DNA of 64,000 nucleotides from Actinomycetota bacterium (lineage in GTDB: Bacteria; Actinomycetota; UBA4738; HRBIN12), in NCBI GenBank assembly GCA_046731295.1, contig JBKPKU010000054.1:52833-116832 (forward strand). The letters run 5' to 3'. The notes under the pieces are model-generated. The model did not search any database. It was not told the DNA's origin and saw only the letters and a program-made list of their open reading frames with translations. Positions within the stretch are counted from its first letter, which is position 1. Every line of letters begins with the position of its first letter. Below, in pieces: positions 1 through 64,000 of the stretch. The translations under genes were made by a program, and so were the position numbers.

Positions 1-1113
1 ACCCTCCGTCTCCTGACCTACGCGCCCTCGGGCGCGCCCGTGGCCGCGCCGACAACTTCGCTGCCAGAGGTGCCCGGCGGCCAGGCGAACTGGGACTACC
101 GGTTCGCCTGGATCCGCGACGCGAGCATGCAGGTGGCCGCCTTCCTGGAGGCGGGAGCGATCGACGAGTCGAGGGCGTTCCTGTGGTGGATGCTCCACGC
201 CAGCCGGCGGAGCGCGCCGGATCTCCGCGTCCTGTACGACGTCATGGGCGGCGAAGGTCTGCACGAACGCGAGCTGCGGGACCTCCCCGGCTATCGCGAC
301 GCCCGCCCCGTCCGGGTGGGGAACGCGGCGGCGGAGCAGTTCCAGCTCGACGTCTACGGTTACATGATCGACGCGGGGTGGGGCTACATGCGAGAGACGG
401 GTGACCTGTACCGGGAGACCTGGCGGGAGCTCCGAGGACATGCCGACCTATTGGCCGCGCGCTGGGCCGAGCCGGACCACGGCATCTGGGAGCTTCGTGG
501 CCCGCGTCGCCACTTCGTCCATTCGAAGGTGATGTCGTGGATCGGCCTGGATCGCGCGCTGCGCGTCGGCGAGCGCCTGCACGTATCCGAGCGCCGGCGG
601 CGTCGGTGGTCCGAGGCTCGCGACGCGGTGGGGGACGCGGTTCGTCGGCTGGGTTTCAGCGAGGTCCTCGGCGCCTACGCCCAGTCCTACGGGTCCCGCG
701 ATCTTGATGCCGCCGTACTGGCGATGCCGATCGCGCGGATAGAGCCGAGGGACTCGCCCCGTCTGGTGGGAACGATCGAGGCGATCGCGCGCGGCCTCGA
801 TGCCGGGTACCCGCTGCTGTACCGGTTCGGCCCGACGGGCGAGGGCGCGTTCCTCCCATGTTCCTTCTGGTGGAGCCGCGCGCTGATCGAGACGGGCCGG
901 ATCGAGGAGGGCCGGGAGGTGCTCGAGGCGACGTGTGCGCTCGCGAACGAGCTCGGTCTGTTCGCCGAGGAGATGGACCCCGGGACGCGGGAACTCTCCG
1001 GGAACTTCCCGCAGGCGTTCACTCACGCGGCGCTCGTAGAGGCGGCCGGCGCCCTCGGGCGTGCGGAGGCGGTCAGGGCGAAAGGAACGTCCCGAGGATC
1101 GCTCCGAAGATGA
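1..1113 (+). CDS. Glycoside hydrolase family 15 (glucoamylase/glucodextranase-like) protein, C-terminal part; 5-prime end lies outside the window
   Basis: Frame 1 is open from base 1 (TLRLLTYAPSGAP...). Conserved GH15 catalytic-domain motifs (WDYRFAWIRDAS, DVYGY, GLFAEEMD). Stop at 1113. Confidence 0.8.
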   Translation, partial: TLRLLTYAPSGAPVAAPTTSLPEVPGGQANWDYRFAWIRDASMQVAAFLEAGAIDESRAFLWWMLHASRRSAPDLRVLYDVMGGEGLHERELRDLPGYRDARPVRVGNAAAEQFQLDVYGYMIDAGWGYMRETGDLYRETWRELRGHADLLAARWAEPDHGIWELRGPRRHFVHSKVMSWIGLDRALRVGERLHVSERRRRRWSEARDAVGDAVRRLGFSEVLGAYAQSYGSRDLDAAVLAMPIARIEPRDSPRLVGTIEAIARGLDAGYPLLYRFGPTGEGAFLPCSFWWSRALIETGRIEEGREVLEATCALANELGLFAEEMDPGTRELSGNFPQAFTHAALVEAAGALGRAEAVRAKGTSRGSLRR

Positions 1114-1549
1114 TGTGTGCGACGAGCGCGACGATCGGCGTCTCCCGCCCGTAGTTGAGGGCCAGCAGGCCCGGCGGCTCGAGCACGGCGTGCAGCTCCG
1201 GTCCCGACCGGTCCGTCGCCATCCTGGGATGGGCCCCGCTGGCGAGCGGGACGATCACGACGAGGGCGGCCAGTCCGTGCCACGCCCCGAACAGCGCGCC
1301 GATCCACCATTCGGCGCGACCGAGGATCGCGAACGCCGCCGCATAGCCAAGCGCGAAGACCTGTCCGTTCACGACGTGAACGAGGAAGCCGAGGGACCGC
1401 GCGCGATCGGGTCTGTCGGTGAACATCGTCCCCAGGATCAAGGGGATGTCCATCCGCGACAGGCCCGCCAACTGCGCGGCGACCATGATCCCGGTGAGCG
1501 TCACGGTGGCCGCGATCCCGAACACCGCCCAGCCGGCCCAGTCGATCAC
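1073..1549 (-). CDS. Hypothetical small integral membrane protein (about 4 TM helices)
   Basis: C-terminal ~150 aa of the 561-aa ORF is strongly hydrophobic (VIDWAGWAVFGIAATVTLTGIMVAAQLAG..., IIFGAILGTFLSP); the N-terminal remainder is Arg/Gly-rich and non-protein-like. Candidate GTG start at 1549 abuts the SDR stop at 1552. Start uncertain (alternative ATG at 1486). Confidence 0.5.
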   Translation of the reverse strand: MIDWAGWAVFGIAATVTLTGIMVAAQLAGLSRMDIPLILGTMFTDRPDRARSLGFLVHVVNGQVFALGYAAAFAILGRAEWWIGALFGAWHGLAALVVIVPLASGAHPRMATDRSGPELHAVLEPPGLLALNYGRETPIVALVAHIIFGAILGTFLSP

Positions 1550-1551
1550 GC

Positions 1552-2586
1552 CTACGCGCCTTCCGAGCGGTCGCGCGATCCGATCGCGACGGCGAGCGAA
1601 ACGGCGGCCGCGGCCGCCGGCGCGGCCCACCGGTGCTTGGTGAGCCATAGCTGCATCGTCCGTCCGTGTGCCCGTTCGTCGAACGGACCGTGCGCACCGG
1701 CGTCGGTCTCGACGGGCGCGTAAAGGTTGTCCGGTCGAGTCGGATCGCGCGGCTCCTGCGTCTGCTGGGCGCGATAGCCGGTCAGCGAGAGGTACCGATC
1801 GATCAGGCCCGGCATGATGCTGGACACGATCGTCCCGACTGTCGAGCCACCCACCCACGTCGACCGGCGCGGGTGGTCGAGTACCCACGCGATCGCGTCG
1901 GCCGCGATCTCGGGTTGATAGATCGGCGGCACCGGCCGGGCCTCGCGGTCGAGGAGGGAACGCACCCATCGGAACTGCGGCGTGTTGATCGCCGGCAGAT
2001 GCACCTCGCAGATGCGGACGTTGCTCCGCTCGTGCAGGAGCTCGGCCCGCAGCGAGTCGTCGAACCCCCGGATCGCGTGCTTGGACGCGCAGTACGCCGA
2101 CTGCAGCGGGATGCCGCGGAAGGCCAGCGCCGAGCCCACCTGCACGATCACGCCGCGGTCTCGCGGCCGCATCCGGTCGAGCGCCGCCCGGGTCCCGTAG
2201 ACGTAGCCGAGGTAGGTCACCTCGGTGACGCGGTGAACGTCGTCCAGCGGGATCTCGGTGAACGGCCCGAACACCGAGGTCATCGCGTTGTTGACCCAGG
2301 CGTCGATCGGGCCCAGCTCGCGTTCGACATCGTCCGCGGCTGCCGCCACGGCTGCCGCGTCGGCGATGTCGACCGAGACGGAGATCGCCCTCGCGCCCGC
2401 CGCCTCCACCTCCGCCGAGGTGGCGTCGAGGCCTTTCTGTCCGCGGGCCAGCAATCCGAGGGACCACCCGCGACGCGCCAGCGCCCGGGCCGTGGCCCGG
2501 CCGACGCCTGCAGTCCCGCCGGTGATCACGGCGACCCTGGGCCGCTTGCGTTCGAACGGTCTGTCCGGTGTTGACCGGTCGGCCAT
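1552..2586 (-). CDS. Short-chain dehydrogenase/reductase (SDR) family oxidoreductase
   Basis: N-terminal TGGTAGVGRATARALARRG nucleotide-binding motif and Y-x3-K catalytic motif (YCASKHAIRGF); 344 aa. Confidence 0.85.
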   Translation of the reverse strand: MADRSTPDRPFERKRPRVAVITGGTAGVGRATARALARRGWSLGLLARGQKGLDATSAEVEAAGARAISVSVDIADAAAVAAAADDVERELGPIDAWVNNAMTSVFGPFTEIPLDDVHRVTEVTYLGYVYGTRAALDRMRPRDRGVIVQVGSALAFRGIPLQSAYCASKHAIRGFDDSLRAELLHERSNVRICEVHLPAINTPQFRWVRSLLDREARPVPPIYQPEIAADAIAWVLDHPRRSTWVGGSTVGTIVSSIMPGLIDRYLSLTGYRAQQTQEPRDPTRPDNLYAPVETDAGAHGPFDERAHGRTMQLWLTKHRWAAPAAAAAVSLAVAIGSRDRSEGA

Positions 2587-2733
2587 GACATCGAGATACC
2601 CAGGCCAGGAAGGCTGTACGCGGGGTTGTTGGTTTGACCGCGGCCCCTACGGAGTGCATCGTTGCGCGGGCGGGTGCCCGCGGCCGATGCGCGCGCGGAC
2701 AACGCCGCGTGGTTCCCGAGGAAGGGGGGACGG

Positions 2734-4356
2734 ATGGACGTGAGCGACCAGGCAGCACGGGACACGGCCGACCTCGAGAAGTTCGGCTACAAGCAGGAGC
2801 TGAAGCGTGAGCTGGGCACGTTCAGCTCGTTCGCGGTCGCGTTCAGCTACATCTCGCCGTCCACGGGGATCTTCACGCTGTTCTTCCTGGGGATGGCCGC
2901 GCTTGGAGCCAGGCTGTGGTGGGGCTGGCCCGTCGTCTGCCTGTTCCAGTTCATCGTCGCCATGAACTTCGCCGAGGTCACGAGCCACTTCCCGCTGGCC
3001 GGGTCGGTGTTTCAGTGGACGAAGTACCTCGCCGGTCGCGGCTACGCCTGGTTTACGGGCTGGTTCTACTTATTCGCGGGGATCCTGACCGTCGCCTCGG
3101 TATGCGCGACGCTGCCGATCGCGCTGCTACCAGCGTTGAACCAGATGTTTGGTTGGCACCTGAATACGGACCTGGGCAGCGCCGATCAGAAGATCACCGC
3201 GCTCGTGACGCTGCTGTTGATCACGATCTTGAACATATACGGCGTGAAACTCGTCGCGATCGTGAACAACACCGGGGTCTTCTTCGAGATCCTTGGCATG
3301 GTGGTCTTCGCCGCATTCCTCGCCATCGTCCACAACAACCAGGGCCTCGGCGTGATCTTCAGCTCGTCGGCGACGGGCAACTACGGTCAGTTTCCGGCCT
3401 CGACCACGTTGGGGTTCTTCCTGGTCGGGATGTTCATGTCGTTATACGTCGTCTATGGGTTCGACACCGCGTCGACCTTGGCGGAGGAGACCCGCGACCC
3501 GAAACGGGAGGCCCCCAAGGCCGTCCTTGCATCCGTGATCGGTGCCTTCGTGATCGGCGCCATCTTCCTGTGGGGCGTGCTGGTCGCCGTGCCGGACATG
3601 AAGGAGGCCGTGACGGGCTTCTTCGGCGCACAGACGGTGATCGAGAGCGTGATGACGTCCGCGGGGTCCACGCTGTACCTGCTGGTGGTCTCGGCGGCGA
3701 TCTTCGTCTGCTGCCTCGCGATCCTCACGTCGACGATCCGGCTCGGGTTCGGCATGGCTCGGGACAACCAACTGCCGTTCTCCAGGCCACTGGCGAAGGT
3801 GAGCCCGAGGCTCCATACGCCGATCTTGTCGTGCATCGTGATCGGCGCGCTCTCGGCGGTCCCCTTCATCCAGTTCGCCGGCGCGGCGGTCATCGCGGTC
3901 GGCGCCACCGCCTCGATCTACTTCAGCTATCTGCTCGGGAACCTGGCCTTCATGCGGGCTCGGGTGAAGGGTTGGCCGAGGACGAAGGCTCCCTTCAGCC
4001 TCGGCGTCTGGGGCAAGGTCGTGAACGTCGTGGCGATCCTGTGGGGCGCTGCGATGCTGCTGAACTTCCTGACGCCGTCGCCGGTCAACTCGGCCTTCGA
4101 CCCGAACGCCTCGGGTGCCTCCTACCTCCGGATCTTCTCGAACCCGAAGCCGATCCAGACGGACTACTACGAGCAGGGCAAGCAGCTGGTGGACTTCAAG
4201 ATCGACTTCCTCAACAAGATCCCGGTCATCTGGACCGCGTTCGCGGTCATCGCGATCCTCGGGGCTCTCTACTACCTGCTGTCACAGCGCAAGAAGGCGT
4301 ATACGCCACCGAAACAGCCCGAGGAGGACTTGACCGGCATCGTGTCGACTACCTGA
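2734..4356 (+). CDS. APC-superfamily amino acid/choline-type permease
   Basis: 12-TM protein with APC signature regions; start ATG 2734 preceded by GAAGGGGGGA RBS. The upstream 24 codons of the ORF were rejected (no RBS, Arg-rich). Confidence 0.85.
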   Translation: MDVSDQAARDTADLEKFGYKQELKRELGTFSSFAVAFSYISPSTGIFTLFFLGMAALGARLWWGWPVVCLFQFIVAMNFAEVTSHFPLAGSVFQWTKYLAGRGYAWFTGWFYLFAGILTVASVCATLPIALLPALNQMFGWHLNTDLGSADQKITALVTLLLITILNIYGVKLVAIVNNTGVFFEILGMVVFAAFLAIVHNNQGLGVIFSSSATGNYGQFPASTTLGFFLVGMFMSLYVVYGFDTASTLAEETRDPKREAPKAVLASVIGAFVIGAIFLWGVLVAVPDMKEAVTGFFGAQTVIESVMTSAGSTLYLLVVSAAIFVCCLAILTSTIRLGFGMARDNQLPFSRPLAKVSPRLHTPILSCIVIGALSAVPFIQFAGAAVIAVGATASIYFSYLLGNLAFMRARVKGWPRTKAPFSLGVWGKVVNVVAILWGAAMLLNFLTPSPVNSAFDPNASGASYLRIFSNPKPIQTDYYEQGKQLVDFKIDFLNKIPVIWTAFAVIAILGALYYLLSQRKKAYTPPKQPEEDLTGIVSTT

Positions 4357-4374
4357 GGACCGCGAAGCGTTCGG

Positions 4375-4402
4375 ACGAAGGGGGGAGCCTTGTCCCCCCT
4401 TC
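4375..4402 (+). terminator. Perfect 11-bp stem hairpin (cgaagggggga-gccttg-tccccccttcg) just downstream of the permease gene
   Basis: Inverted repeat read directly from the sequence, 19 nt after the permease stop. No strong U-tract, which is common in high-GC actinobacteria. Confidence 0.4.
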
Positions 4403-4427
4403 GTCATCGCGTGCCATCATCGTCGCC

Positions 4428-4796
4428 GTGAAGATCCTCGCGACACCGAGGGCCGCGGACTACATCAGGGACCGGGGCGGGTCGGTCTGGGTGTGGCTGG
4501 ACCCGCACCGTGGGATCGTCGGCTCGTACGTGTGGCTCGAGGCGCATTGCGAACATCCGCGCACGAGCCGCCGGTCGAGCTTCACACGCAGCTCGCGGCG
4601 GCCACATCGGTTCCGATCGGTGGCGGATGGGGCCATCACCCTGCACTACGACTTCGGGAACCTGGATCCGCCCGCCGAGCTCCATCTTGACCGCAAGGGG
4701 TGGCGCCCCGGTTCGCACCGGCTCGAGGCCTACTGGAACGGATCGATCTTCGTCGATCCGGATCTTCCGCCGCCCGGCCCGGACCACCGCTCGTGA
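4428..4796 (+). CDS. Hypothetical protein (~122 aa), weakly supported
   Basis: GTG start directly after the hairpin. High GC3 codon pattern throughout, protein-like composition (VKILATPRAADYIRDRGGSVWVWLDPH...), no recognisable family and no clear RBS. Convergent with the DMGO gene. Confidence 0.3.
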   Translation: MKILATPRAADYIRDRGGSVWVWLDPHRGIVGSYVWLEAHCEHPRTSRRSSFTRSSRRPHRFRSVADGAITLHYDFGNLDPPAELHLDRKGWRPGSHRLEAYWNGSIFVDPDLPPPGPDHRS

Positions 4797-4816
4797 ACCT
4801 GATCGCCGGCTGAGCG

Positions 4817-7273
4817 TCAGGCCCTGATCCGGTCGCCCCTCGGGTCGTAGAGCGGCTCCCGCGCGACCTCGGCGCCGATCCACTCGCCGAAGACCTCGAC
4901 CTCGAGCCGCGTGCCGACCTCGGCGAGACCGGGGGGCATGTACGCGAAAGCGATGCTCCGGCCGACCGTGTAGCCGATCCCGCCCGAGGTCACGCGCGAG
5001 ACGACGTCCCCGCCCGACCGGACCGGCTCGTTGCCGAGCGTGGACGACCTTGGGTCGTCGAGTACCAGGCACGCGAGGGTGCGCCCCTCCTCCGCACGCC
5101 TGCGCTCCAGGGCCGCTCGTCCGATGAAGTCCTTGCCGGGCGCGACGGCGAACGCGAGGCCGGCCTCGACCGGGGAGTCGTCGGGCGTCACGTCCGAGCC
5201 CCATGCTCGATACCCCTTCTCGAGCCTGAGCGAGTCGATCGCCCGATACCCGCCCGGCACCAGCCCGCGAGGCTCCCCGGCCGCCATCAGCGTGTCGAAC
5301 AACGCCGCCCCGAACTCGATCGGCGCGTAGAGCTCCCACCCGAGCTCGCCCACGTACGTGATACGCACCGCCAGGCACGGGACGTCGCCGACCGTGACCT
5401 CACGTGCGGCCATGAAGGGGAAGGCCTCGTTCGACAGGTCGTCGGGACAGACCGACGAGAGGATGTCGCGCGCGCGAGGACCCCACAGGCCGAGGCACGC
5501 GAGAGATGACGTCACGTCGCGGATCTCGACCCGGTCGGCGTCGTCGCGCTGCTTCGTGATCCATCCGAGGTCGAGGCTGCCCGATGCCGTCCCGGTGATG
5601 ATCCGGTAGCGGTCGTCCGCCAACCGCGTGACCGTGAGGTCGCACTGGATGCCGCCGCGGCGGTTCAGCATCTGGGTGTAGACGACACGGCCGGCCGAGA
5701 CGTCGACGTCGTTCGCGCAGATCCGCTGCAGGAACGCGCACGACTCGGCGCCCGAGACCTCGATCTTGGCGAAGCTCGTCTCGTCGAACAGCCCGGCCCG
5801 CTCGCGCGTTGCCACGTGCTCGGCCGGGATCGCCGTCGACCAGTGCTGCCCGGCCCACCCCCGCGGGCGCATCTCGGCGAACCTCTCGTCCTCGTTGCTC
5901 GCGAACCAGTTCGCACGCTCCCACCCCGCCTTCTCGCCGAACGCGGCGCCGAGCGACGCGAGCCTCGTGTACGTCGGCGAGATCCTGAGGGGACGGCCGG
6001 CCTCGACCTCCTCGCCCGGGTACTTCACGTCGTAATGCTTGGCGTAGATCTCGTAGGCGCGCGCGAGCGCGAACCCCCGACTGCGGTACTGCCGGCCGAA
6101 CCGCCGGACGTCCATCTTCGACAGGTCCATCGACGGTTCGCCCTCGACGATCCACTCGGCCGTGTAGCGGCCGACACCCGCCCCGCCGGTGATGCCGTGC
6201 GCACAGAACCCGGCCGCGACGAACAGGCCGCGCACCTCGGTCTCGCCCAGGATGAAGTCGTCGTCGGGTGTGAAGGCCTCGGGGCCGTTGATGAACCGGT
6301 TGATCTCGGTCGTGCGCAGCGCCGGGATCAGGTTGAAGGCTCCCTGCGCGATCGGCTCGAAACGCTCCCACCTCTCCTCGAGCAGCCGGTGGTTGAAGTC
6401 CGGCGGGATCGGCGTGCGGACGTTCCAGGGGTCGGGGTTGCGCTCGTAGCCGCCCACGACGAGGCCGCCCACCTCCTCGCGCACGTAGACGAGGTTGTCC
6501 GGGTCGCGCAGCGTCGGGAAGGCCGACGTGACCCCCTCGATCGGCCGGGTGATCAGGTACTGGTGCTCCATCGGCACGACCGGGATCTCCAGCCCGGCAA
6601 GGCCGCCGAGCTCGTGCGCCCAGATCCCGCCCGCGATGACCACGACCTCGGCCTCGATCGGGCCCGCGTCCGTGACCACGCCCCGAACGCGTTCGTCGCG
6701 GACCGGGATCTGGACGACGCGGACCCCGGTCCGGATCCGCGTGCCGCCGCGCTTGGCCCCTTCCGCGAGCGCCATCGTGAGGCCGGTCGGGTCCAGGTGG
6801 CCGTCGGAGGGCACGAACTGCGCGCCCAGGACGTTCGAGGCCTCGATCAGCGGGAACCGCTCGTGCGCCTCGGCCGCCGAGACCATCTCGACAGGCAGCC
6901 CGAAGCTCTTGGCCCAGCCCGCCTGCCGCTCGAGCGCCTCGAGCCGGTACTCGGAGGAGGCGAGGTGCAGCGTTCCCACCTGGTGCCAGCCGGGATCGAT
7001 CCCGGTCTCGTCGTGCAGTCGCGGATACAGCTCGACCCCGTACATCATCATCCGGGTGTGGCTGACCGAGTTCCGCAGCTGCGCGACCAGGCCGGCCGAA
7101 TGGAACGTCGACCCGCTCGTGAGCTCGGAGCGGTCCAGGAGCAGCACGTCGTTCCAGCCCATCTTCGTCAGGTGGTAGGCGATGCTCGCGCCGGCGACGC
7201 CGCCGCCCACGATCACGGCGTGCGCGCGGTCCTCGCTCACGGGGCGATCGGCCGGGACGCCAGCTCGAGCCAT
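4817..7273 (-). CDS. Dimethylglycine oxidase / sarcosine dehydrogenase family protein (FAD-dependent oxidoreductase fused to a GcvT-type aminomethyltransferase folate-binding domain)
   Basis: N-terminal HAVIVGGGVAGASIAYHL dinucleotide-binding motif and DAO domain; C-terminal GcvT-like domain (ITYVGELGWELY, GGYRAIDSLRLEKGY). Start set at MARAGVP (818 aa); the upstream 119 codons of the ORF are Arg/Gly-rich and were rejected. Confidence 0.85.
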   Translation of the reverse strand: MARAGVPADRPVSEDRAHAVIVGGGVAGASIAYHLTKMGWNDVLLLDRSELTSGSTFHSAGLVAQLRNSVSHTRMMMYGVELYPRLHDETGIDPGWHQVGTLHLASSEYRLEALERQAGWAKSFGLPVEMVSAAEAHERFPLIEASNVLGAQFVPSDGHLDPTGLTMALAEGAKRGGTRIRTGVRVVQIPVRDERVRGVVTDAGPIEAEVVVIAGGIWAHELGGLAGLEIPVVPMEHQYLITRPIEGVTSAFPTLRDPDNLVYVREEVGGLVVGGYERNPDPWNVRTPIPPDFNHRLLEERWERFEPIAQGAFNLIPALRTTEINRFINGPEAFTPDDDFILGETEVRGLFVAAGFCAHGITGGAGVGRYTAEWIVEGEPSMDLSKMDVRRFGRQYRSRGFALARAYEIYAKHYDVKYPGEEVEAGRPLRISPTYTRLASLGAAFGEKAGWERANWFASNEDERFAEMRPRGWAGQHWSTAIPAEHVATRERAGLFDETSFAKIEVSGAESCAFLQRICANDVDVSAGRVVYTQMLNRRGGIQCDLTVTRLADDRYRIITGTASGSLDLGWITKQRDDADRVEIRDVTSSLACLGLWGPRARDILSSVCPDDLSNEAFPFMAAREVTVGDVPCLAVRITYVGELGWELYAPIEFGAALFDTLMAAGEPRGLVPGGYRAIDSLRLEKGYRAWGSDVTPDDSPVEAGLAFAVAPGKDFIGRAALERRRAEEGRTLACLVLDDPRSSTLGNEPVRSGGDVVSRVTSGGIGYTVGRSIAFAYMPPGLAEVGTRLEVEVFGEWIGAEVAREPLYDPRGDRIRA

Positions 7274-8157
7274 CCCTCGAAACGTTCGTCCGCCATCGAC
7301 CGCAACAGGCGGTCGAAGTGCCGCCCCGCATAGGCGACATAGTCGATGTCCAGCGTCGACAGCGCCTGCTGCACCACGCCCCACATCGCCTCGCGGAAGT
7401 CCGACATGATCCGCATCAGGTGTAGGCGGGCGCGGTGCGCGTCGGTCACCTCGTCGAACATCAGCCCGAGCAGCGCCTCCTGCGAGTCCTCGGACAGCGC
7501 GTTGTTGATCGACAGGTTGCCCAGGTCGAAGAACGGGTCGCCCATGCCCGCGTACTCGTAGTCGACCAACCAGAACCCGTCGTCGCCGCGCAGGAAGTTG
7601 TCGGCCAGCAGGTCGTTGTGGCACGGGCACTCGGGCACGGGCGCCTGGGCAAACGCCTCCTCGATGCGTCCCGCGCGCTCGTGCGCGGGCTCGAACGCGT
7701 CCGGGATCGCGACGCCCCGCTCATGCGCGATCCGCCGGTAGTCCTCGACGATCCTGAAGGCCTCGAACGAGCACGGCAAACGCGGTCCGGCGTGGATCGT
7801 GCGGACCACGCGCGCCACGTCCGCGAGCACATTCTCCTGCTCCATGTCGCCCTCGGCCAGGGGCTCCCCCGGGACCCAGCCGGTGATCAGGCAGCGGTGC
7901 TGGGGCAGGTGGGCCACGACCTCGGGGCCGACGCCGGCCGCTGCCGCGTCGAGTGCGGCCTCGTACTCCGCGGCGCGGTCGATGCCCAGCAGCGCGGTGT
8001 CCTCGTCGGACAGGCGCAGGAAGAAGGCCGCGCCGCCCACCTCGACGCGGAAGTTCCGGTTCGTCCGTCCCGCGTCGATCGGCGTCACGGTCGGCTCGTG
8101 CGTCCGCCATTCGGGAACGGCGGCGATCACCGCCGCCAGTTGGGGGTCCTGGAGCAC
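7237..8157 (-). CDS. Choline/ethanolamine kinase - aminoglycoside phosphotransferase (APH) family protein
   Basis: Kinase-fold motifs: Brenner HNDLLADNFL and the DYEYAGMGDPFFDLGN Mg-binding loop, typical of ChoK/APH. Overlaps the DMGO start by 37 nt. Confidence 0.75.
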   Translation of the reverse strand: MLQDPQLAAVIAAVPEWRTHEPTVTPIDAGRTNRNFRVEVGGAAFFLRLSDEDTALLGIDRAAEYEAALDAAAAGVGPEVVAHLPQHRCLITGWVPGEPLAEGDMEQENVLADVARVVRTIHAGPRLPCSFEAFRIVEDYRRIAHERGVAIPDAFEPAHERAGRIEEAFAQAPVPECPCHNDLLADNFLRGDDGFWLVDYEYAGMGDPFFDLGNLSINNALSEDSQEALLGLMFDEVTDAHRARLHLMRIMSDFREAMWGVVQQALSTLDIDYVAYAGRHFDRLLRSMADERFEGWLELASRPIAP

Positions 8158-8263
8158 GCGGCGACGCTAGAGGGGGTGACCGCGCTGGGTCAAGGCGAGG
8201 CCGCCCCGAACGACCCAGCCGGGTGTGGGGCGGCCGGCCGTGCCGGGTCACCCGTCTGGTGGG

Positions 8264-8291
8264 TTGACAGGCACAGAGCGGTCCGTACACT
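8264..8291 (+). promoter_or_regulatory. Sigma-70-like promoter: TTGACA, 16-nt spacer, TACACT
   Basis: Hexamers read directly from the sequence in the divergent intergenic region. The predicted TSS lies 2-3 nt before the leader ATG, so the leader mRNA would be leaderless. Confidence 0.4.
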
Positions 8292-8300
8292 GGCCCAACC

Positions 8301-8354
8301 ATGCAGACGATGTTGGAGAAGACCGGGCCGCAGGCACTCGTACTTATTCCGTAG
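8301..8354 (+). CDS. Putative ilv operon leader peptide MQTMLEKTGPQALVLIP (17 aa)
   Basis: Short ORF immediately after the promoter that ends in consecutive branched-chain codons (Leu-Val-Leu-Ile). It is followed by a nested hairpin (8355-8390) and a terminator hairpin with a T-tract. Confidence 0.45.
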   Translation: MQTMLEKTGPQALVLIP

Positions 8355-8394
8355 GCGCGGCCGGGCCGAGACAGGCCCGGGTCCCGCGCCAGAC

Positions 8395-8422
8395 GCCCCT
8401 CGCGCAGCGAGGGGCTTTTTGT
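8395..8422 (+). terminator. Rho-independent attenuator terminator (gcccctcgc-gca-gcgaggggc followed by TTTTT)
   Basis: 9-bp GC stem, 3-nt loop and T5 run. It sits between the leader ORF and the first structural gene, the classic attenuator arrangement. Confidence 0.5.
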
Positions 8423-8484
8423 ACGCCTCGCGGGGCGATCGGCGAGGCCGGCGATCAGGTCGACGACACGGAGAGGAGATCCAG

Positions 8485-8823
8485 ATGCGCTACGAGTTCG
8501 AGCGGGACGGACGGATGGTGGCCAGCGTGCTGTGGGAGGGTCCCGGCCAGGTCACGGTCGACGTGGCCGACCCGGCCGACCGGCCGCAGTTCGACCGGTT
8601 CTTCGGCGAGGAGGTCGCCTACCTGGACGCCGGGGTCGACTTCGGCGGCGGCATGGACGAGGGCGGCATGACCACGCGCCGCCGCGACTGGACGCCGTGG
8701 GAGTTCGAGCGGGCGGCGCAGAGCCTGGCCCACACGCTGGGGTGCCGCCTGCACCGGGTCGAGACCGGGCCGGTCGAGGAGCGCGCCGCGGTCGCCGGCC
8801 GCGCGGAGGTCGCCGCTACATGA
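8485..8823 (+). CDS. Hypothetical acidic protein (112 aa), first cistron of the ilv operon
   Basis: Strong RBS GAGAGGAGAT 6 nt upstream of the ATG. Its stop overlaps the ilvB start (ATGA). No recognisable domain ([50 protein letters not shown]...). Confidence 0.6.
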
Positions 8824-10568
8824 GGGTCACCGGCGCGCAGGCGCTGTTCCGGGCCCTCGAGGGCGAGGGCGTCGATCTCGCGTTCGGCATCCCTGGCGGG
8901 GCGATCCTGCCCGCCTACGACCCGCTGATCGACTCGAGGGTCCGCCACGTCCTGTGCCGCCACGAGCAGGGCGCGGGCCACGCGGCCGAGGGCTACGCGT
9001 GGGCCACGGGCAAGGTGGGCGTCGCCATCGCGACGTCGGGCCCCGGGGGCTGCAACCTGGTCACGGCGCTCGCGGACGCCAAGATGGACTCGGTGCCGAT
9101 GGTCGCGATCACCGGCCAGGTCCCGACCCCGGTGGTCGGCAACGACGCGTTCCAGGAGGCGGACATCACCGGCATCACGATGCCGATCACCAAGCACAAC
9201 TTCCTGGTCAAGGACGCGAACGAGGTCGCCGAGACGATCCGGGAGGCGTTCCACATCGCGCGGACCGGCCGGCCCGGCCCAGTCCTGGTCGACATCCCCA
9301 AGGACGTGCAGCTGCAGGAGATCACCTGGCGTTGGCCCGAGGGTGTCGACCTGCCCGGCTACCGCCCGACCACCAAGGGAAACCTGAAACAGGTCCGCAC
9401 GGCCGCGACGATGATCATGGAGTCCGAGCGCCCCGTCTTGTACGTGGGCGGGGGCGTCATCAAGGCGGACGCGAGCAAGGAGCTGTTCCAGCTCGCCACC
9501 GACGGTGCGTTGCCGGTCACGACGACGCTCATGGCGCGCGGCGCGTTCCCCGACACGCACGAGCTCGCGCTCGGGATGCCGGGGATGCACGGGGCCTACA
9601 CGGCGGTCACCGCGATGCAGAGGGCCGACCTGCTGGTCGCGCTCGGCGCGCGGTTCGACGACCGGGTGACCGGACAGCTGTCCTCGTTCGCGCCGGACGC
9701 CAGGATCGTGCACGTCGACGTCGACCCGGCCGAGATCGGCAAGAACCGCGCCGCCGATGTCCCGATCGTGGGCGACTGCAAGGACGTGATCGCCAAGCTC
9801 CACACCGAGCTCGGGCGCCTGCAGGGCGAGGCGGGGGGCGTCCCCGACCGGACCGCATGGCTGCGCCAGATCGACGAGTGGCGGACCGCGCACCCGTACG
9901 CCTACGACCAGCCCGCGGACGGTCCCCTCAAGCCCCAGTACTGCATCGAGCGGCTGTACGAACACACCAAGGGCGACGCGATCGTGGTGGCCGGCGTCGG
10001 GCAACACCAGATGTGGGCGTCGCAGTTCTGGAAGTTCACCGAGCCCCGGACGTGGGTGAACTCGGGCGGGCTCGGGACGATGGGGTTCGCGGTGCCGGCG
10101 GCGCTCGGCGCCAAGGCCGGCAACCCGGACCGGCGCGTGATCGCGATCGACGGCGACGGGTGTTTCCAGATGACGAACCAGGAGCTCGCGACCTCGACGG
10201 CCGAGGGCATCCCATTCGTCACCGCCATCATCAACAACGCGCACCTCGGGATGGTCCGGCAGTGGCAGGAGCTCTTCTACGAGGAGCGCTACTCGCAGGT
10301 CTACCTGTCCTACGACGTCCCGGACTACGTGAAGCTCGCCGAGGCGTACGGGTGTGTGGGCCTTCGGGCCGAGCACCCCGACGAGGTGGACGCCGTGATC
10401 GACAAGGCACTGTCGATCGAGGATCGAAGCGTCGTCATCGACTTCCGGGTGGATTCGAAGGAGATGTGCTTCCCGATGGTCCCGGCCGGGGCGAGCAACG
10501 ACGACATCATCGCCGGCCCCGAGGGCCTTCGGCCCGTGGACGACCCGGCGGAAGCTCCGGTCGCATGA
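8820..10568 (+). CDS. ilvB: Acetolactate synthase (acetohydroxyacid synthase) large subunit
   Basis: ThDP-enzyme motifs ([41 protein letters not shown]). Start chosen at [10 protein letters not shown]; the upstream 96 Arg/Gly codons were rejected. Confidence 0.9.
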
Positions 10569-11119
10569 GCCTGCACACGATCTCGGTGCTGGTCGAGGAC
10601 AAGCCCGGCGTGCTCACGCGCGTGGCCGGGCTGTTCGCCGCCCGCGGCTTCAACATCGACTCGCTCGCGGTCGGACCCACCAACGGCGAGGGCCAGTCGC
10701 GCATGACGATCGTCGTGCACGTGGACACCAAGCCCCTCGAACAGATCACCAAGCAGCTCAACAAGCTGGTGAACGTCATCAAGATCCTCGAGCACGAGCC
10801 CGGCGACGCCGTCGAACGCGAGCTGATGCTCGTGAAGGTGCGCGCGAGCGGCGACGACCGGCATCGCGCGATGGAGATCGCCAACGTGTTCCGGGCCACG
10901 GTGGTGGACGTCACCCGTTCCACGCTCACGCTCGAGGCCACCGGCAAGCCGGAGAAGCTCGAGGCCCTCCTGCAGCTGCTCGGCGACTTCGGCGTGATCG
11001 AGCTCTCGCGCACCGGGCGCATCGCGCTCGCGCGCGGGGACCGAGGGATCAGGGAGAAGGGGTCCAAGCGCAGGGCGCTCGCGGCCGTGGCCGACGAGTA
11101 CACCGGCGGCAGCGTCTGA
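10565..11119 (+). CDS. ilvN: Acetolactate synthase small (regulatory) subunit, ACT domain
   Basis: [37 protein letters not shown] signature; ATGA overlap with ilvB. Confidence 0.9.
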
Positions 11120-11150
11120 CCTTCACGCGATCCGGAAAGGCGGGAGCTGG

Positions 11151-12170
11151 ATGGCCACGATCTACCACGACCAGGACGCGGACCCCTCGGCGCTTGCGGG
11201 GCAACGGATCGCGGTGCTGGGGTTCGGAAGCCAGGGGCACGCGCACGCCCAGAACCTGCGAGACTCCGGGCACGACGTGCGGGTGGGCCTGCGCGAGGGT
11301 TCGGCGTCGTGGTCCCGGGTCGAGGAGGCGGGCCTGCCGGTGAAGGCGACGGCCGAGGCCGTCGCCGAGGCCGACGCCGTGATGGTCGTCCTGCCCGACA
11401 CCGCACACGGGGCCGTCTACGCCAGGGACATCGGGCCGAACCTTTCCGCGGGCAACATGCTGATGTTCGCGCACGGCTTCTCGATCCACTTCGGCACGGT
11501 CAAGCCGCCCGCCGACGTCGACGTCACGATGATCGCCCCCAAGGGCCCCGGTCACCTCGTGAGGCGCACGTACGAGGAGGGGATCGGCACCCCGGCGCTG
11601 ATCGCCGTCCAGCAAGACGCGACCGGCACGGCGCTGCAACGTGCGCTCGCCTACGGCGCCGGGATCGGAGCCGCCCGCGCCGGCATCATCGAGACGACGT
11701 TCAAGGAGGAGACCGAGACCGACCTGTTCGGCGAGCAGTCCGTGCTGTGCGGCGGGATCTCGACGCTGGTGGAGGCGGGGTTCGAGACGCTGGTGCGCGC
11801 CGGTTACCAGCCGGAGATCGCCTACTTCGAGTGTCTGCACGAGCTCAAGCTCATCATCGACCTCATCTATGAGGGCGGCCTGTCGTGGATGCGCTACTCG
11901 ATCTCGGACACCGCCGAATGGGGCGACTACATGAGCGGTCCCCGCGTCGTGGACGAGGGCGTTCGCGAACGCATGCGCCAGGTCCTGGCCGAGATCCAGG
12001 ACGGCACGTTCGCGGAGGAGTGGCTGGGGGAGGCCGAGGCCGGCTTCCCCCACTTCCTCGCGATGCGCCGCGAGGCCCGCGGCTCCGAGCTGGAGCGCGT
12101 GGGCCGCGAGCTGCGTCCGATGATGCCGTGGTTGCATTCCGACGAGAAGGTGATCCCCGATGACCACTAG
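11151..12170 (+). CDS. ilvC: Ketol-acid reductoisomerase (class I, ~340 aa)
   Basis: [24 protein letters not shown]-binding motif, conserved IlvC body, 339 aa. Confidence 0.9.
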
Positions 12171-13710
12171 CAACGACCCCGACGTAGTACGGATCTTCGA
12201 CACCACCCTCCGCGACGGCGAGCAGGCCCCCGGGATCGCGCTCACCCGGGCCGAGAAGGTCGAGATCGCGGAGCAGCTGGCCCGCCTCGGCGTCGACGTG
12301 CTCGAGGCGGGCTTTCCGGTCTCCAGCGACGGCGAGTTCGAGGCCGTGCGCGAGATCGCCGCGAGCGTTCGCGGCCCGGTGATCGCGGCGCTCGCTCGCG
12401 TCGTACCCGGCGACATCACGCGCGCCGCCGAGGCGCTCGACGGCGCCGAGCGCTGGCGGATCCACACGTTCATCTCCACCAGCGACATCCACATGACGGA
12501 CATGCTGCGGATGAGCCAGGGCCAGGTCCTGGACGCGATCCGCGACGGCGTCAAGCTCGCCGTCGGGTACACCGACGACGTCGAGTTCAGTGCGCAGGAC
12601 GCCACCCGGACCGAGCTCGAGTTCCTGCTCGAGTGCTTCCGGGTCGCCGTGGAGGCGGGCGCCATCACGATCAACGTGCCCGACACCGTCGGCTATGCGA
12701 TGCCGCACGAGTTCGGCGAGCTCGTCCGGACCGTCCGCGAGGCGGTGCCCGACCACGTCGTGATCTCGACGCACTGCCACAACGACCTCGGCCTCGCGGT
12801 CGCGAACTCGCTGGCCGCCATCGTGAACGGCGCGCGCCAGGTCGAGGTGGCCGTGAACGGGATCGGGGAGCGGGCCGGCAACTGCTCGCTCGAGGAGGTC
12901 GCGATGATCGTGCGGACGCGCAGCGAGGCACTCGGCGTCCGGCACGGCCTGAACCTGAAGGAGATCACGCGCACCTCGCGCCTGGTCAGCATGACCACGG
13001 GGTACGGCGTGCAGCCCAACAAGGCCGTGGTGGGCGCGTCCGCGTTCGCGCACGAGAGCGGGATCCACCAGCACGGCGTGCTCTCCAACCGGGCGACCTA
13101 CGAGATCATGGACCCGCTCGAGATCGGCCTGGAGGGCAACCGCCTCGTCCTGGGCAAGCACTCGGGCCGCCACGCGTTCGCCGACGCCCTGGACAAGCTC
13201 GGGATCGAGCTCGACGAGGATCACCTGAACCGCGCATTCGCACGCTTCAAGGAGCTCGCCGACCGCAAGATCCAGCTCACCGATCAGGACCTCGCGGCGA
13301 TCGTGTCCGAGGAGCTCGGCGCGGCGGCCGAGGACGTGTTCGTCCTGGAGGCCTTGCAGGTCGGTGGCGGGACGCTGCTCTCCCCGACGGCCAGCGTTCG
13401 GCTCCGCAAGGGCGACGAGATCGTCGAGGAGTCGGCGATGGGCGACGGGATGATCGACGCGGCGATGGGCGCGATCCAGCGCGCCTCGGGCGTCGAGGGG
13501 CGACTCGTCTCGTTCAACGTCTCCGCCGTGACCGGCGGGACCGACGCGCTGGGCGACGTCGTGGTTCAGCTGGACGCGCTCGGGCGGCGCGTGACCGGGC
13601 GTGGCGTGGCCACCGACGTCGTCGAGGCCAGCGCGCGCGCCTACCTCGCGGCCGTCAACCGGGCGCTCCTGATGTCGAACGGGCACGCCGAGGAGGACGG
13701 CACGCCGTGA
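12160..13710 (+). CDS. leuA: 2-isopropylmalate synthase (long bacterial form with C-terminal LeuA-dimer regulatory domain)
   Basis: [12 protein letters not shown] ... [17 protein letters not shown] ... [11 protein letters not shown] motifs. 516 aa; 11-nt overlap with ilvC. Confidence 0.9.
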
Positions 13711-14750
13711 CGCACGCGGTCGGTGTGATCCGGGGCGACGGCACGGGTCCCGAGGTCATCGGGCAGGCCCTGCGCGTCCTGGACGCCGTGGCCGTTCCGG
13801 TCGAGCTCGTCGAGTTCGACCTCGGCGCCGAACGCTATCTGCGTACCAGCGAGGTGCTGCCCGACGACGAGCTGGCTCGGCTCCGCGAGATGGACGCGAT
13901 CCTGCTCGGCGCCGTGGGCGACCCCAGGGTCCGGCCCGGCGTGCTCGAACGCGATCTGCTGCTCCGGATCCGGTTCGATCTGGACCAGTACGTGAACCTG
14001 CGGCCGATCGTGCGCTACCCGGGCGTCGAGACCCTGATCCCCAGCCAGACCGAGGACGACGTGAACATGGTGGTTGTGCGGGAGAACTCCGAGGGTCTGT
14101 ACGTCGGCGCGGGAGGCTTCCACCGCAAGGGGACCGAGCACGAGGTGGCCGTCCAGGAGTCGATCAACACGCGGCACGGGGTCGAGCGCATCGTGCGATA
14201 CGCGTTCGAGCTGGCGAGGCGGCCGGAGCGGCGTCGCAAGCTGACGCTGGTCCACAAGACCAACGTGCTCACGTTCGCCGGCGATCTGTACCGGCGGGTC
14301 GTGGAGGAGGTGGGCGTCGCGTATCCCGATGTCGAGCACGACTACGTCCACGTGGACGCCGCGTGCATCTACTTCCTGGATCAGCCGTCGCGGTTCGATG
14401 TGATCGTGACCGACAACATGTTCGGCGACATCATCACGGACCTCGGCGCGATGATCCAGGGCGGGATGGGCATCGCGGCCGGCGGCAACATCAACCCGGC
14501 CGGCACGAGCATGTTCGAGCCGATCGGGGGCACGGCGCCCGACCACGCAGGCAGGGGCACGATCAACCCGCTGGCCGCGATCGGCGCGCTCCAGATGCTC
14601 CTGGCCCAGCTCGGCGAGGCCGACGCGGCCGACCGCGTGACCGCGGGCATCCGCGTCGCGTGCTCGAAGATGTCCTCCATGCGCGCCGGCGAGATGGGGT
14701 ACTCGACGCGGGAGGTCGGCGATCTCGTGCTCGAGGGGGCCACCGCATGA
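13707..14750 (+). CDS. leuB: 3-isopropylmalate dehydrogenase
   Basis: GTG start in a GTGA overlap with leuA; [10 protein letters not shown] ... [19 protein letters not shown] motifs of the isocitrate/isopropylmalate dehydrogenase family. Confidence 0.85.
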
Positions 14751-16360
14751 GCGTGGGCGCGGGCCTGCAGGTCGAGCTGTACGACACCACGCTGCGCGAC
14801 GGCGCGCAGGGCGCCGGCGTCTCGTACTCGATCGACGACCGCCTGCGGATCCTGCACAAGCTCGACCAGCTCGGGGTGCCGTTCGTCGAGGGCGGTTGGC
14901 CGGGTGCGAACCCGCGGGAGACCGAGTTCTTCCGGCTGGCGACCGGCGAGACGCTCAAGCACGCGACGCTCACGGCGTTCGGGATGACGCGCAAGGCGGG
15001 GGAGTCGGCGGGCTCGAGCGCCGTGCTCCGCGACCTGCTGGACGCCGGGACGCGGGTCGTGACCCTGGTGGGCAAGGCCTGGGACCTGCACGTCATCGAC
15101 GCGCTTCGGACGACCCTGGACGAGGGCGAGGCCATGGTGCGCGACTCGATCGGCTTCCTGCGCGAGCAGGGCCGGCGGGTCTTCTTCGACGCCGAGCACT
15201 TCTTCGACGGGTACCGCAGCGACCCCGCGTTCGCCCTGCGGATCCTCCGGACCGCCGAGGAGGCGGGCGCCGAGCGGCTGGTCCTGTGCGACACGAACGG
15301 CGGGATGCTGCCCCAGGAGGTGGCGCGCATCGTCGGCGAGGTGCGCCAGAGCGTCCGGCCGCCGCTCGGGATCCACGTCCACAACGATGCCGGCTGCGCG
15401 ATCGCCAACTCACTGATCGCCGTCGAGCACGGTGTTTATCAGGTGCAGGGCGTCGTGAACGGCTATGGGGAGCGGACCGGCAACGCGGACCTGATCCCGA
15501 TCGCCGCCAACCTCGTGCTGAAGATGGGCGCCGAGTGCCTGCCCGACGGGTCGCTCGAGCGGCTCACCGAGGTCGCCCACTACGTGGCCGAGGTCGCCAA
15601 CGTGGCGCCGGACGCGCGGCAGCCGTACGCGGGCCGGTACGCGTTCACGCACAAGGCCGGCCTGCACGCGAGCGGCGTCGAACGCGTCTCGCGCGCGTAC
15701 GAGCACGTCGAGCCCACCACGGTCGGCAACCGGCGCGGGGTGGTGGCCAGCGATCTCGGCGGCGGCGCCACGATCCGGATGAAGGGTCGGGAGTTCGGCG
15801 TCGAGCTCGACGGCGACGCGGTCACGCGCCTGCTGAGCGAGCTCAAGGAGCGCGAGGCCCGCGGCTACACGTTCGAGATCGCCGACGCCTCGCTCGAGCT
15901 GCTCATGCGGCGTGCCGACGGCTGGCGGCAGCCGTTCTTCCAGATCGACAGCTACCGCGTCCACGTCGAGGAGCGCGTCGGCGACGACGAGCCGCCCCTC
16001 GCCGAAGCCACGGTGAAGGTCGTGACGAAGGGCCGCCGGCACATCGAGAGCGCCGAGGGGCACGGCCCCGTGGGGGCCCTCGACAACGCGCTGCGCAAGG
16101 CGCTGGCCAACGACTACCCGGAGCTCGAGCACATCACGCTCGAAGACTTCCGGGTGCGCGTGCTGGACGAGACCCATGGCACAGGTGCGGTAGTCCGCGT
16201 CCTGATCGACACATCGAACGGTCGGCGCGAGTGGACCACCGTCGGCGTGTCCGAGAACATCATCGAGGCCTCCTGGGAGGCGCTCGTCGACGGCTACCTG
16301 TTCGGCCTGATCCACCCGCGCGAGAGCGAGGAGCCGCGAAGCGAGCCCGCGGTACGCTGA
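14747..16360 (+). CDS. cimA: (R)-citramalate synthase-like LeuA-family enzyme with C-terminal regulatory domain
   Basis: Second LeuA-family gene ([45 protein letters not shown]), 537 aa, with the cimA-type architecture. Its ATGA overlaps leuB. A paralogous leuA cannot be excluded. Confidence 0.75.
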
Positions 16361-16365
16361 CCCGG

Positions 16366-16887
16366 ATGCCGCTGCGGATCCGAGAGGCCGTGCCGGCGGA
16401 CGCCCGCGCCATCGCCGAGATCCACGTTCGGTCGTGGCAGGCGGCGTACCGGGGACAGCTCACCGACGACTACCTGGACGGCCTCTCCGTCGAAGACCGA
16501 CTCGAGCAGCACCGTCGGAGCCTCGAGGAGCCGCCGGCCGAGTGGCGGACCTGGGTGGCGCAGGACGGCGAGCAGGTGGCCGGGTTCGCGGTCACCGGAC
16601 CGAGCCAGGACGCCGACGCGACCGAGCGCACCGGAGAGGTGTACGCGATCTACCTGGAGCCGGATCGCGTCGGGACCGGCTCGGGGCGTGCGCTGTTCGA
16701 GCGCGCGGTCGGCGACCTGCGCGAGCGCGGATTCGACGCCGCCACCCTGTGGGTGCTCGAGACCAACGAGCGCGCGCGCCGCTTCTACGAGGTCGCCGGT
16801 TGGGCCGAGGACGGCACCGTCACCAGCGAGCGGGTCGACTGTGAGATGCGTCCGACCGTGCGCTACCGGATCGACCTGACACCCTAG
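16366..16887 (+). CDS. GNAT family N-acetyltransferase
   Basis: 174 aa with a GNAT fold signature (VAGFAVTGP ... RVGTGSGRALFERAV). Its stop overlaps the convergent GGDEF/EAL gene end by 4 nt. Confidence 0.75.
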   Translation: MPLRIREAVPADARAIAEIHVRSWQAAYRGQLTDDYLDGLSVEDRLEQHRRSLEEPPAEWRTWVAQDGEQVAGFAVTGPSQDADATERTGEVYAIYLEPDRVGTGSGRALFERAVGDLRERGFDAATLWVLETNERARRFYEVAGWAEDGTVTSERVDCEMRPTVRYRIDLTP

Positions 16888-19800
16888 GAGGAGAGCTCGG
16901 TCTCCCTCGTGGCCAGGGTCTGGCGCGTCGTGAGCAGGTCGTCCACCCCCGCGAGCGGGAGCGGTTTGGCGAAGTAGAACCCCTGGCCGAGGTCGCAGCG
17001 GAGCGCGAGGAGCTTGTCGAGCTGGTCGGCGTGCTCGATGCCTTCGGCGACCGGACGCAGACGGAGGATCCCCGCGAGCTCGATGATCGCTGCCGTCAAG
17101 GCCGACTCCTCGCCGCCCTCGTCGACGCCGTCCACGAAGGACTTGTCCACCTTGAGGATGTCGACCGGGAACCGGCGGATGTAGTTCAGGCTCGAGTACC
17201 CGGTGCCGAAGTCGTCCACCGCGAGCCGGACGCCGAGCTCCTTCAACTCGGCCAGCCGCTGGATCGACAGGTCCATGTCCTGCATCATCACGGACTCGGT
17301 GATCTCCAGGATCAGGCTGTGCGGGTGCAGCTCGGCCTCCTGCAGGGTCTCCGCGATCTCGCCGACGATCTCGGGACGCTGCAGCTGTCGCGCCGACAGG
17401 TTGACCGCCATGTGCGACGGCGGCGACAGCGCGAAGCGCTCCTGGAGACGGCGGGCCTGCATACACGCCTCTCGCAACACCCATCGGCCGATCGGCACGA
17501 TGAGCCCGGTCTCCTCGGCGAGGGGGATGAAGTCGAGCGGGGCGACCAGGCCGCGTTGCGGATGCTGCCACCGGATCAGCGCCTCGAGGCCCTCGATGCG
17601 ACCGGTCTCGAGCTCGATCACCGGCTGGTAGTGCAGGACGAACTCGTCGTTGTCGACGGCGCGCTGCAGGTCGGCCTTGAGCTCGAGGCGCAGAAGGGCC
17701 GTGTCGTGCATCGCCGGTTCGAACACCTGGTAGCGGCCCTTGCCCGCCTCCTTCGCCATGTACATCGCGACGTCGGCGTTGCGCAAGAGCTCCTCGGCGC
17801 CCTCGGGTCCGCCGGTGCGCGCATCGGCGCTGGCGATACCGATCGAGGCCCGGACGAACACCTCCTTGCCCTCGAGGTGGAACGGCGCCTCGAGCGACGC
17901 GAGGATCCTCGCCGCGACCTCGGCGGCGTCCACGCCGTCCCCGCCGTCTTCGAGCAGGATGGCGAACTCGTCGCCGCCCAGCCGCGCGGCCGTGTCGGCC
18001 TGGCGCAGGGACTGCTTGAGCCGTTCGCCCACCTCGCCGAGCAGGCGATCGCCGGCCGCGTGACCGAGCGAGTCGTTGATCGTCTTGAAGTCGTCCAGGT
18101 CCATGAACAGGATCGAGACAGGCAAGCTGTCGCGCGCCTGCCGCTCGATCATGTGCTCGACGCGGTCCTTGAACAGAGCCCGGTTCGCGAGACCGGTGAC
18201 GGCGTCGTGGAACGCCTGATGCGCGAGTTGCTCCTCGAACGCCTTGCGTTCGGAGACGTCGCGAGTGTTGAGGACGATGCCCTTGACGTTCTCGTCGTTC
18301 ATCAGGTTCGTGCGAAGTGCCTCTACGTTGAGCCAGAAGTCGTCGCGGTGCTTCATCCGGAACTCGGTCAGGCCCGGATGCCCGTCGCCCTCGACGCCGC
18401 CCGAGGTGAGGAACTGCAGCACGTTCGTCCGGTCGTCGGGATGGATCAGGACGGTCAGCTTGGTGCCCTCGAGCTCGGCAGCCTCGTGGCCAAGGACCCG
18501 CTCGACCGAGGGGCTGATGTATCGGATCGTGGAGTCGGCCTCGACGACCATGACGACGTCGGAGGAGTTCTGGACCAACGAGGAGAACCGCGCTTCGCTC
18601 TGGCGGATCAGCAGCGCCTCGGTGGTGAGCGCGCTGTCGAGCGCCAGCGCCACCTGCGAGGACAGCGCCTCGAGCGATTCCCTGGTCGCGCGCGGAACGG
18701 TGTCCGGCGCGGCCAGGACCAACAGCCCCTGGAGCTCCTCCTTCATGAACAGCGGGGCACGCAGGAGAAAGGTCGCGTTCTCCGGCATCCCGAGCGACCA
18801 CGCGAGCTCGGCCTCGGCGGCCGGAACCTCGTAGGAGCGATGCGACTGGAGACGGTCGCGCTTCCACTGCGGAAGGACCGAGAGGGAGACCGTCGTGCCT
18901 TCGACGCCGACGTCACCACCCGCCGCCGCGACGACCCTGAACCGGTCTCGGTCGTCCTCGGTGGCGACGAGCAGTCGCAGGCCGGCGTGGTCCCCGATCA
19001 GAGAGCGGGCCGCCTGCAGCGTGGCCGTGTAGATGCTCTCGCGGCTGGTCGCGGTCACCAGCGCCGCGCCGGCGTTGCGCAGAGCCTTCTCGCGGAACGC
19101 GGACTGCTCCTGCCGTCGAACCAGTCCGGACATCCGCACGACCACCAGGATGAACAGCGCGACCGAGGCGCCGATCAGCACGGGCATGTCGACCGCGTCC
19201 GCGCGGCTGAGCTGGATCAGCATCACGCCGGGGGCGATCAGCGATGCGCTCGCGAGGACCAGCAGCCGCCTCTTGGACATCCGTGGCTCGGCCTCGGGCG
19301 CCTTGTCCGAGACACCCCGCATCGACGGATGCAGCGCCGCCGCTCCCCACAGCAGGTAGAACATCCCCCAGCCGACCTCGAGGTACCCCGACTGGTCGTA
19401 CACGGCTCCCGTGACCGAGATGTACGTGTACACGGTGTCGGTCAGGAACAGGGCCATGGCCGCCGTCCCCATCAGATACATGGACGGGGCCGGTTTGCCG
19501 GCACCCATCGCCAGCCGGACGACGGCGGTCAGCAGGATCAGGTCCATGAACGGGTAGGCCATCCCCACCAGCTTCTGCAGGACGGTCGACGCCGAGTCGT
19601 GGGCGACCGGCGACATCAGGAACACCCACTGCATGGTCCCGACGCCGATCGCGACGATCAGGGAGTCGACGACGCTGTCGCGGTCGCGGCCGGGGGTGCG
19701 TCGCCGGATGAGCATGAGGAGCCCGCCCACCAGGCAGGCGTAGACGAGCAGATAGGTGACGTCGCCGATCGACGGGTATGGGAGCTCGGTGCCGAAGAGC

Positions 19801-20039
19801 TGGTCGTAGTTGTATGTGATGACGTCCCCGATCACGAAGAACGTCATACCGAGGGCGAACAGGTGCCAGGGCAGGCGCACCTCGGGCTTCCAGAGCCAAA
19901 CCGCCCCCATGATCGCGACCGGCGAGGACAGGGAGATCAGGTTGAAGAACCACCCCTGTCGCAGGTGCGGGACGAGCACGAATGCGAGCAGGGCGCCGAT
20001 GCCGCCGCCCAGGTAGAGGAGCCAGGCGCGCGCCTTCAT
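16884..20039 (-). CDS. Membrane-anchored sensory c-di-GMP protein: multi-TM N-terminal domain, GAF, PAS, GGDEF (diguanylate cyclase) and EAL (phosphodiesterase) domains
   Basis: 1051 aa. ~8 predicted TM helices at the N-terminus; RLGGDEF A-site motif; EAL domain motifs (ELETGRIEGLEALIRW, DDFGTGYSSL, KVDKSFV). Confidence 0.85.
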   Translation of the reverse strand: MKARAWLLYLGGGIGALLAFVLVPHLRQGWFFNLISLSSPVAIMGAVWLWKPEVRLPWHLFALGMTFFVIGDVITYNYDQLFGTELPYPSIGDVTYLLVYACLVGGLLMLIRRRTPGRDRDSVVDSLIVAIGVGTMQWVFLMSPVAHDSASTVLQKLVGMAYPFMDLILLTAVVRLAMGAGKPAPSMYLMGTAAMALFLTDTVYTYISVTGAVYDQSGYLEVGWGMFYLLWGAAALHPSMRGVSDKAPEAEPRMSKRRLLVLASASLIAPGVMLIQLSRADAVDMPVLIGASVALFILVVVRMSGLVRRQEQSAFREKALRNAGAALVTATSRESIYTATLQAARSLIGDHAGLRLLVATEDDRDRFRVVAAAGGDVGVEGTTVSLSVLPQWKRDRLQSHRSYEVPAAEAELAWSLGMPENATFLLRAPLFMKEELQGLLVLAAPDTVPRATRESLEALSSQVALALDSALTTEALLIRQSEARFSSLVQNSSDVVMVVEADSTIRYISPSVERVLGHEAAELEGTKLTVLIHPDDRTNVLQFLTSGGVEGDGHPGLTEFRMKHRDDFWLNVEALRTNLMNDENVKGIVLNTRDVSERKAFEEQLAHQAFHDAVTGLANRALFKDRVEHMIERQARDSLPVSILFMDLDDFKTINDSLGHAAGDRLLGEVGERLKQSLRQADTAARLGGDEFAILLEDGGDGVDAAEVAARILASLEAPFHLEGKEVFVRASIGIASADARTGGPEGAEELLRNADVAMYMAKEAGKGRYQVFEPAMHDTALLRLELKADLQRAVDNDEFVLHYQPVIELETGRIEGLEALIRWQHPQRGLVAPLDFIPLAEETGLIVPIGRWVLREACMQARRLQERFALSPPSHMAVNLSARQLQRPEIVGEIAETLQEAELHPHSLILEITESVMMQDMDLSIQRLAELKELGVRLAVDDFGTGYSSLNYIRRFPVDILKVDKSFVDGVDEGGEESALTAAIIELAGILRLRPVAEGIEHADQLDKLLALRCDLGQGFYFAKPLPLAGVDDLLTTRQTLATRETELSS

Positions 20040-20179
20040 GGTGCCTTCAGATATCGGTCCCGAGCGTGGATGACCTTAGGGCGGCCGAGGGACCTCCGGC
20101 CGCCCGAATGACCGCTTGACCAGCGGAAACGGGCGCCTCGGGCCCCTGAGGCTCCGAGACCGGCGAGGCCTCAATGGCC

Positions 20180-20773
20180 CTACGGCCGAGGGATCGAGGG
20201 GAGCCGGGACGGCCGCGCCCGCTCGAACGCGTCGATCGCGTCCGCGTGCCTGAACGTGAGGTCGATGTCGTCCAGGCCCTCGAGCAGGCGCCAGCGCGTG
20301 TACGGGTCGATCTCGAAGGACTCGTGCACGGCGGCCGCGCTCACGCGCAGCTCGTTCAGGTCGATCGTGATCTCGGTCGCCGGGTCGTCCAGGACGGCGT
20401 CCATCAGGGCGCGGACCGACTCGTCCGGCAGCTCGACGGGCAGCAGCCCGATCTTGAAGCAGTTGTTGCGGAAGATGTCCGCGAAGGATGGGGCGATCAC
20501 GACGCGGAACCCCGCGTCCTCGAGCGCCCACACGGCATGCTCGCGGCTCGAGCCGCCGCCGAAGTTCGGTCCGGCCAGCAGGATCGTCGCCCCCTCGTAG
20601 GCGGGCTGATTCAGCACGAACCCGGGATCTTTTCGCCACCCGCCGAACAGGAACGGCCCATACCCCGATCGCTCGATCCGCCGCAGGTGCTCGGCGGGGA
20701 CGATCTGATCGGTGTCCACGTTCGCCCGGTCGAGCGGCACGGCGCGGCCGGTGTGGACCGAGAAGGCCCTCAT
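20180..20773 (-). CDS. leuD: 3-isopropylmalate dehydratase small subunit
   Basis: [26 protein letters not shown] ... [12 protein letters not shown] aconitase swivel-domain motifs. ATGA overlap with leuC. The upstream 171 codons of the ORF were rejected. Confidence 0.85.
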
Positions 20774-22149
20774 CGGTCCAGGTCCTGCGGCGTGGCGAAG
20801 TGGCCGGCGATCGCCGTGGCCGCCGCGACCGCCGGGCTGACCAGGTGGGTCCGGCTGCCCTTGCCCTGTCGGCCCTCGAAGTTCCGGTTGCTCGTCGAGG
20901 CGCACCGCTCGCCCGGCGTCAGCTGGTCGGGGTTCATCCCGAGGCACATCGAGCAGCCGGCGTCGCGCCACTCGAACCCGGCCGCCACGAACACGCGATC
21001 CAGGTCCTCGCGCTCGGCCTGCTGCTTCACGAGCATCGACCCGGGGACCACCATCGCGCGCAGGCCCTCGCGAACGCGATGCCCTTCGAGCACGCCGGCC
21101 GCCTCGCGCAGGTCCTCGATGCGCGAGTTCGTGCACGAGCCGATGAACACGGTGTCGGGACGGATGTCCCGGATCGCGGTCCCCGGGCGCAGGTCCATGT
21201 ACGCGAGCGCGCGTTCGGCGGCCTCGTCCTCGGGCTCGGGGACGACGTCGTCGATCGTGACTGTCTGCGACGGGTTCGTCCCCCACGACACGTGCGGCCG
21301 GAGTCCGGCCGCCTCGATCTCGATCTCGGCGTCGAACGCCGCGCCTTCGTCGGTCGGCAGCGAGCGCCAGTCCTCGAGGGCCTCCTCCCAGTCGGATCCG
21401 CTGGGGGCGTTCGGACGGCCTTCCAGGTAGGCGAACGTCGTCTCGTCGGGCGCGACCATGCCGGCCCGCGCGCCGCCCTCGATCGACATGTTGCAGATCG
21501 TCATCCGCCCCTCCATCGAGAGCGAGCGGATCGCACTGCCGCGGTACTCGATCACGTGGCCGGTGCCGCCCCCCGTCCCGATGCGCGCGATGATCCCCAG
21601 GATCACGTCCTTGGCGGAGACTCCGGCCGGCAGGTCACCCTCGACCGTGACCGCCATCGTCTTGGGGCTGCGCTGCGGGAGGGTCTGCGTCGCGAGCACG
21701 TGCTCGACCTCGCTGGTCCCGATGCCGAACGCGAGCGCCCCGAATGCCCCGTGCGTGCTCGTGTGCGAGTCCCCGCACACGATCACCAGGCCGGGCTGCG
21801 TCAGTCCCATCTGGGGCCCGATCACGTGCACGATCCCCTGCCCCAGATCCCCCGTCGGGAACAGCGCGATCCCGGCGTCGGCGCAGTTGCGCGCGAGCGC
21901 CTCCATCTGCGTTCGGCTGATCGGGTCGATCGGCCCCGGCGCCGTCGGCACGTTGTGGTCCATCGTGGCCACGGTCAGGTCGGGCCGCCGCACGGTCCGC
22001 CCGGCCAGGCGGAGACCCTCGAAGGCCTGCGGGCTCGTCACCTCGTGCACCAGGTGCAGGTCGACGTAGAGCAGGTCGGGCTCGCCCTCTGCCCGGTGGA
22101 CGACGTGCCGTTTCCAAACCTTCTCTGCCAGTGTCCGGCGCTCGGTCAT
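20770..22149 (-). CDS. leuC: 3-isopropylmalate dehydratase large subunit
   Basis: Aconitase-family motifs ([20 protein letters not shown], Fe-S cysteines in [10 protein letters not shown] ... CSMCLGMN). 459 aa from [10 protein letters not shown]; the 256-codon N-terminal ORF extension was rejected. Confidence 0.9.
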
Positions 22150-22226
22150 GATCGGAGATGGTGGCAGGCCGGGCGCGGCTCCGTCCACGGTCTGGGGGTG
22201 CGCCCGCGTCGGGCCCCGGGCGGCGG

Positions 22227-23861
22227 TCAGAGACGGCGGTCGAGGATCTCGACGATCCGATCCTCGATACCCGACGCCGTCCACTTCGACAGGCCCCGCG
22301 ACAGGATCGAGAACTCTGTCCACTCGTTCGGCCCGGTCTTCACCCATCCCGACAGCGCGGACACGTCGTCCAGCGTCCCGGTCTTGGCCCGCACGTCGAT
22401 CCCGTGCAGGCGGTTGACGAGCGTCCCCTGACCGCCGGTGGGGAGCGCCGCCCGGAGCTCGAGCCCCCAGGGCTGGTCCTCCGCGAACGACAGGAGCCGG
22501 ACGATGCCGTGCGCCGTCACGCGGTCGCCGTAGGACAGGCCGGAGCTGTCGTGCAACCGGAAGGCGATGCCGTGGGCGTCGGTCCAGCCCTGGAGCGCCG
22601 CGGCGCCCTTGGCGATCGTGCCCGGGAGCGCGGTCTCGGCCCCCAGGCGCTTGCCGAGCGTCTCGGCCATGAAGTTGTCCGATGGACGCAGCATCTTGGT
22701 GGACAGGCGCTGCAGCGACGCCGAGCGCTCGACGGCGATCGTCTCGAGCCCCTCGGGCGGATCGCCCCTCGTCGGGGTGCCGTCCACGTGGACGCCCAGG
22801 TCCTCGAGCCGCCGCGTGAGCGCCTTGGCGGCATCGCGCTCGGGGTCGGCGTCGCGATTGCCCTCGAATGTCAGCGCAGTCGGGCGGTTCACGTAGTCGC
22901 GCGCGTCCTCGTGCCACCCCGGCGCGTCCCAGTCGCGAGCGAAGTAGTCGGTGGCTCCGACGATCCGGCCCTGGACGCGCGTGATCCCGGCGTCGACCAG
23001 ATCGTGCGCGAGCGCTCCCATCGTCGCGTCATCCACGGTGGGGTCGCCCTGGCCGAGGATCCACAGGTCCTGGACCTCCCCCGTCTCGCCCGCCGCGACC
23101 GCGACGCTCGTGGGGATGCGGAAGTCCGCCCCGAACGTGTCGTACATCGTCATCGCGAGCAGAAGCTTCTCGTTGGAGGCCGGCCGGCGCGGCGTCTGCG
23201 CCTCGTGGTGGTACAGGATCACGCCGTCCTGTCCGATCGCCGCGGAGACCGCCCGGTCGCCGATCGCGCGGGTGATCGCGTCCATCCACCGCGCGGCGGT
23301 GACCTCGGACCTCAGCACGGGCGACGAGCTCGTCTCGTTCGGCTGGGCCTGCGCCCCCCGCACGCGGAGGCGAACCACGTCGTCGAACGCCGCGTCCACC
23401 ATCTCGCGCACCCGGACGAGCACCAGGTTCGTCGTGGCCGCAAGGCACGCGCCGTTCTCGGGGAAGAGCCCGCGGTACTGGCCGGTCTGCGGCTGCGACG
23501 CATCGAACGCGAACGCCCCGTCCCCCGTCGTCGTGCCGCCACCGATCGTGGTGAACCCGGCCGAGTCGGCCGGCTGCCACTGCAGGGTCACCGGTCGTTC
23601 GTCGTTGCAGCCGGGGTCCCCGGTGACCGAGCCGGAGAGGTGGACTCGGTCGCCGAGGTACACGATCGGCGCGGACACCGAAAGCGTGGCCCTGGCCGTC
23701 TCGGCGAGCGCCGAGGGAACCGCGAGGGTCATGAGCAGGGCGAGCTCGGCCAGGGCGAGCGTTCGCAGATGTCGGCGGAGCCGGGTGCGGGCCACGGTCC
23801 TGGTTCCCCCCGTCGGAGCGAGCAGAGAATCCTGCCACCCGTCGAGTTGTCGGACAAGCAT
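22227..23861 (-). CDS. D-alanyl-D-alanine carboxypeptidase/endopeptidase (PBP4 family, peptidase S13)
   Basis: SxxK (ASNEK), SxN (PSDNF) and KTG (KTGTL) motifs in S13 order; signal peptide [22 protein letters not shown]. Start ambiguous (23861 or 23900). Confidence 0.7.
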
Positions 23862-23990
23862 CTCCTCGCGGGCGCGACGTCGACCCGCGAAGCACGTCAT
23901 CGGCGGGTGGGCGGCTGGGCTTGACCGACTTCGGCCACGAGATGAGGCAGATGGGGTGACAGGCCCGGCTCGGGCGTCCAGACTGTCCGG

Positions 23991-24866
23991 GTGACCCACG
24001 TCGCGTACCGGTTCCGACCCCAGCTCACGCGCCCGGTGATGGTGTGCGCTTTCGGCGGGTGGAACGACGGAGGCGAGGCCGCCACCACCGCCGCGCGGAC
24101 GCTGCGCTCGCAGTGGGGCGCGCGTCGGTTCGCCGAGATCGATCCCGAGGAGTTCTACGACTTCCAGGTCAACCGCCCGACGGTGCGCCTGGTCGAGGGC
24201 TCGACCAGGCGGATCGACTGGCCGGCGAGCCGGTTCTTCTCGGCGCGGATCAACGACCGCGATGCGATCGTCTTCGTCGGCGTCGAGCCCAACGTACGCT
24301 GGCGCACGTACGCGGGTTCGATCCTGCAGGTGTGTTCCGACTTCGACGTGTCACTGCTCATCACCCTCGGCGCGTTCCTGGCCGACGTGCCGCACACGCG
24401 ACCGGCGCCGGTGAACGCCGCGAGCGAGGACCAGGGCTGGCTCGCCAGGCCCGGGGTGGTCGCGGCCCGGTACGAGGGTCCGACCGGCATCGTCGGCGTG
24501 GTGAACGCGGCCGCGGCGCGCGCGAGCATCCCGGCGGTCTCGCTGTGGGCGGCCGCGCCCCACTACCTGCCGCAGTCGCGCAACCCCAAGGTCGCGCTCG
24601 CGCTGCTCGAGTCGCTGCGCGACCTCACCGGCCTGGAGGTCGACACCGGCGAGATCGAGCTCGCCGCCCGCGTGTTCGAGCGCGAGGTGTCCGAGGCGAT
24701 CGAGGAGGACGGCAACCTCGCCGCCTACGTGAGCCGGCTCGAGGAGGCCTCCGAGGTCATGGGGGACGACGACGAGGACGTTCCCCTCCACGCGGCCAGC
24801 GGCGACGACATCGCCGCCGAGCTCGAGCGTTTCCTGCGCGAGCACAACGGCTCGACCGAGGACTAG
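23991..24866 (+). CDS. PAC2 (proteasome assembly chaperone 2-like) family protein
   Basis: 291 aa of the actinobacterial PAC2 family ([17 protein letters not shown] ... [10 protein letters not shown]) with an acidic C-terminal tail. Confidence 0.7.
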
Positions 24867-24879
24867 CGCCCCGGGGTCG

Positions 24880-25686
24880 GTGGAGCTTCGACCGTTCGGG
24901 GGGACCGGGCCGTCGGTCCCGGTGGTCGGGCTCGGGACCTGGAGCGTGTTCGATCTCCCGCAGCGCCACGAGGACACGGCCCGCGCCGTGGTGCGGACGT
25001 TCTTCGACGGCGGCGCCCGGCTGGCGGACTCCTCGCCGATGTACGGGCGGGCGGAGGCCGTGCTGGGTCGCGCGCTCGACGCCGAGGGCGTCCGCGACGA
25101 CATCGTCGTCGCGACGAAGATCTGGACGCGCTCGATCGAGGACGGTCGCGCGCAGCTCGAGGCGCAGCTGGGGTTCTTCGGCCGCGTGGACATCGAGCAG
25201 GTCCACAACCTGGTGGCGTGGCGCGAGCACCTCGGCTGGCTGGAGCGCGCGCGTGAGGACGGACACGTCGGGCTGCTCGGCGCGACGCACTACCGCGAGG
25301 GCTCGTTCGACGAGCTGGCCGAGGTGATGCGCACCGGCCGGATCCACGGCGTGCAGGTCCCGTACAACCCGCTGGAACGCCGCGCCGAACGCGAGATCCT
25401 CCCGCTGGCCGACGAGCTCGGACTCGGTGTGATCGCGATGAGGCCCTTCGCCGAGGGCGCGCTGTTCCGCCGAGCCCCGCGAGATCCGGGGGTGCTGGCC
25501 ACGCTGGGCGTCTCGACCTGGGCGCAGGCGCTGCTGAAGTGGACGCTGTCGGACCCGCGGGTCACGGTGGCGATCCCCGCAACCGCGAAGACCGAGCACG
25601 CGACGGCCGACGCGGCGGCGGGCGAGCCGCCCTGGTTCGACGCCGAACAGCGCGCGCTGGTCGAGCGTTGCGTCGAGGGGGGTTGA
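24880..25686 (+). CDS. Aldo/keto reductase family oxidoreductase
   Basis: AKR fold motifs (GLGTWS ... DSSPMYG ... ATKIW ... VPYNPLER). Confidence 0.8.
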
Positions 25687-25688
25687 GG

Positions 25689-26669
25689 GTGCGCGCGATG
25701 GTGCTCGAGGCCCCGGGCCGCCCGCTCTCGGTGCTGGAGCGCCCGGTGCCCGAACCCGCGACCGGGCAGGTCCTGGTCGAGGTCGAGGCCTGCGCGATCT
25801 GCCGGACCGACCTGCACATCGCCGACGGGGAGCTCGAGCACCCGGCGCTGCCGCTGGTGCTCGGCCACCAGGCGGTCGGCACGATCGTGGCGGTCGACGA
25901 AGCGGTGACCGATCGGTCCGTCGGCGACCGGGTCGGCGTCCCCTGGCTCGGATGGGCGGACGGGACGTGCGCGTACTGCATGAGCGGCCGCGAGAACCTG
26001 TGCCCCCGGGCGCGGTTCACCGGGTACGACCACGATGGCGGCTACGCCGAGCGCCTGGTGGCCGACGCGCGTTTCTGCCTGCCGATCCCGGAGGCATTCG
26101 GACCGCTCGAGGCGGCTCCGCTGCTGTGCGCCGGCGCGATCGGCTACCGGGCGCTCCGTATCGCCGGCGAGGGCGGGCGCCTCGGCCTGTACGGGTTCGG
26201 GAACGCGGCGCGGATCGTGACGCGGGTCGCGCTTGACCGGGGGCAGGAGGTGTTCGCGTTCACGCGCCCGGGCGACGAGGAGACGCAGCGCGTCGCGCTC
26301 GAGCTCGGGTGCGCGTGGGCGGGAGGATCGATCGAGCCGCCCCCGAAGCCGCTGGACGCCGCGATCTTGTTCGCGGCGGTCGGGGACCTCGTGCCCCTCG
26401 CGCTCGCCGCGGTCGCGCCCGGTGGGAAGGTCGTGTGCGCCGAGATCCACATGTCGGACATCCCCTCGTTCCCATACGAGCTGCTGTGGCGGGAACGGGT
26501 CCTGCGTTCGGTGGCCAACCTGACGCGGCGCGACGGCGAAGAGCTCCTCGCCGTGGCGGCGCGCATCCCGATCCGCACTCAGGTCCGAACGTTCCCGCTC
26601 GCGCAGGCCAACGAGGCACTCGAGGCCACGCGCCGCGGCTCGCCCGAGACCGTGGTGCTCGTCCCCTGA
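25689..26669 (+). CDS. Zinc-dependent alcohol dehydrogenase (MDR family)
   Basis: Catalytic zinc ligands and GHQAVG motif (CAICRTDLH, GHQAVGTIV). Structural-zinc region CAYCMSGRENLC. Start at GTG 25689 or ATG 25698. Confidence 0.8.
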   Translation: MRAMVLEAPGRPLSVLERPVPEPATGQVLVEVEACAICRTDLHIADGELEHPALPLVLGHQAVGTIVAVDEAVTDRSVGDRVGVPWLGWADGTCAYCMSGRENLCPRARFTGYDHDGGYAERLVADARFCLPIPEAFGPLEAAPLLCAGAIGYRALRIAGEGGRLGLYGFGNAARIVTRVALDRGQEVFAFTRPGDEETQRVALELGCAWAGGSIEPPPKPLDAAILFAAVGDLVPLALAAVAPGGKVVCAEIHMSDIPSFPYELLWRERVLRSVANLTRRDGEELLAVAARIPIRTQVRTFPLAQANEALEATRRGSPETVVLVP

Positions 26670-26768
26670 CGCCTGAACGTAACCGAACGTTCACCCGGAA
26701 TCGGCCGGAGAGGGTTGCGAGCGCCCTGCGCCGAGGGCACGATGTCGTTTCGGCGCCGAGGAGGACCG

Positions 26769-26996
26769 ATGCTCAAGGCCTACGTCCTGATCCAAACCGA
26801 CGCAGGGGGCGGCACCAAGGTCCGCTCCGAGATCGGCTCGGTCCCGGGCGTGCGCCTGGCGCAGTCGGTGACCGGCCCCTACGACCTGGTCGTGCGGGCC
26901 GAGGTCGGGGACATGGACGCCCTCGGCCAGATGCTGAGCGACATCCAGCTCATCCCCGGCCTGACCCGAACGCTTACCTGCATCGTCAAGGGCTAG
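26769..26996 (+). CDS. Standalone Lrp/AsnC-type ligand-binding (RAM) domain protein, 75 aa
   Basis: MLKAYVLIQTDAGGGTKVRSEIGSVPGV...DLVVRAEVGDMDALGQMLSDIQLIPGLTRT matches the C-terminal regulatory domain of Lrp/AsnC with no HTH. RBS GAGGAGGACCG. The upstream part of the ORF was rejected. Confidence 0.6.
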   Translation: MLKAYVLIQTDAGGGTKVRSEIGSVPGVRLAQSVTGPYDLVVRAEVGDMDALGQMLSDIQLIPGLTRTLTCIVKG

Positions 26997-27128
26997 CCGC
27001 CCGAATCTGCTCGAGCACCGGCAACGGCAACGCCCCCGGTCCGGGCGAGAAGTTCCCGGGCGCGTTCGCTCACGCCTGCATGCTCTCGGCTCGGATCGGG
27101 GGCGTCACCCCTGCGTTGCTAGCTGTTG

Positions 27129-27407
27129 CTATCGCGCGCGGCGGATGGCCTTGATGAGATCCCACTTGCCCATCTTCGATCGGCCGGGGATCTTCATCCG
27201 CTTGGCCTCCTCGTACAGCTGCTCGCGGTTGCGGTCCTCGAGCGCTGTTCCTGCGCGACCGCCTCTAGCGCGACCGCGGGCCGCCTGTTGTCCGAGCGCC
27301 CTGCGGGTGCTCTTCGGCATGTGCGCGATGGTTCGCTTGGACCGGGCCGCCCGCTGGGCCTTCCGGACGTTGCGCTTGGCGGCCTGCGTCTGCTTCCTGG
27401 TCGCCAT
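27129..27407 (-). CDS. Small basic protein with C-terminal Rho-termination-factor N-terminal-like (Rho_N) motif
   Basis: 92 aa from MATRKQ; RBS GGAGGTGAGTCGC; C-terminal LYEEAKRMKIPGRSKMGKWDLIKAI motif. Confidence 0.55.
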   Translation of the reverse strand: MATRKQTQAAKRNVRKAQRAARSKRTIAHMPKSTRRALGQQAARGRARGGRAGTALEDRNREQLYEEAKRMKIPGRSKMGKWDLIKAIRRAR

Positions 27408-27474
27408 GCGACTCACCTCCTTCGAGGTCTCAATTGTTGTCACTTCCCTGGTGGGCAGGGGTGAAACATCGCGC

Positions 27475-28203
27475 TCAGTGCCGCGGGTCGGGTAGGTCCG
27501 AGATCGCCTCGCCGGCGTCGAACCGGCGCGTGGCGCCGTTCGTGATCACCGTGACGCCACCGTTCCCGAGCGCCGTCCAGCCGCCGGGCCGCCAGAACGC
27601 GGCGGTGCGCTCGTCGACCCCCAGCAGCGTCACGTCACCGGTCGGCGCGCGTGCGCGCGCGCCCTCGACCCATCGGTGTCCGAACGTCTCGAAGTGCGGC
27701 AGCAGCGCCACGTTCGGGACCAGACCGAGCGCGGGCGCGTAACGGCGGCGGTCGTCGCCCGGCATCCGCTCCTTGATCAGCGTCCACGCGCCCAGCGCCA
27801 TCGCGCCGGCCGAGGACCCCGCCAGCGCCCCGCCGCCCTGCCAGGCCTCGACGATCGCGTCCCACAACGGCGTGTCCGCGAGCGTCTTGGGGACCAGGCC
27901 TGGATCGCCGCCCACCAGGTAGAAGAAGCGACCGGCGCGGGCCGCCTCGACGTTCGGGCGGGCCTTCGCTTGCGTCCGGGTCGTGGCGGGGAGCTCGCGG
28001 ATCTCGAGCCCCAGGCCCCCGAACCAGCGGATGGCGTTCGCGACCGCCGTCTCGGGCCGCTGCCGCCCGGCCGCCGTCGCCAGCACGAACGCCGGGCCGT
28101 CGCCCGCGGCCTCCACCAGCGCGCGGTCCTGCGGCTCGTTGCCCGGGTTGAGCTCGTCGCCGCCCACGAGCGCGAGGGGGCCGGGTTCGGTCACGGCCGG
28201 CAT
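27475..28203 (-). CDS. Peptidase S51 family protein (cyanophycinase / peptidase E-like)
   Basis: 242 aa; S51 catalytic region around GSSAGAMALG (nucleophile-elbow serine). Confidence 0.7.
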   Translation of the reverse strand: MPAVTEPGPLALVGGDELNPGNEPQDRALVEAAGDGPAFVLATAAGRQRPETAVANAIRWFGGLGLEIRELPATTRTQAKARPNVEAARAGRFFYLVGGDPGLVPKTLADTPLWDAIVEAWQGGGALAGSSAGAMALGAWTLIKERMPGDDRRRYAPALGLVPNVALLPHFETFGHRWVEGARARAPTGDVTLLGVDERTAAFWRPGGWTALGNGGVTVITNGATRRFDAGEAISDLPDPRH

Positions 28204-28220
28204 CGTCTCACCGGTCGGTC

Positions 28221-29117
28221 TTACCCCAGGAGCGGCAGCACCTCGCCCATCGCACGGATCGAACGCTCCGTGACGGGGGAGAGCACGAGGACCGCCTCCT
28301 CGGCGCCGGCGTCTGCCAGCGCGCGCAGACGTTCGGCGACGAGGTCGGGCGAAGCGCCGTCGATCGGCACGATGTCATCGGTGATCGGGCGCTCGCCGGT
28401 GTCGGGGTCGAGCACGACCAGGGTGCACACGCTGCGCCGGATGTCGGCGGGGTCGCGGCCGACGTCCGTCGCGAGCGCCGAGATGCGCTCGTTCACGGGG
28501 GCGAGGCCCTCGGCCGTGTTGCCGAACCCGGTGTACCACGTGTTCCAGGCATCGACGTGCGGAAGCGCTATACGCAGGACGCGTTCGCCGGTCGATCCGA
28601 TCATGAGCGGCACGCGTCGCGATGGCTCCGGCAACAGGACTGCGTTCCGGACCTGCGAGAAGCGGCCCTCGAAGGTCACGTGCTCACCCGCGAGCAGCCG
28701 GCGGACGACCTCGAACGCCTCCTCGAACCGCGCGGCCCGTCGGTCGAATGGGATCCCGAACGCGCGGAACTCGGTCTCGTTCCACCCCGCGCCGATCCCG
28801 AACACGAACCGCCCGCCGCTTGCCTCGTCGATCGTGGCCGCCATCCGCGCGAGGATGCCCGGCGGGTGGAACGCCGTACAGGCGACCATCGGCCCGAGGC
28901 GGACGCGTTCGGTCGTTGCGGCCACCGCCGCGAGCGTGGTCCACGCGTCCCACGGACCGCGTTCGGGACGGCCGTCGTGGCGATACAGGAGGTGGTCACC
29001 GAGCCAGATCGAGTCGAACCCGACCTCCTCGGCCGCCCTCGCCATCGCGAGCAGCTCGGGCCAACGAACGTCGCGCTCTACCTCGGGGAGCTGGACGCCG
29101 ATCTGCAGCGGTCGCAC
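28221..29117 (-). CDS. LLM-class (luciferase-like) F420/flavin-dependent oxidoreductase
   Basis: TIM-barrel LLM motifs (GFDSIWLGDHLL ... RFVFGIGAGWNETEF ... PLMIGSTGERVLRIA). Confidence 0.8.
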   Translation of the reverse strand: MRPLQIGVQLPEVERDVRWPELLAMARAAEEVGFDSIWLGDHLLYRHDGRPERGPWDAWTTLAAVAATTERVRLGPMVACTAFHPPGILARMAATIDEASGGRFVFGIGAGWNETEFRAFGIPFDRRAARFEEAFEVVRRLLAGEHVTFEGRFSQVRNAVLLPEPSRRVPLMIGSTGERVLRIALPHVDAWNTWYTGFGNTAEGLAPVNERISALATDVGRDPADIRRSVCTLVVLDPDTGERPITDDIVPIDGASPDLVAERLRALADAGAEEAVLVLSPVTERSIRAMGEVLPLLG

Positions 29118-29121
29118 CAGC

Positions 29122-30024
29122 TCAGCGCTTCCCGGCCAGCGAGTCGAGCGCGGCCTTCATGCGCTGGACCGGTCCCTTGAGCGCGAGCTCCTCGGCCAGC
29201 GCGTCCACGCCCTCGTCGTCACGTTCACCCCGCCAGCGGTCGACCGGCGCGATCGCGTTCACCGGCACGAGCCGCTGCATCGTCGCGATGTAGCCGGCGC
29301 TCTCGGCGATCCGCGACCGCAGGGCAGGCTTGCCCTTCATCGGCCCGGCCCTGGGCTGCGAGGAGGCAGCGTCCGCGACGATCTCGTCCAGCGAGCCGTA
29401 GGCCTGCACGAGCGCGCGCGCCGTCTTCTCGCCCACCCCGCGGACGCCGGGGAGGCCGTCGCTCGCGTCGCCGCGCAGGATCGCGAACTCGATGTACCGG
29501 TCGGCCGGCACGCCGTACTTCTCGATCACCCCCGCCTCGTCCAACTCCAGCAGCTCCGAGACGCCTCGCAGCGTGAACAGCAGCTTGACCTGCGGGTCGT
29601 GCACTAGCTGGATCAGGTCGCGATCGCCGCTTACGATCTCGATGCGGTCGCGTTTTGGGGCGCTCGCAACGATGGCGCCGATCGCGTCCTCGGCCTCCCA
29701 GCCGCGCGTCATGGCCTGCGACATCCCGCTCAGGTCCAGGACCTGACGGAGCATCGGGAACTGCTCGGGTAGGCCCTCGGGGTCCGGCTGGCGATTCCCC
29801 TTGTAGTCGGCGTACATCTCGGTGCGCGCGACGGGACGCCACTCGTGGTCGTACACGTGCACTACCTCGCCCGGACGACGATTGACCAGCAGGCGCGTGG
29901 TCATGTCGAGGTAGCCGTGTACGGCGCCGACGTGCTGGCCGCCGGGCGCCCGAAGCTCCTGCCCCCAGGCGAAGAACGCGCGGTACATCAGGCTCGAGAC
30001 GTCCAGGAGGATCACGTGGGTCAC
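29122..30024 (-). CDS. 5-prime-3-prime exonuclease (FEN/Pol I N-terminal-domain family)
   Basis: ILLDVSSLMYRAFFA and GVPGVRGVGEKTARALV helix-hairpin-helix motifs typical of the 53EXO family. 300 aa, no polymerase domain. Confidence 0.8.
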   Translation of the reverse strand: MTHVILLDVSSLMYRAFFAWGQELRAPGGQHVGAVHGYLDMTTRLLVNRRPGEVVHVYDHEWRPVARTEMYADYKGNRQPDPEGLPEQFPMLRQVLDLSGMSQAMTRGWEAEDAIGAIVASAPKRDRIEIVSGDRDLIQLVHDPQVKLLFTLRGVSELLELDEAGVIEKYGVPADRYIEFAILRGDASDGLPGVRGVGEKTARALVQAYGSLDEIVADAASSQPRAGPMKGKPALRSRIAESAGYIATMQRLVPVNAIAPVDRWRGERDDEGVDALAEELALKGPVQRMKAALDSLAGKR

Positions 30025-30830
30025 TCGGCGTCCCTCGCGGTCGCGCGCACCATGTCGAGGAGCTCACGATGAAGTGGCGGGTCCGCGCTGGCGATGAGCG
30101 AGTCCGAGCGAAGGGTCCAGCGCGCGCCCTCGATGTCCGAGATGCTCCCCCCCGCCTCGGAGACGAGCAGCGTCCCCGCCCCCGTGTGGAGAGATGAACC
30201 GGAGAACAGCGCATAGGCGGCCACCCGGCCGGCCGCCACGTACGCGAGGGACAGCGTGGTGCTCAGGCTGCGGATGTCCCAGCGGTCCGCTCGGATGGCC
30301 TCACGCGCGAAGCGTGCGGCGTGCTCGCGGCGAGGGCCGGCTGCAAGGGCCGGCTCGACGACGATGCTCTGGTTCCGCCCGCTGGTGGTCAGCCGACGCC
30401 GAATGTCATCGTCGACCGCCCACGCTCCCCGGCCTCGCTCCGCGACGTGGATCTCACCGGTCGATGGATCTCCGACGACGGCAAGGCTGATCCGATCGCC
30501 CTCCACCAGTGCCAGGTTGACGCTGTACAGGGGGATACGGGACGCGAAGTTGCGGGTGCCGCAGATCGGGTCGAGGAGCCAGTAGGGGGCCCCGTCGGCG
30601 GGAGCGTCGCCCCCACGCTCCTCGCCCACGACCGGATGCGGAGATGCGCCCTGGACGATACGTCGGATCTCATCCTCGACAGCCGTGTCGGTCGCCGTGA
30701 CGAGATCGCGGCCACCCTTGGATGTGATCTCCTCCGCGCCCACTCCCTCACGAACGAGCTCGAGTCCGCGACGCACCGCGCCGATGGCCACTCGCGTCGC
30801 CGGTCGGACGTCATCTATCGCGGGTTTCAT
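30021..30830 (-). CDS. Inositol monophosphatase family protein (IMPase/SuhB-like)
   Basis: Metal-binding motifs (DPICGTRNF, WLLDPI). The 4-nt overlap with the exonuclease start suggests co-transcription. Confidence 0.8.
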   Translation of the reverse strand: MKPAIDDVRPATRVAIGAVRRGLELVREGVGAEEITSKGGRDLVTATDTAVEDEIRRIVQGASPHPVVGEERGGDAPADGAPYWLLDPICGTRNFASRIPLYSVNLALVEGDRISLAVVGDPSTGEIHVAERGRGAWAVDDDIRRRLTTSGRNQSIVVEPALAAGPRREHAARFAREAIRADRWDIRSLSTTLSLAYVAAGRVAAYALFSGSSLHTGAGTLLVSEAGGSISDIEGARWTLRSDSLIASADPPLHRELLDMVRATARDAE

Positions 30831-31050
30831 CCCTCAGCCTCCGCCATGCGTCGAGCCCGCCCCTCGGATCATGCGCCGCACGCGTTGCGGAACCGCGCCC
30901 CCCTCCGGGTTCTCGGTGCCGCAGGAAGGACACGTGATCACGCCCGGACGATACCTGCTGCCTCCGGCAGCCTCACCTGAGGTTTGGGCGACCCTCGAGT
31001 GGGTAGCCGCGCATCGCGTTCCCCGAGAGCGGGGGAAAGGAGGGAGCGAC

Positions 31051-32739
31051 ATGAGAAGATGCGCGCTCTTCTCGCTCGTCGCCCTGGGCCTGTTCGTGGC
31101 CCTGGCACCGCCGGCCCAGGCGGTGACCGATGCCCGTGTGACGGGCGACGATACGGCTGGCAGCTACCAGCTGGCCGACGGCGGCCAAGACGAGACGATG
31201 ACCAGGTGCAGCGAGGGTCGCCGCCAGCAGAACGAGCCCTCGATCGCGGTCGACCCGTCGAATACCGCCGTGGTGGTCGCCGGCGCCAACGACTACTGCG
31301 CCTCGATCGTGAACAACGAGGTGTGGGCCGGCTTCTACCGTTCGGAGGACGGCGGGGCGACCTGGACGAACAGCCTGGTTCCGGGCTACCCGGACGACAC
31401 ATCCGATTCGGGAGAGGCGTCACCGGTCCACGGCACGTGCGGCGCGGCCGGTGACCCGACGCAGGCGTTCGACGCCGATGGCAATCTGTTCTACGGGTTC
31501 ATCTGCTTCAACCGGGCGAAGCCGATCAACGGCGGCGTCTACGTCGCCCGGTACTCGGATCACGGCGCCGCGTACGACCAGACCGTCCTGGTGAAGAGGG
31601 GGACACCATCGGGGCTGTTCACGACCGGGCTGTTCCAGGACAAGATCAACCTCGCCGTGGACCAGACCGACGGTGATTCCTCCGGCAACGTCTACGTCGC
31701 CTGGTCGCAGTACACGGGGTTCGCCGGGACCAACAACGCGGTGGTGTTCTCTCGTTCCGTCGATCACGGGGATTCGTTCTCCACGCCGAGGAAGGTCACG
31801 CCCGTGGAGCACGGGACGGCGTCGTTCGCCGACCTGGCGGTCGGACCCGACGGGACGATCTACCTCACCTACCTGACGTACCCGTCGAGCTCGCGGCCGA
31901 CCGCGGACGTCTGGTTGTTGTCCTCCACGGACGGCGGCGACTCGTTCGGGCCGCCGGTCCACGTCGACTCGGTCGAGCTGTTCGACTCGAACCAGTTCGC
32001 GGGCGCGACGGGGACGGTGGACTGCGGGGACGGGCCGTTCGCATGCGACAGCGGATTCACCTTCTCGCGGTTCTTCACCAACTCGGCCGTGACGGCGGAC
32101 GAGACGGGCGTGCACGTCGTGTGGGCCTCGGAGCTGCCGAGCGGGCAGAACCAGGTGTTCGTCCGAAACTCGCCCGACGGCCAGGCCTTCGAGGACGATC
32201 CGATCCTGGTGGACGAACAGGAGGCAGGACACCAGTGGTTCCCGGACGTCGCCTCGGCGGACGGGACGATCTCGGTGATCTTCTACGACTCGCGGGCCGA
32301 TCCCGCCTACGACCCGGATCGCCCGCCGGGCAACGACGCCGACGGCGTGAACTCCGGCGACGTGGTGAACGCCTTCGTCGCCCAGTCGACCGACGGTGGC
32401 CTGACCTGGATCGAGAATCAGGTGAGCGCCGCGGGGAGCAACTTCGGCTGGGAAACGCACGGGTCACGACGCGTCGGGTTCTGGGGCGACTACCTGTACG
32501 TGTCGGCGGTGCCGGGAGCCGTCAACGTCGCATGGACCGACTCCCGGGACCTGGTGCCCGGTGACGACCCACGGGAGACCGGGGCCGATGATGACGAGGA
32601 CGGGTTCGACGTGTTCCAGGACAATTGCGTCTACGACCCGAACGACATCAACGCGCCGGCCTACACGACGCCGACCATCGACGACCCCTGCCTGGACGAG
32701 GGGGGTCTGGACCAGAACATCTACGACGCGCGTCTGTAG
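31051..32739 (+). CDS. Secreted BNR/Asp-box repeat protein (sialidase-like beta-propeller), paralog 1
   Basis: Signal peptide MRRCALFSLVALGLFVALAPPAQA; repeated S-x-D-G-G-x-T-W/F Asp-box motifs (SEDGGATWT, SVDHGDSFS, STDGGDSFG, STDGGLTWI); RBS AAAGGAGGGA. Confidence 0.7.
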   Translation: MRRCALFSLVALGLFVALAPPAQAVTDARVTGDDTAGSYQLADGGQDETMTRCSEGRRQQNEPSIAVDPSNTAVVVAGANDYCASIVNNEVWAGFYRSEDGGATWTNSLVPGYPDDTSDSGEASPVHGTCGAAGDPTQAFDADGNLFYGFICFNRAKPINGGVYVARYSDHGAAYDQTVLVKRGTPSGLFTTGLFQDKINLAVDQTDGDSSGNVYVAWSQYTGFAGTNNAVVFSRSVDHGDSFSTPRKVTPVEHGTASFADLAVGPDGTIYLTYLTYPSSSRPTADVWLLSSTDGGDSFGPPVHVDSVELFDSNQFAGATGTVDCGDGPFACDSGFTFSRFFTNSAVTADETGVHVVWASELPSGQNQVFVRNSPDGQAFEDDPILVDEQEAGHQWFPDVASADGTISVIFYDSRADPAYDPDRPPGNDADGVNSGDVVNAFVAQSTDGGLTWIENQVSAAGSNFGWETHGSRRVGFWGDYLYVSAVPGAVNVAWTDSRDLVPGDDPRETGADDDEDGFDVFQDNCVYDPNDINAPAYTTPTIDDPCLDEGGLDQNIYDARL

Positions 32740-32803
32740 CGCGAGAACGAGGGGGCGGTGGCCCGCCGCGGCATCGGAGCCGAGGCGGGTCGCACCCTTC
32801 GCA

Positions 32804-33273
32804 TCAGTCCAGCACGATCGTGGTGCAGTCCGTCTGGTAGGTCGGGACCCCACCCGCCGAGAGCGTCCAGATCGCGCCGTGCGTCGCGTCGCGCAGATCG
32901 GCCGCGTCCTCCGGGGAGAAGACCGCCTCCGCCTTGCCGTTGCCGGCGCCGTTGGTCTGCATCGTGGCCGTCTCGAAGGAGATCGGCGACGCCCCGCACG
33001 TCGGGTCGCCGAGCGAGACGGCGATCGAGACCTGGAACGTCGTGTCGGGCGTGGCGCCGTTCACCACGTACAGCTCGTGCGCGAACACGCTGGGACCGTC
33101 GGCGTGGATGTTCTCCACGACCCCGACTGCAGCGGTGCGTCCGCCACAGCATGGAGCGGGATGTGCGTCGAGTGGTACACGGCGTCCGCGCCGGCCGGGG
33201 CCGACATGGCCACCACGGCGGCGGCCGAGACGGCGACGCTCGCGACGGCGCGAGCGGGGGACCTGCGTCTCAT
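32804..33273 (-). pseudogene. Small secreted protein gene (~155 aa if repaired) split by a single-nucleotide frameshift at a G4 run
   Basis: ORF 33273-33061 encodes a signal peptide (MRRRSPARAVASVAVSAAAVVAMSAPAGADA) and is fused out of frame to ORF 33118-32804. Adding one G at ...cagtcgggg|tcgtgg... would give a continuous ...APLQSGVVENIHADGPSVF... protein. Confidence 0.4.
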
Positions 33274-33366
33274 GGAGATCTCCTTCCCGGGCGGGAACGA
33301 CGGGGCCGCCCGACCCTCGACGCTAGCGGCGCGAGACGGAATTGAAGGGGAGCCTGGAGGCGCCGG

Positions 33367-34740
33367 TCAGGAGCCCTTCCTCTCGCGCTCCCACTCCGCC
33401 GGATCGAACCCCTCCCACGGGTCGTAGTCGACCTCGAGCGCCTCCTGCCCGGGCCGCCGGTCCTCCGGGACGTTGCGCAGGTTGACGCGGATCCGGTACC
33501 AGGCAGTGAACCGTCCGCGCATCGCGTCCACCATCACGTCGGCCAGTTGCAGGTGCGCCGCGGCCTCGGGATGCTTGGCGCGCCAGCGGTCGAGCCCCGC
33601 CCGCGCCTCCGGCTCGGTCTCGGCGCGCGCGATCTCGATCAGCGGCGCGGTCGTGCGCCGCCGGCCCGTCGGCCCGGCCCGCTTGCCCGGCGCCGGCGCC
33701 GGCACCACGCCCCGCTTCTCGGGCGTGCCCTTCCGCCGCTTCGACGGTTGCACCCTGGCGGGCTCGCCCTCCTGCTTGGCGTACTGCGGCGGCCACGGCG
33801 CGTCGCCGAACCCGGCCTCCTCGTGCTGCTCGGACAGCTCCAGGAGCGCGGCGAGCGAGCCCGCCGCCTCGTCGATCCCCTCGGACGGGTCGCCGATCTC
33901 GGCGAATCGCTCGGGGACCGTGTCGATCGTAAAGCCGCCCGGCTCGACGTCGGGGACCTCGTCCCACCGCAGCGGCGCCGAGACGCGCGCGTCCGGCGTC
34001 GGCCGCACGGAGTACGCGGAGGCCACGGTCCGGTCCTTCGCATTCTGGTTGTAGTCGAGGAACACGCCGTGGCGCTCCTCCTTCCACCACCGGCTCGTCG
34101 CCAGATCGGGGGCTCGGCGTTCGACCTCGCGGGCGAGCGCCAGCGCCGCGCGACGCACCTCGGGGAACGTCCAGTCGCGTTCGATGCGCGCGTACACGTG
34201 GATGCCTCGCGAGCCCGAGGTCTTCGGCCACCCGACCAGTCCGAACTCGTCCAGCACCTCCCTCGTGACCATCGCGACGTCACGGATCTGCGGCCACTCG
34301 ATGCCGGGGACCGGATCCAGGTCCACCCGCAGCTCGTCGGGATGGTCGAGGTCGCCGGCCCGCACCGGGTGCGGGTTCAGGTCGATGCAGCCGAGGTTCA
34401 CGATCCACGCCAGCTGCGCTGCGTCGTGCACCACGATCTCGCGCGCCGTGCGTCCCGAGGGGAAACTGAGCTCGACCGTCTCGATCCAGTCCGGGTGGGA
34501 TGCGGGGGCACGCTTCTGGAAGAAGAAGTCGCCCTCGGCGCCGTTCACGAAGCGCTTGAGGGCCATCGGCCGGCCCGAGACGCCGCGGATCGCGCCGTCG
34601 GAGACCGCCAGGTAGTAGCGCACGAGGTCGAGCTTGGTGTGCCCGGTCTCGGGGAAGAAGATCTTGTCGGGATTCGAGACCGTCACCTCGCGCCCCGCGA
34701 TCTCGAGGACCTGCTTGCGTGCGGTCATGGGCACAACCAT
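33367..34740 (-). CDS. LigD-type primase-polymerase (NHEJ polymerase domain) protein with ~150-aa Ala/Glu/Arg-rich C-terminal extension
   Basis: Conserved PolDom body (PDKIFFPETGHTKLDLVRYY ... NLGCIDLNPHP ... KTSGSRGIHVYARI ... FLDYNQNAKDRTVASAYSVRP). RBS GGAGGG upstream of MVVPMTARK. No ligase, phosphoesterase or Ku gene nearby. Confidence 0.75.
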   Translation of the reverse strand: MVVPMTARKQVLEIAGREVTVSNPDKIFFPETGHTKLDLVRYYLAVSDGAIRGVSGRPMALKRFVNGAEGDFFFQKRAPASHPDWIETVELSFPSGRTAREIVVHDAAQLAWIVNLGCIDLNPHPVRAGDLDHPDELRVDLDPVPGIEWPQIRDVAMVTREVLDEFGLVGWPKTSGSRGIHVYARIERDWTFPEVRRAALALAREVERRAPDLATSRWWKEERHGVFLDYNQNAKDRTVASAYSVRPTPDARVSAPLRWDEVPDVEPGGFTIDTVPERFAEIGDPSEGIDEAAGSLAALLELSEQHEEAGFGDAPWPPQYAKQEGEPARVQPSKRRKGTPEKRGVVPAPAPGKRAGPTGRRRTTAPLIEIARAETEPEARAGLDRWRAKHPEAAAHLQLADVMVDAMRGRFTAWYRIRVNLRNVPEDRRPGQEALEVDYDPWEGFDPAEWERERKGS

Positions 34741-35068
34741 AGAGCCCCGCCGACCCTCCGAGACCGTTGTGCGGAAGGGCGACCCCTCGTTCGGGTATCC
34801 TTGGCAATCGTGGACTTCTACCGCACGCAGGAAGGCAAGACCCTTCGGATCGGCGAGACCGAAGACGGGATGCTGAGCGTGGAGATCCTCAAGGACGGCG
34901 CCTGGACGGCCGCCCCGCTCGGCATGATCGGCCTGCGACTGCAGCCGTCGACCCGTCGCCTGAAGGCGTCCGAGATCAAGACCCTTCCCAGCTGAGCCCC
35001 GGCCTGCGGGCCGTGCACCATGGGCGTCGCTTCGCACCGCCCGGATGGCGCTCGCCTAGCATCCGCTG

Positions 35069-36592
35069 ATGCGCATCCTGCTGTGGCATGGCTGGCTGCT
35101 GGAGGGGTCGGGCTCCAACGTCGGGACCGCCCGCGTCGCCGAACGCTTCCGCTCGGCCGGCCACGACGTGCTGCTCCTGTGCCAGGAACGCCATCCCGAG
35201 CGGTATCCGTGGATCGACGCGTTCGGGGAGGTGGACGGCGACGGCCCCTCGGCGCTCACGCCGTTGAGGGCCGCCCCCGCGACCGGCCGCTGCGTCCTGC
35301 TCCGTCCGCGCATCGGGGCCACGATCCCCGTGTTCGTTCTCGATCGGTACGAGGGGTTCCAGCGCGTGATGCGCTTCGTCGATCTCGTGGACCGCGATCT
35401 CGATGTGTACCTGCGCGCCAACGTGGACGCGGTGCGCGCCGCGGCCGCGTGGCACGGGACCGAGATCGCGTTCACGGGTCACGCCATCCCCGGATCGGCG
35501 ATCGGGGCCCGGGCGCTCGGCGCCGGCCGCTACGTCGCGAAGATCCACGGCAGCGACCTGGAGTACGCGGTTCGGCCTCAGGCGCGGTACCGCGAGCTCG
35601 CGGGCGAGGGCCTTCGGCCCGCGCGGGCGGTGGCCGGCCCGACGAGCGACGTCCTGCGGCGATGCGCCGCACTCGTCCCGGGGATCGACGACCTGCTCCG
35701 GATCGTGCCGCCGGGCGTCGAGGTCTCGGCGTTCCGCCCGCGCCCGCGCGCAGAGGCCCTCGAGGAGGCGGCCGGGCTCCTCGACGCCGATCCCGAGACG
35801 GTCAGGGGCCGCCCGTCCGAGCTCGACGCCCAGGTCGAGCGCTCGCTCGCCGCCCGGGACGCGGAGGCGCTCGACGCCCTCGCCGACACGTACGACCAAT
35901 CGGTGCCGGAGCCGGACGCGGCGACGCGCCTGCGAACGCTCGCGCGCACCGAGGGGCCGATCGTCGGCTACCTCGGCAAGCTGATCCCGCAGAAGGGCGT
36001 CGAGCTCATGCTTGCGGCACAGGCGATCGCGCGGCACGACGCGCACGCGCTGGTGGTCGGGTTCGGCTCGGATCGCGAGTGGCTCGCGGCGCTTTCGACG
36101 GCGCTCGCGAGCGGAGATGCCCGTACGCTCGCATGGCTGCGTGAGCGAGGCCAACCCATCGGCGATGGGCTCCGGCCCGCCGAGCCGGCGTACGACCGCG
36201 ACGTCGTGTTTACCGGCCGGCTCGACCATCGCTATGCGCCCGAGGCGCTGGCCGCGATGGACGTCCAGGTGGTGCCGTCGATCCTGGAGGAGGCCTTCGG
36301 CATGGTGGCGGCCGAGGGTGCGGCCGCCGGCGCGCTGCCGCTGGTCGCCAGGCACTCGGGCCTGGGCGAGGTGGGCGCTGCGCTCGAGCGCGAGATCGGG
36401 CACCCGGGCCTGCTCACGTTCGAGCCGGGCGATCGCGCCGTCGCGAACCTGGCCGAGGGCATCGACCGGCTGCTCGGGCTGCCGAAAGCCGAACGCGAAG
36501 CGATGCGCGGCGCAGTGAGCGCGTTCGTGGGCCGCGAATGGACCTGGGACCGTACCGCCGCCGGCCTGCTGGTCGCCGCGGGCGCCTCGTAG
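35069..36592 (+). CDS. Glycosyltransferase family 4 (GT-B fold)
   Basis: C-terminal GT4 donor-binding region (YLGKLIPQKGVELML ... FTGRLDH ... VVPSILEEAFGMVAAEGAAAGALPLVA with the E-x7-E motif). Confidence 0.8.
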   Translation: MRILLWHGWLLEGSGSNVGTARVAERFRSAGHDVLLLCQERHPERYPWIDAFGEVDGDGPSALTPLRAAPATGRCVLLRPRIGATIPVFVLDRYEGFQRVMRFVDLVDRDLDVYLRANVDAVRAAAAWHGTEIAFTGHAIPGSAIGARALGAGRYVAKIHGSDLEYAVRPQARYRELAGEGLRPARAVAGPTSDVLRRCAALVPGIDDLLRIVPPGVEVSAFRPRPRAEALEEAAGLLDADPETVRGRPSELDAQVERSLAARDAEALDALADTYDQSVPEPDAATRLRTLARTEGPIVGYLGKLIPQKGVELMLAAQAIARHDAHALVVGFGSDREWLAALSTALASGDARTLAWLRERGQPIGDGLRPAEPAYDRDVVFTGRLDHRYAPEALAAMDVQVVPSILEEAFGMVAAEGAAAGALPLVARHSGLGEVGAALEREIGHPGLLTFEPGDRAVANLAEGIDRLLGLPKAEREAMRGAVSAFVGREWTWDRTAAGLLVAAGAS

Positions 36593-36632
36593 ACGGGGAG
36601 CGGCATACACGGAGACGCGGCCCCGTGTCGGG

Positions 36633-37094
36633 CTACGCCAGCGCGGCGAGTGCGTTCGGGACCGTGTCCTCGGGGGTGACCGGGGACCAGGCCTGTTCGA
36701 TGCGCCCCTCCTCGTCCACGAGGAACGAGGATCGAATGAGGCCGATCGTGGTCCTTCCGTCCCGGTGCTTCTCGCCCCACGCGCCCCAGGCCTCGGCCGT
36801 CGCGTGATCGGTATCGGACAGCAGCGGGAACCCGAGGCGGAACTTCTCGTCGAACGCGAGCTGCTTGTCCGGCAGGTCGGGCGAGATGCCGACGACGTCG
36901 GTGCCGATCCCCGCCAGGTCCGCCCGGTGGTCGCGGAGGTCGCACGACTGCACGGTGCACCCGGGCGTGTCTGCCTCCGGGTAGAAGTAGACGACGACCT
37001 TCCTGCCGCGGTAGTCCTCGAGCCGGACCGTCTCGCCGTGCTGATCGATCAGCTCGAATACCGGCGCCGGGTCGCCGGCCTTCAACGGGCTCAT
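36633..37094 (-). CDS. bcp: Peroxiredoxin Bcp (thiol peroxidase, 1-Cys/atypical 2-Cys)
   Basis: VVYFYPEADTPGCTVQSC peroxidatic-cysteine motif; 153 aa from MSPLKAG. The upstream 105 codons of the ORF were rejected. Confidence 0.85.
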   Translation of the reverse strand: MSPLKAGDPAPVFELIDQHGETVRLEDYRGRKVVVYFYPEADTPGCTVQSCDLRDHRADLAGIGTDVVGISPDLPDKQLAFDEKFRLGFPLLSDTDHATAEAWGAWGEKHRDGRTTIGLIRSSFLVDEEGRIEQAWSPVTPEDTVPNALAALA

Positions 37095-37306
37095 GCCTCT
37101 ACGGTACCCGGGTCGGCCGTCATGCCGCGCGTCCTCGATCTCCCACGCGTGATCGAGCACGTGCCAGGCAACCGGGCGGAGGAAATACCTCGGCAGCCAG
37201 CGCTTGCCACCCCTGGGGCCGGGTGGCGGCGTGAGGAGGCCGATCGGGCCGGCCGAACCAGTAGCAGGAGAGGGCGGATCGCCTGGGGGCCGCGCCGGGC
37301 GAGACA

Positions 37307-39253
37307 TTGGGTCGACGTTCCGAGGGAGCCTCCGGTAGCCTGCTCGCTCTCGCAGGGGCGTCGCGCGCAGGGGGACGGAGGGGGACGATCGACAGCGCAT
37401 CGCGAACACGTTCGATCGGCGCGACTATCGGGCTGGCGACCACGCTCGCGCTCCTGCTCCTGCTGGCGCCGGCCTCGGCTCGGGCGGGCGAGGGCGACGG
37501 GGCGCTGGGCCCGACCGGTGACGCAGGCGCGGCCGGAGCGATCGCGGCCGCGCAGCCGTCCGGAGCGGTGCCGGGCATCGACGTCTCGCACTGGCAGGAG
37601 ACGATCGACTGGGCACAGGTGGCGGCCTCGGGCAAGCGGTTCGCGATCGCGAAGGCCACGGACGGCCAGTCGTACGTCGATCCCACGTATGCGACCAACA
37701 AGGCCGGCGCGGAGCTGAACGGGCTCGTCTTCGGCTCCTATCACTTCGCACGTCCCGACAGGACGGCCAACGACGCCGTCATCGAGGCGGATCACTTCGT
37801 CGACGTCGCCCAGCTCGAACCCGGCAACCTGATCCCGGTCCTTGATATCGAGAAGAACCCGGAGAACATGTCGCAAGCCGAGATCACCGCCTGGATCCTC
37901 ACCTGGCTGGGTCGCGTCACGGAGCGGCTCGGCGTCCGCCCGATGGTGTACACGAGCCCGAACGGCTGGCTCAACCGAACCGGCGACACGACCGCCGTCG
38001 TCGACGCCGGCTACACGGTGTTGTGGGTCGCTCACTGGGGAGTGTCCGAGCCCACCGCCCCGGCCGGGAGCTGGGGCGGCTACGGTTGGACCTTCTGGCA
38101 GTACACGAGCGATGGCGCCGTCCCGGGCATCGCGGGGAGGGTCGACCTCGACTGGTACAAGACCAGCTCCTTCGACCCGGTGACGATCCCCTCGGCCGAC
38201 GTCGTCCCGCCGTCCGCCTCGATCTCGCTCCCGACGACGTTCGGCGAGAGCATCCGCGTCACGTTCAGCGAGGTCGTCCACAACGTCACCCCGGAAAACA
38301 CGTTCGTGTGGGTGCCCGTGAGCGGGACCTATCCGAAGGTCGACCTGACGTGTCGTTCGGGCAAGGGCGGGCAGGTCGACTGCGTCTCGGGCAACGTCCG
38401 GACGGTCGGCGTGCGGCCGCGCGACCCGCTCGTGCTCGGCGAAACGTACGAGGCGATCGTGAACCCCGCGATCGCGCCGTCGCTGGTCGTCGACCGCACC
38501 GGCAATCCCGCCCCGACGACGACGCAGCCGTTCGCGACGCCGACCACGGTGGAGCAGAACAGTCCGGCGATCGCCTACGCCTGGCGGTCCGAGTCCAGGT
38601 CCGGCGCGTTCGGCGGGTCCTACGAGGTCGAGCACCGCGCGGGCGCCAGCGCGTCGTTCGATTTCTCGGGCCGTTCCGTCACCTGGTACACGGCGGTCGG
38701 ACCCTCGGCGGGCAAGGCGTCGGTCCGGATCGACGGGAAGCTCCGGGGCACGTTCGACCTGTATGCGCAACGCAGCGATCTCCGCGTCGGCCGAACCTTC
38801 GACGGGCTGGCTCGGGCGCCGCACACGATCACGATCCGCGTGCTCGGGCGTGCGCGGGCGGGCGCCGAGGACGCAAACGTGGTCGTCGACGCGTTCCGCG
38901 CGGGCGGCCGGCTGGTCTCGAACCCCGAGCCCCGCACCACCTGGGGAGCCGGGGGCGGAGGCCTGTGGGCGAGCGACCTGGGCCGTTCGAGCGTGGAGCT
39001 GAGGTTCAGCGGGACCGCGGTCGACTGGGTGACCGCGGAGGGTCCTGACCAGGGACGCGCGAAGGTCTCGATCGACGGCCTGGTCGTCAAGACGGTCGAC
39101 AACTACGCGGCCCAGCGCGCGCTCGGCGTGACGCGCTCGTTCACCGGGCTCTCCGAGGACGTGCATACCCTGCGGATCGTGGTCCTGGGCGACGCGCGAC
39201 CGGCCGCATCGGGTGAGCTCGTCTCGGTCGACGGTTTCTCGCTCGTCCCGTAG
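37307..39253 (+). CDS. Secreted GH25 muramidase (lysozyme) with ~400-aa C-terminal extension of unknown domains
   Basis: GH25 catalytic motifs (GIDVSHWQETIDWAQVAASGKRFAIAKATDG, GSYHFARP, GYGWTFWQYTS). Signal peptide ATIGLATTLALLLLLAPASARA. Apparent TTG start; exact start uncertain. Confidence 0.7.
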   Translation: MGRRSEGASGSLLALAGASRAGGRRGTIDSASRTRSIGATIGLATTLALLLLLAPASARAGEGDGALGPTGDAGAAGAIAAAQPSGAVPGIDVSHWQETIDWAQVAASGKRFAIAKATDGQSYVDPTYATNKAGAELNGLVFGSYHFARPDRTANDAVIEADHFVDVAQLEPGNLIPVLDIEKNPENMSQAEITAWILTWLGRVTERLGVRPMVYTSPNGWLNRTGDTTAVVDAGYTVLWVAHWGVSEPTAPAGSWGGYGWTFWQYTSDGAVPGIAGRVDLDWYKTSSFDPVTIPSADVVPPSASISLPTTFGESIRVTFSEVVHNVTPENTFVWVPVSGTYPKVDLTCRSGKGGQVDCVSGNVRTVGVRPRDPLVLGETYEAIVNPAIAPSLVVDRTGNPAPTTTQPFATPTTVEQNSPAIAYAWRSESRSGAFGGSYEVEHRAGASASFDFSGRSVTWYTAVGPSAGKASVRIDGKLRGTFDLYAQRSDLRVGRTFDGLARAPHTITIRVLGRARAGAEDANVVVDAFRAGGRLVSNPEPRTTWGAGGGGLWASDLGRSSVELRFSGTAVDWVTAEGPDQGRAKVSIDGLVVKTVDNYAAQRALGVTRSFTGLSEDVHTLRIVVLGDARPAASGELVSVDGFSLVP

Positions 39254-39262
39254 GTCCCGAGC

Positions 39263-39913
39263 TCAGCCGCCGGCCGCGTGGACGATGATCGCGGCCGCCG
39301 CCCCAGCGTCGAGCCGATCGGTGTTCACGACGAGGTCGTAGTGCGTGGGCAGCTCGCGCTCGATCCCGTAGAACCCCTTCAGGTACGAGGCGCGAGCCTC
39401 GTCCGAGCGCTTGAGCTCCTTGGCCGCTTCGGACGCGTCGACGCCGCGGGCCTCCGCAAGCCGGGTCGTCCGAACCTCTGTCGGGGCGGTGATCATGACG
39501 CGAAGCACGTCGTCGCGATCGGCCAAGGCGAACGACGCGGCGTGCGCGACGATCACGACGTCGCCTCGGGCCGCCGTCTCGATGACGGTCTCGCGGATCA
39601 GCGTTCGCAGGTCGTGGGTGCGTACGAGCTCGCTCGAGTCGTCCGGGATCCACATCGGCCCGCCGGGCGTCGCGGTCGCGCTCGCGGCGCCGGTCTGTCC
39701 CATGCCCTCGAGGAGGCGCATCAGGGCGCTCTTGCGGCGTTCGGCGTCGGCGATCGCGGCCGGGTCGACGCCCTGCTTGTCCGCGGCGGTGCTGATGATC
39801 TCCTCGTCGACGTAGCGGAACCCGAGGCGCTCGGCCACGAGCGCGCCGATCCGTTCGCCCTCGGCTCCGATCGCTCGCGCAATCGCTACAACGTTGGTGC
39901 CGTGCCCTAGCAT
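39263..39913 (-). CDS. Cytidylate kinase-like family protein (P-loop NTPase fold)
   Basis: 216 aa of the cytidylate-kinase-like family (VVAIARAIGAEGERIGALVAERLGFRYVD). RBS GGAGATGGAGG. The N-terminal 53 codons of the ORF were rejected. Confidence 0.6.
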   Translation of the reverse strand: MLGHGTNVVAIARAIGAEGERIGALVAERLGFRYVDEEIISTAADKQGVDPAAIADAERRKSALMRLLEGMGQTGAASATATPGGPMWIPDDSSELVRTHDLRTLIRETVIETAARGDVVIVAHAASFALADRDDVLRVMITAPTEVRTTRLAEARGVDASEAAKELKRSDEARASYLKGFYGIERELPTHYDLVVNTDRLDAGAAAAIIVHAAGG

Positions 39914-40035
39914 CGATCGCCTCCATCTCCCCGGTCCCAACGAGATCCGCGCATTACGGCGGATACGGTACTTGCACCTTGACAGAGCGTGATCGGGTGC
40001 GATGGGGTGAGGTGGTCTCGCCAAGGAGGCGCTAT

Positions 40036-41646
40036 ATGCGTCGAACGTCTGCGTTCGCCGTCGCCCTCGCACTGCTGACCTCCGCGATCGGGCTCGTACC
40101 GACGGCCGTGCGTGCGGGCGGCGTTCCCTTGTGGGTCAAGCACGTGCGGAACTACCCGGGAGGCATCTCGGCGGGCGTTCGCGCCCGCCTGGTCGCGACC
40201 TCGATCGACACGTCGGGCGGGGCGTCGGCTGCGGCCCTGCAGCCCGTTCCGGGGAACGACGTGCAGATGAACGACGACTGCGACCCTCCGCTCCCGCAGA
40301 ACGAGACCTCGGTCGCCGTCAACACGGGCAACCAGCTGAACGCGGTCGCCGCCGCGAACGATTACTGCGGCGATGGCTTCTGGATCGGCTTCACGAGGGA
40401 CGGGGGAGATACATGGACGAGCATCTTCAAGGACCCCAAGCTCTCGCTTGATTCGCTGTCCCTGGCCGAACGACGGTGCTTCGGCTCCGATCCCTCGGTC
40501 GTGTACAGCACGCGTGACTCGGCGTTCTACCTGTCGACCCTGTGCTTCTCACCGACCAATCCCAGCTCGGAGGTGCAGGTCTGGCGTTCAAACGATGGCG
40601 GCGCGACGTGGACCGATTCGCTGAACGCGGCTACGGCGATCACCAACATCGCGGTCGACGGCACGATCGACGCATCGGTCTTCTACGACAAGGAGCTCCT
40701 GGCCGTCGACGACAACCCGGCCAGCCCTCACTTCGGCAGGCTCTACCTGACGTTTATCAAATTCCACATGAGCTCGCCTTCGGCCCGCGCCGATTACTGC
40801 CCCGTGCAGCTCGCCTATACCGATCCGAGCGGTTCTCCCGACACATGGACCTGGTCGCACACAGCCCTGGTGCCAGACGATCCGGGTGCGAAGGGCCGGG
40901 GCCCCTCGGCCAATCAGTGGGCGATGCCCGTGGTCGACGAGACGGGGGCCCTCGACGTCGCTTACGCGATCGAGGAATGCAACACGGCGTTCGATCCCGC
41001 CATGTTCTTCACGCGATCCACCAACGGCGGCGCAGGATTCTCCGCGCCCGTCCGGATCGACGGCCCCGGTCAGTTCGCGGACAACCCCAGCCGGCAGGAC
41101 GTGCTGCCCGGCAAGCACCATGCGAGCATCGGGCTCTCGCCCTCGCTCGCGTTCGATCCCACCAGGAACAGGCTCCTGTTCGCGTACCAGAACAACATCG
41201 ATCGCGCCACCTCCGATGCCGACATCTCCCTCCAGACGTCGGACGACTTCGGAGCCACGTGGTCCGAGGCCTCGAACGTTGCGGCGACGGCAACCGGAAA
41301 CGCCGCACCCAATGACCAGTTCTTCCCCTGGCTCGCGGTCGACCAGAGTACGGGGGCCGCCTTTGCCATCTGGTACGACAATCGCAACGATCCGACGAAT
41401 CACCTGATCGAGACGTTCATCGGGGTGTCGACCGATGGAGGGGAGACATGGGAGAACGAGCTGATCTCCGACGTCGCCTGGAACCCGGGTGATGCGTTCT
41501 TCTCGTGCGGGTGCTTCATCGGCGATTACAACGCCATCGCGATGGGGGGTTCGCTCCTGTACCCGGTGTGGACCGATGCCCGGAACTCACCGGGGCGGCC
41601 GCTCGGGCAGGCCGACATCTTCACCGATGTCATGAGCCTGACGTAG
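40036..41646 (+). CDS. Secreted BNR/Asp-box repeat protein (sialidase-like beta-propeller), paralog 2
   Basis: Signal peptide MRRTSAFAVALALLTSAIGLVPTAVRA; Asp-box motifs (TRDGGDTWT, SNDGGATWT, STNGGAGFS, SDDFGATWS, STDGGETWE); RBS AAGGAGG. Collinear similarity to paralog 1 (QNEPSIAV/QNETSVAV ... GDY ... WTDSRD/WTDARN). Confidence 0.7.
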   Translation: MRRTSAFAVALALLTSAIGLVPTAVRAGGVPLWVKHVRNYPGGISAGVRARLVATSIDTSGGASAAALQPVPGNDVQMNDDCDPPLPQNETSVAVNTGNQLNAVAAANDYCGDGFWIGFTRDGGDTWTSIFKDPKLSLDSLSLAERRCFGSDPSVVYSTRDSAFYLSTLCFSPTNPSSEVQVWRSNDGGATWTDSLNAATAITNIAVDGTIDASVFYDKELLAVDDNPASPHFGRLYLTFIKFHMSSPSARADYCPVQLAYTDPSGSPDTWTWSHTALVPDDPGAKGRGPSANQWAMPVVDETGALDVAYAIEECNTAFDPAMFFTRSTNGGAGFSAPVRIDGPGQFADNPSRQDVLPGKHHASIGLSPSLAFDPTRNRLLFAYQNNIDRATSDADISLQTSDDFGATWSEASNVAATATGNAAPNDQFFPWLAVDQSTGAAFAIWYDNRNDPTNHLIETFIGVSTDGGETWENELISDVAWNPGDAFFSCGCFIGDYNAIAMGGSLLYPVWTDARNSPGRPLGQADIFTDVMSLT

Positions 41647-41782
41647 CGAGATCCCGACCGAGATCGGCATGCGGGGTCGACGCTCGGCGTCGGTTGAGGC
41701 CTTCCCTCTCGCGCTCCCCTCGGCGGGTGACTACCATCCTGGGAGCGGCCGAGGGCCGCGCGACGCGAACGAGGAGGTTCCG

Positions 41783-42622
41783 ATGACGATCGTGAAGGCT
41801 GCGCTCCTGCAGACCGACTGGGCGGGCGACCAGGAGTCCATGATCGACAAGCACGAGGAGGCCGCCCGGGAGGCCTCGGCCCAGGGTGCGGAGGTCATGT
41901 GCTTCCAGGAGCTGTTCTACGGGCCGTACTTCTGCCAGGTCCAGGACACCGAGTACTACAGCTACACCGAGCCGATCCCCGACGGCCCCACGACCAAGCG
42001 CTTCCAGAGCGTCGCCAAGGAGCTCGGCATGGTGATGGTGCTGCCGATGTACGAGGTCGTGCAGTCCGGGCTGTACCACAACACCGCGGCGGTGATCGAC
42101 GCGGACGGGACATACCTGGGCAAGTACCGCAAGCAGCACATCCCGCAGGTCAAGGGGTTCTGGGAGAAGTTCTACTTCGCGCCGGGCACCGGCGGGTACC
42201 CGGTGTTCGAGACCGCGGTCGGCAAGGTCGGCGTGTACATCTGCTACGACCGGCACTTCCCCGAGGGCTGGCGCATCCTGGGCCTGCACGGCGCCGAGAT
42301 CGTGTTCAACCCATCGGCCACGCACCGCGGGCTCTCCGAGTACATCTGGCGCCTGGAGCAGCCGGCGGCCGCGGTGGCGAACATGTACTACGTCGGCGCG
42401 ATCAACCGTGTCGGCATCGAGCCACTGGGCGACAACGACTTCTACGGGCAGAGCTACTTCGTCGACCCCGAGGGACAGTTCGTGGGCGAGGTGGGCGATG
42501 CGTACAAGCCCGAGCTGATCGTGCGCGACCTGGACCTGGACAAGATCCGCGCGGTGCGCGACCGCTGGGCGTTCTACCGGGACCGCCGGCCGGACGCCTA
42601 CGACCCGATCGTCGCTCGCTGA
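41783..42622 (+). CDS. Carbon-nitrogen hydrolase (nitrilase superfamily; N-carbamoyl-amine/beta-ureido-type amidohydrolase-like)
   Basis: Catalytic E-K-C triad context (CFQELFYGPYF, RKQHIP, VYICYDRHFPE). RBS GAGGAGG. The upstream part of the ORF was rejected. Confidence 0.8.
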   Translation: MTIVKAALLQTDWAGDQESMIDKHEEAAREASAQGAEVMCFQELFYGPYFCQVQDTEYYSYTEPIPDGPTTKRFQSVAKELGMVMVLPMYEVVQSGLYHNTAAVIDADGTYLGKYRKQHIPQVKGFWEKFYFAPGTGGYPVFETAVGKVGVYICYDRHFPEGWRILGLHGAEIVFNPSATHRGLSEYIWRLEQPAAAVANMYYVGAINRVGIEPLGDNDFYGQSYFVDPEGQFVGEVGDAYKPELIVRDLDLDKIRAVRDRWAFYRDRRPDAYDPIVAR

Positions 42623-42651
42623 GCGAACCCGCAACGGGGAGGGGGCTCCGC

Positions 42652-43668
42652 ATGGACATCGGCGTGGTGTTGCAGACCACCCCACCGAGCGCACGGGTCG
42701 TCGATCTCGCCGTCCGGGCCGAGACCTACGGGTTCAGCCACGTGTGGACGTTCGACAGCCACATCCTGTGGCAGGAGCCGTTCCCGATCTACACGCAGAT
42801 CCTGGCGAACACCCGCAACGTCACGGTCGGCCCGATGGTCACGAACCCGGCGACCCGTGACTGGACGGTGACGGCGAGCATCTTCGCGACCCTGAACGAG
42901 ATGTTCGGCAACCGGACGATCATCGGGATAGGGCGCGGCGACTCCGCGGTGCGGGTGATCAACGGGAGGCCCACCACACTGGCCACCCTGCGCGAGTGCG
43001 TGCACGTGGTGCGCGAGCTCGCCAACGGCCGGGGCGCCGAGTACAAGGGCTCGACGATCCGATTCCCATGGGCGGGCAAGAGCCGGGTCGACATCTGGGT
43101 GGCCGGCTACGGCCCGAAGGCCCTCAAGCTGATCGGCGAGATCGGCGACGGATTCATCCTGCAGCTCGCGGATCCGCACATCACGGCTTGGACCATCGGG
43201 GCCGTCCGCAAGGCAGCCGAGGAGGCCGGGCGCGACCCGAACGCGATCGCGATCTGCGCGGCGGCGCCGGCCTACGTGGGCGACGACCCCGCACACGCCC
43301 GCGACCAGTGCCGCTGGTTCGGCGGCATGGTCGGGAACCACGTCGCCGACATCGTCGCCCGCTACGGCGAGCACTCCGAGGTGCCCGACGAGCTGACCGC
43401 GTACATCAAGGGCCGCCAGGACTACGACTACAACGAGCACGGACAGGCGGGGAACGTCCACACGCAGTTCGTGCCGGACGAGATCGTCGACCGCTTCTGT
43501 GTGCTCGGGCCGTGGCGGGAGCACGTCCGCCGGCTCGAGGAGCTGCATGACCTCGGCGTCACGCAGTTCGCCGTGTACCTTCAGCACGACGCCAAGGACG
43601 AGACCCTTCAGGCCTACGGCGAGAAGGTCCTGCCGGCGATCGCCGAGAAGGTGCTCGCGAAGACTTGA
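42652..43668 (+). CDS. LLM-class F420-dependent oxidoreductase
   Basis: LLM TIM-barrel motifs (FSHVWTFDSHILW ... IIGIGRGDSAVRV ... IWVAGYGPKALKLIGEIGDGFILQ ... DRFCVLGP). Confidence 0.8.
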   Translation: MDIGVVLQTTPPSARVVDLAVRAETYGFSHVWTFDSHILWQEPFPIYTQILANTRNVTVGPMVTNPATRDWTVTASIFATLNEMFGNRTIIGIGRGDSAVRVINGRPTTLATLRECVHVVRELANGRGAEYKGSTIRFPWAGKSRVDIWVAGYGPKALKLIGEIGDGFILQLADPHITAWTIGAVRKAAEEAGRDPNAIAICAAAPAYVGDDPAHARDQCRWFGGMVGNHVADIVARYGEHSEVPDELTAYIKGRQDYDYNEHGQAGNVHTQFVPDEIVDRFCVLGPWREHVRRLEELHDLGVTQFAVYLQHDAKDETLQAYGEKVLPAIAEKVLAKT

Positions 43669-44531
43669 CGCGTGTTCGGCGGGTCTGGACGCTCGCGCTC
43701 GCCCTGCTGCTGGTCGCCGCCGTCTGGGAGCTCTACAAGGCGGTCGGGCCGCAGGACGGCGGGACGGTGTTCGGGTGGACGATCCTCCCGCGCGCGAACG
43801 ACACCGCCATGCCCCACGTGTGGGAGATGTTCTCGCGTTACGCGCAGCCTGAGAACCGCGCCTCGGACACCCCGATCCTGATCGTGGTGTTGCAGGGTGC
43901 GTGGTTCACGTTCCGCATCGCGCTGGCCGGGCTCGCGCTGGGGACCGCGGTAGGGCTCGCGCTCGCCATCCTGATGGCCCGCTACAAGGTGGTCGAGCGC
44001 GGTCTCCTGCCGTACCTGGTCCTGTCGCAGACCGTCCCGCTGATCGCCCTCGCGCCGCTGGTGGTGAGCTGGGGTGGCCGGTTGCACGTGGGCGCTTTCG
44101 AGTGGCCCCGGTGGCTCTCGGCGGCCGTGCTGGGCGCGTTCCTCGCGTTCTTCCCGGTCGCCGTCGGGACGCTGAAGGGCCTGACCTCGACGCCCCCGGC
44201 CTCGCTCGAGCTCATGGACTCCTACGCGGCGTCGTGGCGCCAGACGTTGTTCAAGCTGCGGTTTCCGGCCGCGCTGCCGTATGTGGTCCCGGCGCTCAAG
44301 CTCGCAGCCACGGCCTCGGTCGTCGGCGTCATCGTGGCCGAGATCTCGACCGGCCTGGCCGGCGGGATCGGGAGGCTGATCATCGAGTACGCGCGGGAGG
44401 CGACGAGCGATCCGGCGAAGGTGTTCACGGCGGTGTTCGGCGCGGCGGCCCTCGGGCTGGTGATGTTCGCGATCGTCACCGTGGTCGACCTGGTGGGGAT
44501 GCGCCATCGCCCCCGCGAGGCGACAGAATGA
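43665..44531 (+). CDS. ABC transporter permease (NitT/TauT/SsuC family)
   Basis: 6-TM BPD_transp_1 protein with an EAA-like loop; TTG start overlaps the LLM stop. Confidence 0.8.
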   Translation: MTRVRRVWTLALALLLVAAVWELYKAVGPQDGGTVFGWTILPRANDTAMPHVWEMFSRYAQPENRASDTPILIVVLQGAWFTFRIALAGLALGTAVGLALAILMARYKVVERGLLPYLVLSQTVPLIALAPLVVSWGGRLHVGAFEWPRWLSAAVLGAFLAFFPVAVGTLKGLTSTPPASLELMDSYAASWRQTLFKLRFPAALPYVVPALKLAATASVVGVIVAEISTGLAGGIGRLIIEYAREATSDPAKVFTAVFGAAALGLVMFAIVTVVDLVGMRHRPREATE

Positions 44532-45358
44532 GCACGTCCGATGGCGCGAACGCCGTCGAGGTCCGGGGCCTGTCGAAGGTATTCAACGCCGGTCGCCCGG
44601 ACGAGGTGGAGGCGCTCGTCGGCATCGACCTGGTGATCCGGCCGGGCGAGTTCGTGTCGCTGATCGGCCCGTCCGGGTGCGGCAAGTCGACCCAGCTCCG
44701 GCTGATCGCCAACCTGACCGAGCCCACGACCGGCGAGATCCTGGTCAATGGCAAGGCGGCCCGGGCCGCCAGGCTCGACCAGGACTACGGGATGGCGTTC
44801 CAGCAGGCGGGGCTGTTCGAGTGGCGGTCGGTCACCAAGAACGTGGAGCTGCCTCTCGAGCTCAAGGGGTGGGACAAGGGGAAACGGCGGGCGCGCGCGC
44901 TCGAGATGCTCGACCTCGTCAAGCTGTCGGAGTTCGCCGACCACTTCCCCTGGCAGCTGTCGGGCGGCATGCAGCAGCGGGTGGCGATCGCCCGCTCGCT
45001 GGCCGCACACCCGCCGCTCTTGCTGATGGACGAGCCGTTCGGCGCGCTGGACGAGATGACGCGGGAGCACATGCAGACGGAGCTCCTGCGCATCTGCGGC
45101 GAGACCTCCAGCACCGTGGTGTTCGTCACGCATTCGATCCCCGAGGCGGTGTTCCTGTCGACGAGGGTGGTCGTGATGTCGCCGAGGCCCGGACGGATCA
45201 CCGACGTGATCGACGTGGAGCTCGGCCCGGCGCGCACGGTGGACACGCGGGAAACCGAGCCCTTCTTCGCCACGGTGACCGAGGTGCGAGAGGCGCTCCG
45301 CGGCATCCAGCCGGCGGACGTCGAGCCCGACATCGAGCAGATGGCCGAGGAGCTGTGA
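44528..45358 (+). CDS. ABC transporter ATP-binding protein (NitT/TauT family)
   Basis: Walker A GPSGCGKST, signature LSGGMQQRVAIARSL, Walker B LLLMDEPFGALD. ATGA overlap with the upstream permease. Confidence 0.85.
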   Translation: MSTSDGANAVEVRGLSKVFNAGRPDEVEALVGIDLVIRPGEFVSLIGPSGCGKSTQLRLIANLTEPTTGEILVNGKAARAARLDQDYGMAFQQAGLFEWRSVTKNVELPLELKGWDKGKRRARALEMLDLVKLSEFADHFPWQLSGGMQQRVAIARSLAAHPPLLLMDEPFGALDEMTREHMQTELLRICGETSSTVVFVTHSIPEAVFLSTRVVVMSPRPGRITDVIDVELGPARTVDTRETEPFFATVTEVREALRGIQPADVEPDIEQMAEEL

Positions 45359-46146
45359 GTCGCCGGCCCCGGCACCTGTTCACGCTCGTTTGGCCGCCGC
45401 TGCTGTTCGGGATGCTGTTCCTCCTGGTGTGGGAGATGGCCGTCAAGGTCTTCGACTTCCAGCCGTACTTCCTGCCGGCCCCATCGGCGATCTGGAACGC
45501 GTTCCGAACCAACACGACCCTCATCTGGGAGGCGACCAGGGTCTCCGGCCTGAACGCCCTCATCGGGCTGCTCGTCGGGACCGCGATCGGCGTGGCGATG
45601 GCGTTCCTGCTCGCCCGGTTCCGTCTCGTCGACGATCTGCTGACGCCGCTCGCCGTCTCGCTCAACGCGATCCCGATCTTCGTGCTGGTCGCCGTGTTCA
45701 ACAACATGTACCCGGTCACCAGCGAGGTGCCGCGGCGGCTGATGGTCACGCTGGTCGTGTACTTCATCGTCCTGGTCAACGTCGCTCGGGGGCTGCGTGA
45801 GGTCGGCGCCGTCTACCTGGACCTGATGCGCTCATACGCGGCGAGCGACGTGACGATCCTTCGCAAGGTTCGCGTGCCGCACGCGGTGCCCTACCTGTTC
45901 ACCGCGCTCAAGATCGCCGCACCCGCCTCGGTGATCACCGCGTTCGTGTCGGAGTACTTCGGCGGCGTGCAGAACGGGCTCGGCAGCCGGATCGTGAGCA
46001 ACATCGCGCTGTCGAACAACGCCGAGGCCTGGGCGTACGTCCTGGGCGCGTGTCTGCTGGGCCTGGCCTTCTTCCTTGTCGCCCTGGTGCTCGAGGCGGT
46101 GGCCACGCCCGGCGGCCTCGGCGCCCGGGAGCGCGATAGGGCATGA
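45355..46146 (+). CDS. ABC transporter permease (second NitT/TauT-family permease)
   Basis: GTG start in a GTGA overlap with the ATPase stop. Hydrophobic 6-TM profile with a binding-protein-dependent transport signature region. Confidence 0.8.
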   Translation: MSRRPRHLFTLVWPPLLFGMLFLLVWEMAVKVFDFQPYFLPAPSAIWNAFRTNTTLIWEATRVSGLNALIGLLVGTAIGVAMAFLLARFRLVDDLLTPLAVSLNAIPIFVLVAVFNNMYPVTSEVPRRLMVTLVVYFIVLVNVARGLREVGAVYLDLMRSYAASDVTILRKVRVPHAVPYLFTALKIAAPASVITAFVSEYFGGVQNGLGSRIVSNIALSNNAEAWAYVLGACLLGLAFFLVALVLEAVATPGGLGARERDRA

Positions 46147-46202
46147 TGTCGGGTCGCACGGAGGCTTCGTCGGGGCGACGGCCCCGGGGGAAGGGGGCCC
46201 AC

Positions 46203-47378
46203 ATGAAGGGGAAGCGGCTCATGTTCCTCGCCGCCGGCGTGCTCACGCTCTCGCTGGTCGCGGCGGCGTGTAGCAACGACGAGGAGGGCGGCGGCGGATC
46301 GACCGCTGGCGGTGGCGCCGCCGGCGGGGGCGGCAACTGCTCGACCACAGACCAGGTGTCGCTGCAGCTTCAGTGGTTCATCCAGGCGCAGTTCGCCGGC
46401 TACTACGCCGCACAGGACCAGGGCTATTACGCCGACCAGTGCCTCGACGTGACGATCGTCGAGGGTGGGGTGGACATCGTCCCGCAGCAGCAGCTCGCCG
46501 ACGGCGCCGTGGACTTCGCGCTCGCGTGGGTGCCCAAGGCACTCGCGACGCGCGAGGCCGGGGCCAACATCGTGGACATCGCGCAGGTGTTCCAGCGGTC
46601 CGGGACGCTGCAGGTCTCGTTCGCGGACGCGGGCATCACGACGCCGGCGGACTTCGCCGGCAAGACCATCGGCAACTGGGGGTTCGGCAACGAGTACGAG
46701 ATCTTCGCCGCCCTCGCGCAGGCCAACCTCGACCCGGCCACGGACGTGACGCTCGTCCAGCAGGACTTCGACATGTCCGGGCTGCTCTCGGGCGACATCG
46801 ACGCGGCCGAGGCGATGATCTACAACGAGTACGCCCAGGTGCTCGAGACCGTGAACCCGGATACCGGCGAGCTGTACCAGCCGTCCGACCTCAACGTGAT
46901 CTCCTACGAGGAGGACGGGGTCGGGATGCTCCAGGACGCGATCTGGGCCGACGGAGAGCGTCTCGCCAACGACGACGCGTACCGCGACGTCGCCGTCCGG
47001 TTCGTCACGGCCTCGCTGCAGGGCTGGGCCTACTGCCGCGACAACGTGCAGGCATGCACGGACCTGGTCGTGGCGCAGGGCTCCAAGCTGGGCGCCAGCC
47101 ACCAGCTGTGGCAGATGAACGAGATCAACCAGTTGATCTGGCCCGCGCCTGACGGCGTGGGCGTGATCAACCAGGAGGCATGGGACCGCACGGCCGAGAT
47201 CGCGCAGAACACGCCCAACCTGGAGGGCACCACGGTGCTGACGGCACCGCCCGACGCCGGCGCCCACACCAACGACATCATCAACGAGGCCCTGGCGAAG
47301 CTGCAGGACCTCGGTGTGGACACGACCGGCGACACGTACCAGCCGATCGAGGTCACGCTGAACGAGGGCGGGGCCTAG
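46203..47378 (+). CDS. ABC transporter substrate-binding lipoprotein (NMT1/THI5-like, NitT/TauT family)
   Basis: MKGKRLMFLAAGVLTLSLVAAAC lipobox followed by a Gly-rich linker; periplasmic-binding fold type 2 body. Start chosen at the lipoprotein signal (46203) rather than at ORF start 46143. Confidence 0.75.
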   Translation: MKGKRLMFLAAGVLTLSLVAAACSNDEEGGGGSTAGGGAAGGGGNCSTTDQVSLQLQWFIQAQFAGYYAAQDQGYYADQCLDVTIVEGGVDIVPQQQLADGAVDFALAWVPKALATREAGANIVDIAQVFQRSGTLQVSFADAGITTPADFAGKTIGNWGFGNEYEIFAALAQANLDPATDVTLVQQDFDMSGLLSGDIDAAEAMIYNEYAQVLETVNPDTGELYQPSDLNVISYEEDGVGMLQDAIWADGERLANDDAYRDVAVRFVTASLQGWAYCRDNVQACTDLVVAQGSKLGASHQLWQMNEINQLIWPAPDGVGVINQEAWDRTAEIAQNTPNLEGTTVLTAPPDAGAHTNDIINEALAKLQDLGVDTTGDTYQPIEVTLNEGGA

Positions 47379-47391
47379 GGCAGCAGGTGGC

Positions 47392-47418
47392 GGGCGGGCC
47401 GCCCTCGGCGGCCCGCCC
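47392..47418 (+). terminator. GC-rich 12-bp perfect-stem hairpin (gggcgggccgcc-ctc-ggcggcccgccc) after the binding-protein gene
   Basis: Inverted repeat read directly, 14 nt after the stop. No U-tract. May be an intra-operon attenuator or RNA-stability element, since the downstream genes are co-directional. Confidence 0.35.
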
Positions 47419-47440
47419 GTCCCCCACCTATCATCGGCGG

Positions 47441-48379
47441 ATGGCGCCGCTGCTCCTGCTCAACGCGGACGACGTCCGCGACCTGATCGACCTCCCCTCA
47501 CTGTTCGAACCACTCGAACACGCGCTGCGCGAACTCAGCCGCGGCACCACGTCGGTGCCGCCCAGAACCGTGGCCCGCGCCCCGAACGGTTTCCTCGGGT
47601 CGATGCCCGGCTACCTTCCCGGGACCGCGCTCGAGGCCAAGCTGGTGGCCGTCTTCCCCGACAACCACGACCACGGCCTCCCTTCCCACCAGGCGCTGAT
47701 CGCGCTGTTCGATCCCGAGACCGGGATCCCGCGGTGCGTCATGGACGGCACGGTCGTGACGGCGGTTCGGACGGGTGCGACCTCGGCCGTCGCCGCCCGC
47801 GCGCTCGCGCGGCCGAACCCGCGGACCCTCGCGATCCTGGGTGCCGGCGTGCAGGGGCGCTCGCATCTGAACGCCTTCATACAGGTGTTCGACCCCTCGG
47901 AGATCCGGATCGCCTCGCGCGACCCGGACCACGCCACGGCGCTCGCCGAGGCCGACCCTCGGGCGGGCACCACGACGTTCGAGGAGGCGGTCCGAGGCGC
48001 CGACGTCGTCTGCTGCTGCACGGACGCGGACGAGCCCGTGATCGCGCGCGCCTGGCTGTCGCCGGGCGTGCACGTGAGCTCGGTGGGGGTGGGGGAGGAG
48101 GTCGACCCCGAGACCGTGCGGGACGCATCGGTGTTCGTCGAGTGGCGCGGCGCCGCCGAGAACCCGCCGCCGACGGGCTCGGCCGAGCTCCAGGGGCTCG
48201 ACCCGGCGACCCTGGTCGAGATCGGACAGGTGCTCGCGGGCGATCACCCGGGCCGAACCTCCGACGACGAGCTCACGCTGTACAAGGCCACGGGTCACGC
48301 GGTGGAGGACGCGGCCGCGGCCCGGCAGGTGTTCGACCGTGCGGTCGCGCAGGGCCGCGGCCAGACGTTCGAGCTGTGA
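47441..48379 (+). CDS. Ornithine cyclodeaminase / mu-crystallin family protein
   Basis: OCD-family Rossmann motif (LAILGAGVQGRSHL) and conserved C-terminal region. 312 aa from MAPLLLLNADDVRD. Confidence 0.8.
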   Translation: MAPLLLLNADDVRDLIDLPSLFEPLEHALRELSRGTTSVPPRTVARAPNGFLGSMPGYLPGTALEAKLVAVFPDNHDHGLPSHQALIALFDPETGIPRCVMDGTVVTAVRTGATSAVAARALARPNPRTLAILGAGVQGRSHLNAFIQVFDPSEIRIASRDPDHATALAEADPRAGTTTFEEAVRGADVVCCCTDADEPVIARAWLSPGVHVSSVGVGEEVDPETVRDASVFVEWRGAAENPPPTGSAELQGLDPATLVEIGQVLAGDHPGRTSDDELTLYKATGHAVEDAAAARQVFDRAVAQGRGQTFEL

Positions 48380-49348
48380 CCGGTCCCGGGATCGCGCACG
48401 CGCCGCTCACGCTCGCGGAGATCGAACGGGCGCGCGAACGCATCGCCGGCGGCGCGATCCGAACGCCGCTCGTGCGCCTCGATGCGGACGTCCCGGAGAC
48501 CGAGATCTACCTGAAGCTCGAGGTGCTGCAGCCGATCGGCTCGTTCAAGATCCGCGGCGCCGGCTCGCTCATCGAGTCCCTGTCCGAGGAGGAGTTGGCC
48601 GAGGGAGTGTGGACGACGAGCGCGGGCAACATGGCGCAGGCGGTGGCCTGGTACGCGCGCCGCAAGGGTGTCCTGGCGACCGTCGTGATGCCCGAGACCG
48701 CACCCGACGCGAAGCGTTCGGCCGCCGAGCGGCTGGGCGCGACCGTGATCCCGGTCGGCTTCGACGAGTGGATCAGCGTCTTCCGGTGGCGGACGTACCC
48801 CGGGACGCGCGGCGCGTTCGTGCACCCGTTCAGCGACCGGCGCGTCATGGCCGGCAACGGGACGATCGGGCTCGAGGTGCTCGAGGACCTACCCGACGTC
48901 GACGCCGTCGTGATCCCGTACGGCGGCGGCGGCCTGAGCTGCGGGATCGCGTCGGCCATCAGGGCTCGCTCGCCGGCAACGCGCGTGTACGCGGCGGAGG
49001 TCTCGACCGCGGCTCCCCTGGCGCCGTCGCTCGAGGCCGGCGAGCCCGTCGAGATCGACTACACGCCGAGCTTCGTCGACGGGATCGGCGCGCCGGTCGT
49101 CTTCCCCGAGATGTTCGCGCTGGCGCGGACCCTGCTCGACGGCTCGCTCGTCGTAGACCTGGATGCGGCCGCCGACGCCGTCCGGCACCTCGCGACGCGG
49201 GCGCACGTCGTCGCGGAGGGGGCCGGCGCCGTCCCGGTCGCCGCGGCCCTCGCCGGCATGGCCGGCACGGGCAGGATCGTGGGCGATCGTCTCGGGCGGT
49301 GGCATCGACGCCTCCGAGCTCGCCGGCATCCTCTCGGCAGGTGGCTGA
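48376..49348 (+). CDS. PLP-dependent threonine dehydratase/serine racemase-like enzyme (PALP fold), interrupted by an apparent 1-nt frameshift near 49281
   Basis: GTG start in a GTGA overlap with OCD. PLP-lysine motif SFKIRGA; GGGGL loop. The C-terminus continues in another frame (ORF 49163-49348 ends ...IVSGGGIDASELAGILSAGG). Removing one G from gtgggcg restores GRIVAIVSGGGID. Confidence 0.7.
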
Positions 49349-49383
49349 ACCCGAGCGGCTAGGCTTCGGAGCGATGCGCGTCG

Positions 49384-49919
49384 ATCGCGATGCCCACCCG
49401 ATCCAGACCGAGCGGCTCGTGCTCCGGCGCTCGGTCCCGGAGGATGCCGAGACGATCTCGGCCTACCGAAGCGACCCGAACGTGAACGCCCAGCAGGGCT
49501 GGGATCGCACCGATGTCGACAGCGTGCGCGCCGACATCGTCGAGATGAGCCGCCGCTCCCCGGGCGAGCCGGGCGGGTGGGTCCAGTACACGGTCGAGGA
49601 CCGCGAGAGCGGACGCGTCGTCGGGGATGTCGGCCTGTCGCCGGCCGACGGCGAGCCGAACGTGATCAAGGTGGGCTACACGATCGCGCCCGAGTTCCAG
49701 GGGTCTGGCTTCGCGACCGAGGCGATCGCTGCGCTCGTCGACTACGCGTTCGACACGCTGGGCGCCGAGGCCGTGCGAGCACACGCGAGCGCGCTCAATG
49801 CGCCGTCGATCCGCGTCGCCGAGAAGGTCGGCATGCGCCTGATCGAGAAGCGCGCGTATCGGGACGGCGACGAGGTCTGGTACGGCGTCCGGTACGAGGT
49901 TCGCCGCGACGACCGCTGA
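49384..49919 (+). CDS. GNAT family N-acetyltransferase (RimJ/RimL-like)
   Basis: 178 aa from MRVDRDAHPIQTERLVLR with acetyl-CoA-binding motif VGYTIAPEFQGSGFATEAIAALVDYAF. Confidence 0.75.
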
Positions 49920-49924
49920 GCGGG

Positions 49925-50113
49925 TCAGTCCGAAGAGCCGCGTGCCTTGAACTCGTCGCAGATGTCCTCGCGGTGGATCACGCCCCGGACGAACCGACAT
50001 CCGCCGATCGAGAGCCTCGGGAACATGAACTTGCACTCGCCGCAGCTGAACTTCGGGTTCTCGGCCTTGCGGTAGTTCGCCTGCTGCTTCGAGAGCCCCT
50101 GCACGTTCGGCAC
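49925..50113 (-). CDS. Hypothetical 62-aa Cys-rich protein (CxxC...C...C, possible zinc ribbon)
   Basis: GTG start preceded by GAGGGAGG RBS. FSCGECKFMFPRLSIGGCRFVRGVIHREDIC. Lies 14 nt downstream of the Rho_N-like gene on the same strand. Confidence 0.45.
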   Translation of the reverse strand: MPNVQGLSKQQANYRKAENPKFSCGECKFMFPRLSIGGCRFVRGVIHREDICDEFKARGSSD

Positions 50114-50127
50114 GGCGATGGCCTCCC

Positions 50128-50457
50128 TCAGTCGCGATCCACGGCGCGCTGCAACTCCGCCTTGGTCATCTTAGACCGGCCCCTGATGTGCTTGCTCCTG
50201 GCCTCCTCGTACAGCTGCGCCTTGGTGCGTCCGCCGGGTCCCGAGTGGGAACGGAGTCCGCCGCGACGACCGGACGAGATGTCGGTGACCGAGGCTCGGC
50301 TGGCCTCCCGCGCCTCGCCCGAGCGGGCTCGCTCCTTGTTCACGGTGCGGGCCGCGATCTCCTCGGCCGTGTCCTCGTCGCGGCCCTGCTCCTTCAGGCC
50401 CTGCTTGATGTGCTCGAACTGCCGTTCGCGCTTGGCGCTCCAGGCCTCCTGCGGCAT
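50128..50457 (-). CDS. Small protein with C-terminal Rho_N-like motif, paralog 2
   Basis: 109 aa from MPQEAWS. C-terminal KAQLYEEARSKHIRGRSKMTKAELQRAV motif matches the 27129-27407 protein. The upstream 180 codons of the ORF were rejected as non-protein-like. Confidence 0.55.
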   Translation of the reverse strand: MPQEAWSAKRERQFEHIKQGLKEQGRDEDTAEEIAARTVNKERARSGEAREASRASVTDISSGRRGGLRSHSGPGGRTKAQLYEEARSKHIRGRSKMTKAELQRAVDRD

Positions 50458-50614
50458 GACCTGCTCCTTTCGTCCGGGCCCGGCCGGGGCCGCCGGCTTT
50501 CCAGGGGTGCCTACCCGCCCGGGCCAGGTCTCACCCCCGGCCGCATCGAAAGCGCCTCCGGCGGGTAGGCATCCATGTCGGGAGCCACACGGCCGGCAGG
50601 CGAAGGAGGTGGCC

Positions 50615-51046
50615 ATGGTCGACAAGCATGCGAAGGTCACGTGGAAGGGTGATCTCGAGACCGGGTCCGGCGCGATCGAGAACGTGGGGAGCGGCGCGAT
50701 CGGCCCGCTCGACGTCTCGTGGCCGGCCCGGACCGGCGACGAGCGCGGGATGACCAGCCCCGAGGAGCTGATCGCCGCGGCGCACGCCTCGTGTTTCTCG
50801 ATGGCGCTGTCGCACGTCCTGAACCAGGCCGGCACGCCGCCGGACCAGCTCGACGTCTCGGTCGACGTCACGTTCGTCCCGGGGGAGGGGATCACCACCT
50901 CGGCCATCGAGGTCACGGGCGTGGTGCCCGGGGTCACGCAGGAGGCGTTCGCGAAGGCGGCCGAGGACGCGAAGGATAACTGCCCCGTCTCGTCGGCGCT
51001 GAAGGGCAACGTCGAGCTGAAGGTGCACGCGCGCCTCGCGGCCTAG
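50615..51046 (+). CDS. OsmC/Ohr family peroxiredoxin-like protein
   Basis: 143 aa; conserved OsmC cysteines (AHASCFSMAL, DNCPVS). RBS GAAGGAGGTGGCC. Confidence 0.85.
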   Translation: MVDKHAKVTWKGDLETGSGAIENVGSGAIGPLDVSWPARTGDERGMTSPEELIAAAHASCFSMALSHVLNQAGTPPDQLDVSVDVTFVPGEGITTSAIEVTGVVPGVTQEAFAKAAEDAKDNCPVSSALKGNVELKVHARLAA

Positions 51047-51154
51047 GGAGGTCGGTCGCGGTCGGGAGGTGGGTGACCCCCGCCCCCTCATCGCTCCCGA
51101 GCAGTTGGAGATCGATGGGCACGTGCGACTCAGGAGTCACGCGGCGTCGCCGCC

Positions 51155-51600
51155 CTAGGCCTCGCTCCGCAACGCGCTGTCGGAGTCGGGCAGCTTCACC
51201 GTCTCCCCCTGGAGGATGGGGGAAGAAAGCCTGAACCCCTTGACGATGCAGTAGATGCTGAGCGACAGCTCCCAGAAGAACTCGGGGATCGTTGTGATGG
51301 TTTGAACGGCCCCCCTCGCTCGATCGCGTCGAACATGACGGCGATCCCGGTGATCATGACGAGCGGACCTCCGATGAGGCCCAGCCACGCCATACCCCGG
51401 GGCACCAACTCGGATCGGTACCTCAGGTAACCCAGGATCACTCCGTTGGCGAGTCCCGCGAAGAAGCCCGGCCCGACCAGGAACGCTCGGTAATAGAGCG
51501 CGACGAACGCCTCACCGAGAACGGGAGTCGAGGCGGCTGTGGTCTCCTGCCGCATCAGCAGGAACGCCAGGGCGCTGACGATCCCGATGGCGATGAACAT
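51155..51600 (-). pseudogene. DUF4386-family membrane protein remnant: N-terminally truncated and frameshifted at a C/G homopolymer
   Basis: ORF 51600-51196 carries the mid region (LRYRSELVPRGMAWLGLIGGPLVMITGIAV). The family C-terminus (IPEFFWELSLSIYCIVKGF) is in another frame (ORF 51388-51155), with the shift at the C6 run ggcccccctcgc (~51309-51315). No credible N-terminal ~90 aa upstream. Confidence 0.45.
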
Positions 51601-51792
51601 GGCCTCGACGAGACGGGCCGAGATAACCCCGTTGGCCCGACCGCAAACGCCGATTTCACATCGATCGGCTAGGAGCCCTGACGCGGCTTCGATGGTCCCC
51701 GATCGCCTGATCGGGGCAGAATGCCGCCCGAGCCCTCCAGGATGCCCGTCCCAGAACGACCGTCCGCTTACGACGGCGGCCCAAGGCGGGAC

Positions 51793-52404
51793 TCAGGCGA
51801 TCGGTCGCGGGCCCGACGCGCCGGGGTCGAGCCAGTCCAACGAGAACAGCCGCTCGTATCGCACGACGATGTCGCCGGCCACCCACAGGTCGGACGTCCA
51901 CCCGGAATCGAGCGCCGTGAACCGCCACCTCGTCGCGTCGAACGCGCCCACTGGCGTCTCGACCCGCTCGTTGCCGATCCGCTCGTAACGCTGGCGAACG
52001 CGACTGGGCTCGAGCGTGTATGGGGCGAGGAAGACCACATCGATCTCGGCCGTGCCCGGGAGACGCTGCACGCTGATCGCGTTCGTCGCCGGCGTGAACA
52101 CGTCGAGGTGGAGGTCGGGGCCGTACGGGATCTCGACCGCCTTCCGATCGAGCCAGCCCGACAGCGTCGAGCCCTCGGGTCCTGATTCGAGCAGGACCTC
52201 GTGCTCCGAGTTCTGGATCCGAACGCGCGCGATCCGCCAGTCCGCATCCACCGCCACGTCCAGCGTCTCGTGGTGCGGCACCGGGTCGGTGGTCTCGATC
52301 TCGGCGAAGTACCGCCAGCCCATCGGCCCGGGAGCGCACCGGAACTCCTCGGTGCCCACGGGCTCGCCGTCGTCGCCGTACACGGTGTACCGGCCGAAGG
52401 GCAT
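51793..52404 (-). CDS. Putative glycolipid-binding family protein (DUF1089-like)
   Basis: 203 aa from MPFGRYTVYG; motifs typical of the family (VFTPATNAISVQRL, RQRYERIGNERVETP). Sits 2 nt downstream of the PfkB kinase gene. The long Arg/Gly N-terminal ORF extension was rejected. Confidence 0.55.
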   Translation of the reverse strand: MPFGRYTVYGDDGEPVGTEEFRCAPGPMGWRYFAEIETTDPVPHHETLDVAVDADWRIARVRIQNSEHEVLLESGPEGSTLSGWLDRKAVEIPYGPDLHLDVFTPATNAISVQRLPGTAEIDVVFLAPYTLEPSRVRQRYERIGNERVETPVGAFDATRWRFTALDSGWTSDLWVAGDIVVRYERLFSLDWLDPGASGPRPIA

Positions 52405-52406
52405 CG

Positions 52407-53345
52407 TCAGATCTGGGTGACGATCGCTCGCGCCGCGAGCGCCTCGGCTCGGGCTCCGTCCAGCTTGCCGGCCCCGGGGATCTCGGCGTTCGCGGTCGCG
52501 GCCCCGAGCGCGCGGCGGAGGGCGTCCGGCCATCCGTTGTCGCGCGCGAGGCCGACGACGAGGCCCGCCATGAACGCGTCGCCGCTGCCGACCGGGTATC
52601 GACCGCGCTCGTACAGGACGCCCTCGAACGCGCTGCCGTCGGGGGCGGCCACGAACAGCCCGTCGGCGCCCATCGTGACGATGCCGGCGTGGCCTTCCCC
52701 GCCGGCGAGCTCGCGGAGCTCCGCTGCGGCCGCCAGCGCCTCCTCGCGCGCGGCGACCGAGATCTCGAGCAGCCCGGCCGCCTCGGCCGCGTTCACCTTC
52801 ACGATGTCTGGACCCGCGCCGACCGCCCGGCGGAGCGGCTCGCCCTCGGCGTCCAGCGCCACCCGAACGCCGGCCCCGCGAGCCTCGGCGACGAGGTCGC
52901 GGTATCCGTCCTCGGGAGCCCCACGCGGGATCGAGCCCGAGATCGTGAGCAGCTCGCCGGTCCGGAACTCCGCGCTCACGGCCTGCACCAGCTCGACCCA
53001 CGACGCGGAGGGGATCTCGCCGCCGTGTTCGTAGAACTCGGTGAGCGATCCGTCGCCCCGGTCGGCCACCGACAGCGAGGACCGGCTCTCGCCGTGCGTC
53101 CAGACGAAGGCGCCGTCGATCCCCTCGGCCTGCAGCGCCTCCTCGATCCACCGGCCCGCGTGCCCGCGGAGGATCCCCGTCGCGCGAACCTCCGCGCCGA
53201 GGCTGTGGACGGCGCGCGCGACGTTGAGCCCCTTGCCGCCGGGCACCTGGACGAAACCGAGCGGCCGGTGGATGGCCCCTCGGACGAGCCGTTCCACCTC
53301 GAACAGCTTGTCGATGGACGGGTTCGCCGCGACGCAGACGATCAC
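52407..53345 (-). CDS. PfkB-family sugar kinase (1-phosphofructokinase / tagatose-6-phosphate kinase-like)
   Basis: FruK/LacC-like pattern (MIVCVAANPSIDK ... PGGKGLNVARA ... GSGDAFMAGL anion-hole/DTxGAGD-type motif). Confidence 0.8.
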   Translation of the reverse strand: MIVCVAANPSIDKLFEVERLVRGAIHRPLGFVQVPGGKGLNVARAVHSLGAEVRATGILRGHAGRWIEEALQAEGIDGAFVWTHGESRSSLSVADRGDGSLTEFYEHGGEIPSASWVELVQAVSAEFRTGELLTISGSIPRGAPEDGYRDLVAEARGAGVRVALDAEGEPLRRAVGAGPDIVKVNAAEAAGLLEISVAAREEALAAAAELRELAGGEGHAGIVTMGADGLFVAAPDGSAFEGVLYERGRYPVGSGDAFMAGLVVGLARDNGWPDALRRALGAATANAEIPGAGKLDGARAEALAARAIVTQI

Positions 53346-53425
53346 GCGGGAACGATATCCAGTCCCGGGCTCGAGACCCGGGCGAGGGTCGACGCCGCCG
53401 ATCGCCGGGTGCCAGACTCGCCCTC

Positions 53426-54739
53426 GTGCACAAGGTCACGATCATCGGGGCGGGAAGCGTCGAGTTCACCCGCGGCATCGTCGCTGATCTCTGCGGCTAC
53501 GCCGAGCTGCACGGTTCGCTGGAGTTCGCGCTGCACGATATCGACCCCGAGCGCCTCGGCTACGCGGAGCGCGCGGCCGCGCAGATCGTCGAGCGTTCGA
53601 AGGCCGGCTACCCCGTGTCCGCCCACGCCGAGCGCGCCTCGGCGTTCGACGGCGCCGACTACCTGATCAACGAGATCCAGGTCGGCGGTTACCGCGCCAC
53701 GCTGACCGACTTCGAGGTCCCGAAGAAGCACGGGCTTCGGCAGACGATCGGCGACACGATCGGCATCGGCGGGATCATGCGCGGCCTTCGCACGATCCCG
53801 GTGATGATCGAGATGGCCGACGAGATGGTCGAGCGGTGCCCGAACGGCCTCCTGCTCACGTACACGAACCCGATGGCGATGGTCCCGTGGGGCATCTGGT
53901 CGGGTTCGGAGCTCCCGGCCGACCGGGTGATCGGCGTATGCCACAGCGTCCGCGACACCCACGGGTTCCTCGCCCGAACGGTCGGGGTCCCGCTCGAGCG
54001 CGTCGAGTTCCGTACGGCCGGCCTCAACCACCAGTGCTTCGTGTACGTGTTCCGGGACCGGGAGACCGGCGAGGACCTGTACCCGAGGCTGCGGGAGATC
54101 GTCGACGCCGATCCCGAGGGTCTCGGCCGTCGCGTGCGCGTCGAGCTGTTCAAGCGGCTCGGCTACTTCCCGACCGAGTCCTCCGAGCACAGCGCGGAGT
54201 ACGTGCCGTGGTTCCTCCACCTCGACGACCAGGTCGCCCGCTTCCGGATCGAGGTCGACGAGTACCTGCGGCGCTCCGAGGACAACCTGGCCGAGTGGGA
54301 GGAGGTCAAGCGCGCGCTCGACGCCGGCGAGACCCTGCCGGTGGAGGCCAACGACGAGCTTGCGAGCCAGTTCATCCGCGCGCTGGAGACCGGCGCCGAG
54401 ACCGAGCTGTACGGGAACGTGCGCAACGAGGGCCTGATCGACGGGCTGCCCGAGGAGGCGTGCGTGGAGGTGGCTACGGTCGCGGGTTCGAAGGGCGTGG
54501 CGCCGACGAGGTTCGGAACGCTGCCGCCGCAGTGTCTGGGGCTGAACCGGACCTTCGTCAACGTGGCCGAGCTGACCGTCCGAGCCGTCCTGGAGGGGTC
54601 GCGGGAGCTCGCGCGTCAGGCCGCGCTGATGGACCCGAACACCGGGGCCACGCTCCGAACCACCGAGATCGTCGACATGGTCGACGACCTGATCCAAGCG
54701 CACGGCGACCTCATCCCCGAGCCGATCCGGCGCGGGTAG
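53426..54739 (+). CDS. Glycoside hydrolase family 4 (NAD+/Mn2+-dependent alpha-glycosidase / 6-phospho-glycosidase)
   Basis: KVTIIGAGSVEF Rossmann motif and GH4 catalytic region (CPNGLLLTYTNPMAMV, VIGVCHSV). 437 aa, GTG start. Confidence 0.85.
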   Translation: MHKVTIIGAGSVEFTRGIVADLCGYAELHGSLEFALHDIDPERLGYAERAAAQIVERSKAGYPVSAHAERASAFDGADYLINEIQVGGYRATLTDFEVPKKHGLRQTIGDTIGIGGIMRGLRTIPVMIEMADEMVERCPNGLLLTYTNPMAMVPWGIWSGSELPADRVIGVCHSVRDTHGFLARTVGVPLERVEFRTAGLNHQCFVYVFRDRETGEDLYPRLREIVDADPEGLGRRVRVELFKRLGYFPTESSEHSAEYVPWFLHLDDQVARFRIEVDEYLRRSEDNLAEWEEVKRALDAGETLPVEANDELASQFIRALETGAETELYGNVRNEGLIDGLPEEACVEVATVAGSKGVAPTRFGTLPPQCLGLNRTFVNVAELTVRAVLEGSRELARQAALMDPNTGATLRTTEIVDMVDDLIQAHGDLIPEPIRRG

Positions 54740-54751
54740 GCGCGGCCGACC

Positions 54752-55510
54752 TCACGCGAGCGTGACGTCGACCCCTGCATCGGTGAGTTCGGCGATCGTG
54801 TCCTTGCCGGCCCCGTCGTCGGTGACGAGCTCGTCGACCACGTCGAGCGGCGCGATCTGCGCGAACGCCACCCGCCCGAGCTTGGAGCTGTCGGTCACGA
54901 CGACGACGTGGCGCGCGCGATCGATCAGCGCGCGGTTGGTATGCGCCTCGACCTCGTGGTGCGTCGTGAGGCCCGCCTCGACCGTGATGCCGTCCACGCC
55001 GACGAACGCCACGTCCAGGTTGAGACGCTCGAGCGCCTGTTCGGCCACCGGGCCCACGAGCTCGTAGGACTCCGGCCGGGCGGTGCCTCCCGTCACGACG
55101 AGCTTGAGGTCGGCGCGGATCGCCAGTTCGCCGGCGATGTTGAGCGCGTTCGTCACCACCGTGATCCCGTGGCGGTCCAGGATCGCGCGGGCCACCTCGG
55201 TGGTGGTCGTCCCGCCGGTGAGCCCCACGACGGCGCCGTCGGACACGCGCGTCGCGGCCTCGGCCGCGATCCGAACCTTCTCCTTCTGGTGGCGGGCGCC
55301 CTTGTAGCGCAGGGGCAGCTCGTAGGAGACGTCGAGGCCGACGGCCCCGCCGTGCGTTCGGGTGAGCAGGCGCTGGCGCTCCAGCAGCTGGAGGTCACGC
55401 CGAACCGTCGCGCCCGAGACCCCGAGGTTCGTGGCGAGCTCGACGACGTCCACGGCGCCATCGCCCGCCAGGGACTCGAGGATCGCCGAGAGCCGTTCGG
55501 TCTGACGCAT
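54752..55510 (-). CDS. DeoR/GlpR family transcriptional repressor
   Basis: N-terminal HTH (AILESLAGDGAVDVVELATNLGVSGATVRRDL) plus a C-terminal DeoR sugar-phosphate-binding domain. Confidence 0.85.
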   Translation of the reverse strand: MRQTERLSAILESLAGDGAVDVVELATNLGVSGATVRRDLQLLERQRLLTRTHGGAVGLDVSYELPLRYKGARHQKEKVRIAAEAATRVSDGAVVGLTGGTTTTEVARAILDRHGITVVTNALNIAGELAIRADLKLVVTGGTARPESYELVGPVAEQALERLNLDVAFVGVDGITVEAGLTTHHEVEAHTNRALIDRARHVVVVTDSSKLGRVAFAQIAPLDVVDELVTDDGAGKDTIAELTDAGVDVTLA

Positions 55511-55595
55511 GGCCGTCGGAGCATAGCGCCTCCGTGCGCGGTCTTGGCCGAGACTGCCTTGACCGAGTGAGCGTATCTGACCTAGATTCGCCGAA

Positions 55596-56468
55596 ATGAG
55601 CGCGATCGCGCACGAGGTCTCGAGCCAGCCAGCCTGCTGGCGGCGGGCCGCCTCGGCTGCGTCGGTCCTCTCGGACGAGCTTGGCGAGCCGGGGATGCGG
55701 GTGGCGGTCGCCGGATGCGGGACCTCGCTCTACGTGGCCCGGGCCTTCGCGGCCCTTCGCGAGGACATGGGCCATGGGGAGACCGACGCGTTCCCGGCCT
55801 CGGAGTTCCCGGGCGCTCGAAGGTACGACCGCGTGGTCGTCATCAGCCGCAGTGGCACCACCACCGAGGTCATCCAGCTGCTCGAACGGCTCGACGCTTC
55901 GTATCGGACGGTCGTCACCACGGACGGGCGCACGCCGGCGGCCTCCTTGGCGGAGGCGACGATCGAGCTGGACTTCGCAGACGAGCGCTCGGTCGTGCAG
56001 ACGCGGTTCGCGACGTCGGCGCTGGCCCTGTTCCGAGCCCACCTCGGCGAGGACCTCGCCGACGCCGTCGCCGACGCCGAGCGCGCCCTCGCCGAACCCT
56101 GGGACGCTCCCGCGTTCGATCACGCCGTCTTCCTCGGACACGGCTGGACCGTGGGGATCTCGGAGGAGGCGGCCCTCAAGCTCCGGGAGGCCACGCAGAC
56201 GTACAGCGAGGCGTACCCCGCCATGGAATACCGACACGGCCCGATCAGCCTGGCCACCGAGCGGACGCTCGTGTGGATCCTCGGCACGACGGACGCCGCC
56301 GTCGCGGGTGACGTGGCGGCGACCGGCGCGACGGTCCGCGTGGCGTCGCTGGATCCCATGGCCGAGCTGGTGCTGGTCCACCGAACCGCGATCGATCTCG
56401 CCGAGGCCAAGGGGCTCGATCCCGATCATCCCGTTCATCTGACGCGCTCGGTGGTGCTGCCGTCGTGA
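55596..56468 (+). CDS. SIS-domain sugar-phosphate isomerase/deaminase-like protein (AgaS/GlmS-C-like)
   Basis: Two SIS-like halves (VAVAGCGTSLYVA ... VISRSGTTTE). Divergent from the DeoR gene. Confidence 0.7.
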   Translation: MSAIAHEVSSQPACWRRAASAASVLSDELGEPGMRVAVAGCGTSLYVARAFAALREDMGHGETDAFPASEFPGARRYDRVVVISRSGTTTEVIQLLERLDASYRTVVTTDGRTPAASLAEATIELDFADERSVVQTRFATSALALFRAHLGEDLADAVADAERALAEPWDAPAFDHAVFLGHGWTVGISEEAALKLREATQTYSEAYPAMEYRHGPISLATERTLVWILGTTDAAVAGDVAATGATVRVASLDPMAELVLVHRTAIDLAEAKGLDPDHPVHLTRSVVLPS

Positions 56469-56493
56469 CGCGTTCCCATCCCCACACCTGGAG

Positions 56494-57792
56494 GTGTTCG
56501 ACGTGAAGACACGTCTGCTGATCGTCCTGGCCGTGTTCGGACTGCTCGTGCCGGCGTGCACGGGCGGGGGCGACGAGAGCCCGCCGACCGACGAGACGGC
56601 ATCGGGTCCGGTCACCCTCACGTTCTGGCACGGGTACACCGACGTCGAGGCCGACTCGATGAACGCGCTGCTCGACGAGTGGAACGCCGACAACCCCGAC
56701 ATCCAGGTCGAGCCGCTGTTCGTGAACAACGACAAGGCGCTGCAGAAGCTGACGGTCGCACTGCAGGGCGGCGAGCCGCCCGACATCACCTACCAGTATG
56801 GCTCCTCGCTCCCGCAGCTCGCGGAGGCGCCGGGGCTCGTCGATCTCACGGACTGGGTCCAGCGGCCGGACGTGGACTGGGACGACTTCATCGAGGGCGC
56901 GCGGACGGCGTCGACCTTCGAGGGAAAGGTCCTGGGCGTCCCGGCACTGATCGACAACCTGGCGGTCGTCTACAACAAGACGCTGTTCGACCAGGCCGGG
57001 ATGGACTACCCGAACGACCAGTGGACCTGGGACGACTTCCGCGCCGCCGCCAAGGCGCTGACCGATCCGGCCACCAAGCAGTTCGGCTTCTCCTACCCGA
57101 TGGACGCCTCCGAGGACACGGTCTGGCACTACGACCCGCTGCTGTGGCAGAACGGCGGCTCGATCCTGAACGACGACGAGACGCAGGCCGCGTTCAATTC
57201 GCCCGAAGGCGTGCAGGCCCTGGAGGTCCTGACGGGGATGGCGGTCGACGACAAGTCGGTCTACCTGGACATCCAGAACTCCAACTACACGGACATCTTC
57301 AACAGCGGCAAGATCGCGATGCTCGTGACCGGCCCGTGGGACCTGTCGAGCTTCCCCGACGTCGACTACGGTGTCTCGATCCTGCCGGGGTTCGACGGCG
57401 ACCACCAGACGATCGCCGGGCCCGACATGTGGTGCGTGTTCGACAACGGCAACGGCAGGGCCGCCGCCGCCCTGAAGTTCCTGCAGTGGCTGACGGCTCC
57501 CGAGCAGGTCCGGAAGGAGGACCTGGCGACGGGCCACCTGCCGATCCGCCTGTCGGTCGCCCAGGACGAGTCGTTCCTGAACGACTTCGGCGACGCCTTC
57601 CCCGGCGTGGACGTCTTCGCCGAGAACCTGTCGAACGTGAAGCAGGCCAGGCCGGTCCTGGCGACCTACCCGCAGGTCTCCGAGGCGATGGGCCTGGCGA
57701 TCGTCTCGGCGATGCTGGGTCAGAGCGAGCCGCAGGCCGCGCTCGACCAGGCCGCCTCCGACGCGAACGACGCGCTGGCGCTCGGCGGATAG
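56494..57792 (+). CDS. ABC transporter sugar-binding lipoprotein (SBP family 1, CUT1)
   Basis: Lipoprotein signal LLIVLAVFGLLVPAC; family-1 solute-binding fold. Confidence 0.85.
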   Translation: MFDVKTRLLIVLAVFGLLVPACTGGGDESPPTDETASGPVTLTFWHGYTDVEADSMNALLDEWNADNPDIQVEPLFVNNDKALQKLTVALQGGEPPDITYQYGSSLPQLAEAPGLVDLTDWVQRPDVDWDDFIEGARTASTFEGKVLGVPALIDNLAVVYNKTLFDQAGMDYPNDQWTWDDFRAAAKALTDPATKQFGFSYPMDASEDTVWHYDPLLWQNGGSILNDDETQAAFNSPEGVQALEVLTGMAVDDKSVYLDIQNSNYTDIFNSGKIAMLVTGPWDLSSFPDVDYGVSILPGFDGDHQTIAGPDMWCVFDNGNGRAAAALKFLQWLTAPEQVRKEDLATGHLPIRLSVAQDESFLNDFGDAFPGVDVFAENLSNVKQARPVLATYPQVSEAMGLAIVSAMLGQSEPQAALDQAASDANDALALGG

Positions 57793-57814
57793 GCTGGGCG
57801 CCGGAGCCCCATCG

Positions 57815-58756
57815 ATGTCGGCCGTGGCGCAGGACGCAGGGACGACGGTCACGCGGTTCCGGCGGTTCCTGGTCTCGGACCACACCGCCGGGTGGGCCTT
57901 CATCATGCCCTCGGTCATCCTGATCGTGATCTTCGGGATCGTCCCGATCGTGTGGGGGCTGATCCTGTCGTTCCAGAAGGCCGGCCTGATCTCGCCCGAG
58001 CGCGAGTGGGTCGGCTTCGAGAACTACGCCCGGATCGCGAGCGACCCCAAGGCGCGGCAGGCGGCAGTCAACACGATCTACTACACGATGCTGTTCGTCC
58101 CGATCTCGATCCTGCTGGCGCTCTTCGTCGCCCATGCGCTGAACCGCAAGATCGCGCTGATCCGCTTCTACCGGCTGGCCGTGTTCATCCCGGTCGTCAC
58201 CTCGACGATCGCGACCGGGATCATGTTCCTGTGGCTGTTCGACAAGAACTTCGGGCTGGCCAACTGGCTGCTCGGCAAGATCGGCCTGGGGCCGTTCGGC
58301 TTCTTCGAGGATCCGAACCAGGCGATGCTCGCGCTGGTCATGATGACCGTCTGGGGATGGCTCGGGTTCGACACGATCATCTACCTGGCCGCGCTGCAGG
58401 GCGTCCCGAACGAGCTCGTCGAGGCGGCGGCGATCGACGGCGCCAGCCGCTGGACCGCGTTCTGGCGGGTCACATGGCCGATGCTCGGACCGGCCACGCT
58501 GCTGCTGGTCGTCTGGTCGACGATCAGCGCGCTGCAGCTGTTCGACGAGGTGTTCTTCGTGACCCACGGCGGACCCCTCGGCCGAACCTCGGTCGTCGTC
58601 TTCTACGTCTACCGGCTCGCGTTCGAGCAGGGGCTCGGGAGCCTCTCGCTGGCCGGCTACGCGGCCGCGATCGCGTACGTGCTGTTTCTCGTGATCCTGA
58701 TCCTGACCCTGGCGCAGTTCTGGCTGGCCCGACGCGTCGTGCACTACTCGTCATGA
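57815..58756 (+). CDS. Sugar ABC transporter permease (MalF/UgpA-like)
   Basis: 6-TM permease with EAA loop (AALQGVPNELVEAAAIDGASRW). Confidence 0.85.
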   Translation: MSAVAQDAGTTVTRFRRFLVSDHTAGWAFIMPSVILIVIFGIVPIVWGLILSFQKAGLISPEREWVGFENYARIASDPKARQAAVNTIYYTMLFVPISILLALFVAHALNRKIALIRFYRLAVFIPVVTSTIATGIMFLWLFDKNFGLANWLLGKIGLGPFGFFEDPNQAMLALVMMTVWGWLGFDTIIYLAALQGVPNELVEAAAIDGASRWTAFWRVTWPMLGPATLLLVVWSTISALQLFDEVFFVTHGGPLGRTSVVVFYVYRLAFEQGLGSLSLAGYAAAIAYVLFLVILILTLAQFWLARRVVHYSS

Positions 58757-59667
58757 GCTCGATCACCGCGCCCGCGCCGACCGTCGACGAAGTGGTCGAC
58801 CTCGCGCGCCTGGAGGGCGAGACCGGGATGGTCGAGCGCCCCCGCCGGCGCTTGCTGCCGTTCGACCCATGGCACCTGTTCCTGGCGCCGCTCGCCTTCG
58901 TCATGCTGCTGCCGCTGGTCTGGATGGTCGTGACCTCGCTCGAGACCAAGGCGCAGACCCTGCACTTCCCGCCGATCCTGTGGCCGGGGACGCCACAGTT
59001 GGTGAACTATCTGGACGTGATCCGGGACTCGGCGTTCGGGACGTGGTTCTGGAACACGACGGTCGTGACGGTCCTGGTGGTGGCGAGCAACCTGGTCCTG
59101 TGCACCCTCGCGGCCTACGGGTTCGCCCGGGTCAGGTTCCTCGGCCGCGGGTTCATCTACTTCGTCCTGCTGGCCACCCTGATGGTGCCGCTGCAGGTGG
59201 TGCTGATCCCGACGTTCCTCATCGTCAAGCAGCTCGGGCTCCTCGACCATCTCGGGGCGCTCGTCGTGCCGAACCTGGCAAACGTTTTCGGGATCTTCAT
59301 GCTTACGCAGTTCTTCCGAACGCTCCCGATCGACCTGGAGGAGGCGGCGCGCATCGACGGCGCCTCACGGCTGTCGATCCTGCTCCGGATCGTCGTGCCG
59401 CTCTCGCTGCCCGCGCTCGCGACGCTGGCGGTGATCCAGTTCCTGTGGACGTGGAACGACTTCCTGTGGCCGCTCGTCACGATCCTGACCAACCAGGGCG
59501 CGTTCACGCTGCAGCTGGGGCTCGCGACCTTCCAGGGCGCGCACCAGACGCAGTGGCACTACGTCGCCGCGGCCAACATCATGTCGATGATTCCGTTGAT
59601 CGTGCTGTTCCTCATCGCCCAGCGGTACTTCGTCCGCGGCATCGCAACGCAGGGCCTGAAGGGCTGA
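58753..59667 (+). CDS. Sugar ABC transporter permease (MalG/UgpE-like)
   Basis: ATGA overlap with the upstream permease; EAA loop (EEAARIDGASRLSILLRIVVP). Confidence 0.85.
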   Translation: MSSITAPAPTVDEVVDLARLEGETGMVERPRRRLLPFDPWHLFLAPLAFVMLLPLVWMVVTSLETKAQTLHFPPILWPGTPQLVNYLDVIRDSAFGTWFWNTTVVTVLVVASNLVLCTLAAYGFARVRFLGRGFIYFVLLATLMVPLQVVLIPTFLIVKQLGLLDHLGALVVPNLANVFGIFMLTQFFRTLPIDLEEAARIDGASRLSILLRIVVPLSLPALATLAVIQFLWTWNDFLWPLVTILTNQGAFTLQLGLATFQGAHQTQWHYVAAANIMSMIPLIVLFLIAQRYFVRGIATQGLKG

Positions 59668-59671
59668 CGCG

Positions 59672-60798
<1,127 letters not shown>

Positions 60799-60802
<4 letters not shown>

Positions 60803-62793
60803 CCGCCGAGCGACGGATCATCGCGATGCTCTCGACGGCTTGTGTCGTGCTCTTGGCGATCGCGGCGTGGGCGATCGCGACCCGCGGAGGGGGCTCATCC
60901 TCGACGGAGAGGGCCACCTACTGGGTCGCGAGGGGAGGCAGCGACTCGGGGCCCGGCACCGGCGACGATCCGTGGGCCACGATCCAACACGCCGCCGACA
61001 CGGTCGCTCCGGGCTCGATCGTGTACGTGCGGGGCGGCGTCTACGACCAGCGGGTCGAGGTCCGAGCCTCGGGCGAGCCGGGACGCCCCATCACGTTCGC
61101 CGCGGCCCCCGGTGAGCGGGTCTTGCTCGACGGCACGTCGCTCGAGGTGCCGGCCGACCAGAGCGCCATGATCACCGTCGACTCCCAGAGCTACATCGAG
61201 ATTCGTGGGTTCGAGATCACCGGCTACCGCACCGACATCACGGGACACGTGCCCATCGGGATCCTGGTGACCGGCGCATCCGATCACATCCGGATCGCGG
61301 GCAACCTCGTGCACGACATGGGGACGACGTTCGAGGGGCGCAACGGCGGGGACGCCCACGGGATCGCCGTGTTCGGGACGGACCCAGGCCATCCCATCCA
61401 GGACGTCCGAATCGTCGACAACGACCTTGCGCGCCTCAGCCTGGGTTCGTCCGAGGCGCTGGTCGTCAACGGGAACGTCACGGACTTCCTCATCGAGGGC
61501 AACCGCGTGCACGACACCAACAACATCGGGATCGACGTGATCGGGTTCGAGGGCACAGCGTCCGATCCGACGGTCGACCAGGCTCGTGACGGTGTCGTCC
61601 GAGGCAACGCCGTATGGAACGTCGACAGCTACGGCAACCCCGCGTACGGCCGGGACCGAAGCGCCGACGGCATCTACATCGACGGCGGCCGCGACGTCCT
61701 GATCGAGGGCAACACTGTCCACGACGTGAACATCGGCATCGAGCTGGCCAGCGAGCACGCCGGGCGATCGACCAGGAACATCACGGTCCGCAACAACGTG
61801 GTGTATGACTCGACGGCGATCGGGATCGCGATCGGCGGTTACGACCGGCGCAGGGGAAGCACCGAGGACTGCGTCATCGTGAACAACACGGTCGTGAACA
61901 CCGACGGCGTCGAGCTGCTCGTGCAGTTCGACACGCGGGACAACGTGATCGCGAACAACGTGATCGTCGCCGGACCCCGGCACGCGTTCGTGGAGAACGC
62001 CTACACCGAGAATGTCGGCAACCAGCTCGACCACAACCTGTACTACTCCGTGGATGGTGGCTCGGACGGCACATGGCAGTGGAAGGGCGTCGACTACGGG
62101 GACTTCGCGCGATGGCGCGCGCGATCGGGGAACGACGGGGACTCGGCGTTCGCCGATCCGGCGTTCGTGGACCCGGAGGCGGAGGACTTCCGCATCAAAC
62201 AGGGCTCGCCGGCGGTGGATGCGGGAGCCTTCCTCGCCGTGTCCGGCGCGACCGATCTGGCCGGGGATCCGCGGGCGCAGGCCGGGGGGATCGACCTCGG
62301 CGCGTTCGAGGTCGCCGCCCCGCCGCCGTCTCCGACGCCTTCGATCGCGGGCCCCGTCACCTACGCCGGCGATTTCGAGTGGAGCTCGACATCGAACGGG
62401 TGGGGACCGCCCGAGGTCGACCGGAGCAACGGGGAACGCGCCCCCGACGACGGTGGCCCGATAACGGTGGGGACCGCGGTGTTCGAGCACGGGATCGGCG
62501 CGCACGCGCCCTCGCGCATCGTCGTGAACATCGACGGCCGGTGTTCCCTGTTCCTGGCGGACGTCGGTCTGGACGAGGAGGTCGGGGACCGGGGATCGGT
62601 GGTGTTCGAGGTGTGGGGCGGCGGCCAACGGCTGGCGAGCAGCGGCCTGGTGCGAGGTCCACAAGCCGCCGCTCCGATCGCTGCCGACGTCACGGGGGTG
62701 GATGCGATGGTGCTCCGTGTGAGCCCAGGAGGCGATGGGAACGCCTTCGATCACGCCGACTGGGGCGATGCCCGTCTGGCGTGCACGGGCTAG
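60799..62793 (+). CDS. Membrane-anchored/secreted right-handed parallel beta-helix (pectate-lyase-fold) protein with C-terminal NPCBM-like carbohydrate-binding module
   Basis: ATGA overlap with the ABC ATPase. N-terminal hydrophobic anchor; repeated beta-helix coils (N-x-V-x-D, IGIxIGG); C-terminal NPCBM pattern (NGWGPPEVDRSNGE ... GIGAHAPS ... DHADWGDARLAC). Confidence 0.7.
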
Positions 62794-62811
62794 CGTCGTC
62801 GCGGTCCGCGA

Positions 62812-63774
62812 TCATCGATCGAACCCGAGCGTTTCGAGGACCTCGTCCATCGTCGGCTGCGCGTCGACACCCCCGAGGGCCCGCGTCGAGAGCGCGCCGC
62901 ACGCGTTCGCGACCGCCAGAGACCGCTCGAGGGGGTCGCCCGCGAGCCGGGACGCCAGGAACCCGGCGTCGAAGGCGTCGCCGGCGCCGGTCGTATCGAT
63001 CGCATCGGTGGGCGCGGCCGCCGCGCGGACGAGCAGGTCGCCGACCGCCGCGACGGCGCCGCCGCCTCCCGCCTTGACGACGACGGCGCCCGCACGGCCC
63101 GCGAGCTCGCGCGCGGCCGCCTCCGGGTCCCCCGCGTCGGCGATGTGCGTCGCCTCCTCGGCGTTGGGCAGGAACACGTCGGTGAAGGACAGGAGCTCGC
63201 GCAGGCCGCCGTCCCAGCGTTCGGTCGGGTCCCAGTTCGGATCGACGGAGGTGGTCGATCCGTTCGCTCGAACGCGCTCGAAGAGGCCGGGGAGCTCGGG
63301 GCCCAGCGCGTCCTGCAGGAAGTAGGAGGCGACGTGGACGTGCCGGGCCGCGTCGAGCGTGCCCGGACCGACGCGTTCGGAACGCAGCCCCGCGATCGTG
63401 CCCGTGTGCGTGAGGATCGCGCGATCGCCCGGCCTCGCAAGGACGACCGTCAGACCCGTCGGCCGGTCGGGTTCGACGACGAGCCCGCCCACGTCCACGT
63501 CTCGGCGCTCGAGCTCGTCCCGCATGAACCGGCCGAACACGTCGTCGCCGACCACGCCGCAGATCGCGGTTCGTAGGCCGAGCCGGGCGGCGCCGCACGC
63601 GACGATCGCGCCCGAGCCGCCGACGGTGAGCCGGGCGTCCTCGACGATCCGCTCGACCTGGCCGAACGCGGGCTCGACGTCTCCCGTCAGGATTAGGTCC
63701 GGGTTGACGTCCCCGAGCACCAGCAGATCGATCCGATCCGACACGGCCGAACGATAGCCGAGGGCGTTCGGCAC
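62812..63774 (-). CDS. PfkB-family carbohydrate kinase (ribokinase/fructokinase-like)
   Basis: Ribokinase-fold motifs ([29 protein letters not shown]). 320 aa; start uncertain within the first 15 codons. Confidence 0.8.
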
Positions 63775-63815
63775 CCGGCGCGAGCGTCCGCAGGCCCAGC
63801 GTCTATCGTTCGGAC

Positions 63816-64000
63816 GTGACCTGCCCGAACTGCGGGACCGACAACCCCGACGGGGCGCGCTTCTGCAACGCCTGCGGGACGCGCCTGGACCCGGCGGGCA
63901 CCGACGCCTCGCTCGATCCGTTCCTGCCCCGGAAGCTGCTCGCGAAGCTGGAGGCCGCGCGCGCCGGCCGGGCCATGGAGGGGGAGCGCCGGGTCGTCAC
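63816..64000 (+). CDS. N-terminus of a zinc-ribbon-containing adenylate/guanylate cyclase-like regulatory protein (3-prime end outside the window)
   Basis: GTG start; CPNCGTDNPDGARFCNACG double-Cys zinc ribbon followed by EGERRVV(T), the usual lead-in to a class III cyclase domain. Only 61 codons visible. Confidence 0.45.
   Translation, partial: MTCPNCGTDNPDGARFCNACGTRLDPAGTDASLDPFLPRKLLAKLEAARAGRAMEGERRVV

Follow-up and report, generated by a model that had tools for sequence, protein, structure and literature searches.

Leader attenuators upstream of ilvB form a known family in actinobacteria. Seliverstov et al. (2005, PMC1262725) reported 'candidate leader peptides with terminators' upstream of ilvB in Corynebacterium, Mycobacterium, and Streptomyces, and called the mode of regulation unclear because substitutions of leader codons in S. 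coelicolor left regulation unchanged (Craster 1999, as cited in PMC1262725). For the ilvB1 uORF of M. tuberculosis, Eckartt et al. (Nat Microbiol 2026, PMC13236596) described a terminated transcript of ~120 nt and ribosome occupancy of the uORF, showing that an IlvB1 inhibitor induces the system and that changing LVVI to AAAA abolishes this induction. In the model they put forward, an 'anti-terminator' forms only if the ribosome stalls at GUA, and is masked when the ribosome is at the stop codon (PMC13236596). Translation of the M. tuberculosis uORF was also found in a preprint by D'Halluin et al. In Streptomyces lividans, RNA-seq showed that ilvL is transcribed leaderless (Droste et al. 2021, PMC8079986). 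The Corynebacterium ilvBNC leader, known as the ilvB-II motif, is associated with higher expression in minimal vs. rich medium, and its proposed antiterminator pairs the loop of the first hairpin (hereafter, P1) with the lower terminator stem (Narunsky et al. 2023, PMC10272879). Premature termination that is relieved by Ile, Leu, or Val shortage in a manner dependent on the regulatory codons has been described for both M. tuberculosis (PMC13236596) and Corynebacterium (PMC10272879).

Here, we analyzed a leader in a 64-kb stretch of DNA (hereafter, the window) from an uncultured Actinomycetota lineage, and found it to be a member of this family. The leader is followed on the same strand by a 112-aa ORF (orfX), ilvB, ilvN, ilvC, leuA, and leuB. 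With a probability of roughly 0.8, the leader is an ilvB leader-peptide transcription attenuator of the ilvL type that works as proposed below. The biosynthetic genes all passed curated cut-offs: ilvB (8820–10568, + strand; acetolactate synthase large subunit), ilvN (10565–11119, +; acetolactate synthase small subunit), ilvC (11151–12170, +; ketol-acid reductoisomerase), leuA (12160–13710, +; 2-isopropylmalate synthase), and leuB (13707–14750, +; 3-isopropylmalate dehydrogenase). The first gene of the operon, orfX (8485–8823, +), starts 64 nt after the end of the terminator, has the ribosome-binding site GGAGAGGAGA, and encodes a conserved protein of unassigned function. Its TGA stop overlaps the ilvB start codon (ATGA), through which orfX is probably translationally coupled to ilvB. 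A total of 520 homologues of orfX were found, with no informative name among the matches listed and a few organism names, which were those of uncultured Actinomycetota; the motifs RRDW.PWEFER and TGPVE are invariant. The protein matched no Pfam or NCBIfam family, and its AF2 model (pLDDT 67.8, medium confidence) had no PDB fold match. The gene is missing from locus L004, and there is no room for it in Streptomyces, Pseudonocardiales, and Mycobacterium because the distance from terminator to ilvB is short.

The leuA gene within this ilv operon is of the short bacterial type (516 aa, TIGR00973). Actinobacterial leuA genes in the literature are stand-alone and located behind their own 'LEU element' leader. 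Beyond leuB, the + strand encodes a second LeuA/CimA-like (HMGL-like) protein (~14750–16360), which has a LeuA_dimer domain and may be a citramalate synthase, and after it a GNAT acetyltransferase (~16400–16887). Given that both genes are on the same strand, the operon may extend beyond leuB. On the − strand, a long ORF at 4817–7630, judged by translation alone, resembles a fusion of an FAD-dependent oxidase with a glycine-cleavage-T-like domain.

Every feature that the first-pass annotation had assigned to the leader was recovered to within 1 nt. The annotation had described a TTGACA-16nt-TACACT promoter with an ATG within ~10 nt, a 17-codon ORF ending in branched-chain codons, and a near-leaderless transcript, and these three claims stand. 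The −35 hexamer TTGACA (8264–8269, +) and the −10 hexamer TACACT (8286–8291, +) are separated by 16 nt and match 10 of 12 consensus positions, and this is the sole promoter-like site in the region 7000–10000 (0.1 expected from shuffles). The ATG of the leader ORF, at position 8301, follows 9 nt past the −10 hexamer. The ORF (8301–8354, +) comprises 17 codons, translated as MQTMLEKTGPQALVLIP, and the TAG stop codon (8352–8354). The peptide ends in Leu-Val-Leu-Ile-Pro, and the regulatory codons are CTC GTA CTT ATT (Leu Val Leu Ile; 8337–8348, +). Promoter and start codon keep this arrangement in 10 of the 11 members of the window clade, with TTGAC(A/G) retained, a spacer of 16–17 nt, and TAnnnT or GAnnnT exactly 9 nt before the ATG. 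Because of this constant distance to the −10 hexamer, transcription is expected to start at ~8297–8301, which would leave a 5' UTR of 0–4 nt, in agreement with the leaderless transcription of the homologous Streptomyces ilvL (PMC8079986). The distance from ATG to CTC is 33, 36, or 39 nt in 10 clade members and is always a multiple of 3; in clade member L009, the promoter lies further upstream and the distance is 66 nt (counted by eye). The N-terminal part of the leader ORF drifts in sequence and length among relatives, with the frame always kept. Together, the fixed 9-nt spacing and the in-frame ATG-to-CTC distances provide evidence that the leader ORF is probably decoded.

The ORF is followed by two hairpins. 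P1 (8354–8390, +), the counterpart of the stall-dependent 'anti-terminator' in the M. tuberculosis model, is a two-tier, GC-rich structure with a basal helix (8354–8360/8384–8390), an apical helix (8361–8367/8374–8380), and a loop (8368–8373), with pair probabilities of at least 0.986. The first-pass annotation had placed this nested GC hairpin at 8355–8390; the hairpin and its end were correct, and its start is shifted to 8354, so that its first base is the G of the TAG stop codon. After the spacer AGAC (8391–8394, +) comes the intrinsic terminator (hereafter, T; 8395–8420, +), GCCCCTCGC-GCA-GCGAGGGGC plus T5, with a 9-bp stem (8395–8403/8407–8415), the T5 run at 8416–8420, and a hairpin energy of −18.2 kcal/mol. 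When both strands of the 64 kb were scanned (perfect stem of at least 6 bp, loop of 3–8, at least 5 T in 8), T was the single match in the whole window, consistent with the annotation's description of the only clean intrinsic terminator in 64 kb. The leader RNA folds more stably than shuffled sequences (z = −3.4). A search of the whole window with all 4227 Rfam models, leader and riboswitch families included, gave no match at the gathering threshold.

To compare this leader with those of other genomes, ilvB loci were collected by an IlvB protein scan with one genome per species, which returned 80 loci. Ten of these belong to uncultured Actinomycetota (IlvB 69–85% identical to that of the window), and the others come from Acidimicrobiia, Pseudonocardiales, Streptomyces, Nocardia, Kribbella, and others (61–66% identity). 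The comparative alignment that the first-pass annotation had suggested showed the leader ORF and hairpins conserved upstream of ilvB in about 70 of the 80 genomes, with the same layout. Upstream of ilvB, most of the loci combine CTCGTACTT with a GCGCG-based P1 and a terminator; in 72 loci, CTCGTA (≤1 mismatch) is in frame within a short ORF, followed by a GCGCG/CGCGC-based hairpin and then by a terminator with a T-run. A covariance model, R1, was built from the window clade and has a single strong match in the window (8331–8420, 99.3 bits). About 68 other loci also have an R1 match immediately before ilvB, and for the leaders of Acidimicrobiia, Pseudonocardiales, Streptomyces, Kribbella, and others the E-values range between 3e-12 and about 0.3. 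Among 73 aligned R1 matches, 94.8% of the cells are paired, compared to 75.1% in shuffles and at most 60% with slid partners. Compensatory changes were found at 21 of 22 pairs (13/13 in P1 and 8/9 in T) in these 73 matches, the alignment of which is fitted to the model, and an independent MAFFT alignment of the window clade has double changes at 7 of 22 pairs. The gap between P1 and T is 0–5 nt in all 67 leaders whose minimum-energy fold contains P1, being mostly 3–5 nt in the window clade and 0–2 nt in most other lineages.

These comparisons indicate that the leader is homologous in sequence, structure, and position to the actinobacterial ilvB leaders. It is an orthologue of the known ilvL/ilvB1 uORF attenuator and not a new kind of element. 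The ribosome-mediated attenuator that the annotation had proposed upstream of the ilv/leu operon is thus supported by homology to ~70 ilvB leaders, two studied ones among them. Immediately after the T-run, (G/C)T(A/T)(C/G)CC(C) is present in all clade members (8421–8430 in the window, and L001–L010), and GTTGC in other lineages. Pairing of the (G/C)TAC(C)CC after the T-run with CGTAC of the leader was considered and rejected, as the leader motif is invariant and the downstream motif varies without compensation; no other partner for the downstream motif came to light.

The features shared by the family were also found in the window: the same-strand ilvB-ilvN-ilvC operon is directly downstream, a short ORF surrounds the in-frame CTC-GTA, P1 begins about one ribosome half-footprint past GTA, T and its T-run follow within 0–5 nt, and homology is detectable. 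In M. tuberculosis, where the locus was found via the IlvB1 protein, the uORF MDKAGKPGMLVVIGRRVGA contains CTC GTA GTA ATT and is followed by P1 and T; R1 detects this leader weakly (14.2 bits, with filters off only). Both leaders precede ilvB-ilvN-ilvC, both have an in-frame CTC GTA (LVVI in M. tuberculosis, LVLI in the window), and in both a P1 with a CGCG base starts ~10 nt past GTA, with an adjacent terminator and T-run. However, the M. tuberculosis uORF enters the P1 5' arm and ends in the loop, whereas the window ORF stops at the P1 foot, and the P1–T spacer is 0–1 nt there vs. 4 nt in the window, which in addition has a fourth rare codon (ATT) and the extra gene orfX before ilvB. The Streptomyces leader peptide, MRTRILVLGKRVG, is identical to the published IlvL. 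Its gene resembles the window leader in having a short ORF without a Shine-Dalgarno sequence right after the promoter, the codons ATT CTC GTA CTT, a GCGCG-based P1, and a terminator followed by a T6 run. It differs in that its P1, at 55–70 nt and with an inner hairpin, is larger and contains the end of the ORF. Corynebacterium ilvB-II, compared by its published description, shares the Ile/Leu/Val-rich uORF followed by a terminator upstream of ilvB, whereas its uORF spans most of P1. The enterobacterial attenuators (trp, his, leu, ilvGMEDA, and ilvBN) are more distant: there, as proposed here, ribosome speed over codons for the pathway product controls an intrinsic terminator, but their many regulatory codons in runs, Shine-Dalgarno sequence, and strand-sharing antiterminator are all absent from the window leader. 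The window leader is peculiar in four ways: its stop codon is at the P1 foot and not within P1, it has a fourth rare codon, its spacer is longer, and ilvB is preceded by an additional conserved gene.

The position of P1 relative to the regulatory codons is similar across the family. Using a ribosome footprint of 26 nt, as in the M. tuberculosis paper (PMC13236596), a ribosome centred on GTA (8340–8342) covers 8328–8353, leaving the RNA exposed exactly from the first base of P1 onward, whereas with the ribosome centred on the stop codon the entire 5' arm of the P1 basal helix is covered. P1 begins 13–14 nt after the C of CTC in 47 of 67 leaders (full range 8–17 nt); nine of the 67, mostly from the window clade, have P1 starting at 17 nt. 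In 72 leaders, the position of the stop codon relative to the first P1 base ranges from −2 to +25 nt, which means that a terminating ribosome would always cover the P1 base. From these two sets of positions, the rule that a stall leaves P1 intact and completion melts its base would apply family-wide.

In a classical attenuator of the trp/his type, one strand of the terminator is also used by an antiterminator helix, and the two structures exclude each other by base pairing. The overall layout of the window leader looks textbook, with a leader peptide containing regulatory codons and then an intrinsic terminator, and the M. tuberculosis paper calls its two hairpins 'mutually exclusive' (PMC13236596). 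However, P1 and T share no nucleotides, given that the last base of P1 is 8390 and the first of T is 8395, and they are non-overlapping neighbours in all ~70 leaders compared, including that of M. tuberculosis, which itself folds P1 and T side by side. In the window, the minimum-energy fold contains T whether the ribosome is absent or placed at GTA, ATT, or the stop codon, and the pair probabilities of T do not fall below 0.98 in any of these states. A fold in which the T 5' arm is forbidden to pair is 17 kcal/mol less stable and has no helix to replace T. In ribosome-footprint folding, T was likewise kept in all relatives tested and in M. tuberculosis.

Direct searches for a competing strand gave the same answer. 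When all upstream sequence was compared to each terminator arm with RNAduplex in 72 leaders, pairing was no better than in shuffles (mean z of +0.4 for the T 5' arm and +0.6 for the T 3' arm), and extension of P1 into the T 5' arm under constrained folding was no better than with shuffled flanks (mean z of +0.5). The P1-loop/terminator pairing proposed for ilvB-II has no detectable equivalent in the window, where RNAduplex found no significant upstream pairing to either terminator arm relative to shuffles. An overlapping antiterminator was therefore rejected, with the duplex, footprint-folding, and P1-extension tests all at chance level, and a helix sharing nucleotides with the terminator was not found by any of them. 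The first-pass annotation had remarked that the antiterminator pairing was not obvious and that the leader may work by a variant mechanism. Both remarks agree with our results, since folding and duplex tests found no competitor of the terminator in the window or its relatives, and the non-overlapping P1 and T are a property of the whole family. By contrast, the mutually exclusive terminator/antiterminator folds that it had proposed to look for did not appear, as T persists in all ribosome states. We consider a classical trp/his-type attenuator very unlikely here.

Pairing of the regulatory-codon region with later segments ('P0') was rejected as an antiterminator, since it never touches T and is without a conserved counterpart in the window clade. 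It appears in the leaders L020, L033, L054, L059, and L060 and in M. tuberculosis (L081, 1336–1455), where the ribosome-free minimum-energy fold pairs the CUCGUA region with the P1 interior, excluding P1.

The regulatory codons are conserved at the nucleotide level. CTCGTACTTAT and TAGGCGCG are invariant in the window and its ten close relatives (L001–L010), with other parts of the ORF and the hairpin tops being variable. Among the 72 leaders, which were selected for a CTCGTA-like motif, CTC is in frame in 67 and GTA in 71, and the codon after GTA is CTT in 44; leaders without the exact CTCGTA motif also use GTA (by inspection). These codons are rare in the organism. In the operon genes, GTA accounts for 3 of 204 Val codons (1.5%), CTT for 4 of 172 Leu codons (2.3%), and ATT for none of 104 Ile codons, and their shares in the 36 high-GC3 ORFs of the window are 2.7%, 3.5%, and 0.3%, respectively. 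A preference for rare codons in leader peptides has a precedent in the E. coli leu leader, which uses rare CUA codons. Selection for rare codons read by specific tRNAs would account for the invariance at synonymous positions without an RNA motif. As a side claim, the near-invariant CUC-GUA would make tRNA-Val(UAC) the primary sensor.

The same invariance could also mean that CUCGUA(CUU) is not decoded and is instead an RNA motif, recognized together with P1 by a protein, a tRNA, or a small ligand. In addition to the invariant synonymous positions, conservation of the GCGCG base of P1 extends to leaders that leave it untranslated, which fits such a motif. Several observations oppose this reading: a start codon 9 nt past the −10 hexamer always puts the motif in frame, with all length changes being multiples of 3, and the invariant codons are exactly the rare ones. 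Unlike an aptamer, P1 has a loop whose sequence varies greatly and a span that ranges from 24 to 70 nt across leaders, and an Rfam search at E up to 10 over 8200–8500 returned just three spurious eukaryotic or viral matches. Furthermore, the M. tuberculosis uORF is translated, and changing its codons abolishes induction (PMC13236596). An undecoded RNA motif is, on balance, highly improbable. We also give little credence to the idea that T is the constitutive terminator of a separate small transcript (a small RNA or micropeptide gene) with the ilv operon on its own downstream promoter, because, even though the short terminated RNA is abundant in M. tuberculosis (PMC13236596) and a trans function is conceivable, the scan of 7000–10000 placed no promoter-like site between T and orfX, T is not the terminator of the upstream neighbour (a kinase-like gene encoded on the opposite strand), the leader stays with ilvB in the sampled genomes though flanking genes differ, and peptide conservation in the compared leaders is restricted to Ile/Leu/Val codons.

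We propose that the leader works as a ribosome-mediated attenuator in the following manner. Transcription would begin a few bases before the ATG at 8301, and the leader ORF would be translated without a Shine-Dalgarno sequence. Given that CTT, ATT, and GTA are very rare, the speed of decoding would be set by charged tRNA-Val(UAC), tRNA-Leu(GAG), and tRNA-Ile. When Val, Leu, and Ile are plentiful, the ribosome would reach the TAG codon (8352–8354) and cover or unwind the P1 basal helix (5' arm 8354–8360) as the polymerase makes the terminator; with the base of P1 masked, T would fold and the transcript would end at ~8420. When these amino acids are scarce, the ribosome would wait at GTA, or at CTT/ATT, with its downstream edge at the P1 foot, P1 would fold fully, and the polymerase would read through T into orfX-ilvBNC-leuAB. 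By analogy, starvation read-through as in M. tuberculosis probably also happens in the window organism.

For the antitermination step, folding and duplex tests found no base-pairing basis in the window, and we hypothesize that folded P1 suppresses T sterically or through RNA polymerase. Our best guess, suggested by their adjacency, is that a rigid P1, lying 0–5 nt from T and flanked at its 5' foot by a ribosome, may keep the lowest T pairs from forming in the RNA exit channel. A purely steric explanation is made less likely by the P1–T spacer of the window clade, which at mostly 3–5 nt exceeds that of other lineages. More tentatively, this could extend to the whole actinobacterial ilvB leader family, in which the antiterminator would not compete for terminator bases and P1 with a stalled ribosome would act sterically or in a put-like manner on the polymerase; we regard this generalization as possible but doubtful.

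In terms of annotation, these results place a regulatory element and a leader ORF (ilvL) in an uncultured Actinomycetota lineage, with orfX, leuA, and leuB under the same predicted control as ilvBNC. For specialists, the main point is that the 'antiterminator' and the terminator of this family do not overlap. The finding that P1 and T are neighbours and not competitors in ~70 leaders reveals a gap in the accepted model, and may explain why earlier work found the mode of regulation unclear. If the proposal is true, the non-competing P1 antiterminator would represent a distinct class of ribosome-mediated attenuation.

What the first reader, a model, noticed from the sequence alone, without database searches (positions are those of the whole stretch)
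8485..8823. Unknown 112-aa acidic protein encoded as the first cistron of the ilvBNC-leuAB-cimA operon, translationally coupled to ilvB
This ORF sits between the attenuator and ilvB. It has the strongest RBS of the region (GAGAGGAGAT-6nt-ATG), high-GC3 coding bias, and its stop overlaps the ilvB start (ATGA). It has no recognisable domain ([92 protein letters not shown]...). A dedicated protein at that position is unusual. It could be a regulatory or accessory subunit of acetohydroxyacid synthase, a BCAA-responsive factor, or a lineage-specific insertion.
Basis: seen in the sequence. Interest (0 to 1): 0.7.

Follow-up and report, generated by a model that had tools for sequence, protein, structure and literature searches.

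The report
Orphan small protein heading ilvBNC operon
A real, conserved 112-residue protein of unknown family sits between the branched-chain amino-acid attenuator and the acetolactate synthase gene ilvB in an uncultured group of soil Actinomycetota; its fixed position suggests, but does not prove, that it works with that enzyme.

Summary
ORF 8485..8823 (+) has a GGAGAGGAG ribosome-binding site, 96% GC3, and a stop that overlaps the ilvB ATG (ATGA). It follows a promoter, a leader peptide ending LVLI and a terminator, and it precedes ilvB-ilvN-ilvC-leuA-leuB-cimA.

It is a genuine gene. More than 500 homologs exist, in 213 species-level genomes, all uncultured Actinomycetota (order UBA4738 for the two that can be placed). 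Median dN/dS is 0.28 and R66-R67-D68, W17 and F74 are invariant.

In all 95 loci examined it lies directly upstream of ilvB and downstream of an LVLI leader. This holds in subfamilies only about 30% identical to the window protein, and while the upstream neighbours change.

Best inference, at about 40% confidence: a lineage-specific accessory or regulatory partner of acetohydroxyacid synthase, made together with it when branched-chain amino acids run low. Binding was not tested. The 4-nt overlap is the operon's general style, a co-evolution test did not discriminate, and the one apparent fusion to IlvB is an assembly error.

Interest is moderate: a well-defined orphan family with a clear functional lead.

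The parts
8264..8291 (+). Promoter-like site TTGACA-16 nt-TACACT for the operon
   Evidence: 10 of 12 matches, 0 expected in shuffles. The same hexamers are seen in L077.
8302..8355 (+). Leader peptide ORF MQTMLEKTGPQALVLIP* with regulatory Leu-Val-Leu-Ile codons at 8338-8349
   Evidence: a short ORF ending ...LVLI-x-stop is present upstream of the gene in all 95 loci scanned. It resembles the experimentally validated 'LVVI' uORF of M. tuberculosis ilvB1NC (PMC13236596).
8354..8390 (+). GC-rich hairpin that starts at the leader stop codon (middle hairpin of the attenuator)
   Evidence: MFE and centroid structures; z-score -2.85 for 8296-8430.
8395..8420 (+). Intrinsic terminator of the attenuator (9-bp stem, 8 G-C pairs, then TTTTT)
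   Evidence: A run of at least 5 T follows about 55-60 nt after the leader stop in 83 of 95 loci.
8470..8478 (+). Shine-Dalgarno GGAGAGGAG of the small-protein gene
   Evidence: AGGAG or GGAGG lies within 4-13 nt of the start in 86 of 95 loci.
8485..8823 (+). The 112-aa acidic protein gene (here called orfX): folded core at residues 1-95, Gly/Asp-rich loop at about 50-62, unstructured tail at 96-112
8805..8809 (+). GGAGG inside the orfX tail, 10 nt before the ilvB ATG: ilvB's own Shine-Dalgarno
   Evidence: (G)GAGG at a fixed 10-nt spacing in 52 of 90 loci with overlap (any SD-like motif in 62 of 90). This explains the conserved ...EV... in an otherwise variable tail.
8820..8823 (+). ATGA start/stop overlap of orfX and ilvB
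   Evidence: RTGA overlap in about 83-90 of 95 loci.
8820..10568 (+). ilvB, acetolactate synthase large subunit (582 aa)
   Evidence: NF005860 scores 940 bits, above its cut-off of 881.
10565..11119 (+). ilvN, acetolactate synthase small subunit (ATGA overlap with ilvB)
11151..12170 (+). ilvC, ketol-acid reductoisomerase
12160..13710 (+). leuA, 2-isopropylmalate synthase
13707..14750 (+). leuB, 3-isopropylmalate dehydrogenase (GTGA overlap with leuA; the start could be a few codons upstream)
14747..16360 (+). cimA, citramalate synthase (ATGA overlap with leuB)

Best explanation
orfX encodes a soluble, acidic, about 12-kDa single-domain protein that is specific to one uncultured lineage of Actinomycetota. 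It is made only together with acetohydroxyacid synthase. When charged Leu, Val or Ile tRNAs are scarce, the ribosome stalls on the LVLI codons of the leader. The terminator at 8395-8420 is then bypassed, and the first product of the read-through mRNA is OrfX, followed by IlvB, IlvN, IlvC, LeuA, LeuB and CimA. I propose that OrfX binds the IlvB/IlvN enzyme as an accessory partner that tunes its assembly, stability, activity or feedback sensitivity. The binding surface would be formed by the invariant Arg-Arg-Asp loop and the WEGPGQV hairpin turn. Shown: the gene is real and under purifying selection, it has a fixed position next to ilvB, it is placed under the attenuator, and it has no known homologs or fold relatives. 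Inferred: that the attenuator works as in M. tuberculosis, that OrfX binds the synthase, and what that binding does.
For: 1) The link to ilvB is absolute: all 95 loci, including the P0242, P0229 and P0221 subfamilies (about 28-32% identical to the window protein), have the gene directly 5' of ilvB-ilvN-ilvC, while the genes further upstream differ. 2) It always lies downstream of the LVLI leader and terminator, so it is co-regulated with the synthase (mechanism validated in M. tuberculosis, PMC13236596). 3) The amino-acid sequence is constrained: dN/dS 0.28 and invariant W17, R66, R67, D68, F74 across 111 diverse members. 4) A confident compact fold, pLDDT 83.6 and pTM 0.71. There is no hydrophobic segment, no catalytic or DNA-binding family match, and the protein is only about 100 aa. 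This profile fits a binding or adaptor protein better than an enzyme. 5) It has a strong SD and a start/stop overlap with ilvB in the main clade, which would give matched synthesis.
Against: There is no direct evidence of binding. The structure tool returns no inter-chain information, so co-folding could not be judged. The 4-nt overlap is the operon's general style and is absent in distant subfamilies, which have 24-37-nt spacers. The distance-matrix co-evolution test on 23 loci gave the same partial correlation with LeuA (0.32) as with IlvB (0.32), and none with IlvN (-0.09). No true fusion to IlvB or IlvN exists; the one candidate, P0122, is a 1-nt insertion in an error-laden long-read contig. 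Position next to ilvB also fits a role elsewhere in the pathway or in regulation.
Confidence: 0.4

Rival explanations
1. OrfX is a starvation-induced regulator that acts elsewhere. It is made only when the attenuator is read through, and it binds some other target (a transcription factor, an RNA, or another enzyme) to extend the response to branched-chain amino-acid shortage. This would be similar in logic to the anti-TRAP protein of Bacillus subtilis, which is produced under tRNA-sensing control.
For: It is placed under the attenuator as the first and best-initiated cistron. It is small and acidic with conserved charged loops. Co-evolution is not specific to IlvB or IlvN.
Against: No DNA- or RNA-binding motif or family match was found. 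A trans-acting regulator would not need to stay glued to ilvB across the whole family, yet no copy is found anywhere else. No candidate target is identified.
Confidence: 0.2
2. OrfX binds a small molecule of the pathway. It could be a sensor, carrier or protector for pyruvate, 2-ketobutyrate, unstable acetolactate/acetohydroxybutyrate, or a cofactor, using the invariant Arg-Arg-Asp motif to hold a carboxylate or phosphate.
For: Two invariant arginines and an aspartate lie in a loop next to a conserved Gly-Pro-Gly turn. Acetolactate is labile, and the gene sits next to the enzyme that makes it.
Confidence: 0.15
3. Only the act of translating orfX matters. It would be a long upstream cistron that opens mRNA structure after the terminator and hands ribosomes to ilvB, and the peptide itself would have no role.
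For: Strong SD, ATGA overlap, and ilvB's SD embedded in the orfX tail. Reinitiation after leader genes has been proposed to boost translation in Actinobacteria (PMC4833913, listed; not read).
Against: Amino-acid conservation with dN/dS 0.28, invariant residues across about 30%-identical subfamilies and a confidently folded domain would not be kept for a mere ribosome ramp. Distant subfamilies keep the protein but lose the overlap.
Confidence: 0.07
4. Artefact: a chance ORF in GC-rich DNA, or the mis-called 5' end of ilvB.
For: Every frame of this region carries long ORFs.
Against: 520 homologs, dN/dS 0.28, GC3 96% in this frame, IlvB models aligning from residue 2-4 of the 8820 start, and independent gene calls in NCBI, JGI and ENA records.
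Confidence: 0.01

Closest known systems
Actinobacterial ilvB(N)C transcription attenuator: BCAA-rich leader peptide plus Rho-independent terminator. Predicted by Seliverstov et al. 2005 (PMC1262725) and validated in M. tuberculosis with 'LVVI' regulatory codons (PMC13236596).
   Same: The region upstream of orfX has the same parts: promoter, short leader ORF ending in LVLI, hairpins, and terminator with a U-tract.
   Different: In Mycobacterium, Corynebacterium and Streptomyces the terminator is followed directly by ilvB (about 42 nt in M. tuberculosis). Here a 100-112-codon protein gene is inserted between them.
AHAS regulatory small subunits IlvN/IlvH/IlvM (ACT domain, with or without ALS_ss_C)
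   Same: A small protein encoded next to, and translationally overlapping, the catalytic subunit gene, and expressed from the same attenuated operon.
   Different: No sequence relation (hhalign probability 0.05%; no ACT or ALS_ss_C hit). The topology is β3-α-β2-α-β rather than βαββαβ. A normal ilvN is present as well.
Small protein modulators of central biosynthetic enzymes, for example the cyanobacterial glutamine-synthetase inactivating factors IF7/IF17 and B. subtilis anti-TRAP (recalled from general knowledge, not tested here)
   Same: Small, lineage-restricted proteins without enzymatic domains, whose synthesis is tied to the nutrient signal of the pathway they act on.
   Different: No homology. 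Those factors are usually encoded apart from their target, and their binding is demonstrated, whereas OrfX binding is only inferred.
[not shown]
   Same: An antiparallel sheet packed by two helices. About 55-62 residues superpose at 2.2-3.5 A rmsd.

Membership tests
AHAS regulatory subunit (IlvN/IlvH/IlvM) | N-terminal ACT domain (Pfam PF01842/PF13710/PF22629), with or without ALS_ss_C (PF10369) | tested here: not met
   No Pfam or NCBIfam hit at E<=10 for the window protein or 24 relatives. hhalign against the window IlvN gives probability 0.05%. The predicted topology is not βαββαβ.
AHAS regulatory subunit (IlvN/IlvH/IlvM) | Binds the catalytic subunit, activates it and confers valine feedback | not testable with these tools
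   Needs biochemistry or multimer modelling with an inter-chain confidence output.
Attenuator leader peptide / regulatory uORF | Short ORF (under about 45 codons) with a run of regulatory codons that overlaps alternative hairpins; peptide sequence otherwise free to vary | tested here: not met
   That role is filled by a separate ORF at 8302-8355. orfX is 100-112 codons, lies downstream of the terminator, has dN/dS 0.28 and folds.
N-terminal extension of IlvB (mis-called frame) | Same reading frame as ilvB and aligned to IlvB models | tested here: not met
   The frames differ (ATGA overlap). IlvB models align from residue 2-4 of the 8820 start. The single in-frame 'fusion', P0122, is a 1-nt insertion in a contig where ilvB itself is split.
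YkuJ / DUF1797 (label given by JGI to relative P0114) | Match to the Pfam DUF1797 model or to the YkuJ structure | tested here: not met
   P0114 has 0 Pfam families at E<=10. No YkuJ chain appears among PDB sequence or fold matches.
[not shown]
   [not shown]
Conserved operon-linked protein family of unknown function (as yet undescribed) | Many homologs, purifying selection, conserved gene neighbourhood, no match to curated families | tested here: met
   All public copies are named 'hypothetical protein'.

The most novel reading that the evidence does not exclude
OrfX is a third, lineage-specific subunit of acetohydroxyacid synthase with a previously unseen fold. It docks on IlvB/IlvN through its invariant Arg-Arg-Asp loop and changes how the enzyme is activated or feedback-inhibited. 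An enzyme studied for decades as a two-subunit system would then have an alternative architecture in a widespread group of uncultured soil Actinomycetota.
Probability: 0.35. Interest if true: 0.7.

Novelty: new variant of a known kind. Interest (0 to 1): 0.5.

Why it matters
Acetohydroxyacid synthase is the entry enzyme of valine, leucine and isoleucine synthesis and a major herbicide and antimicrobial target. Only catalytic and ACT-type regulatory subunits are known to me, and two literature searches found no other partner. A protein that has stayed welded to ilvB, under the same amino-acid-sensing attenuator, across a whole order-level lineage is a concrete and cheap-to-test candidate for a new modulator. 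All that is needed is to synthesise three genes, co-express them and assay. It also gives a functional lead for an orphan family of more than 500 sequences whose predicted fold has no relative in the PDB. Finally, it shows how a classical attenuated operon can acquire a new first cistron. If the protein turns out not to touch the enzyme, the finding shrinks to a lineage-restricted protein of unknown function.

Tried and rejected
- Pfam, NCBIfam and Rfam scans of the protein, 24 relatives and the region found nothing.
- PDB sequence searches with two profiles gave a best E-value of 0.29.
- The AFDB library was not available.
- An exhaustive profile search of 1.84 billion representatives found only 65 hits. 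The long ones are frameshift chimeras or spurious repeat proteins (P0150, P0179).
- A Rosetta-stone fusion (P0122, orfX-IlvB) was rejected as a 1-nt insertion in long-read contig L096, where ilvB and ilvN are also broken. L077 is likewise frameshifted.
- Descent from IlvB or IlvN was rejected by hhalign.
- The mirror-tree co-evolution test was inconclusive, because only 23 loci carried all five genes.
- The JGI 'YkuJ' label is unsupported.
- Co-folding with IlvB/IlvN was considered and not run. The structure tool takes single chains from an allowed set and reports no inter-chain contacts or PAE, so the result could not have been read.
- Literature searches for a small protein upstream of ilvB, or for a third synthase subunit, found nothing relevant.

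Full report

Yes. GGAGAGGAG lies at 8470-8478, 6 nt before the ATG. The stop overlaps the ATG of the next gene (ATGA, 8820-8823).

The next gene is ilvB. It scores 940 bits on the actinobacterial acetolactate-synthase large-subunit model NF005860, above its cut-off, and the alignment starts at residue 2. ilvB therefore starts at 8820. The longer in-frame ORF from GTG 8532 only adds 96 residues of Arg/Gly/Pro-rich off-frame sequence.

Downstream come ilvN, ilvC, leuA, leuB and cimA, each matching its NCBIfam equivalog. GC by codon position in the ORF is 78/52/96%. The protein has pI 4.69, net charge -8 and no hydrophobic segment.

**2. Is it more than a chance ORF?**

In DNA this GC-rich, every frame has long ORFs, so length alone proves nothing. 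Conservation does.

- A word-indexed search of 5.8 billion proteins found 520 relatives at E<=1e-3. The best 120 are all 102-143 aa and unnamed or 'hypothetical'.
- Thirty-two of them, 60-86% identical to the window protein, share 28 invariant columns, including RRDW-PWEFER and TGPVE.
- Over 4448 sequence pairs the median dN/dS is 0.28 at a median dS of 0.80.
- The exact window protein is already called as a gene on six public contigs, always as 'hypothetical protein'.

**3. Where does the family occur?**

A scan of one genome for each of 185,579 species found 213 genomes encoding a relative. Essentially all are metagenome-assembled 'Actinomycetota bacterium' genomes. Three records labelled Solirubrobacterales, Planctomycetaceae and Velamenicoccus are 65-83% identical to the rest and are probably mis-binned.

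Two records, Bacterium HR12 (L048) and AC_69 (L058), appear to have given their names to the GTDB taxa HRBIN12 and AC-69, which sit in order UBA4738 (table in PMC13248718). This link is inferred from the names. The GTDB placement of the other genomes was not checked.

An exhaustive HMMER profile search of 1.84 billion cluster representatives returned only 65 hits. The full-length ones are 88-141 aa proteins. The long ones are frameshift chimeras or spurious repeat proteins. The family is therefore narrow and has no multidomain relatives.

**4. Gene neighbourhood**

In the 88 loci fetched first, the gene is always immediately upstream of ilvB. Seventy-five show an RTGA overlap by the first count, and most of the rest also carry ATGA. 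A second count found 90 of 95 with overlap.

More telling are three distant subfamilies that are only about 28-32% identical to the window protein. All three sit directly upstream of ilvB-ilvN-ilvC-leuA:

| Subfamily | Loci | Junction with ilvB |
|---|---|---|
| P0242 | L089-L091 | 37-nt spacer |
| P0229 | L092 | 24-nt spacer |
| P0221 | L094 | abutting |

The genes further upstream vary. They include ilvD, a choline-kinase-like gene, a sigma factor, MauE/DsbD-like genes and glutamate synthase. No copy was found away from ilvB.

**5. Regulation**

Every one of the 95 loci has, 100-235 nt upstream of the gene, a short ORF ending in Leu-Val-Leu-Ile-x-stop. In 83 of them a run of at least five T follows about 55-60 nt later.

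In the window these elements are:

- a promoter-like TTGACA-16-TACACT at 8264-8291;
- the leader ORF at 8302-8355 (MQTMLEKTGPQALVLIP*);
- a hairpin at 8354-8390;
- a 9-bp G-C-rich terminator stem at 8395-8415, followed by TTTTT.

This is the layout predicted for actinobacterial ilvB genes (PMC1262725). It was recently validated in M. tuberculosis, where 'LVVI' codons of the ilvB1NC uORF control read-through of a Rho-independent terminator (PMC13236596).

The difference is that in those organisms ilvB follows the terminator directly. Here the small gene is inserted between them. OrfX is therefore made when, and only when, the synthase is made. That the attenuator works the same way here is inferred by analogy.

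**6. Translational coupling: a caveat**

The ATGA overlap with ilvB is real, but it is also the operon's house style. ilvB/ilvN (ATGA at 10565), leuA/leuB (GTGA at 13707) and leuB/cimA (ATGA at 14747) use it too.

ilvB also keeps its own Shine-Dalgarno, GGAGG at 8805-8809, inside the orfX tail. It sits at a fixed 10-nt spacing in 52 of 90 loci, and some SD-like motif is present in 62 of 90. This probably explains the conserved Glu-Val in an otherwise variable and unstructured tail. The overlap therefore supports matched synthesis, but it is not special evidence for a complex.

**7. What kind of protein is it?**

There is no Pfam or NCBIfam match at E<=10 for the window protein or 24 relatives. 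There is no PDB sequence match either. The one JGI label, 'YkuJ', is unsupported.

Structure prediction was done twice:

| Model | Target and alignment | Confidence | Best fold match |
|---|---|---|---|

The second model has the topology β1-β2-β3-α1-β4-β5-α2-β6. By alignment, the window protein carries a Gly/Asp-rich insertion of 7-8 residues in the β4-β5 hairpin.

hhalign shows no relation to the window's own IlvN or IlvB.

Across 111 diverse members the invariant residues are W17, R66, R67, D68 and F74 in window numbering. The WEGPGQV turn is nearly invariant. The charged RRD loop and the GPGQ turn are the obvious candidates for a functional surface. This is an inference, because the coordinates could not be inspected.

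**8. Tests of a physical link to the synthase**

- **Fusions.** The only in-frame orfX-IlvB protein (P0122) comes from a long-read contig in which ilvB is split in two and ilvN is truncated. Removing one G restores the usual ...VEAREVVAG* ending at the ATGA. L077 has a similar frameshift. There are no genuine fusions.
- **Co-evolution.** In 23 loci that carry all five genes, OrfX distances correlate with IlvB (partial r 0.32) no better than with LeuA (0.32). They do not correlate with IlvN (-0.09) or IlvC (0.09). The test does not discriminate.
- **Co-folding.** This could not be evaluated with the available tool.

**9. Best explanation and rivals**

The facts are these: an unbroken link to ilvB through deep divergence, placement under the amino-acid-sensing attenuator, and a small, soluble, folded, non-enzymatic-looking protein with conserved charged loops.

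They are best explained by a lineage-specific accessory or regulatory partner of acetohydroxyacid synthase (confidence about 0.4). The rivals are:

- a starvation-induced regulator acting on another target (0.2);
- a binder of a pathway metabolite or cofactor (0.15);
- a cistron whose translation, not its product, matters (0.07; disfavoured by the amino-acid conservation and by subfamilies without overlap);
- an artefact (0.01).

**10. Novelty and verdict**

The attenuator and the operon are classical. What is new is a conserved orphan protein as the first cistron, with no described relatives and no PDB fold relative. No curated family contains it, and two literature searches found no report of it.

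I rate it a new variant of a known kind of system: an attenuated ilvBNC operon with an added, uncharacterised component. Interest is moderate at 0.5. The lead is clean and cheap to test, and a third synthase subunit would surprise specialists. However, the family is confined to an uncultured lineage and its function remains inferred from context alone.

Noticed in passing
window 8302-8420, and the upstream regions of L001-L095: The leader peptide always ends in Leu-Val-Leu-Ile plus one residue and then a stop, across all 95 loci. The rest of the peptide varies freely. This is a very clean comparative signature of a BCAA attenuator in an uncultured lineage, and Rfam has no model that matches it.
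   Followed up: partly
window 8805-8809 and the same position in relatives: ilvB's Shine-Dalgarno (GGAGG, fixed 10-nt spacing) is embedded in the unstructured C-terminal tail of the small protein. That tail is therefore constrained at the nucleotide level rather than the protein level.
   Followed up: yes
window 10565, 13707 and 14747: Nearly all junctions of the operon are 4-nt start/stop overlaps (ATGA or GTGA). ilvC and leuA overlap by 11 nt. The only intergenic gap is between ilvN and ilvC (11120-11150).
   Followed up: yes
L096 3001-5587; L077 5001-5400: Long-read (Microflora Danica-type) MAG contigs carry 1-nt indels that fuse or split orfX, ilvB and ilvN. These produce false 'fusion' proteins (P0122, P0124, P0135, P0140) in public protein collections.
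   Followed up: yes
L026 vs L028 (both MAG MFD10007.bin.2.82); also L014/L054 and L060/L063: Some MAGs hold two contigs with the orfX-ilvB region. L026 and L028 are 99% identical from about 200 nt upstream of orfX onward, but their upstream flanks are unrelated. This could be strain mixture, an assembly duplicate or a real duplication.
   Followed up: partly
window 7237-8157 (-) and 4817-7630 (-): Divergently upstream lie a choline/aminoglycoside-kinase-like gene and a large DAO + GCV_T (sarcosine/dimethylglycine-oxidase-like) gene. The kinase-like gene's best NCBIfam hit is the guanitoxin kinase GntI at 251 bits, below the cut-off of 357. The same pair recurs upstream of the operon in L002 and L004.
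   Followed up: no
window 8820-10568: IlvB aligns to the actinobacterial model NF005860 only from profile position 33. It therefore lacks the roughly 30-residue N-terminal extension typical of Mycobacterium-type IlvB1. Whether this relates to the presence of OrfX is unknown.
   Followed up: no
L065, L070 and L040 (record titles): Contigs carrying typical family members are filed under Candidatus Velamenicoccus archaeovorus, Planctomycetaceae and Solirubrobacterales MAGs. These are probably binning or classification errors.
   Followed up: no

Follow-up and report, generated by a model that had tools for sequence, protein, structure and literature searches.

A conserved Actinomycetota gene cluster with an F420-type oxidoreductase, likely for reductive pyrimidine breakdown, followed by an amino-acid cassette in one soil lineage

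The reductive (Pyd) pathway of pyrimidine breakdown normally opens with PydA, whereas the actinobacterial cluster described here has a luciferase-like (LLM) oxidoreductase of the TIGR03842 family instead. A precedent is found in the reductive uric-acid clusters of Chloroflexota, in which the PydA-like reductase UacX/YgfK is replaced by a putative F420 LLM (PMC12507026). On balance, we favor the reading that the nine genes at this locus are two units placed end to end, of which unit 1 (41783-47378) would be a trimmed Actinomycetota operon for pyrimidine uptake and reductive breakdown and unit 2 (47441-49919) an added cassette.

Nine plus-strand genes were identified at 41783-49919 of the window, the whole 64 kb stretch of DNA analyzed, by GC3 frame analysis together with a likelihood gene caller, and the same nine appear in independent JGI calls on the near-identical contig Ga0677050_0000005. 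The nine co-directional genes of the original prediction were recovered by all of these routes, and the domain identities it gave agree with Pfam for every gene (E 1e-17 to 1e-69). Its overlapping boundaries are present as four 4-nt start/stop overlaps, TTGA at 43665, ATGA at 44528, and GTGA at 45355 and 48376. The flanking genes encode a BNR-like secreted protein, a cytidylate-kinase-like protein, OsmC, and a PfkB kinase; as these are unrelated to the block, it is bounded as first stated. The block is also without pathway-level annotation, in line with the earlier description of an unassigned pathway.

Table 1. Genes and sequence elements of the block, in positions of the window.
Feature	Position	Strand	Evidence
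-10-like hexamer TACCAT	41732..41737	+	about 45 nt upstream of CN-hydrolase start
CN-hydrolase, nitrilase-superfamily N-carbamoyl-amine amidohydrolase	41783..42622	+	PF00795 2.8e-63
TIGR03842-family LLM-class oxidoreductase	42652..43668	+	TIGR03842 578 bits, cut-off 295
ABC permease 1, NitT/TauT type	43665..44531	+	PF00528 1.1e-20; TTGA overlap with LLM stop
ABC importer ATPase	44528..45358	+	PF00005 1.6e-31; ATGA overlap
ABC permease 2	45355..46146	+	PF00528 2.5e-17; GTGA overlap
NMT1/THI5 (ThiY-like) substrate-binding lipoprotein	46203..47378	+	PF09084 9.3e-35
Hairpin, G+C-rich stem-loop	47389..47421	+	13-bp stem in predicted fold
-10-like hexamer TATCAT	47429..47434	+	6 nt before OCD ATG
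OCD/mu-crystallin-family NAD(P)H enzyme, ketimine-reductase / archaeal alanine-dehydrogenase type	47441..48379	+	PF02423 9.5e-69
PALP, fold-type II PLP serine/threonine-dehydratase-like beta-eliminase	48376..49362	+	PF00291 1.8e-68
GNAT acetyltransferase, Acetyltransf_3, RimJ/RimL-like	49374..49919	+	PF13302 1.6e-29

Gene neighborhoods, whose comparison had been proposed as a check of the nine-gene block, were compared across 80 species-level genomes, with 53 loci having enough downstream flank to be informative for neighbor counts. Genes 1-6 co-occur and are a widespread, conserved Actinomycetota cluster, while the last three genes (OCD, PALP, and GNAT) were found with it in one soil lineage only. 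LLM orthologues are 68-88% identical across the comparison set, and Streptomyces, Arthrobacter, Cellulomonas, and Georgenia are among the genera that carry the cluster. A CN-hydrolase lies upstream of the LLM in 51 and a dihydropyrimidinase in 43 of the 53 informative loci, and the four ABC genes follow downstream in about 34-36, with permease 1 kept downstream of the LLM across Actinomycetota. mmsA (methylmalonate-semialdehyde dehydrogenase), a class-III aminotransferase, and a MocR-type regulator (GntR domain plus aminotransferase fold) occur in 23, 16, and 13 loci, respectively. The dihydropyrimidinase gene sits between hydrolase and LLM in most species. Inserted dihydropyrimidinases pass TIGR02033 with 549 and 538 bits (cut-off 393), and the inserted methylmalonate-semialdehyde dehydrogenase passes TIGR01722 with 701 bits (cut-off 448). 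The presence of these two enzymes and an aminotransferase in the same cluster points to the reductive Pyd pathway, with the LLM at PydA's place. Hydrolase, LLM, and NitT/TauT importer had been said to match no known pathway, which no longer applies with Pyd genes in the same cluster of other genomes; a cyclic ureido N-compound as substrate holds for the first half, pyrimidines and hydantoins having been among the compounds listed for growth tests. In the window, no dihydropyrimidinase was matched by tblastn across the 64 kb, and the cluster of its closest relatives is likewise without the gene, so that the pathway has a gap as written; the enzyme is presumably encoded elsewhere in the genome.

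The earlier assignment of gene 2 as a luciferase-like F420/FMN oxidoreductase stands for the LLM class and is narrowed to the TIGR03842 family. In comparison with solved structures it is nearest to the F420-dependent Mer (1z69), with Adf (1rhc) and Fgd (3b4y) also among the matches, and proteobacterial TIGR03842 members close cofG-cofH-cofD-cofC-cofE-npdG operons as their last gene; on these grounds it probably uses F420. When neighbor families were compared across loci, the LLM was the sole oxidoreductase constantly present in the cluster, and neither canonical PydA nor a PydA/DHOD-like family was among the recurrent neighbors in the 80 loci that this search covered. Because it is the only constant oxidoreductase and canonical PydA is missing from the loci, the LLM is proposed to be an F420H2-dependent uracil/thymine reductase replacing PydA. 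Against this, known F420-dependent LLMs have C=N, C-OH, or C=O as their usual targets, and reduction of an activated C=C by F420H2 is more familiar from FDOR enzymes.

A rather unlikely alternative accepts the Pyd cluster and assigns uracil reduction to a PydA or FDOR-type F420 enzyme encoded elsewhere, leaving the LLM to convert malonate semialdehyde to 3-hydroxypropionate with F420 (PydE/RutE-like) or to act on an unrelated imported compound. LLM-class F420 enzymes do include alcohol, aldehyde, and sugar dehydrogenases such as the matched Adf and Fgd, but the LLM of the window is nearest to Mer. A semialdehyde reductase would be redundant in the 23 loci with a CoA-acylating semialdehyde dehydrogenase, where the LLM is nevertheless kept, as it is where no aminotransferase is nearby, the window included. 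The restriction of the PydA search to loci leaves room for a PydA elsewhere. A PNPOx-like (FDOR-fold) protein adjoining the cluster would suit ring reduction by another enzyme, but it occurs in just 7 loci, all Acidimicrobiia, of about 53. Proteobacterial TIGR03842 members have no adjoining Pyd genes; this favors a role other than ring reduction and indicates that the substrate may differ between members of the family. Against such a role stands the position of the LLM directly after the dihydropyrimidinase in many loci.

A G+C-rich hairpin parts the transporter and enzyme halves, as originally described at 47392-47418. Its core is a perfect 12-bp stem (47392-47403 / 47407-47418, loop CTC) that can be extended on both sides, and the 81-nt stretch containing it has a predicted fold of -53 kcal/mol (z = -2.2 against shuffles); tested against the U-tailed terminator pattern, it gave no match and has no U-tract. 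An equivalent GGGCGGG...CCCGCCC hairpin lies 3' of the binding-protein stop codon in nearly every locus examined, irrespective of the trio. The hairpin therefore marks where the ancestral operon ended, as a terminator or mRNA stabilizer, and is not a lineage-specific device for the differential expression once suggested. At the other end of unit 1, 17 aligned upstream regions have diverged except for two conserved blocks, TA(C/G)CAT and a TCGCGC element upstream of it, which makes TACCAT the candidate promoter of unit 1. Before the OCD gene, CCTATCAT followed by 6-7 nt and ATG or GTG is kept in L001-L005, L008, and L082 although the surrounding sequence differs, and no Shine-Dalgarno sequence was found before 47441. 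This suggests that TATCAT drives a separate leaderless OCD-PALP-GNAT transcript. A simple scan found no sigma-70-like promoter, which, like the missing U-tract, counts against two units, and transcription of unit 1 may continue into unit 2.

The trio of OCD, PALP, and GNAT comes after the cluster in one soil lineage alone, that of the window (L001-L005, L008, L082-84, and about 20 soil contigs), and GNAT accompanies OCD-PALP only there. OCD-PALP alone occurs in at least five other genomic contexts (L085, L087, L090, L094, L104), and the order of OCD before an overlapping PALP also recurs in unrelated contexts. PALP orthologues, 66-71% identical, have either OCD or a RidA/YjgF-like gene in front of them, the latter holding the OCD position in L086, L088, and L098, which suggests a dehydratase and imine-reductase couple. 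The nearest solved structures of OCD are the Pyr2C reductase 6t3e, the ketimine reductase 4bv8, and AlaDH 1omo, and it falls below every NCBIfam cut-off; those of PALP are TdcB, IlvA, and serine racemase. PALP carries the PLP-lysine motif GSFKIRGA, in agreement with the SFKIRGA-type enzyme first read here, to which a 3' frameshift is now added: relative to L001 and L082, the window carries an additional G within the 49281-49283 run, shifting the last ~26 codons, and the intact frame would end at 49348. A PALP-GNAT fusion (P0152) was rejected as a frameshift artefact. GNAT matches solved structures weakly. We regard the trio, with moderate confidence, as a lineage-specific addition unrelated to the pyrimidine operon.

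A single nine-gene pathway for one cyclic or ureido N-compound, with OCD, PALP, and GNAT processing the hydrolase/LLM product, is quite improbable; of this earlier claim, the association of genes 1-6 stands, while the trio follows only in the closest relatives. The gene order is tight, co-directional, and stable over about 25 contigs of one soil lineage, and the gap between the binding-protein gene and OCD is just 62 nt, but this gap holds the hairpin and the -10-like element, and OCD-PALP stands by itself as a cassette in other contexts, also in L104, where identity is still 81-83%. The cluster of the trio-bearing lineage is without dihydropyrimidinase, aminotransferase, and mmsA, so that the later reactions may be different there; sister genomes L006, L011, L012, L016, and L021, however, have neither dihydropyrimidinase nor trio, which leaves the two traits unlinked. 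L099 and L110 have a deletion of PALP, and in L003 and the window the gene is frameshifted, with Pyd genes still 95-98% identical. An OCD-type alanine dehydrogenase could, speculatively, free NH3 from the alanine of beta-alanine:pyruvate transamination, but fold-type II PLP beta-eliminases use alpha-amino acids and not beta-alanine. The separation into a pyrimidine import and breakdown operon (genes 1-6) and an unrelated amino-acid cassette (genes 7-9) thus appears the better supported account.

The CN-hydrolase, 95-98% identical across the lineage, carries the Glu/Lys/Cys motifs of the nitrilase superfamily (FQELF, YRKQH, YICYDR), and its nearest solved structures are the N-carbamoylputrescine amidohydrolase 5h8i and the beta-ureidopropionases 2vhh (Drosophila) and 6ftq (human). 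With a dihydropyrimidinase adjoining it in 43 of the 53 species loci, it is most likely a beta-ureidopropionase that, like PydC, splits N-carbamoyl-beta-alanine into beta-alanine, CO2, and NH3. The binding protein is refined to a lipoprotein by a signal peptide ending in ...LVAAAC (lipobox); its nearest solved structure is the formylaminopyrimidine-binding protein ThiY (3ix1), and its ligand is probably a pyrimidine or dihydropyrimidine. The top NCBIfam matches of the ATPase are of the TauB, SaoA, and NtrCD type, none reaching cut-off. Beta-alanine and beta-aminoisobutyrate are the products of uracil and thymine. Other N-carbamoyl or hydantoin substrates of unit 1 (N-carbamoylputrescine from agmatine, 5-substituted hydantoins, N-carbamoyl amino acids) are very improbable: the top NCBIfam match of the hydrolase (AguB) and its top solved relative, from a plant, are N-carbamoylputrescine amidases and count against pyrimidines, TIGR02033 enzymes are also D-hydantoinases, and the window is without dihydropyrimidinase, but the AguB score is far under cut-off (249 against 410 bits), the neighborhood has no agmatine deiminase, the binding protein looks like one for pyrimidines, and methylmalonate-semialdehyde dehydrogenase and omega-aminotransferase fit beta-alanine and beta-aminoisobutyrate rather than D-amino acids or putrescine.

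In the proposed two-unit scheme, uracil, thymine, or their dihydro forms would be taken up by the ThiY-like lipoprotein and the NitT/TauT-type ABC importer. The ring would be reduced by the LLM with F420H2, a step normally PydA's, and opened by the dihydropyrimidinase, after which the CN-hydrolase would release beta-alanine, CO2, and NH3. Unit 1 would run from the conserved promoter-like element to the conserved hairpin, and the mRNA of unit 2 would probably be leaderless from its own TATCAT element. In unit 2, the PLP beta-eliminase would convert a hydroxy-amino acid to an enamine/imine by dehydration or deamination, the OCD-type ketimine reductase would reduce this with NAD(P)H in place of hydrolysis, and GNAT may acetylate the product. 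The couple would follow the same logic as BhcB/BhcD, with OCD holding the position taken by RidA beside orthologous PLP enzymes elsewhere. The reductive pyrimidine pathway is already known, and the cluster would be a variant of it whose opening step appears to have passed from PydA to an F420-type enzyme.

The nine-gene block very likely has a composite architecture, a conserved operon followed by a lineage-specific cassette. Its nine forward-strand genes were borne out by gene calling; the approximately 70% G+C of the window meant that genes were called from third-position G+C and a simple coding likelihood, and independent JGI gene calls on the near-identical metagenome contig Ga0677050_0000005 (L001) agree with them. 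All domain identities of the original prediction held, with Pfam matches to CN_hydrolase, Bac_luciferase, BPD_transp_1 (two genes), ABC_tran, NMT1, OCD_Mu_crystall, PALP and Acetyltransf_3. The four 4-nt start/stop overlaps, the SFKIRGA-type PLP motif (GSFKIRGA with its lysine, in PALP) and the GC hairpin, a perfect 12-bp G+C stem, were likewise read in the sequence. The CN-hydrolase carries the Glu/Lys/Cys motifs of the nitrilase superfamily, and the binding protein a lipoprotein signal. A single nine-gene operon shared by diverse genomes was not recovered, as genes 1-6 (unit 1) co-occur widely and genes 7-9 (unit 2, the OCD-PALP-GNAT trio) in one lineage only. The proposed neighbourhood comparison thus gave a widespread six-gene unit, but confined the nine-gene block to one lineage; the idea of a ureido compound as substrate fits, whereas one pathway for all nine genes does not fit the cross-genome synteny. 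The genes flanking the block (BNR-like secreted protein, cytidylate-kinase-like protein, OsmC, DUF4386, PfkB kinase) are unrelated to it, and the remainder of the window holds housekeeping and sugar or amino-acid metabolism genes.

With one genome per species scanned, the luciferase-like oxidoreductase (LLM) was matched by 80 loci at 68-88% identity. These belong to Acidimicrobiia, Kineosporia, Georgenia, Cellulomonas, Agromyces, Arthrobacter, Frankia, Nakamurella, Flexivirga and numerous MAGs from soil and freshwater. Neighbours were compared by tblastn with the window proteins and by clustering of all neighbour ORFs, and counts refer to the 53 loci whose sequence extends 4.5 kb or more upstream of the LLM gene and to the 53 that extend as far downstream. 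The CN-hydrolase occurred upstream at 51 of 53 loci, and a 470-aa gene passing the TIGR02033 (dihydropyrimidinase) cut-off stood between hydrolase and LLM at 43. Also present were a 495-aa mmsA gene, which passes the cut-off of TIGR01722 (CoA-acylating methylmalonate-semialdehyde dehydrogenase), a class-III aminotransferase and a MocR regulator with confirmed GntR and aminotransferase-fold domains, found at 23, 16 and 13 of the 53 upstream loci, respectively. ABC importer genes lay downstream at about 34-36 of 53. The fullest cluster, from Ilumatobacteraceae, reads MocR(-) / CNhyd-DHPase-mmsA-LLM-perm-ATPase-perm-SBP / AT(-), and that of a Streptomyces replicon (megaplasmid) reads CNhyd-AT-...-DHPase-LLM, with no useful Pfam matches for its intervening ORFs.

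By its sequence families, the unit 1 gene set is probably, PydA excepted, that of the reductive pyrimidine pathway. Most Actinomycetota clusters share TIGR02033, the CN-hydrolase, an omega-aminotransferase and mmsA with the Pyd pathway (PydA/PydB/PydC and its beta-alanine extensions), and the logic is alike in that the ring is reduced, opened and decarbamoylated and the beta-amino acid disposed of. Unit 1 is read as a variant of this pathway with three differences: the DHOD-like/Fe-S PydA is absent and a Mer-like LLM, presumably F420-dependent, stands in its place; a dedicated NitT/TauT ABC importer is attached; and the window locus is without PydB in cis, aminotransferase and mmsA.

The closest solved relatives of the CN-hydrolase are N-carbamoylputrescine amidohydrolase and the Drosophila and human beta-ureidopropionases, all of them decarbamoylases. 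It scores 248.8 bits against AguB (TIGR03381), under the equivalog cut-off of 410.25, and passes no NCBIfam equivalog cut-off; it is a candidate beta-ureidopropionase (PydC) by its conserved adjacency to dihydropyrimidinase in other species. Across the 64 kb of the window, tblastn gave no match to dihydropyrimidinase, and the gene is likewise missing between hydrolase and LLM in the closest relatives of the window (L003-L008, L011-L013, L015, L018-L021), while relatives with 80-83% LLM identity (L010, L014, L017, L040) have it. With 95-98% identity in the lineage, the hydrolase is under selection, and the ring-opening enzyme of the window genome is therefore probably encoded elsewhere. A correlation of dihydropyrimidinase loss with trio gain was ruled out, since in several relatives dihydropyrimidinase and trio are both missing. 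The nearest solved relative of the binding protein is ThiY (3ix1), a pyrimidine binder, at an E-value of 4e-14 over about 190 residues. An NMT1/THI5-fold binding protein and a NitT/TauT-type permease and ATPase are shared with the ThiXYZ/ThiY formylaminopyrimidine importer, but the similarity is distant, two permease genes are present here, and the context is catabolic and not thiamin salvage.

The LLM belongs to TIGR03842, an NCBIfam "hypothetical equivalog" of F420-dependent LLMs, with 577.9 bits over profile positions 1-329 of 329 (cut-off 295.45). The family is compact (420 clusters at E<=1e-30 in a representative-library search, which yielded no clue to function), with at least 8000 TIGR03842-type proteins among word-index matches and actinobacterial orthologues that are 68-94% identical. 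Its nearest solved homologue is Mer, the F420-dependent methylenetetrahydromethanopterin reductase (1z69, 1f07; E 9e-36, full length), which shares the LLM TIM-barrel class and the presumed cofactor; the LLM nevertheless falls below the Mer-family cut-offs (138 vs 276 and 128 vs 349 bits), and it sits in pyrimidine catabolism with no H4MPT pathway here. Proteobacterial members (41-44% identity) stand at the 3' end of cofG-cofH-cofD-cofC-cofE-npdG operons carried by plasmids of Paracoccus and Leisingera, where the whole F420 pathway may exist to serve one TIGR03842 enzyme. Family membership, kinship to Mer and this placement point indirectly to F420 as the presumed hydride carrier of the LLM. 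F420-biosynthesis genes were absent from the 64-kb window, and no Pyd genes adjoin the proteobacterial members. In Paracoccus, a NitT/TauT-like ABC system lies directly 3' of the TIGR03842 gene; it was rejected as kin of the window importer, the likeness being at family level only (ATPase 38%, permeases 25-30%) and the window binding protein having no detectable similarity to these genes.

Neither the Pfam-scanned window genes nor the neighbour families that recur at the 80 loci include a PydA (DHOD-like FMN/Fe-S), and no oxidoreductase other than the LLM is present at every locus. For these reasons the LLM is placed at the first step of the pathway, where it would reduce uracil or thymine to the dihydropyrimidine with F420H2. 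The chances that it is the ring reductase lie a little below even. C=C reduction with F420H2 is better known from FDOR enzymes, and a 155-aa PNPOx-fold (FDOR-like) gene lies just upstream of the MocR/CN-hydrolase genes at seven Acidimicrobiia loci; its product, which could be a second F420 enzyme, is an alternative candidate for ring reduction. The Rut pathway also has an LLM-fold enzyme, the FMN-dependent pyrimidine monooxygenase RutA, acting first on the ring within a nitrogen-scavenging operon, but the partners here are hydrolytic Pyd enzymes and not RutB-F, the predicted chemistry is reductive and not oxygenolytic, and the RutA model is absent among the 22 NCBIfam families matched by the LLM, of which all strong matches are F420-class LLMs.

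Ring reduction by the LLM has a predicted counterpart in Chloroflexota clusters for reductive uric-acid degradation, in which PydA-like UacX or YgfK gives way to a putative F420 "luciferase-family" enzyme (PMC12507026). There, too, a PF00296 F420-type enzyme takes, by gene neighbourhood, the place of UacX (PF01180)/YgfK and a ring-opening amidohydrolase adjoins it, but the substrates are of the xanthine/uric-acid series, the phylum is another, and the partners include SsnA, HyuA and YgeW. A tie of F420 or TIGR03842 to pyrimidine catabolism was not found in the literature outside subscription journals. In a 2021 F420 review, the sole mentions of pyrimidines concern photolyase and FO synthesis, and no pyrimidine-catabolic role was found there.

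A GGGCGGG...CCCGCCC hairpin follows the binding-protein stop codon in nearly all loci, and its retention with or without the trio marks it, on sequence grounds, as the original 3' terminus of the pyrimidine operon. The all-G+C stem of 12-13 bp is conserved in position across loci, has no U-tract and was not listed by the terminator consensus scan, whose single terminator-like site falls within the BNR gene upstream and which listed fewer sites than it did in shuffled sequence. Tail-less terminators have been reported in high-G+C actinobacteria; the hairpin here may act as a terminator or just as an mRNA stabiliser. In all trio-bearing loci, CCTATCAT stands between the hairpin and the OCD start, followed after 6-7 nt by ATG or GTG, and no Shine-Dalgarno sequence precedes OCD; CCTATCAT resembles the -10 box expected for a leaderless OCD transcript. 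Upstream of the CN-hydrolase, 17 otherwise diverged loci have nothing in common but TCGCGC...TA(C/G)CAT, which could be a promoter or operator. The window cluster is without a regulator gene, while Acidimicrobiia have a divergent MocR-type gene. The consensus scan for sigma-70 promoters and terminators, uninformative for this high-G+C genome, gave no promoter in the region. Known RNA elements in Rfam gave no match in the whole window, which leaves a riboswitch or leader unsupported in both intergenic regions. From the hairpin, CCTATCAT and the upstream element, the block is read as two transcription units with possible read-through from the first into the second.

Downstream of the binding-protein gene, the trio is confined to the lineage of the window, namely L001-L005, L008, L082-84 and about 20 soil metagenome contigs with OCD identities of 76-88%; in relatives of similar distance (L006, L011, L012, L016, L021), unrelated genes follow the six-gene unit. 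PALP orthologues at 66-71% identity came in three settings: behind an OCD gene that overlaps them, among unrelated neighbours (L085, L087, L090, L094-96), behind a RidA/YjgF-like gene in the OCD position (L086, L088/89, L098; 67-68% identity at L086, L088 and L098), or alone (L097). At L104, an OCD-PALP pair with 81-83% identity lies outside the unit 1 context, beside two phosphofructokinase genes, a threonine-aldolase-type lyase and a molybdoenzyme. Such unrelated contexts identify OCD-PALP, by gene order, as an independent two-gene cassette, which GNAT joins only in the window lineage. A protein of 209-249 aa with no Pfam match lies directly 5' of stand-alone OCD-PALP in three unrelated contexts (L085, L090, L094) and may be a third component of the cassette.

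Among solved structures, OCD groups with ketimine/Pyr2C reductases and archaeal alanine dehydrogenase, not with cyclodeaminases, and PALP groups with TdcB, IlvA and serine racemase. The enamine/imine that such dehydratases produce is removed by RidA. OCD and RidA/YjgF alternate before PALP and were never seen together, and this alternation in position suggests, by analogy, that OCD is an imine reductase for the PALP product, which it would reduce as BhcD does for BhcB. The pairing of a threonine-dehydratase-like PLP enzyme with an OCD-family partner is shared with BhcB/BhcD (beta-hydroxyaspartate dehydratase and iminosuccinate reductase) and with EutB/EutC (hydroxyectoine dehydratase and OCD-type reductase), in which the imine is reducible by the partner. 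Unlike in those systems, no Bhc aldolase or aminotransferase genes and no Doe/Ehu genes lie near OCD-PALP, and scores fell far below cut-off for EutB (PRK07476, 230.7 vs 413 bits; TIGR02991, 197 vs 413), EutC (TIGR02992, 154 vs 472), BhcB (NF045641, 176.6 vs 550) and BhcD (NF045643, 141.4 vs 500). The diaminopropionate pair was not matched either, with 58 vs 350 bits for the SbnA and 124 vs 327 for the SbnB family. Unit 2 is read as a passenger, a putative dehydratase/imine-reductase cassette to which GNAT is joined.

The PLP enzyme seems dispensable in some strains of the window lineage. The window reads GGG where the near-identical L001 and the relative L082 read GG, and the extra G shifts the frame of the last ~26 PALP codons, with loss of the conserved ...IVAIVSGGGID... 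tail. Either misassembly or a genuine pseudogenising mutation could account for it; L001 and the window differ by three more SNPs. PALP is cleanly deleted in the metagenome contigs L099 and L110, leaving a 3' remnant between OCD and GNAT, frameshifted in one MAG (L003) and intact in about 18 contigs of the lineage, within which the pyrimidine genes are 95-98% identical. A PALP-GNAT fusion, P0152, considered as a Rosetta-stone link, was discarded as an artefact, its junction being a frameshifted PALP tail.

Elsewhere in the window, a second, unrelated luciferase-like gene (PF00296) lies beside peptidase S51 and 5'-3' exonuclease genes. Two genes for secreted proteins with weak BNR/sialidase-like repeats are possibly paralogues, and the one directly upstream of the cluster occupies the same place in L007. 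Genes for an amino-acid permease, a DAO + GCV_T fusion (dimethylglycine/sarcosine-oxidase-like) and an APH protein that resembles choline/ethanolamine kinases are grouped and may form a choline or methylated-amine catabolic module. Two LeuA/HMGL-like genes stand either side of leuB in an ilvBNC-leu cluster, and the second may encode citramalate synthase. Two ORFs of 62 and 109 aa between GNAT and OsmC have no Pfam match, and their position is kept in L001 and L082.

Positions of features in the window and in compared loci (L numbers) from other genomes or metagenomes
Sequence	Position	Strand	Feature
Window	2662-8157		Permease, DAO + GCV_T and APH genes
Window	12160-13710		First LeuA/HMGL-like gene
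Window	14747-16360		Second LeuA/HMGL-like gene
Window	28221-29117	-	Second luciferase-like gene
Window	31051-32739	+	BNR-like secreted protein
Window	40036-41646	+	BNR-like secreted protein
Window	41690-41740		TCGCGC...TA(C/G)CAT element
Window	41783-49919	+	Nine-gene block
Window	41783-47378	+	Unit 1
Window	42652-43668	+	LLM
Window	43665, 44528, 45355, 48376		4-nt start/stop overlaps
Window	47392-47418		GC hairpin
Window	47441-48379	+	OCD
Window	48376-49362	+	PALP
Window	49281-49283		GGG with extra G
Window	49374-49919	+	GNAT
Window	49925-50457	-	62- and 109-aa ORFs
L003	15734-16679		Frameshifted PALP
L099	940-1030		PALP deletion
L110	2830-2990		PALP deletion
L085	6386-7129		Protein 5' of OCD-PALP
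L090	6138-6887		Protein 5' of OCD-PALP
L094	4443-5072		Protein 5' of OCD-PALP
L086	7571-8960		RidA-preceded PALP
L088	7483-8966		RidA-preceded PALP
L098	5526-6975		RidA-preceded PALP
L047 (one of seven loci)	4123-4590		PNPOx-fold gene
L091	4587-11002		cof operon ending in TIGR03842 gene, Paracoccus alcaliphilus plasmid
L092	4510-11002		cof operon ending in TIGR03842 gene, Leisingera caerulea plasmid

It is tentatively proposed that the LLM is an F420H2-dependent uracil/thymine reductase that replaces PydA throughout Actinomycetota and, separately, that OCD-PALP is a general dehydratase/imine-reductase alternative to dehydratase-RidA. For annotation, the block illustrates how a nine-gene "operon" was separated by cross-genome comparison into a conserved operon and a passenger cassette. 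If the LLM is the ring reductase, the occurrence of PydB and PydC without PydA in these clusters would be explained and the highly conserved "hypothetical equivalog" family TIGR03842 would gain a function. Reductive pyrimidine catabolism of very many soil and freshwater Actinomycetota would then be F420-dependent, which would bring coenzyme F420 into core nucleotide catabolism, a role of which we found no description.
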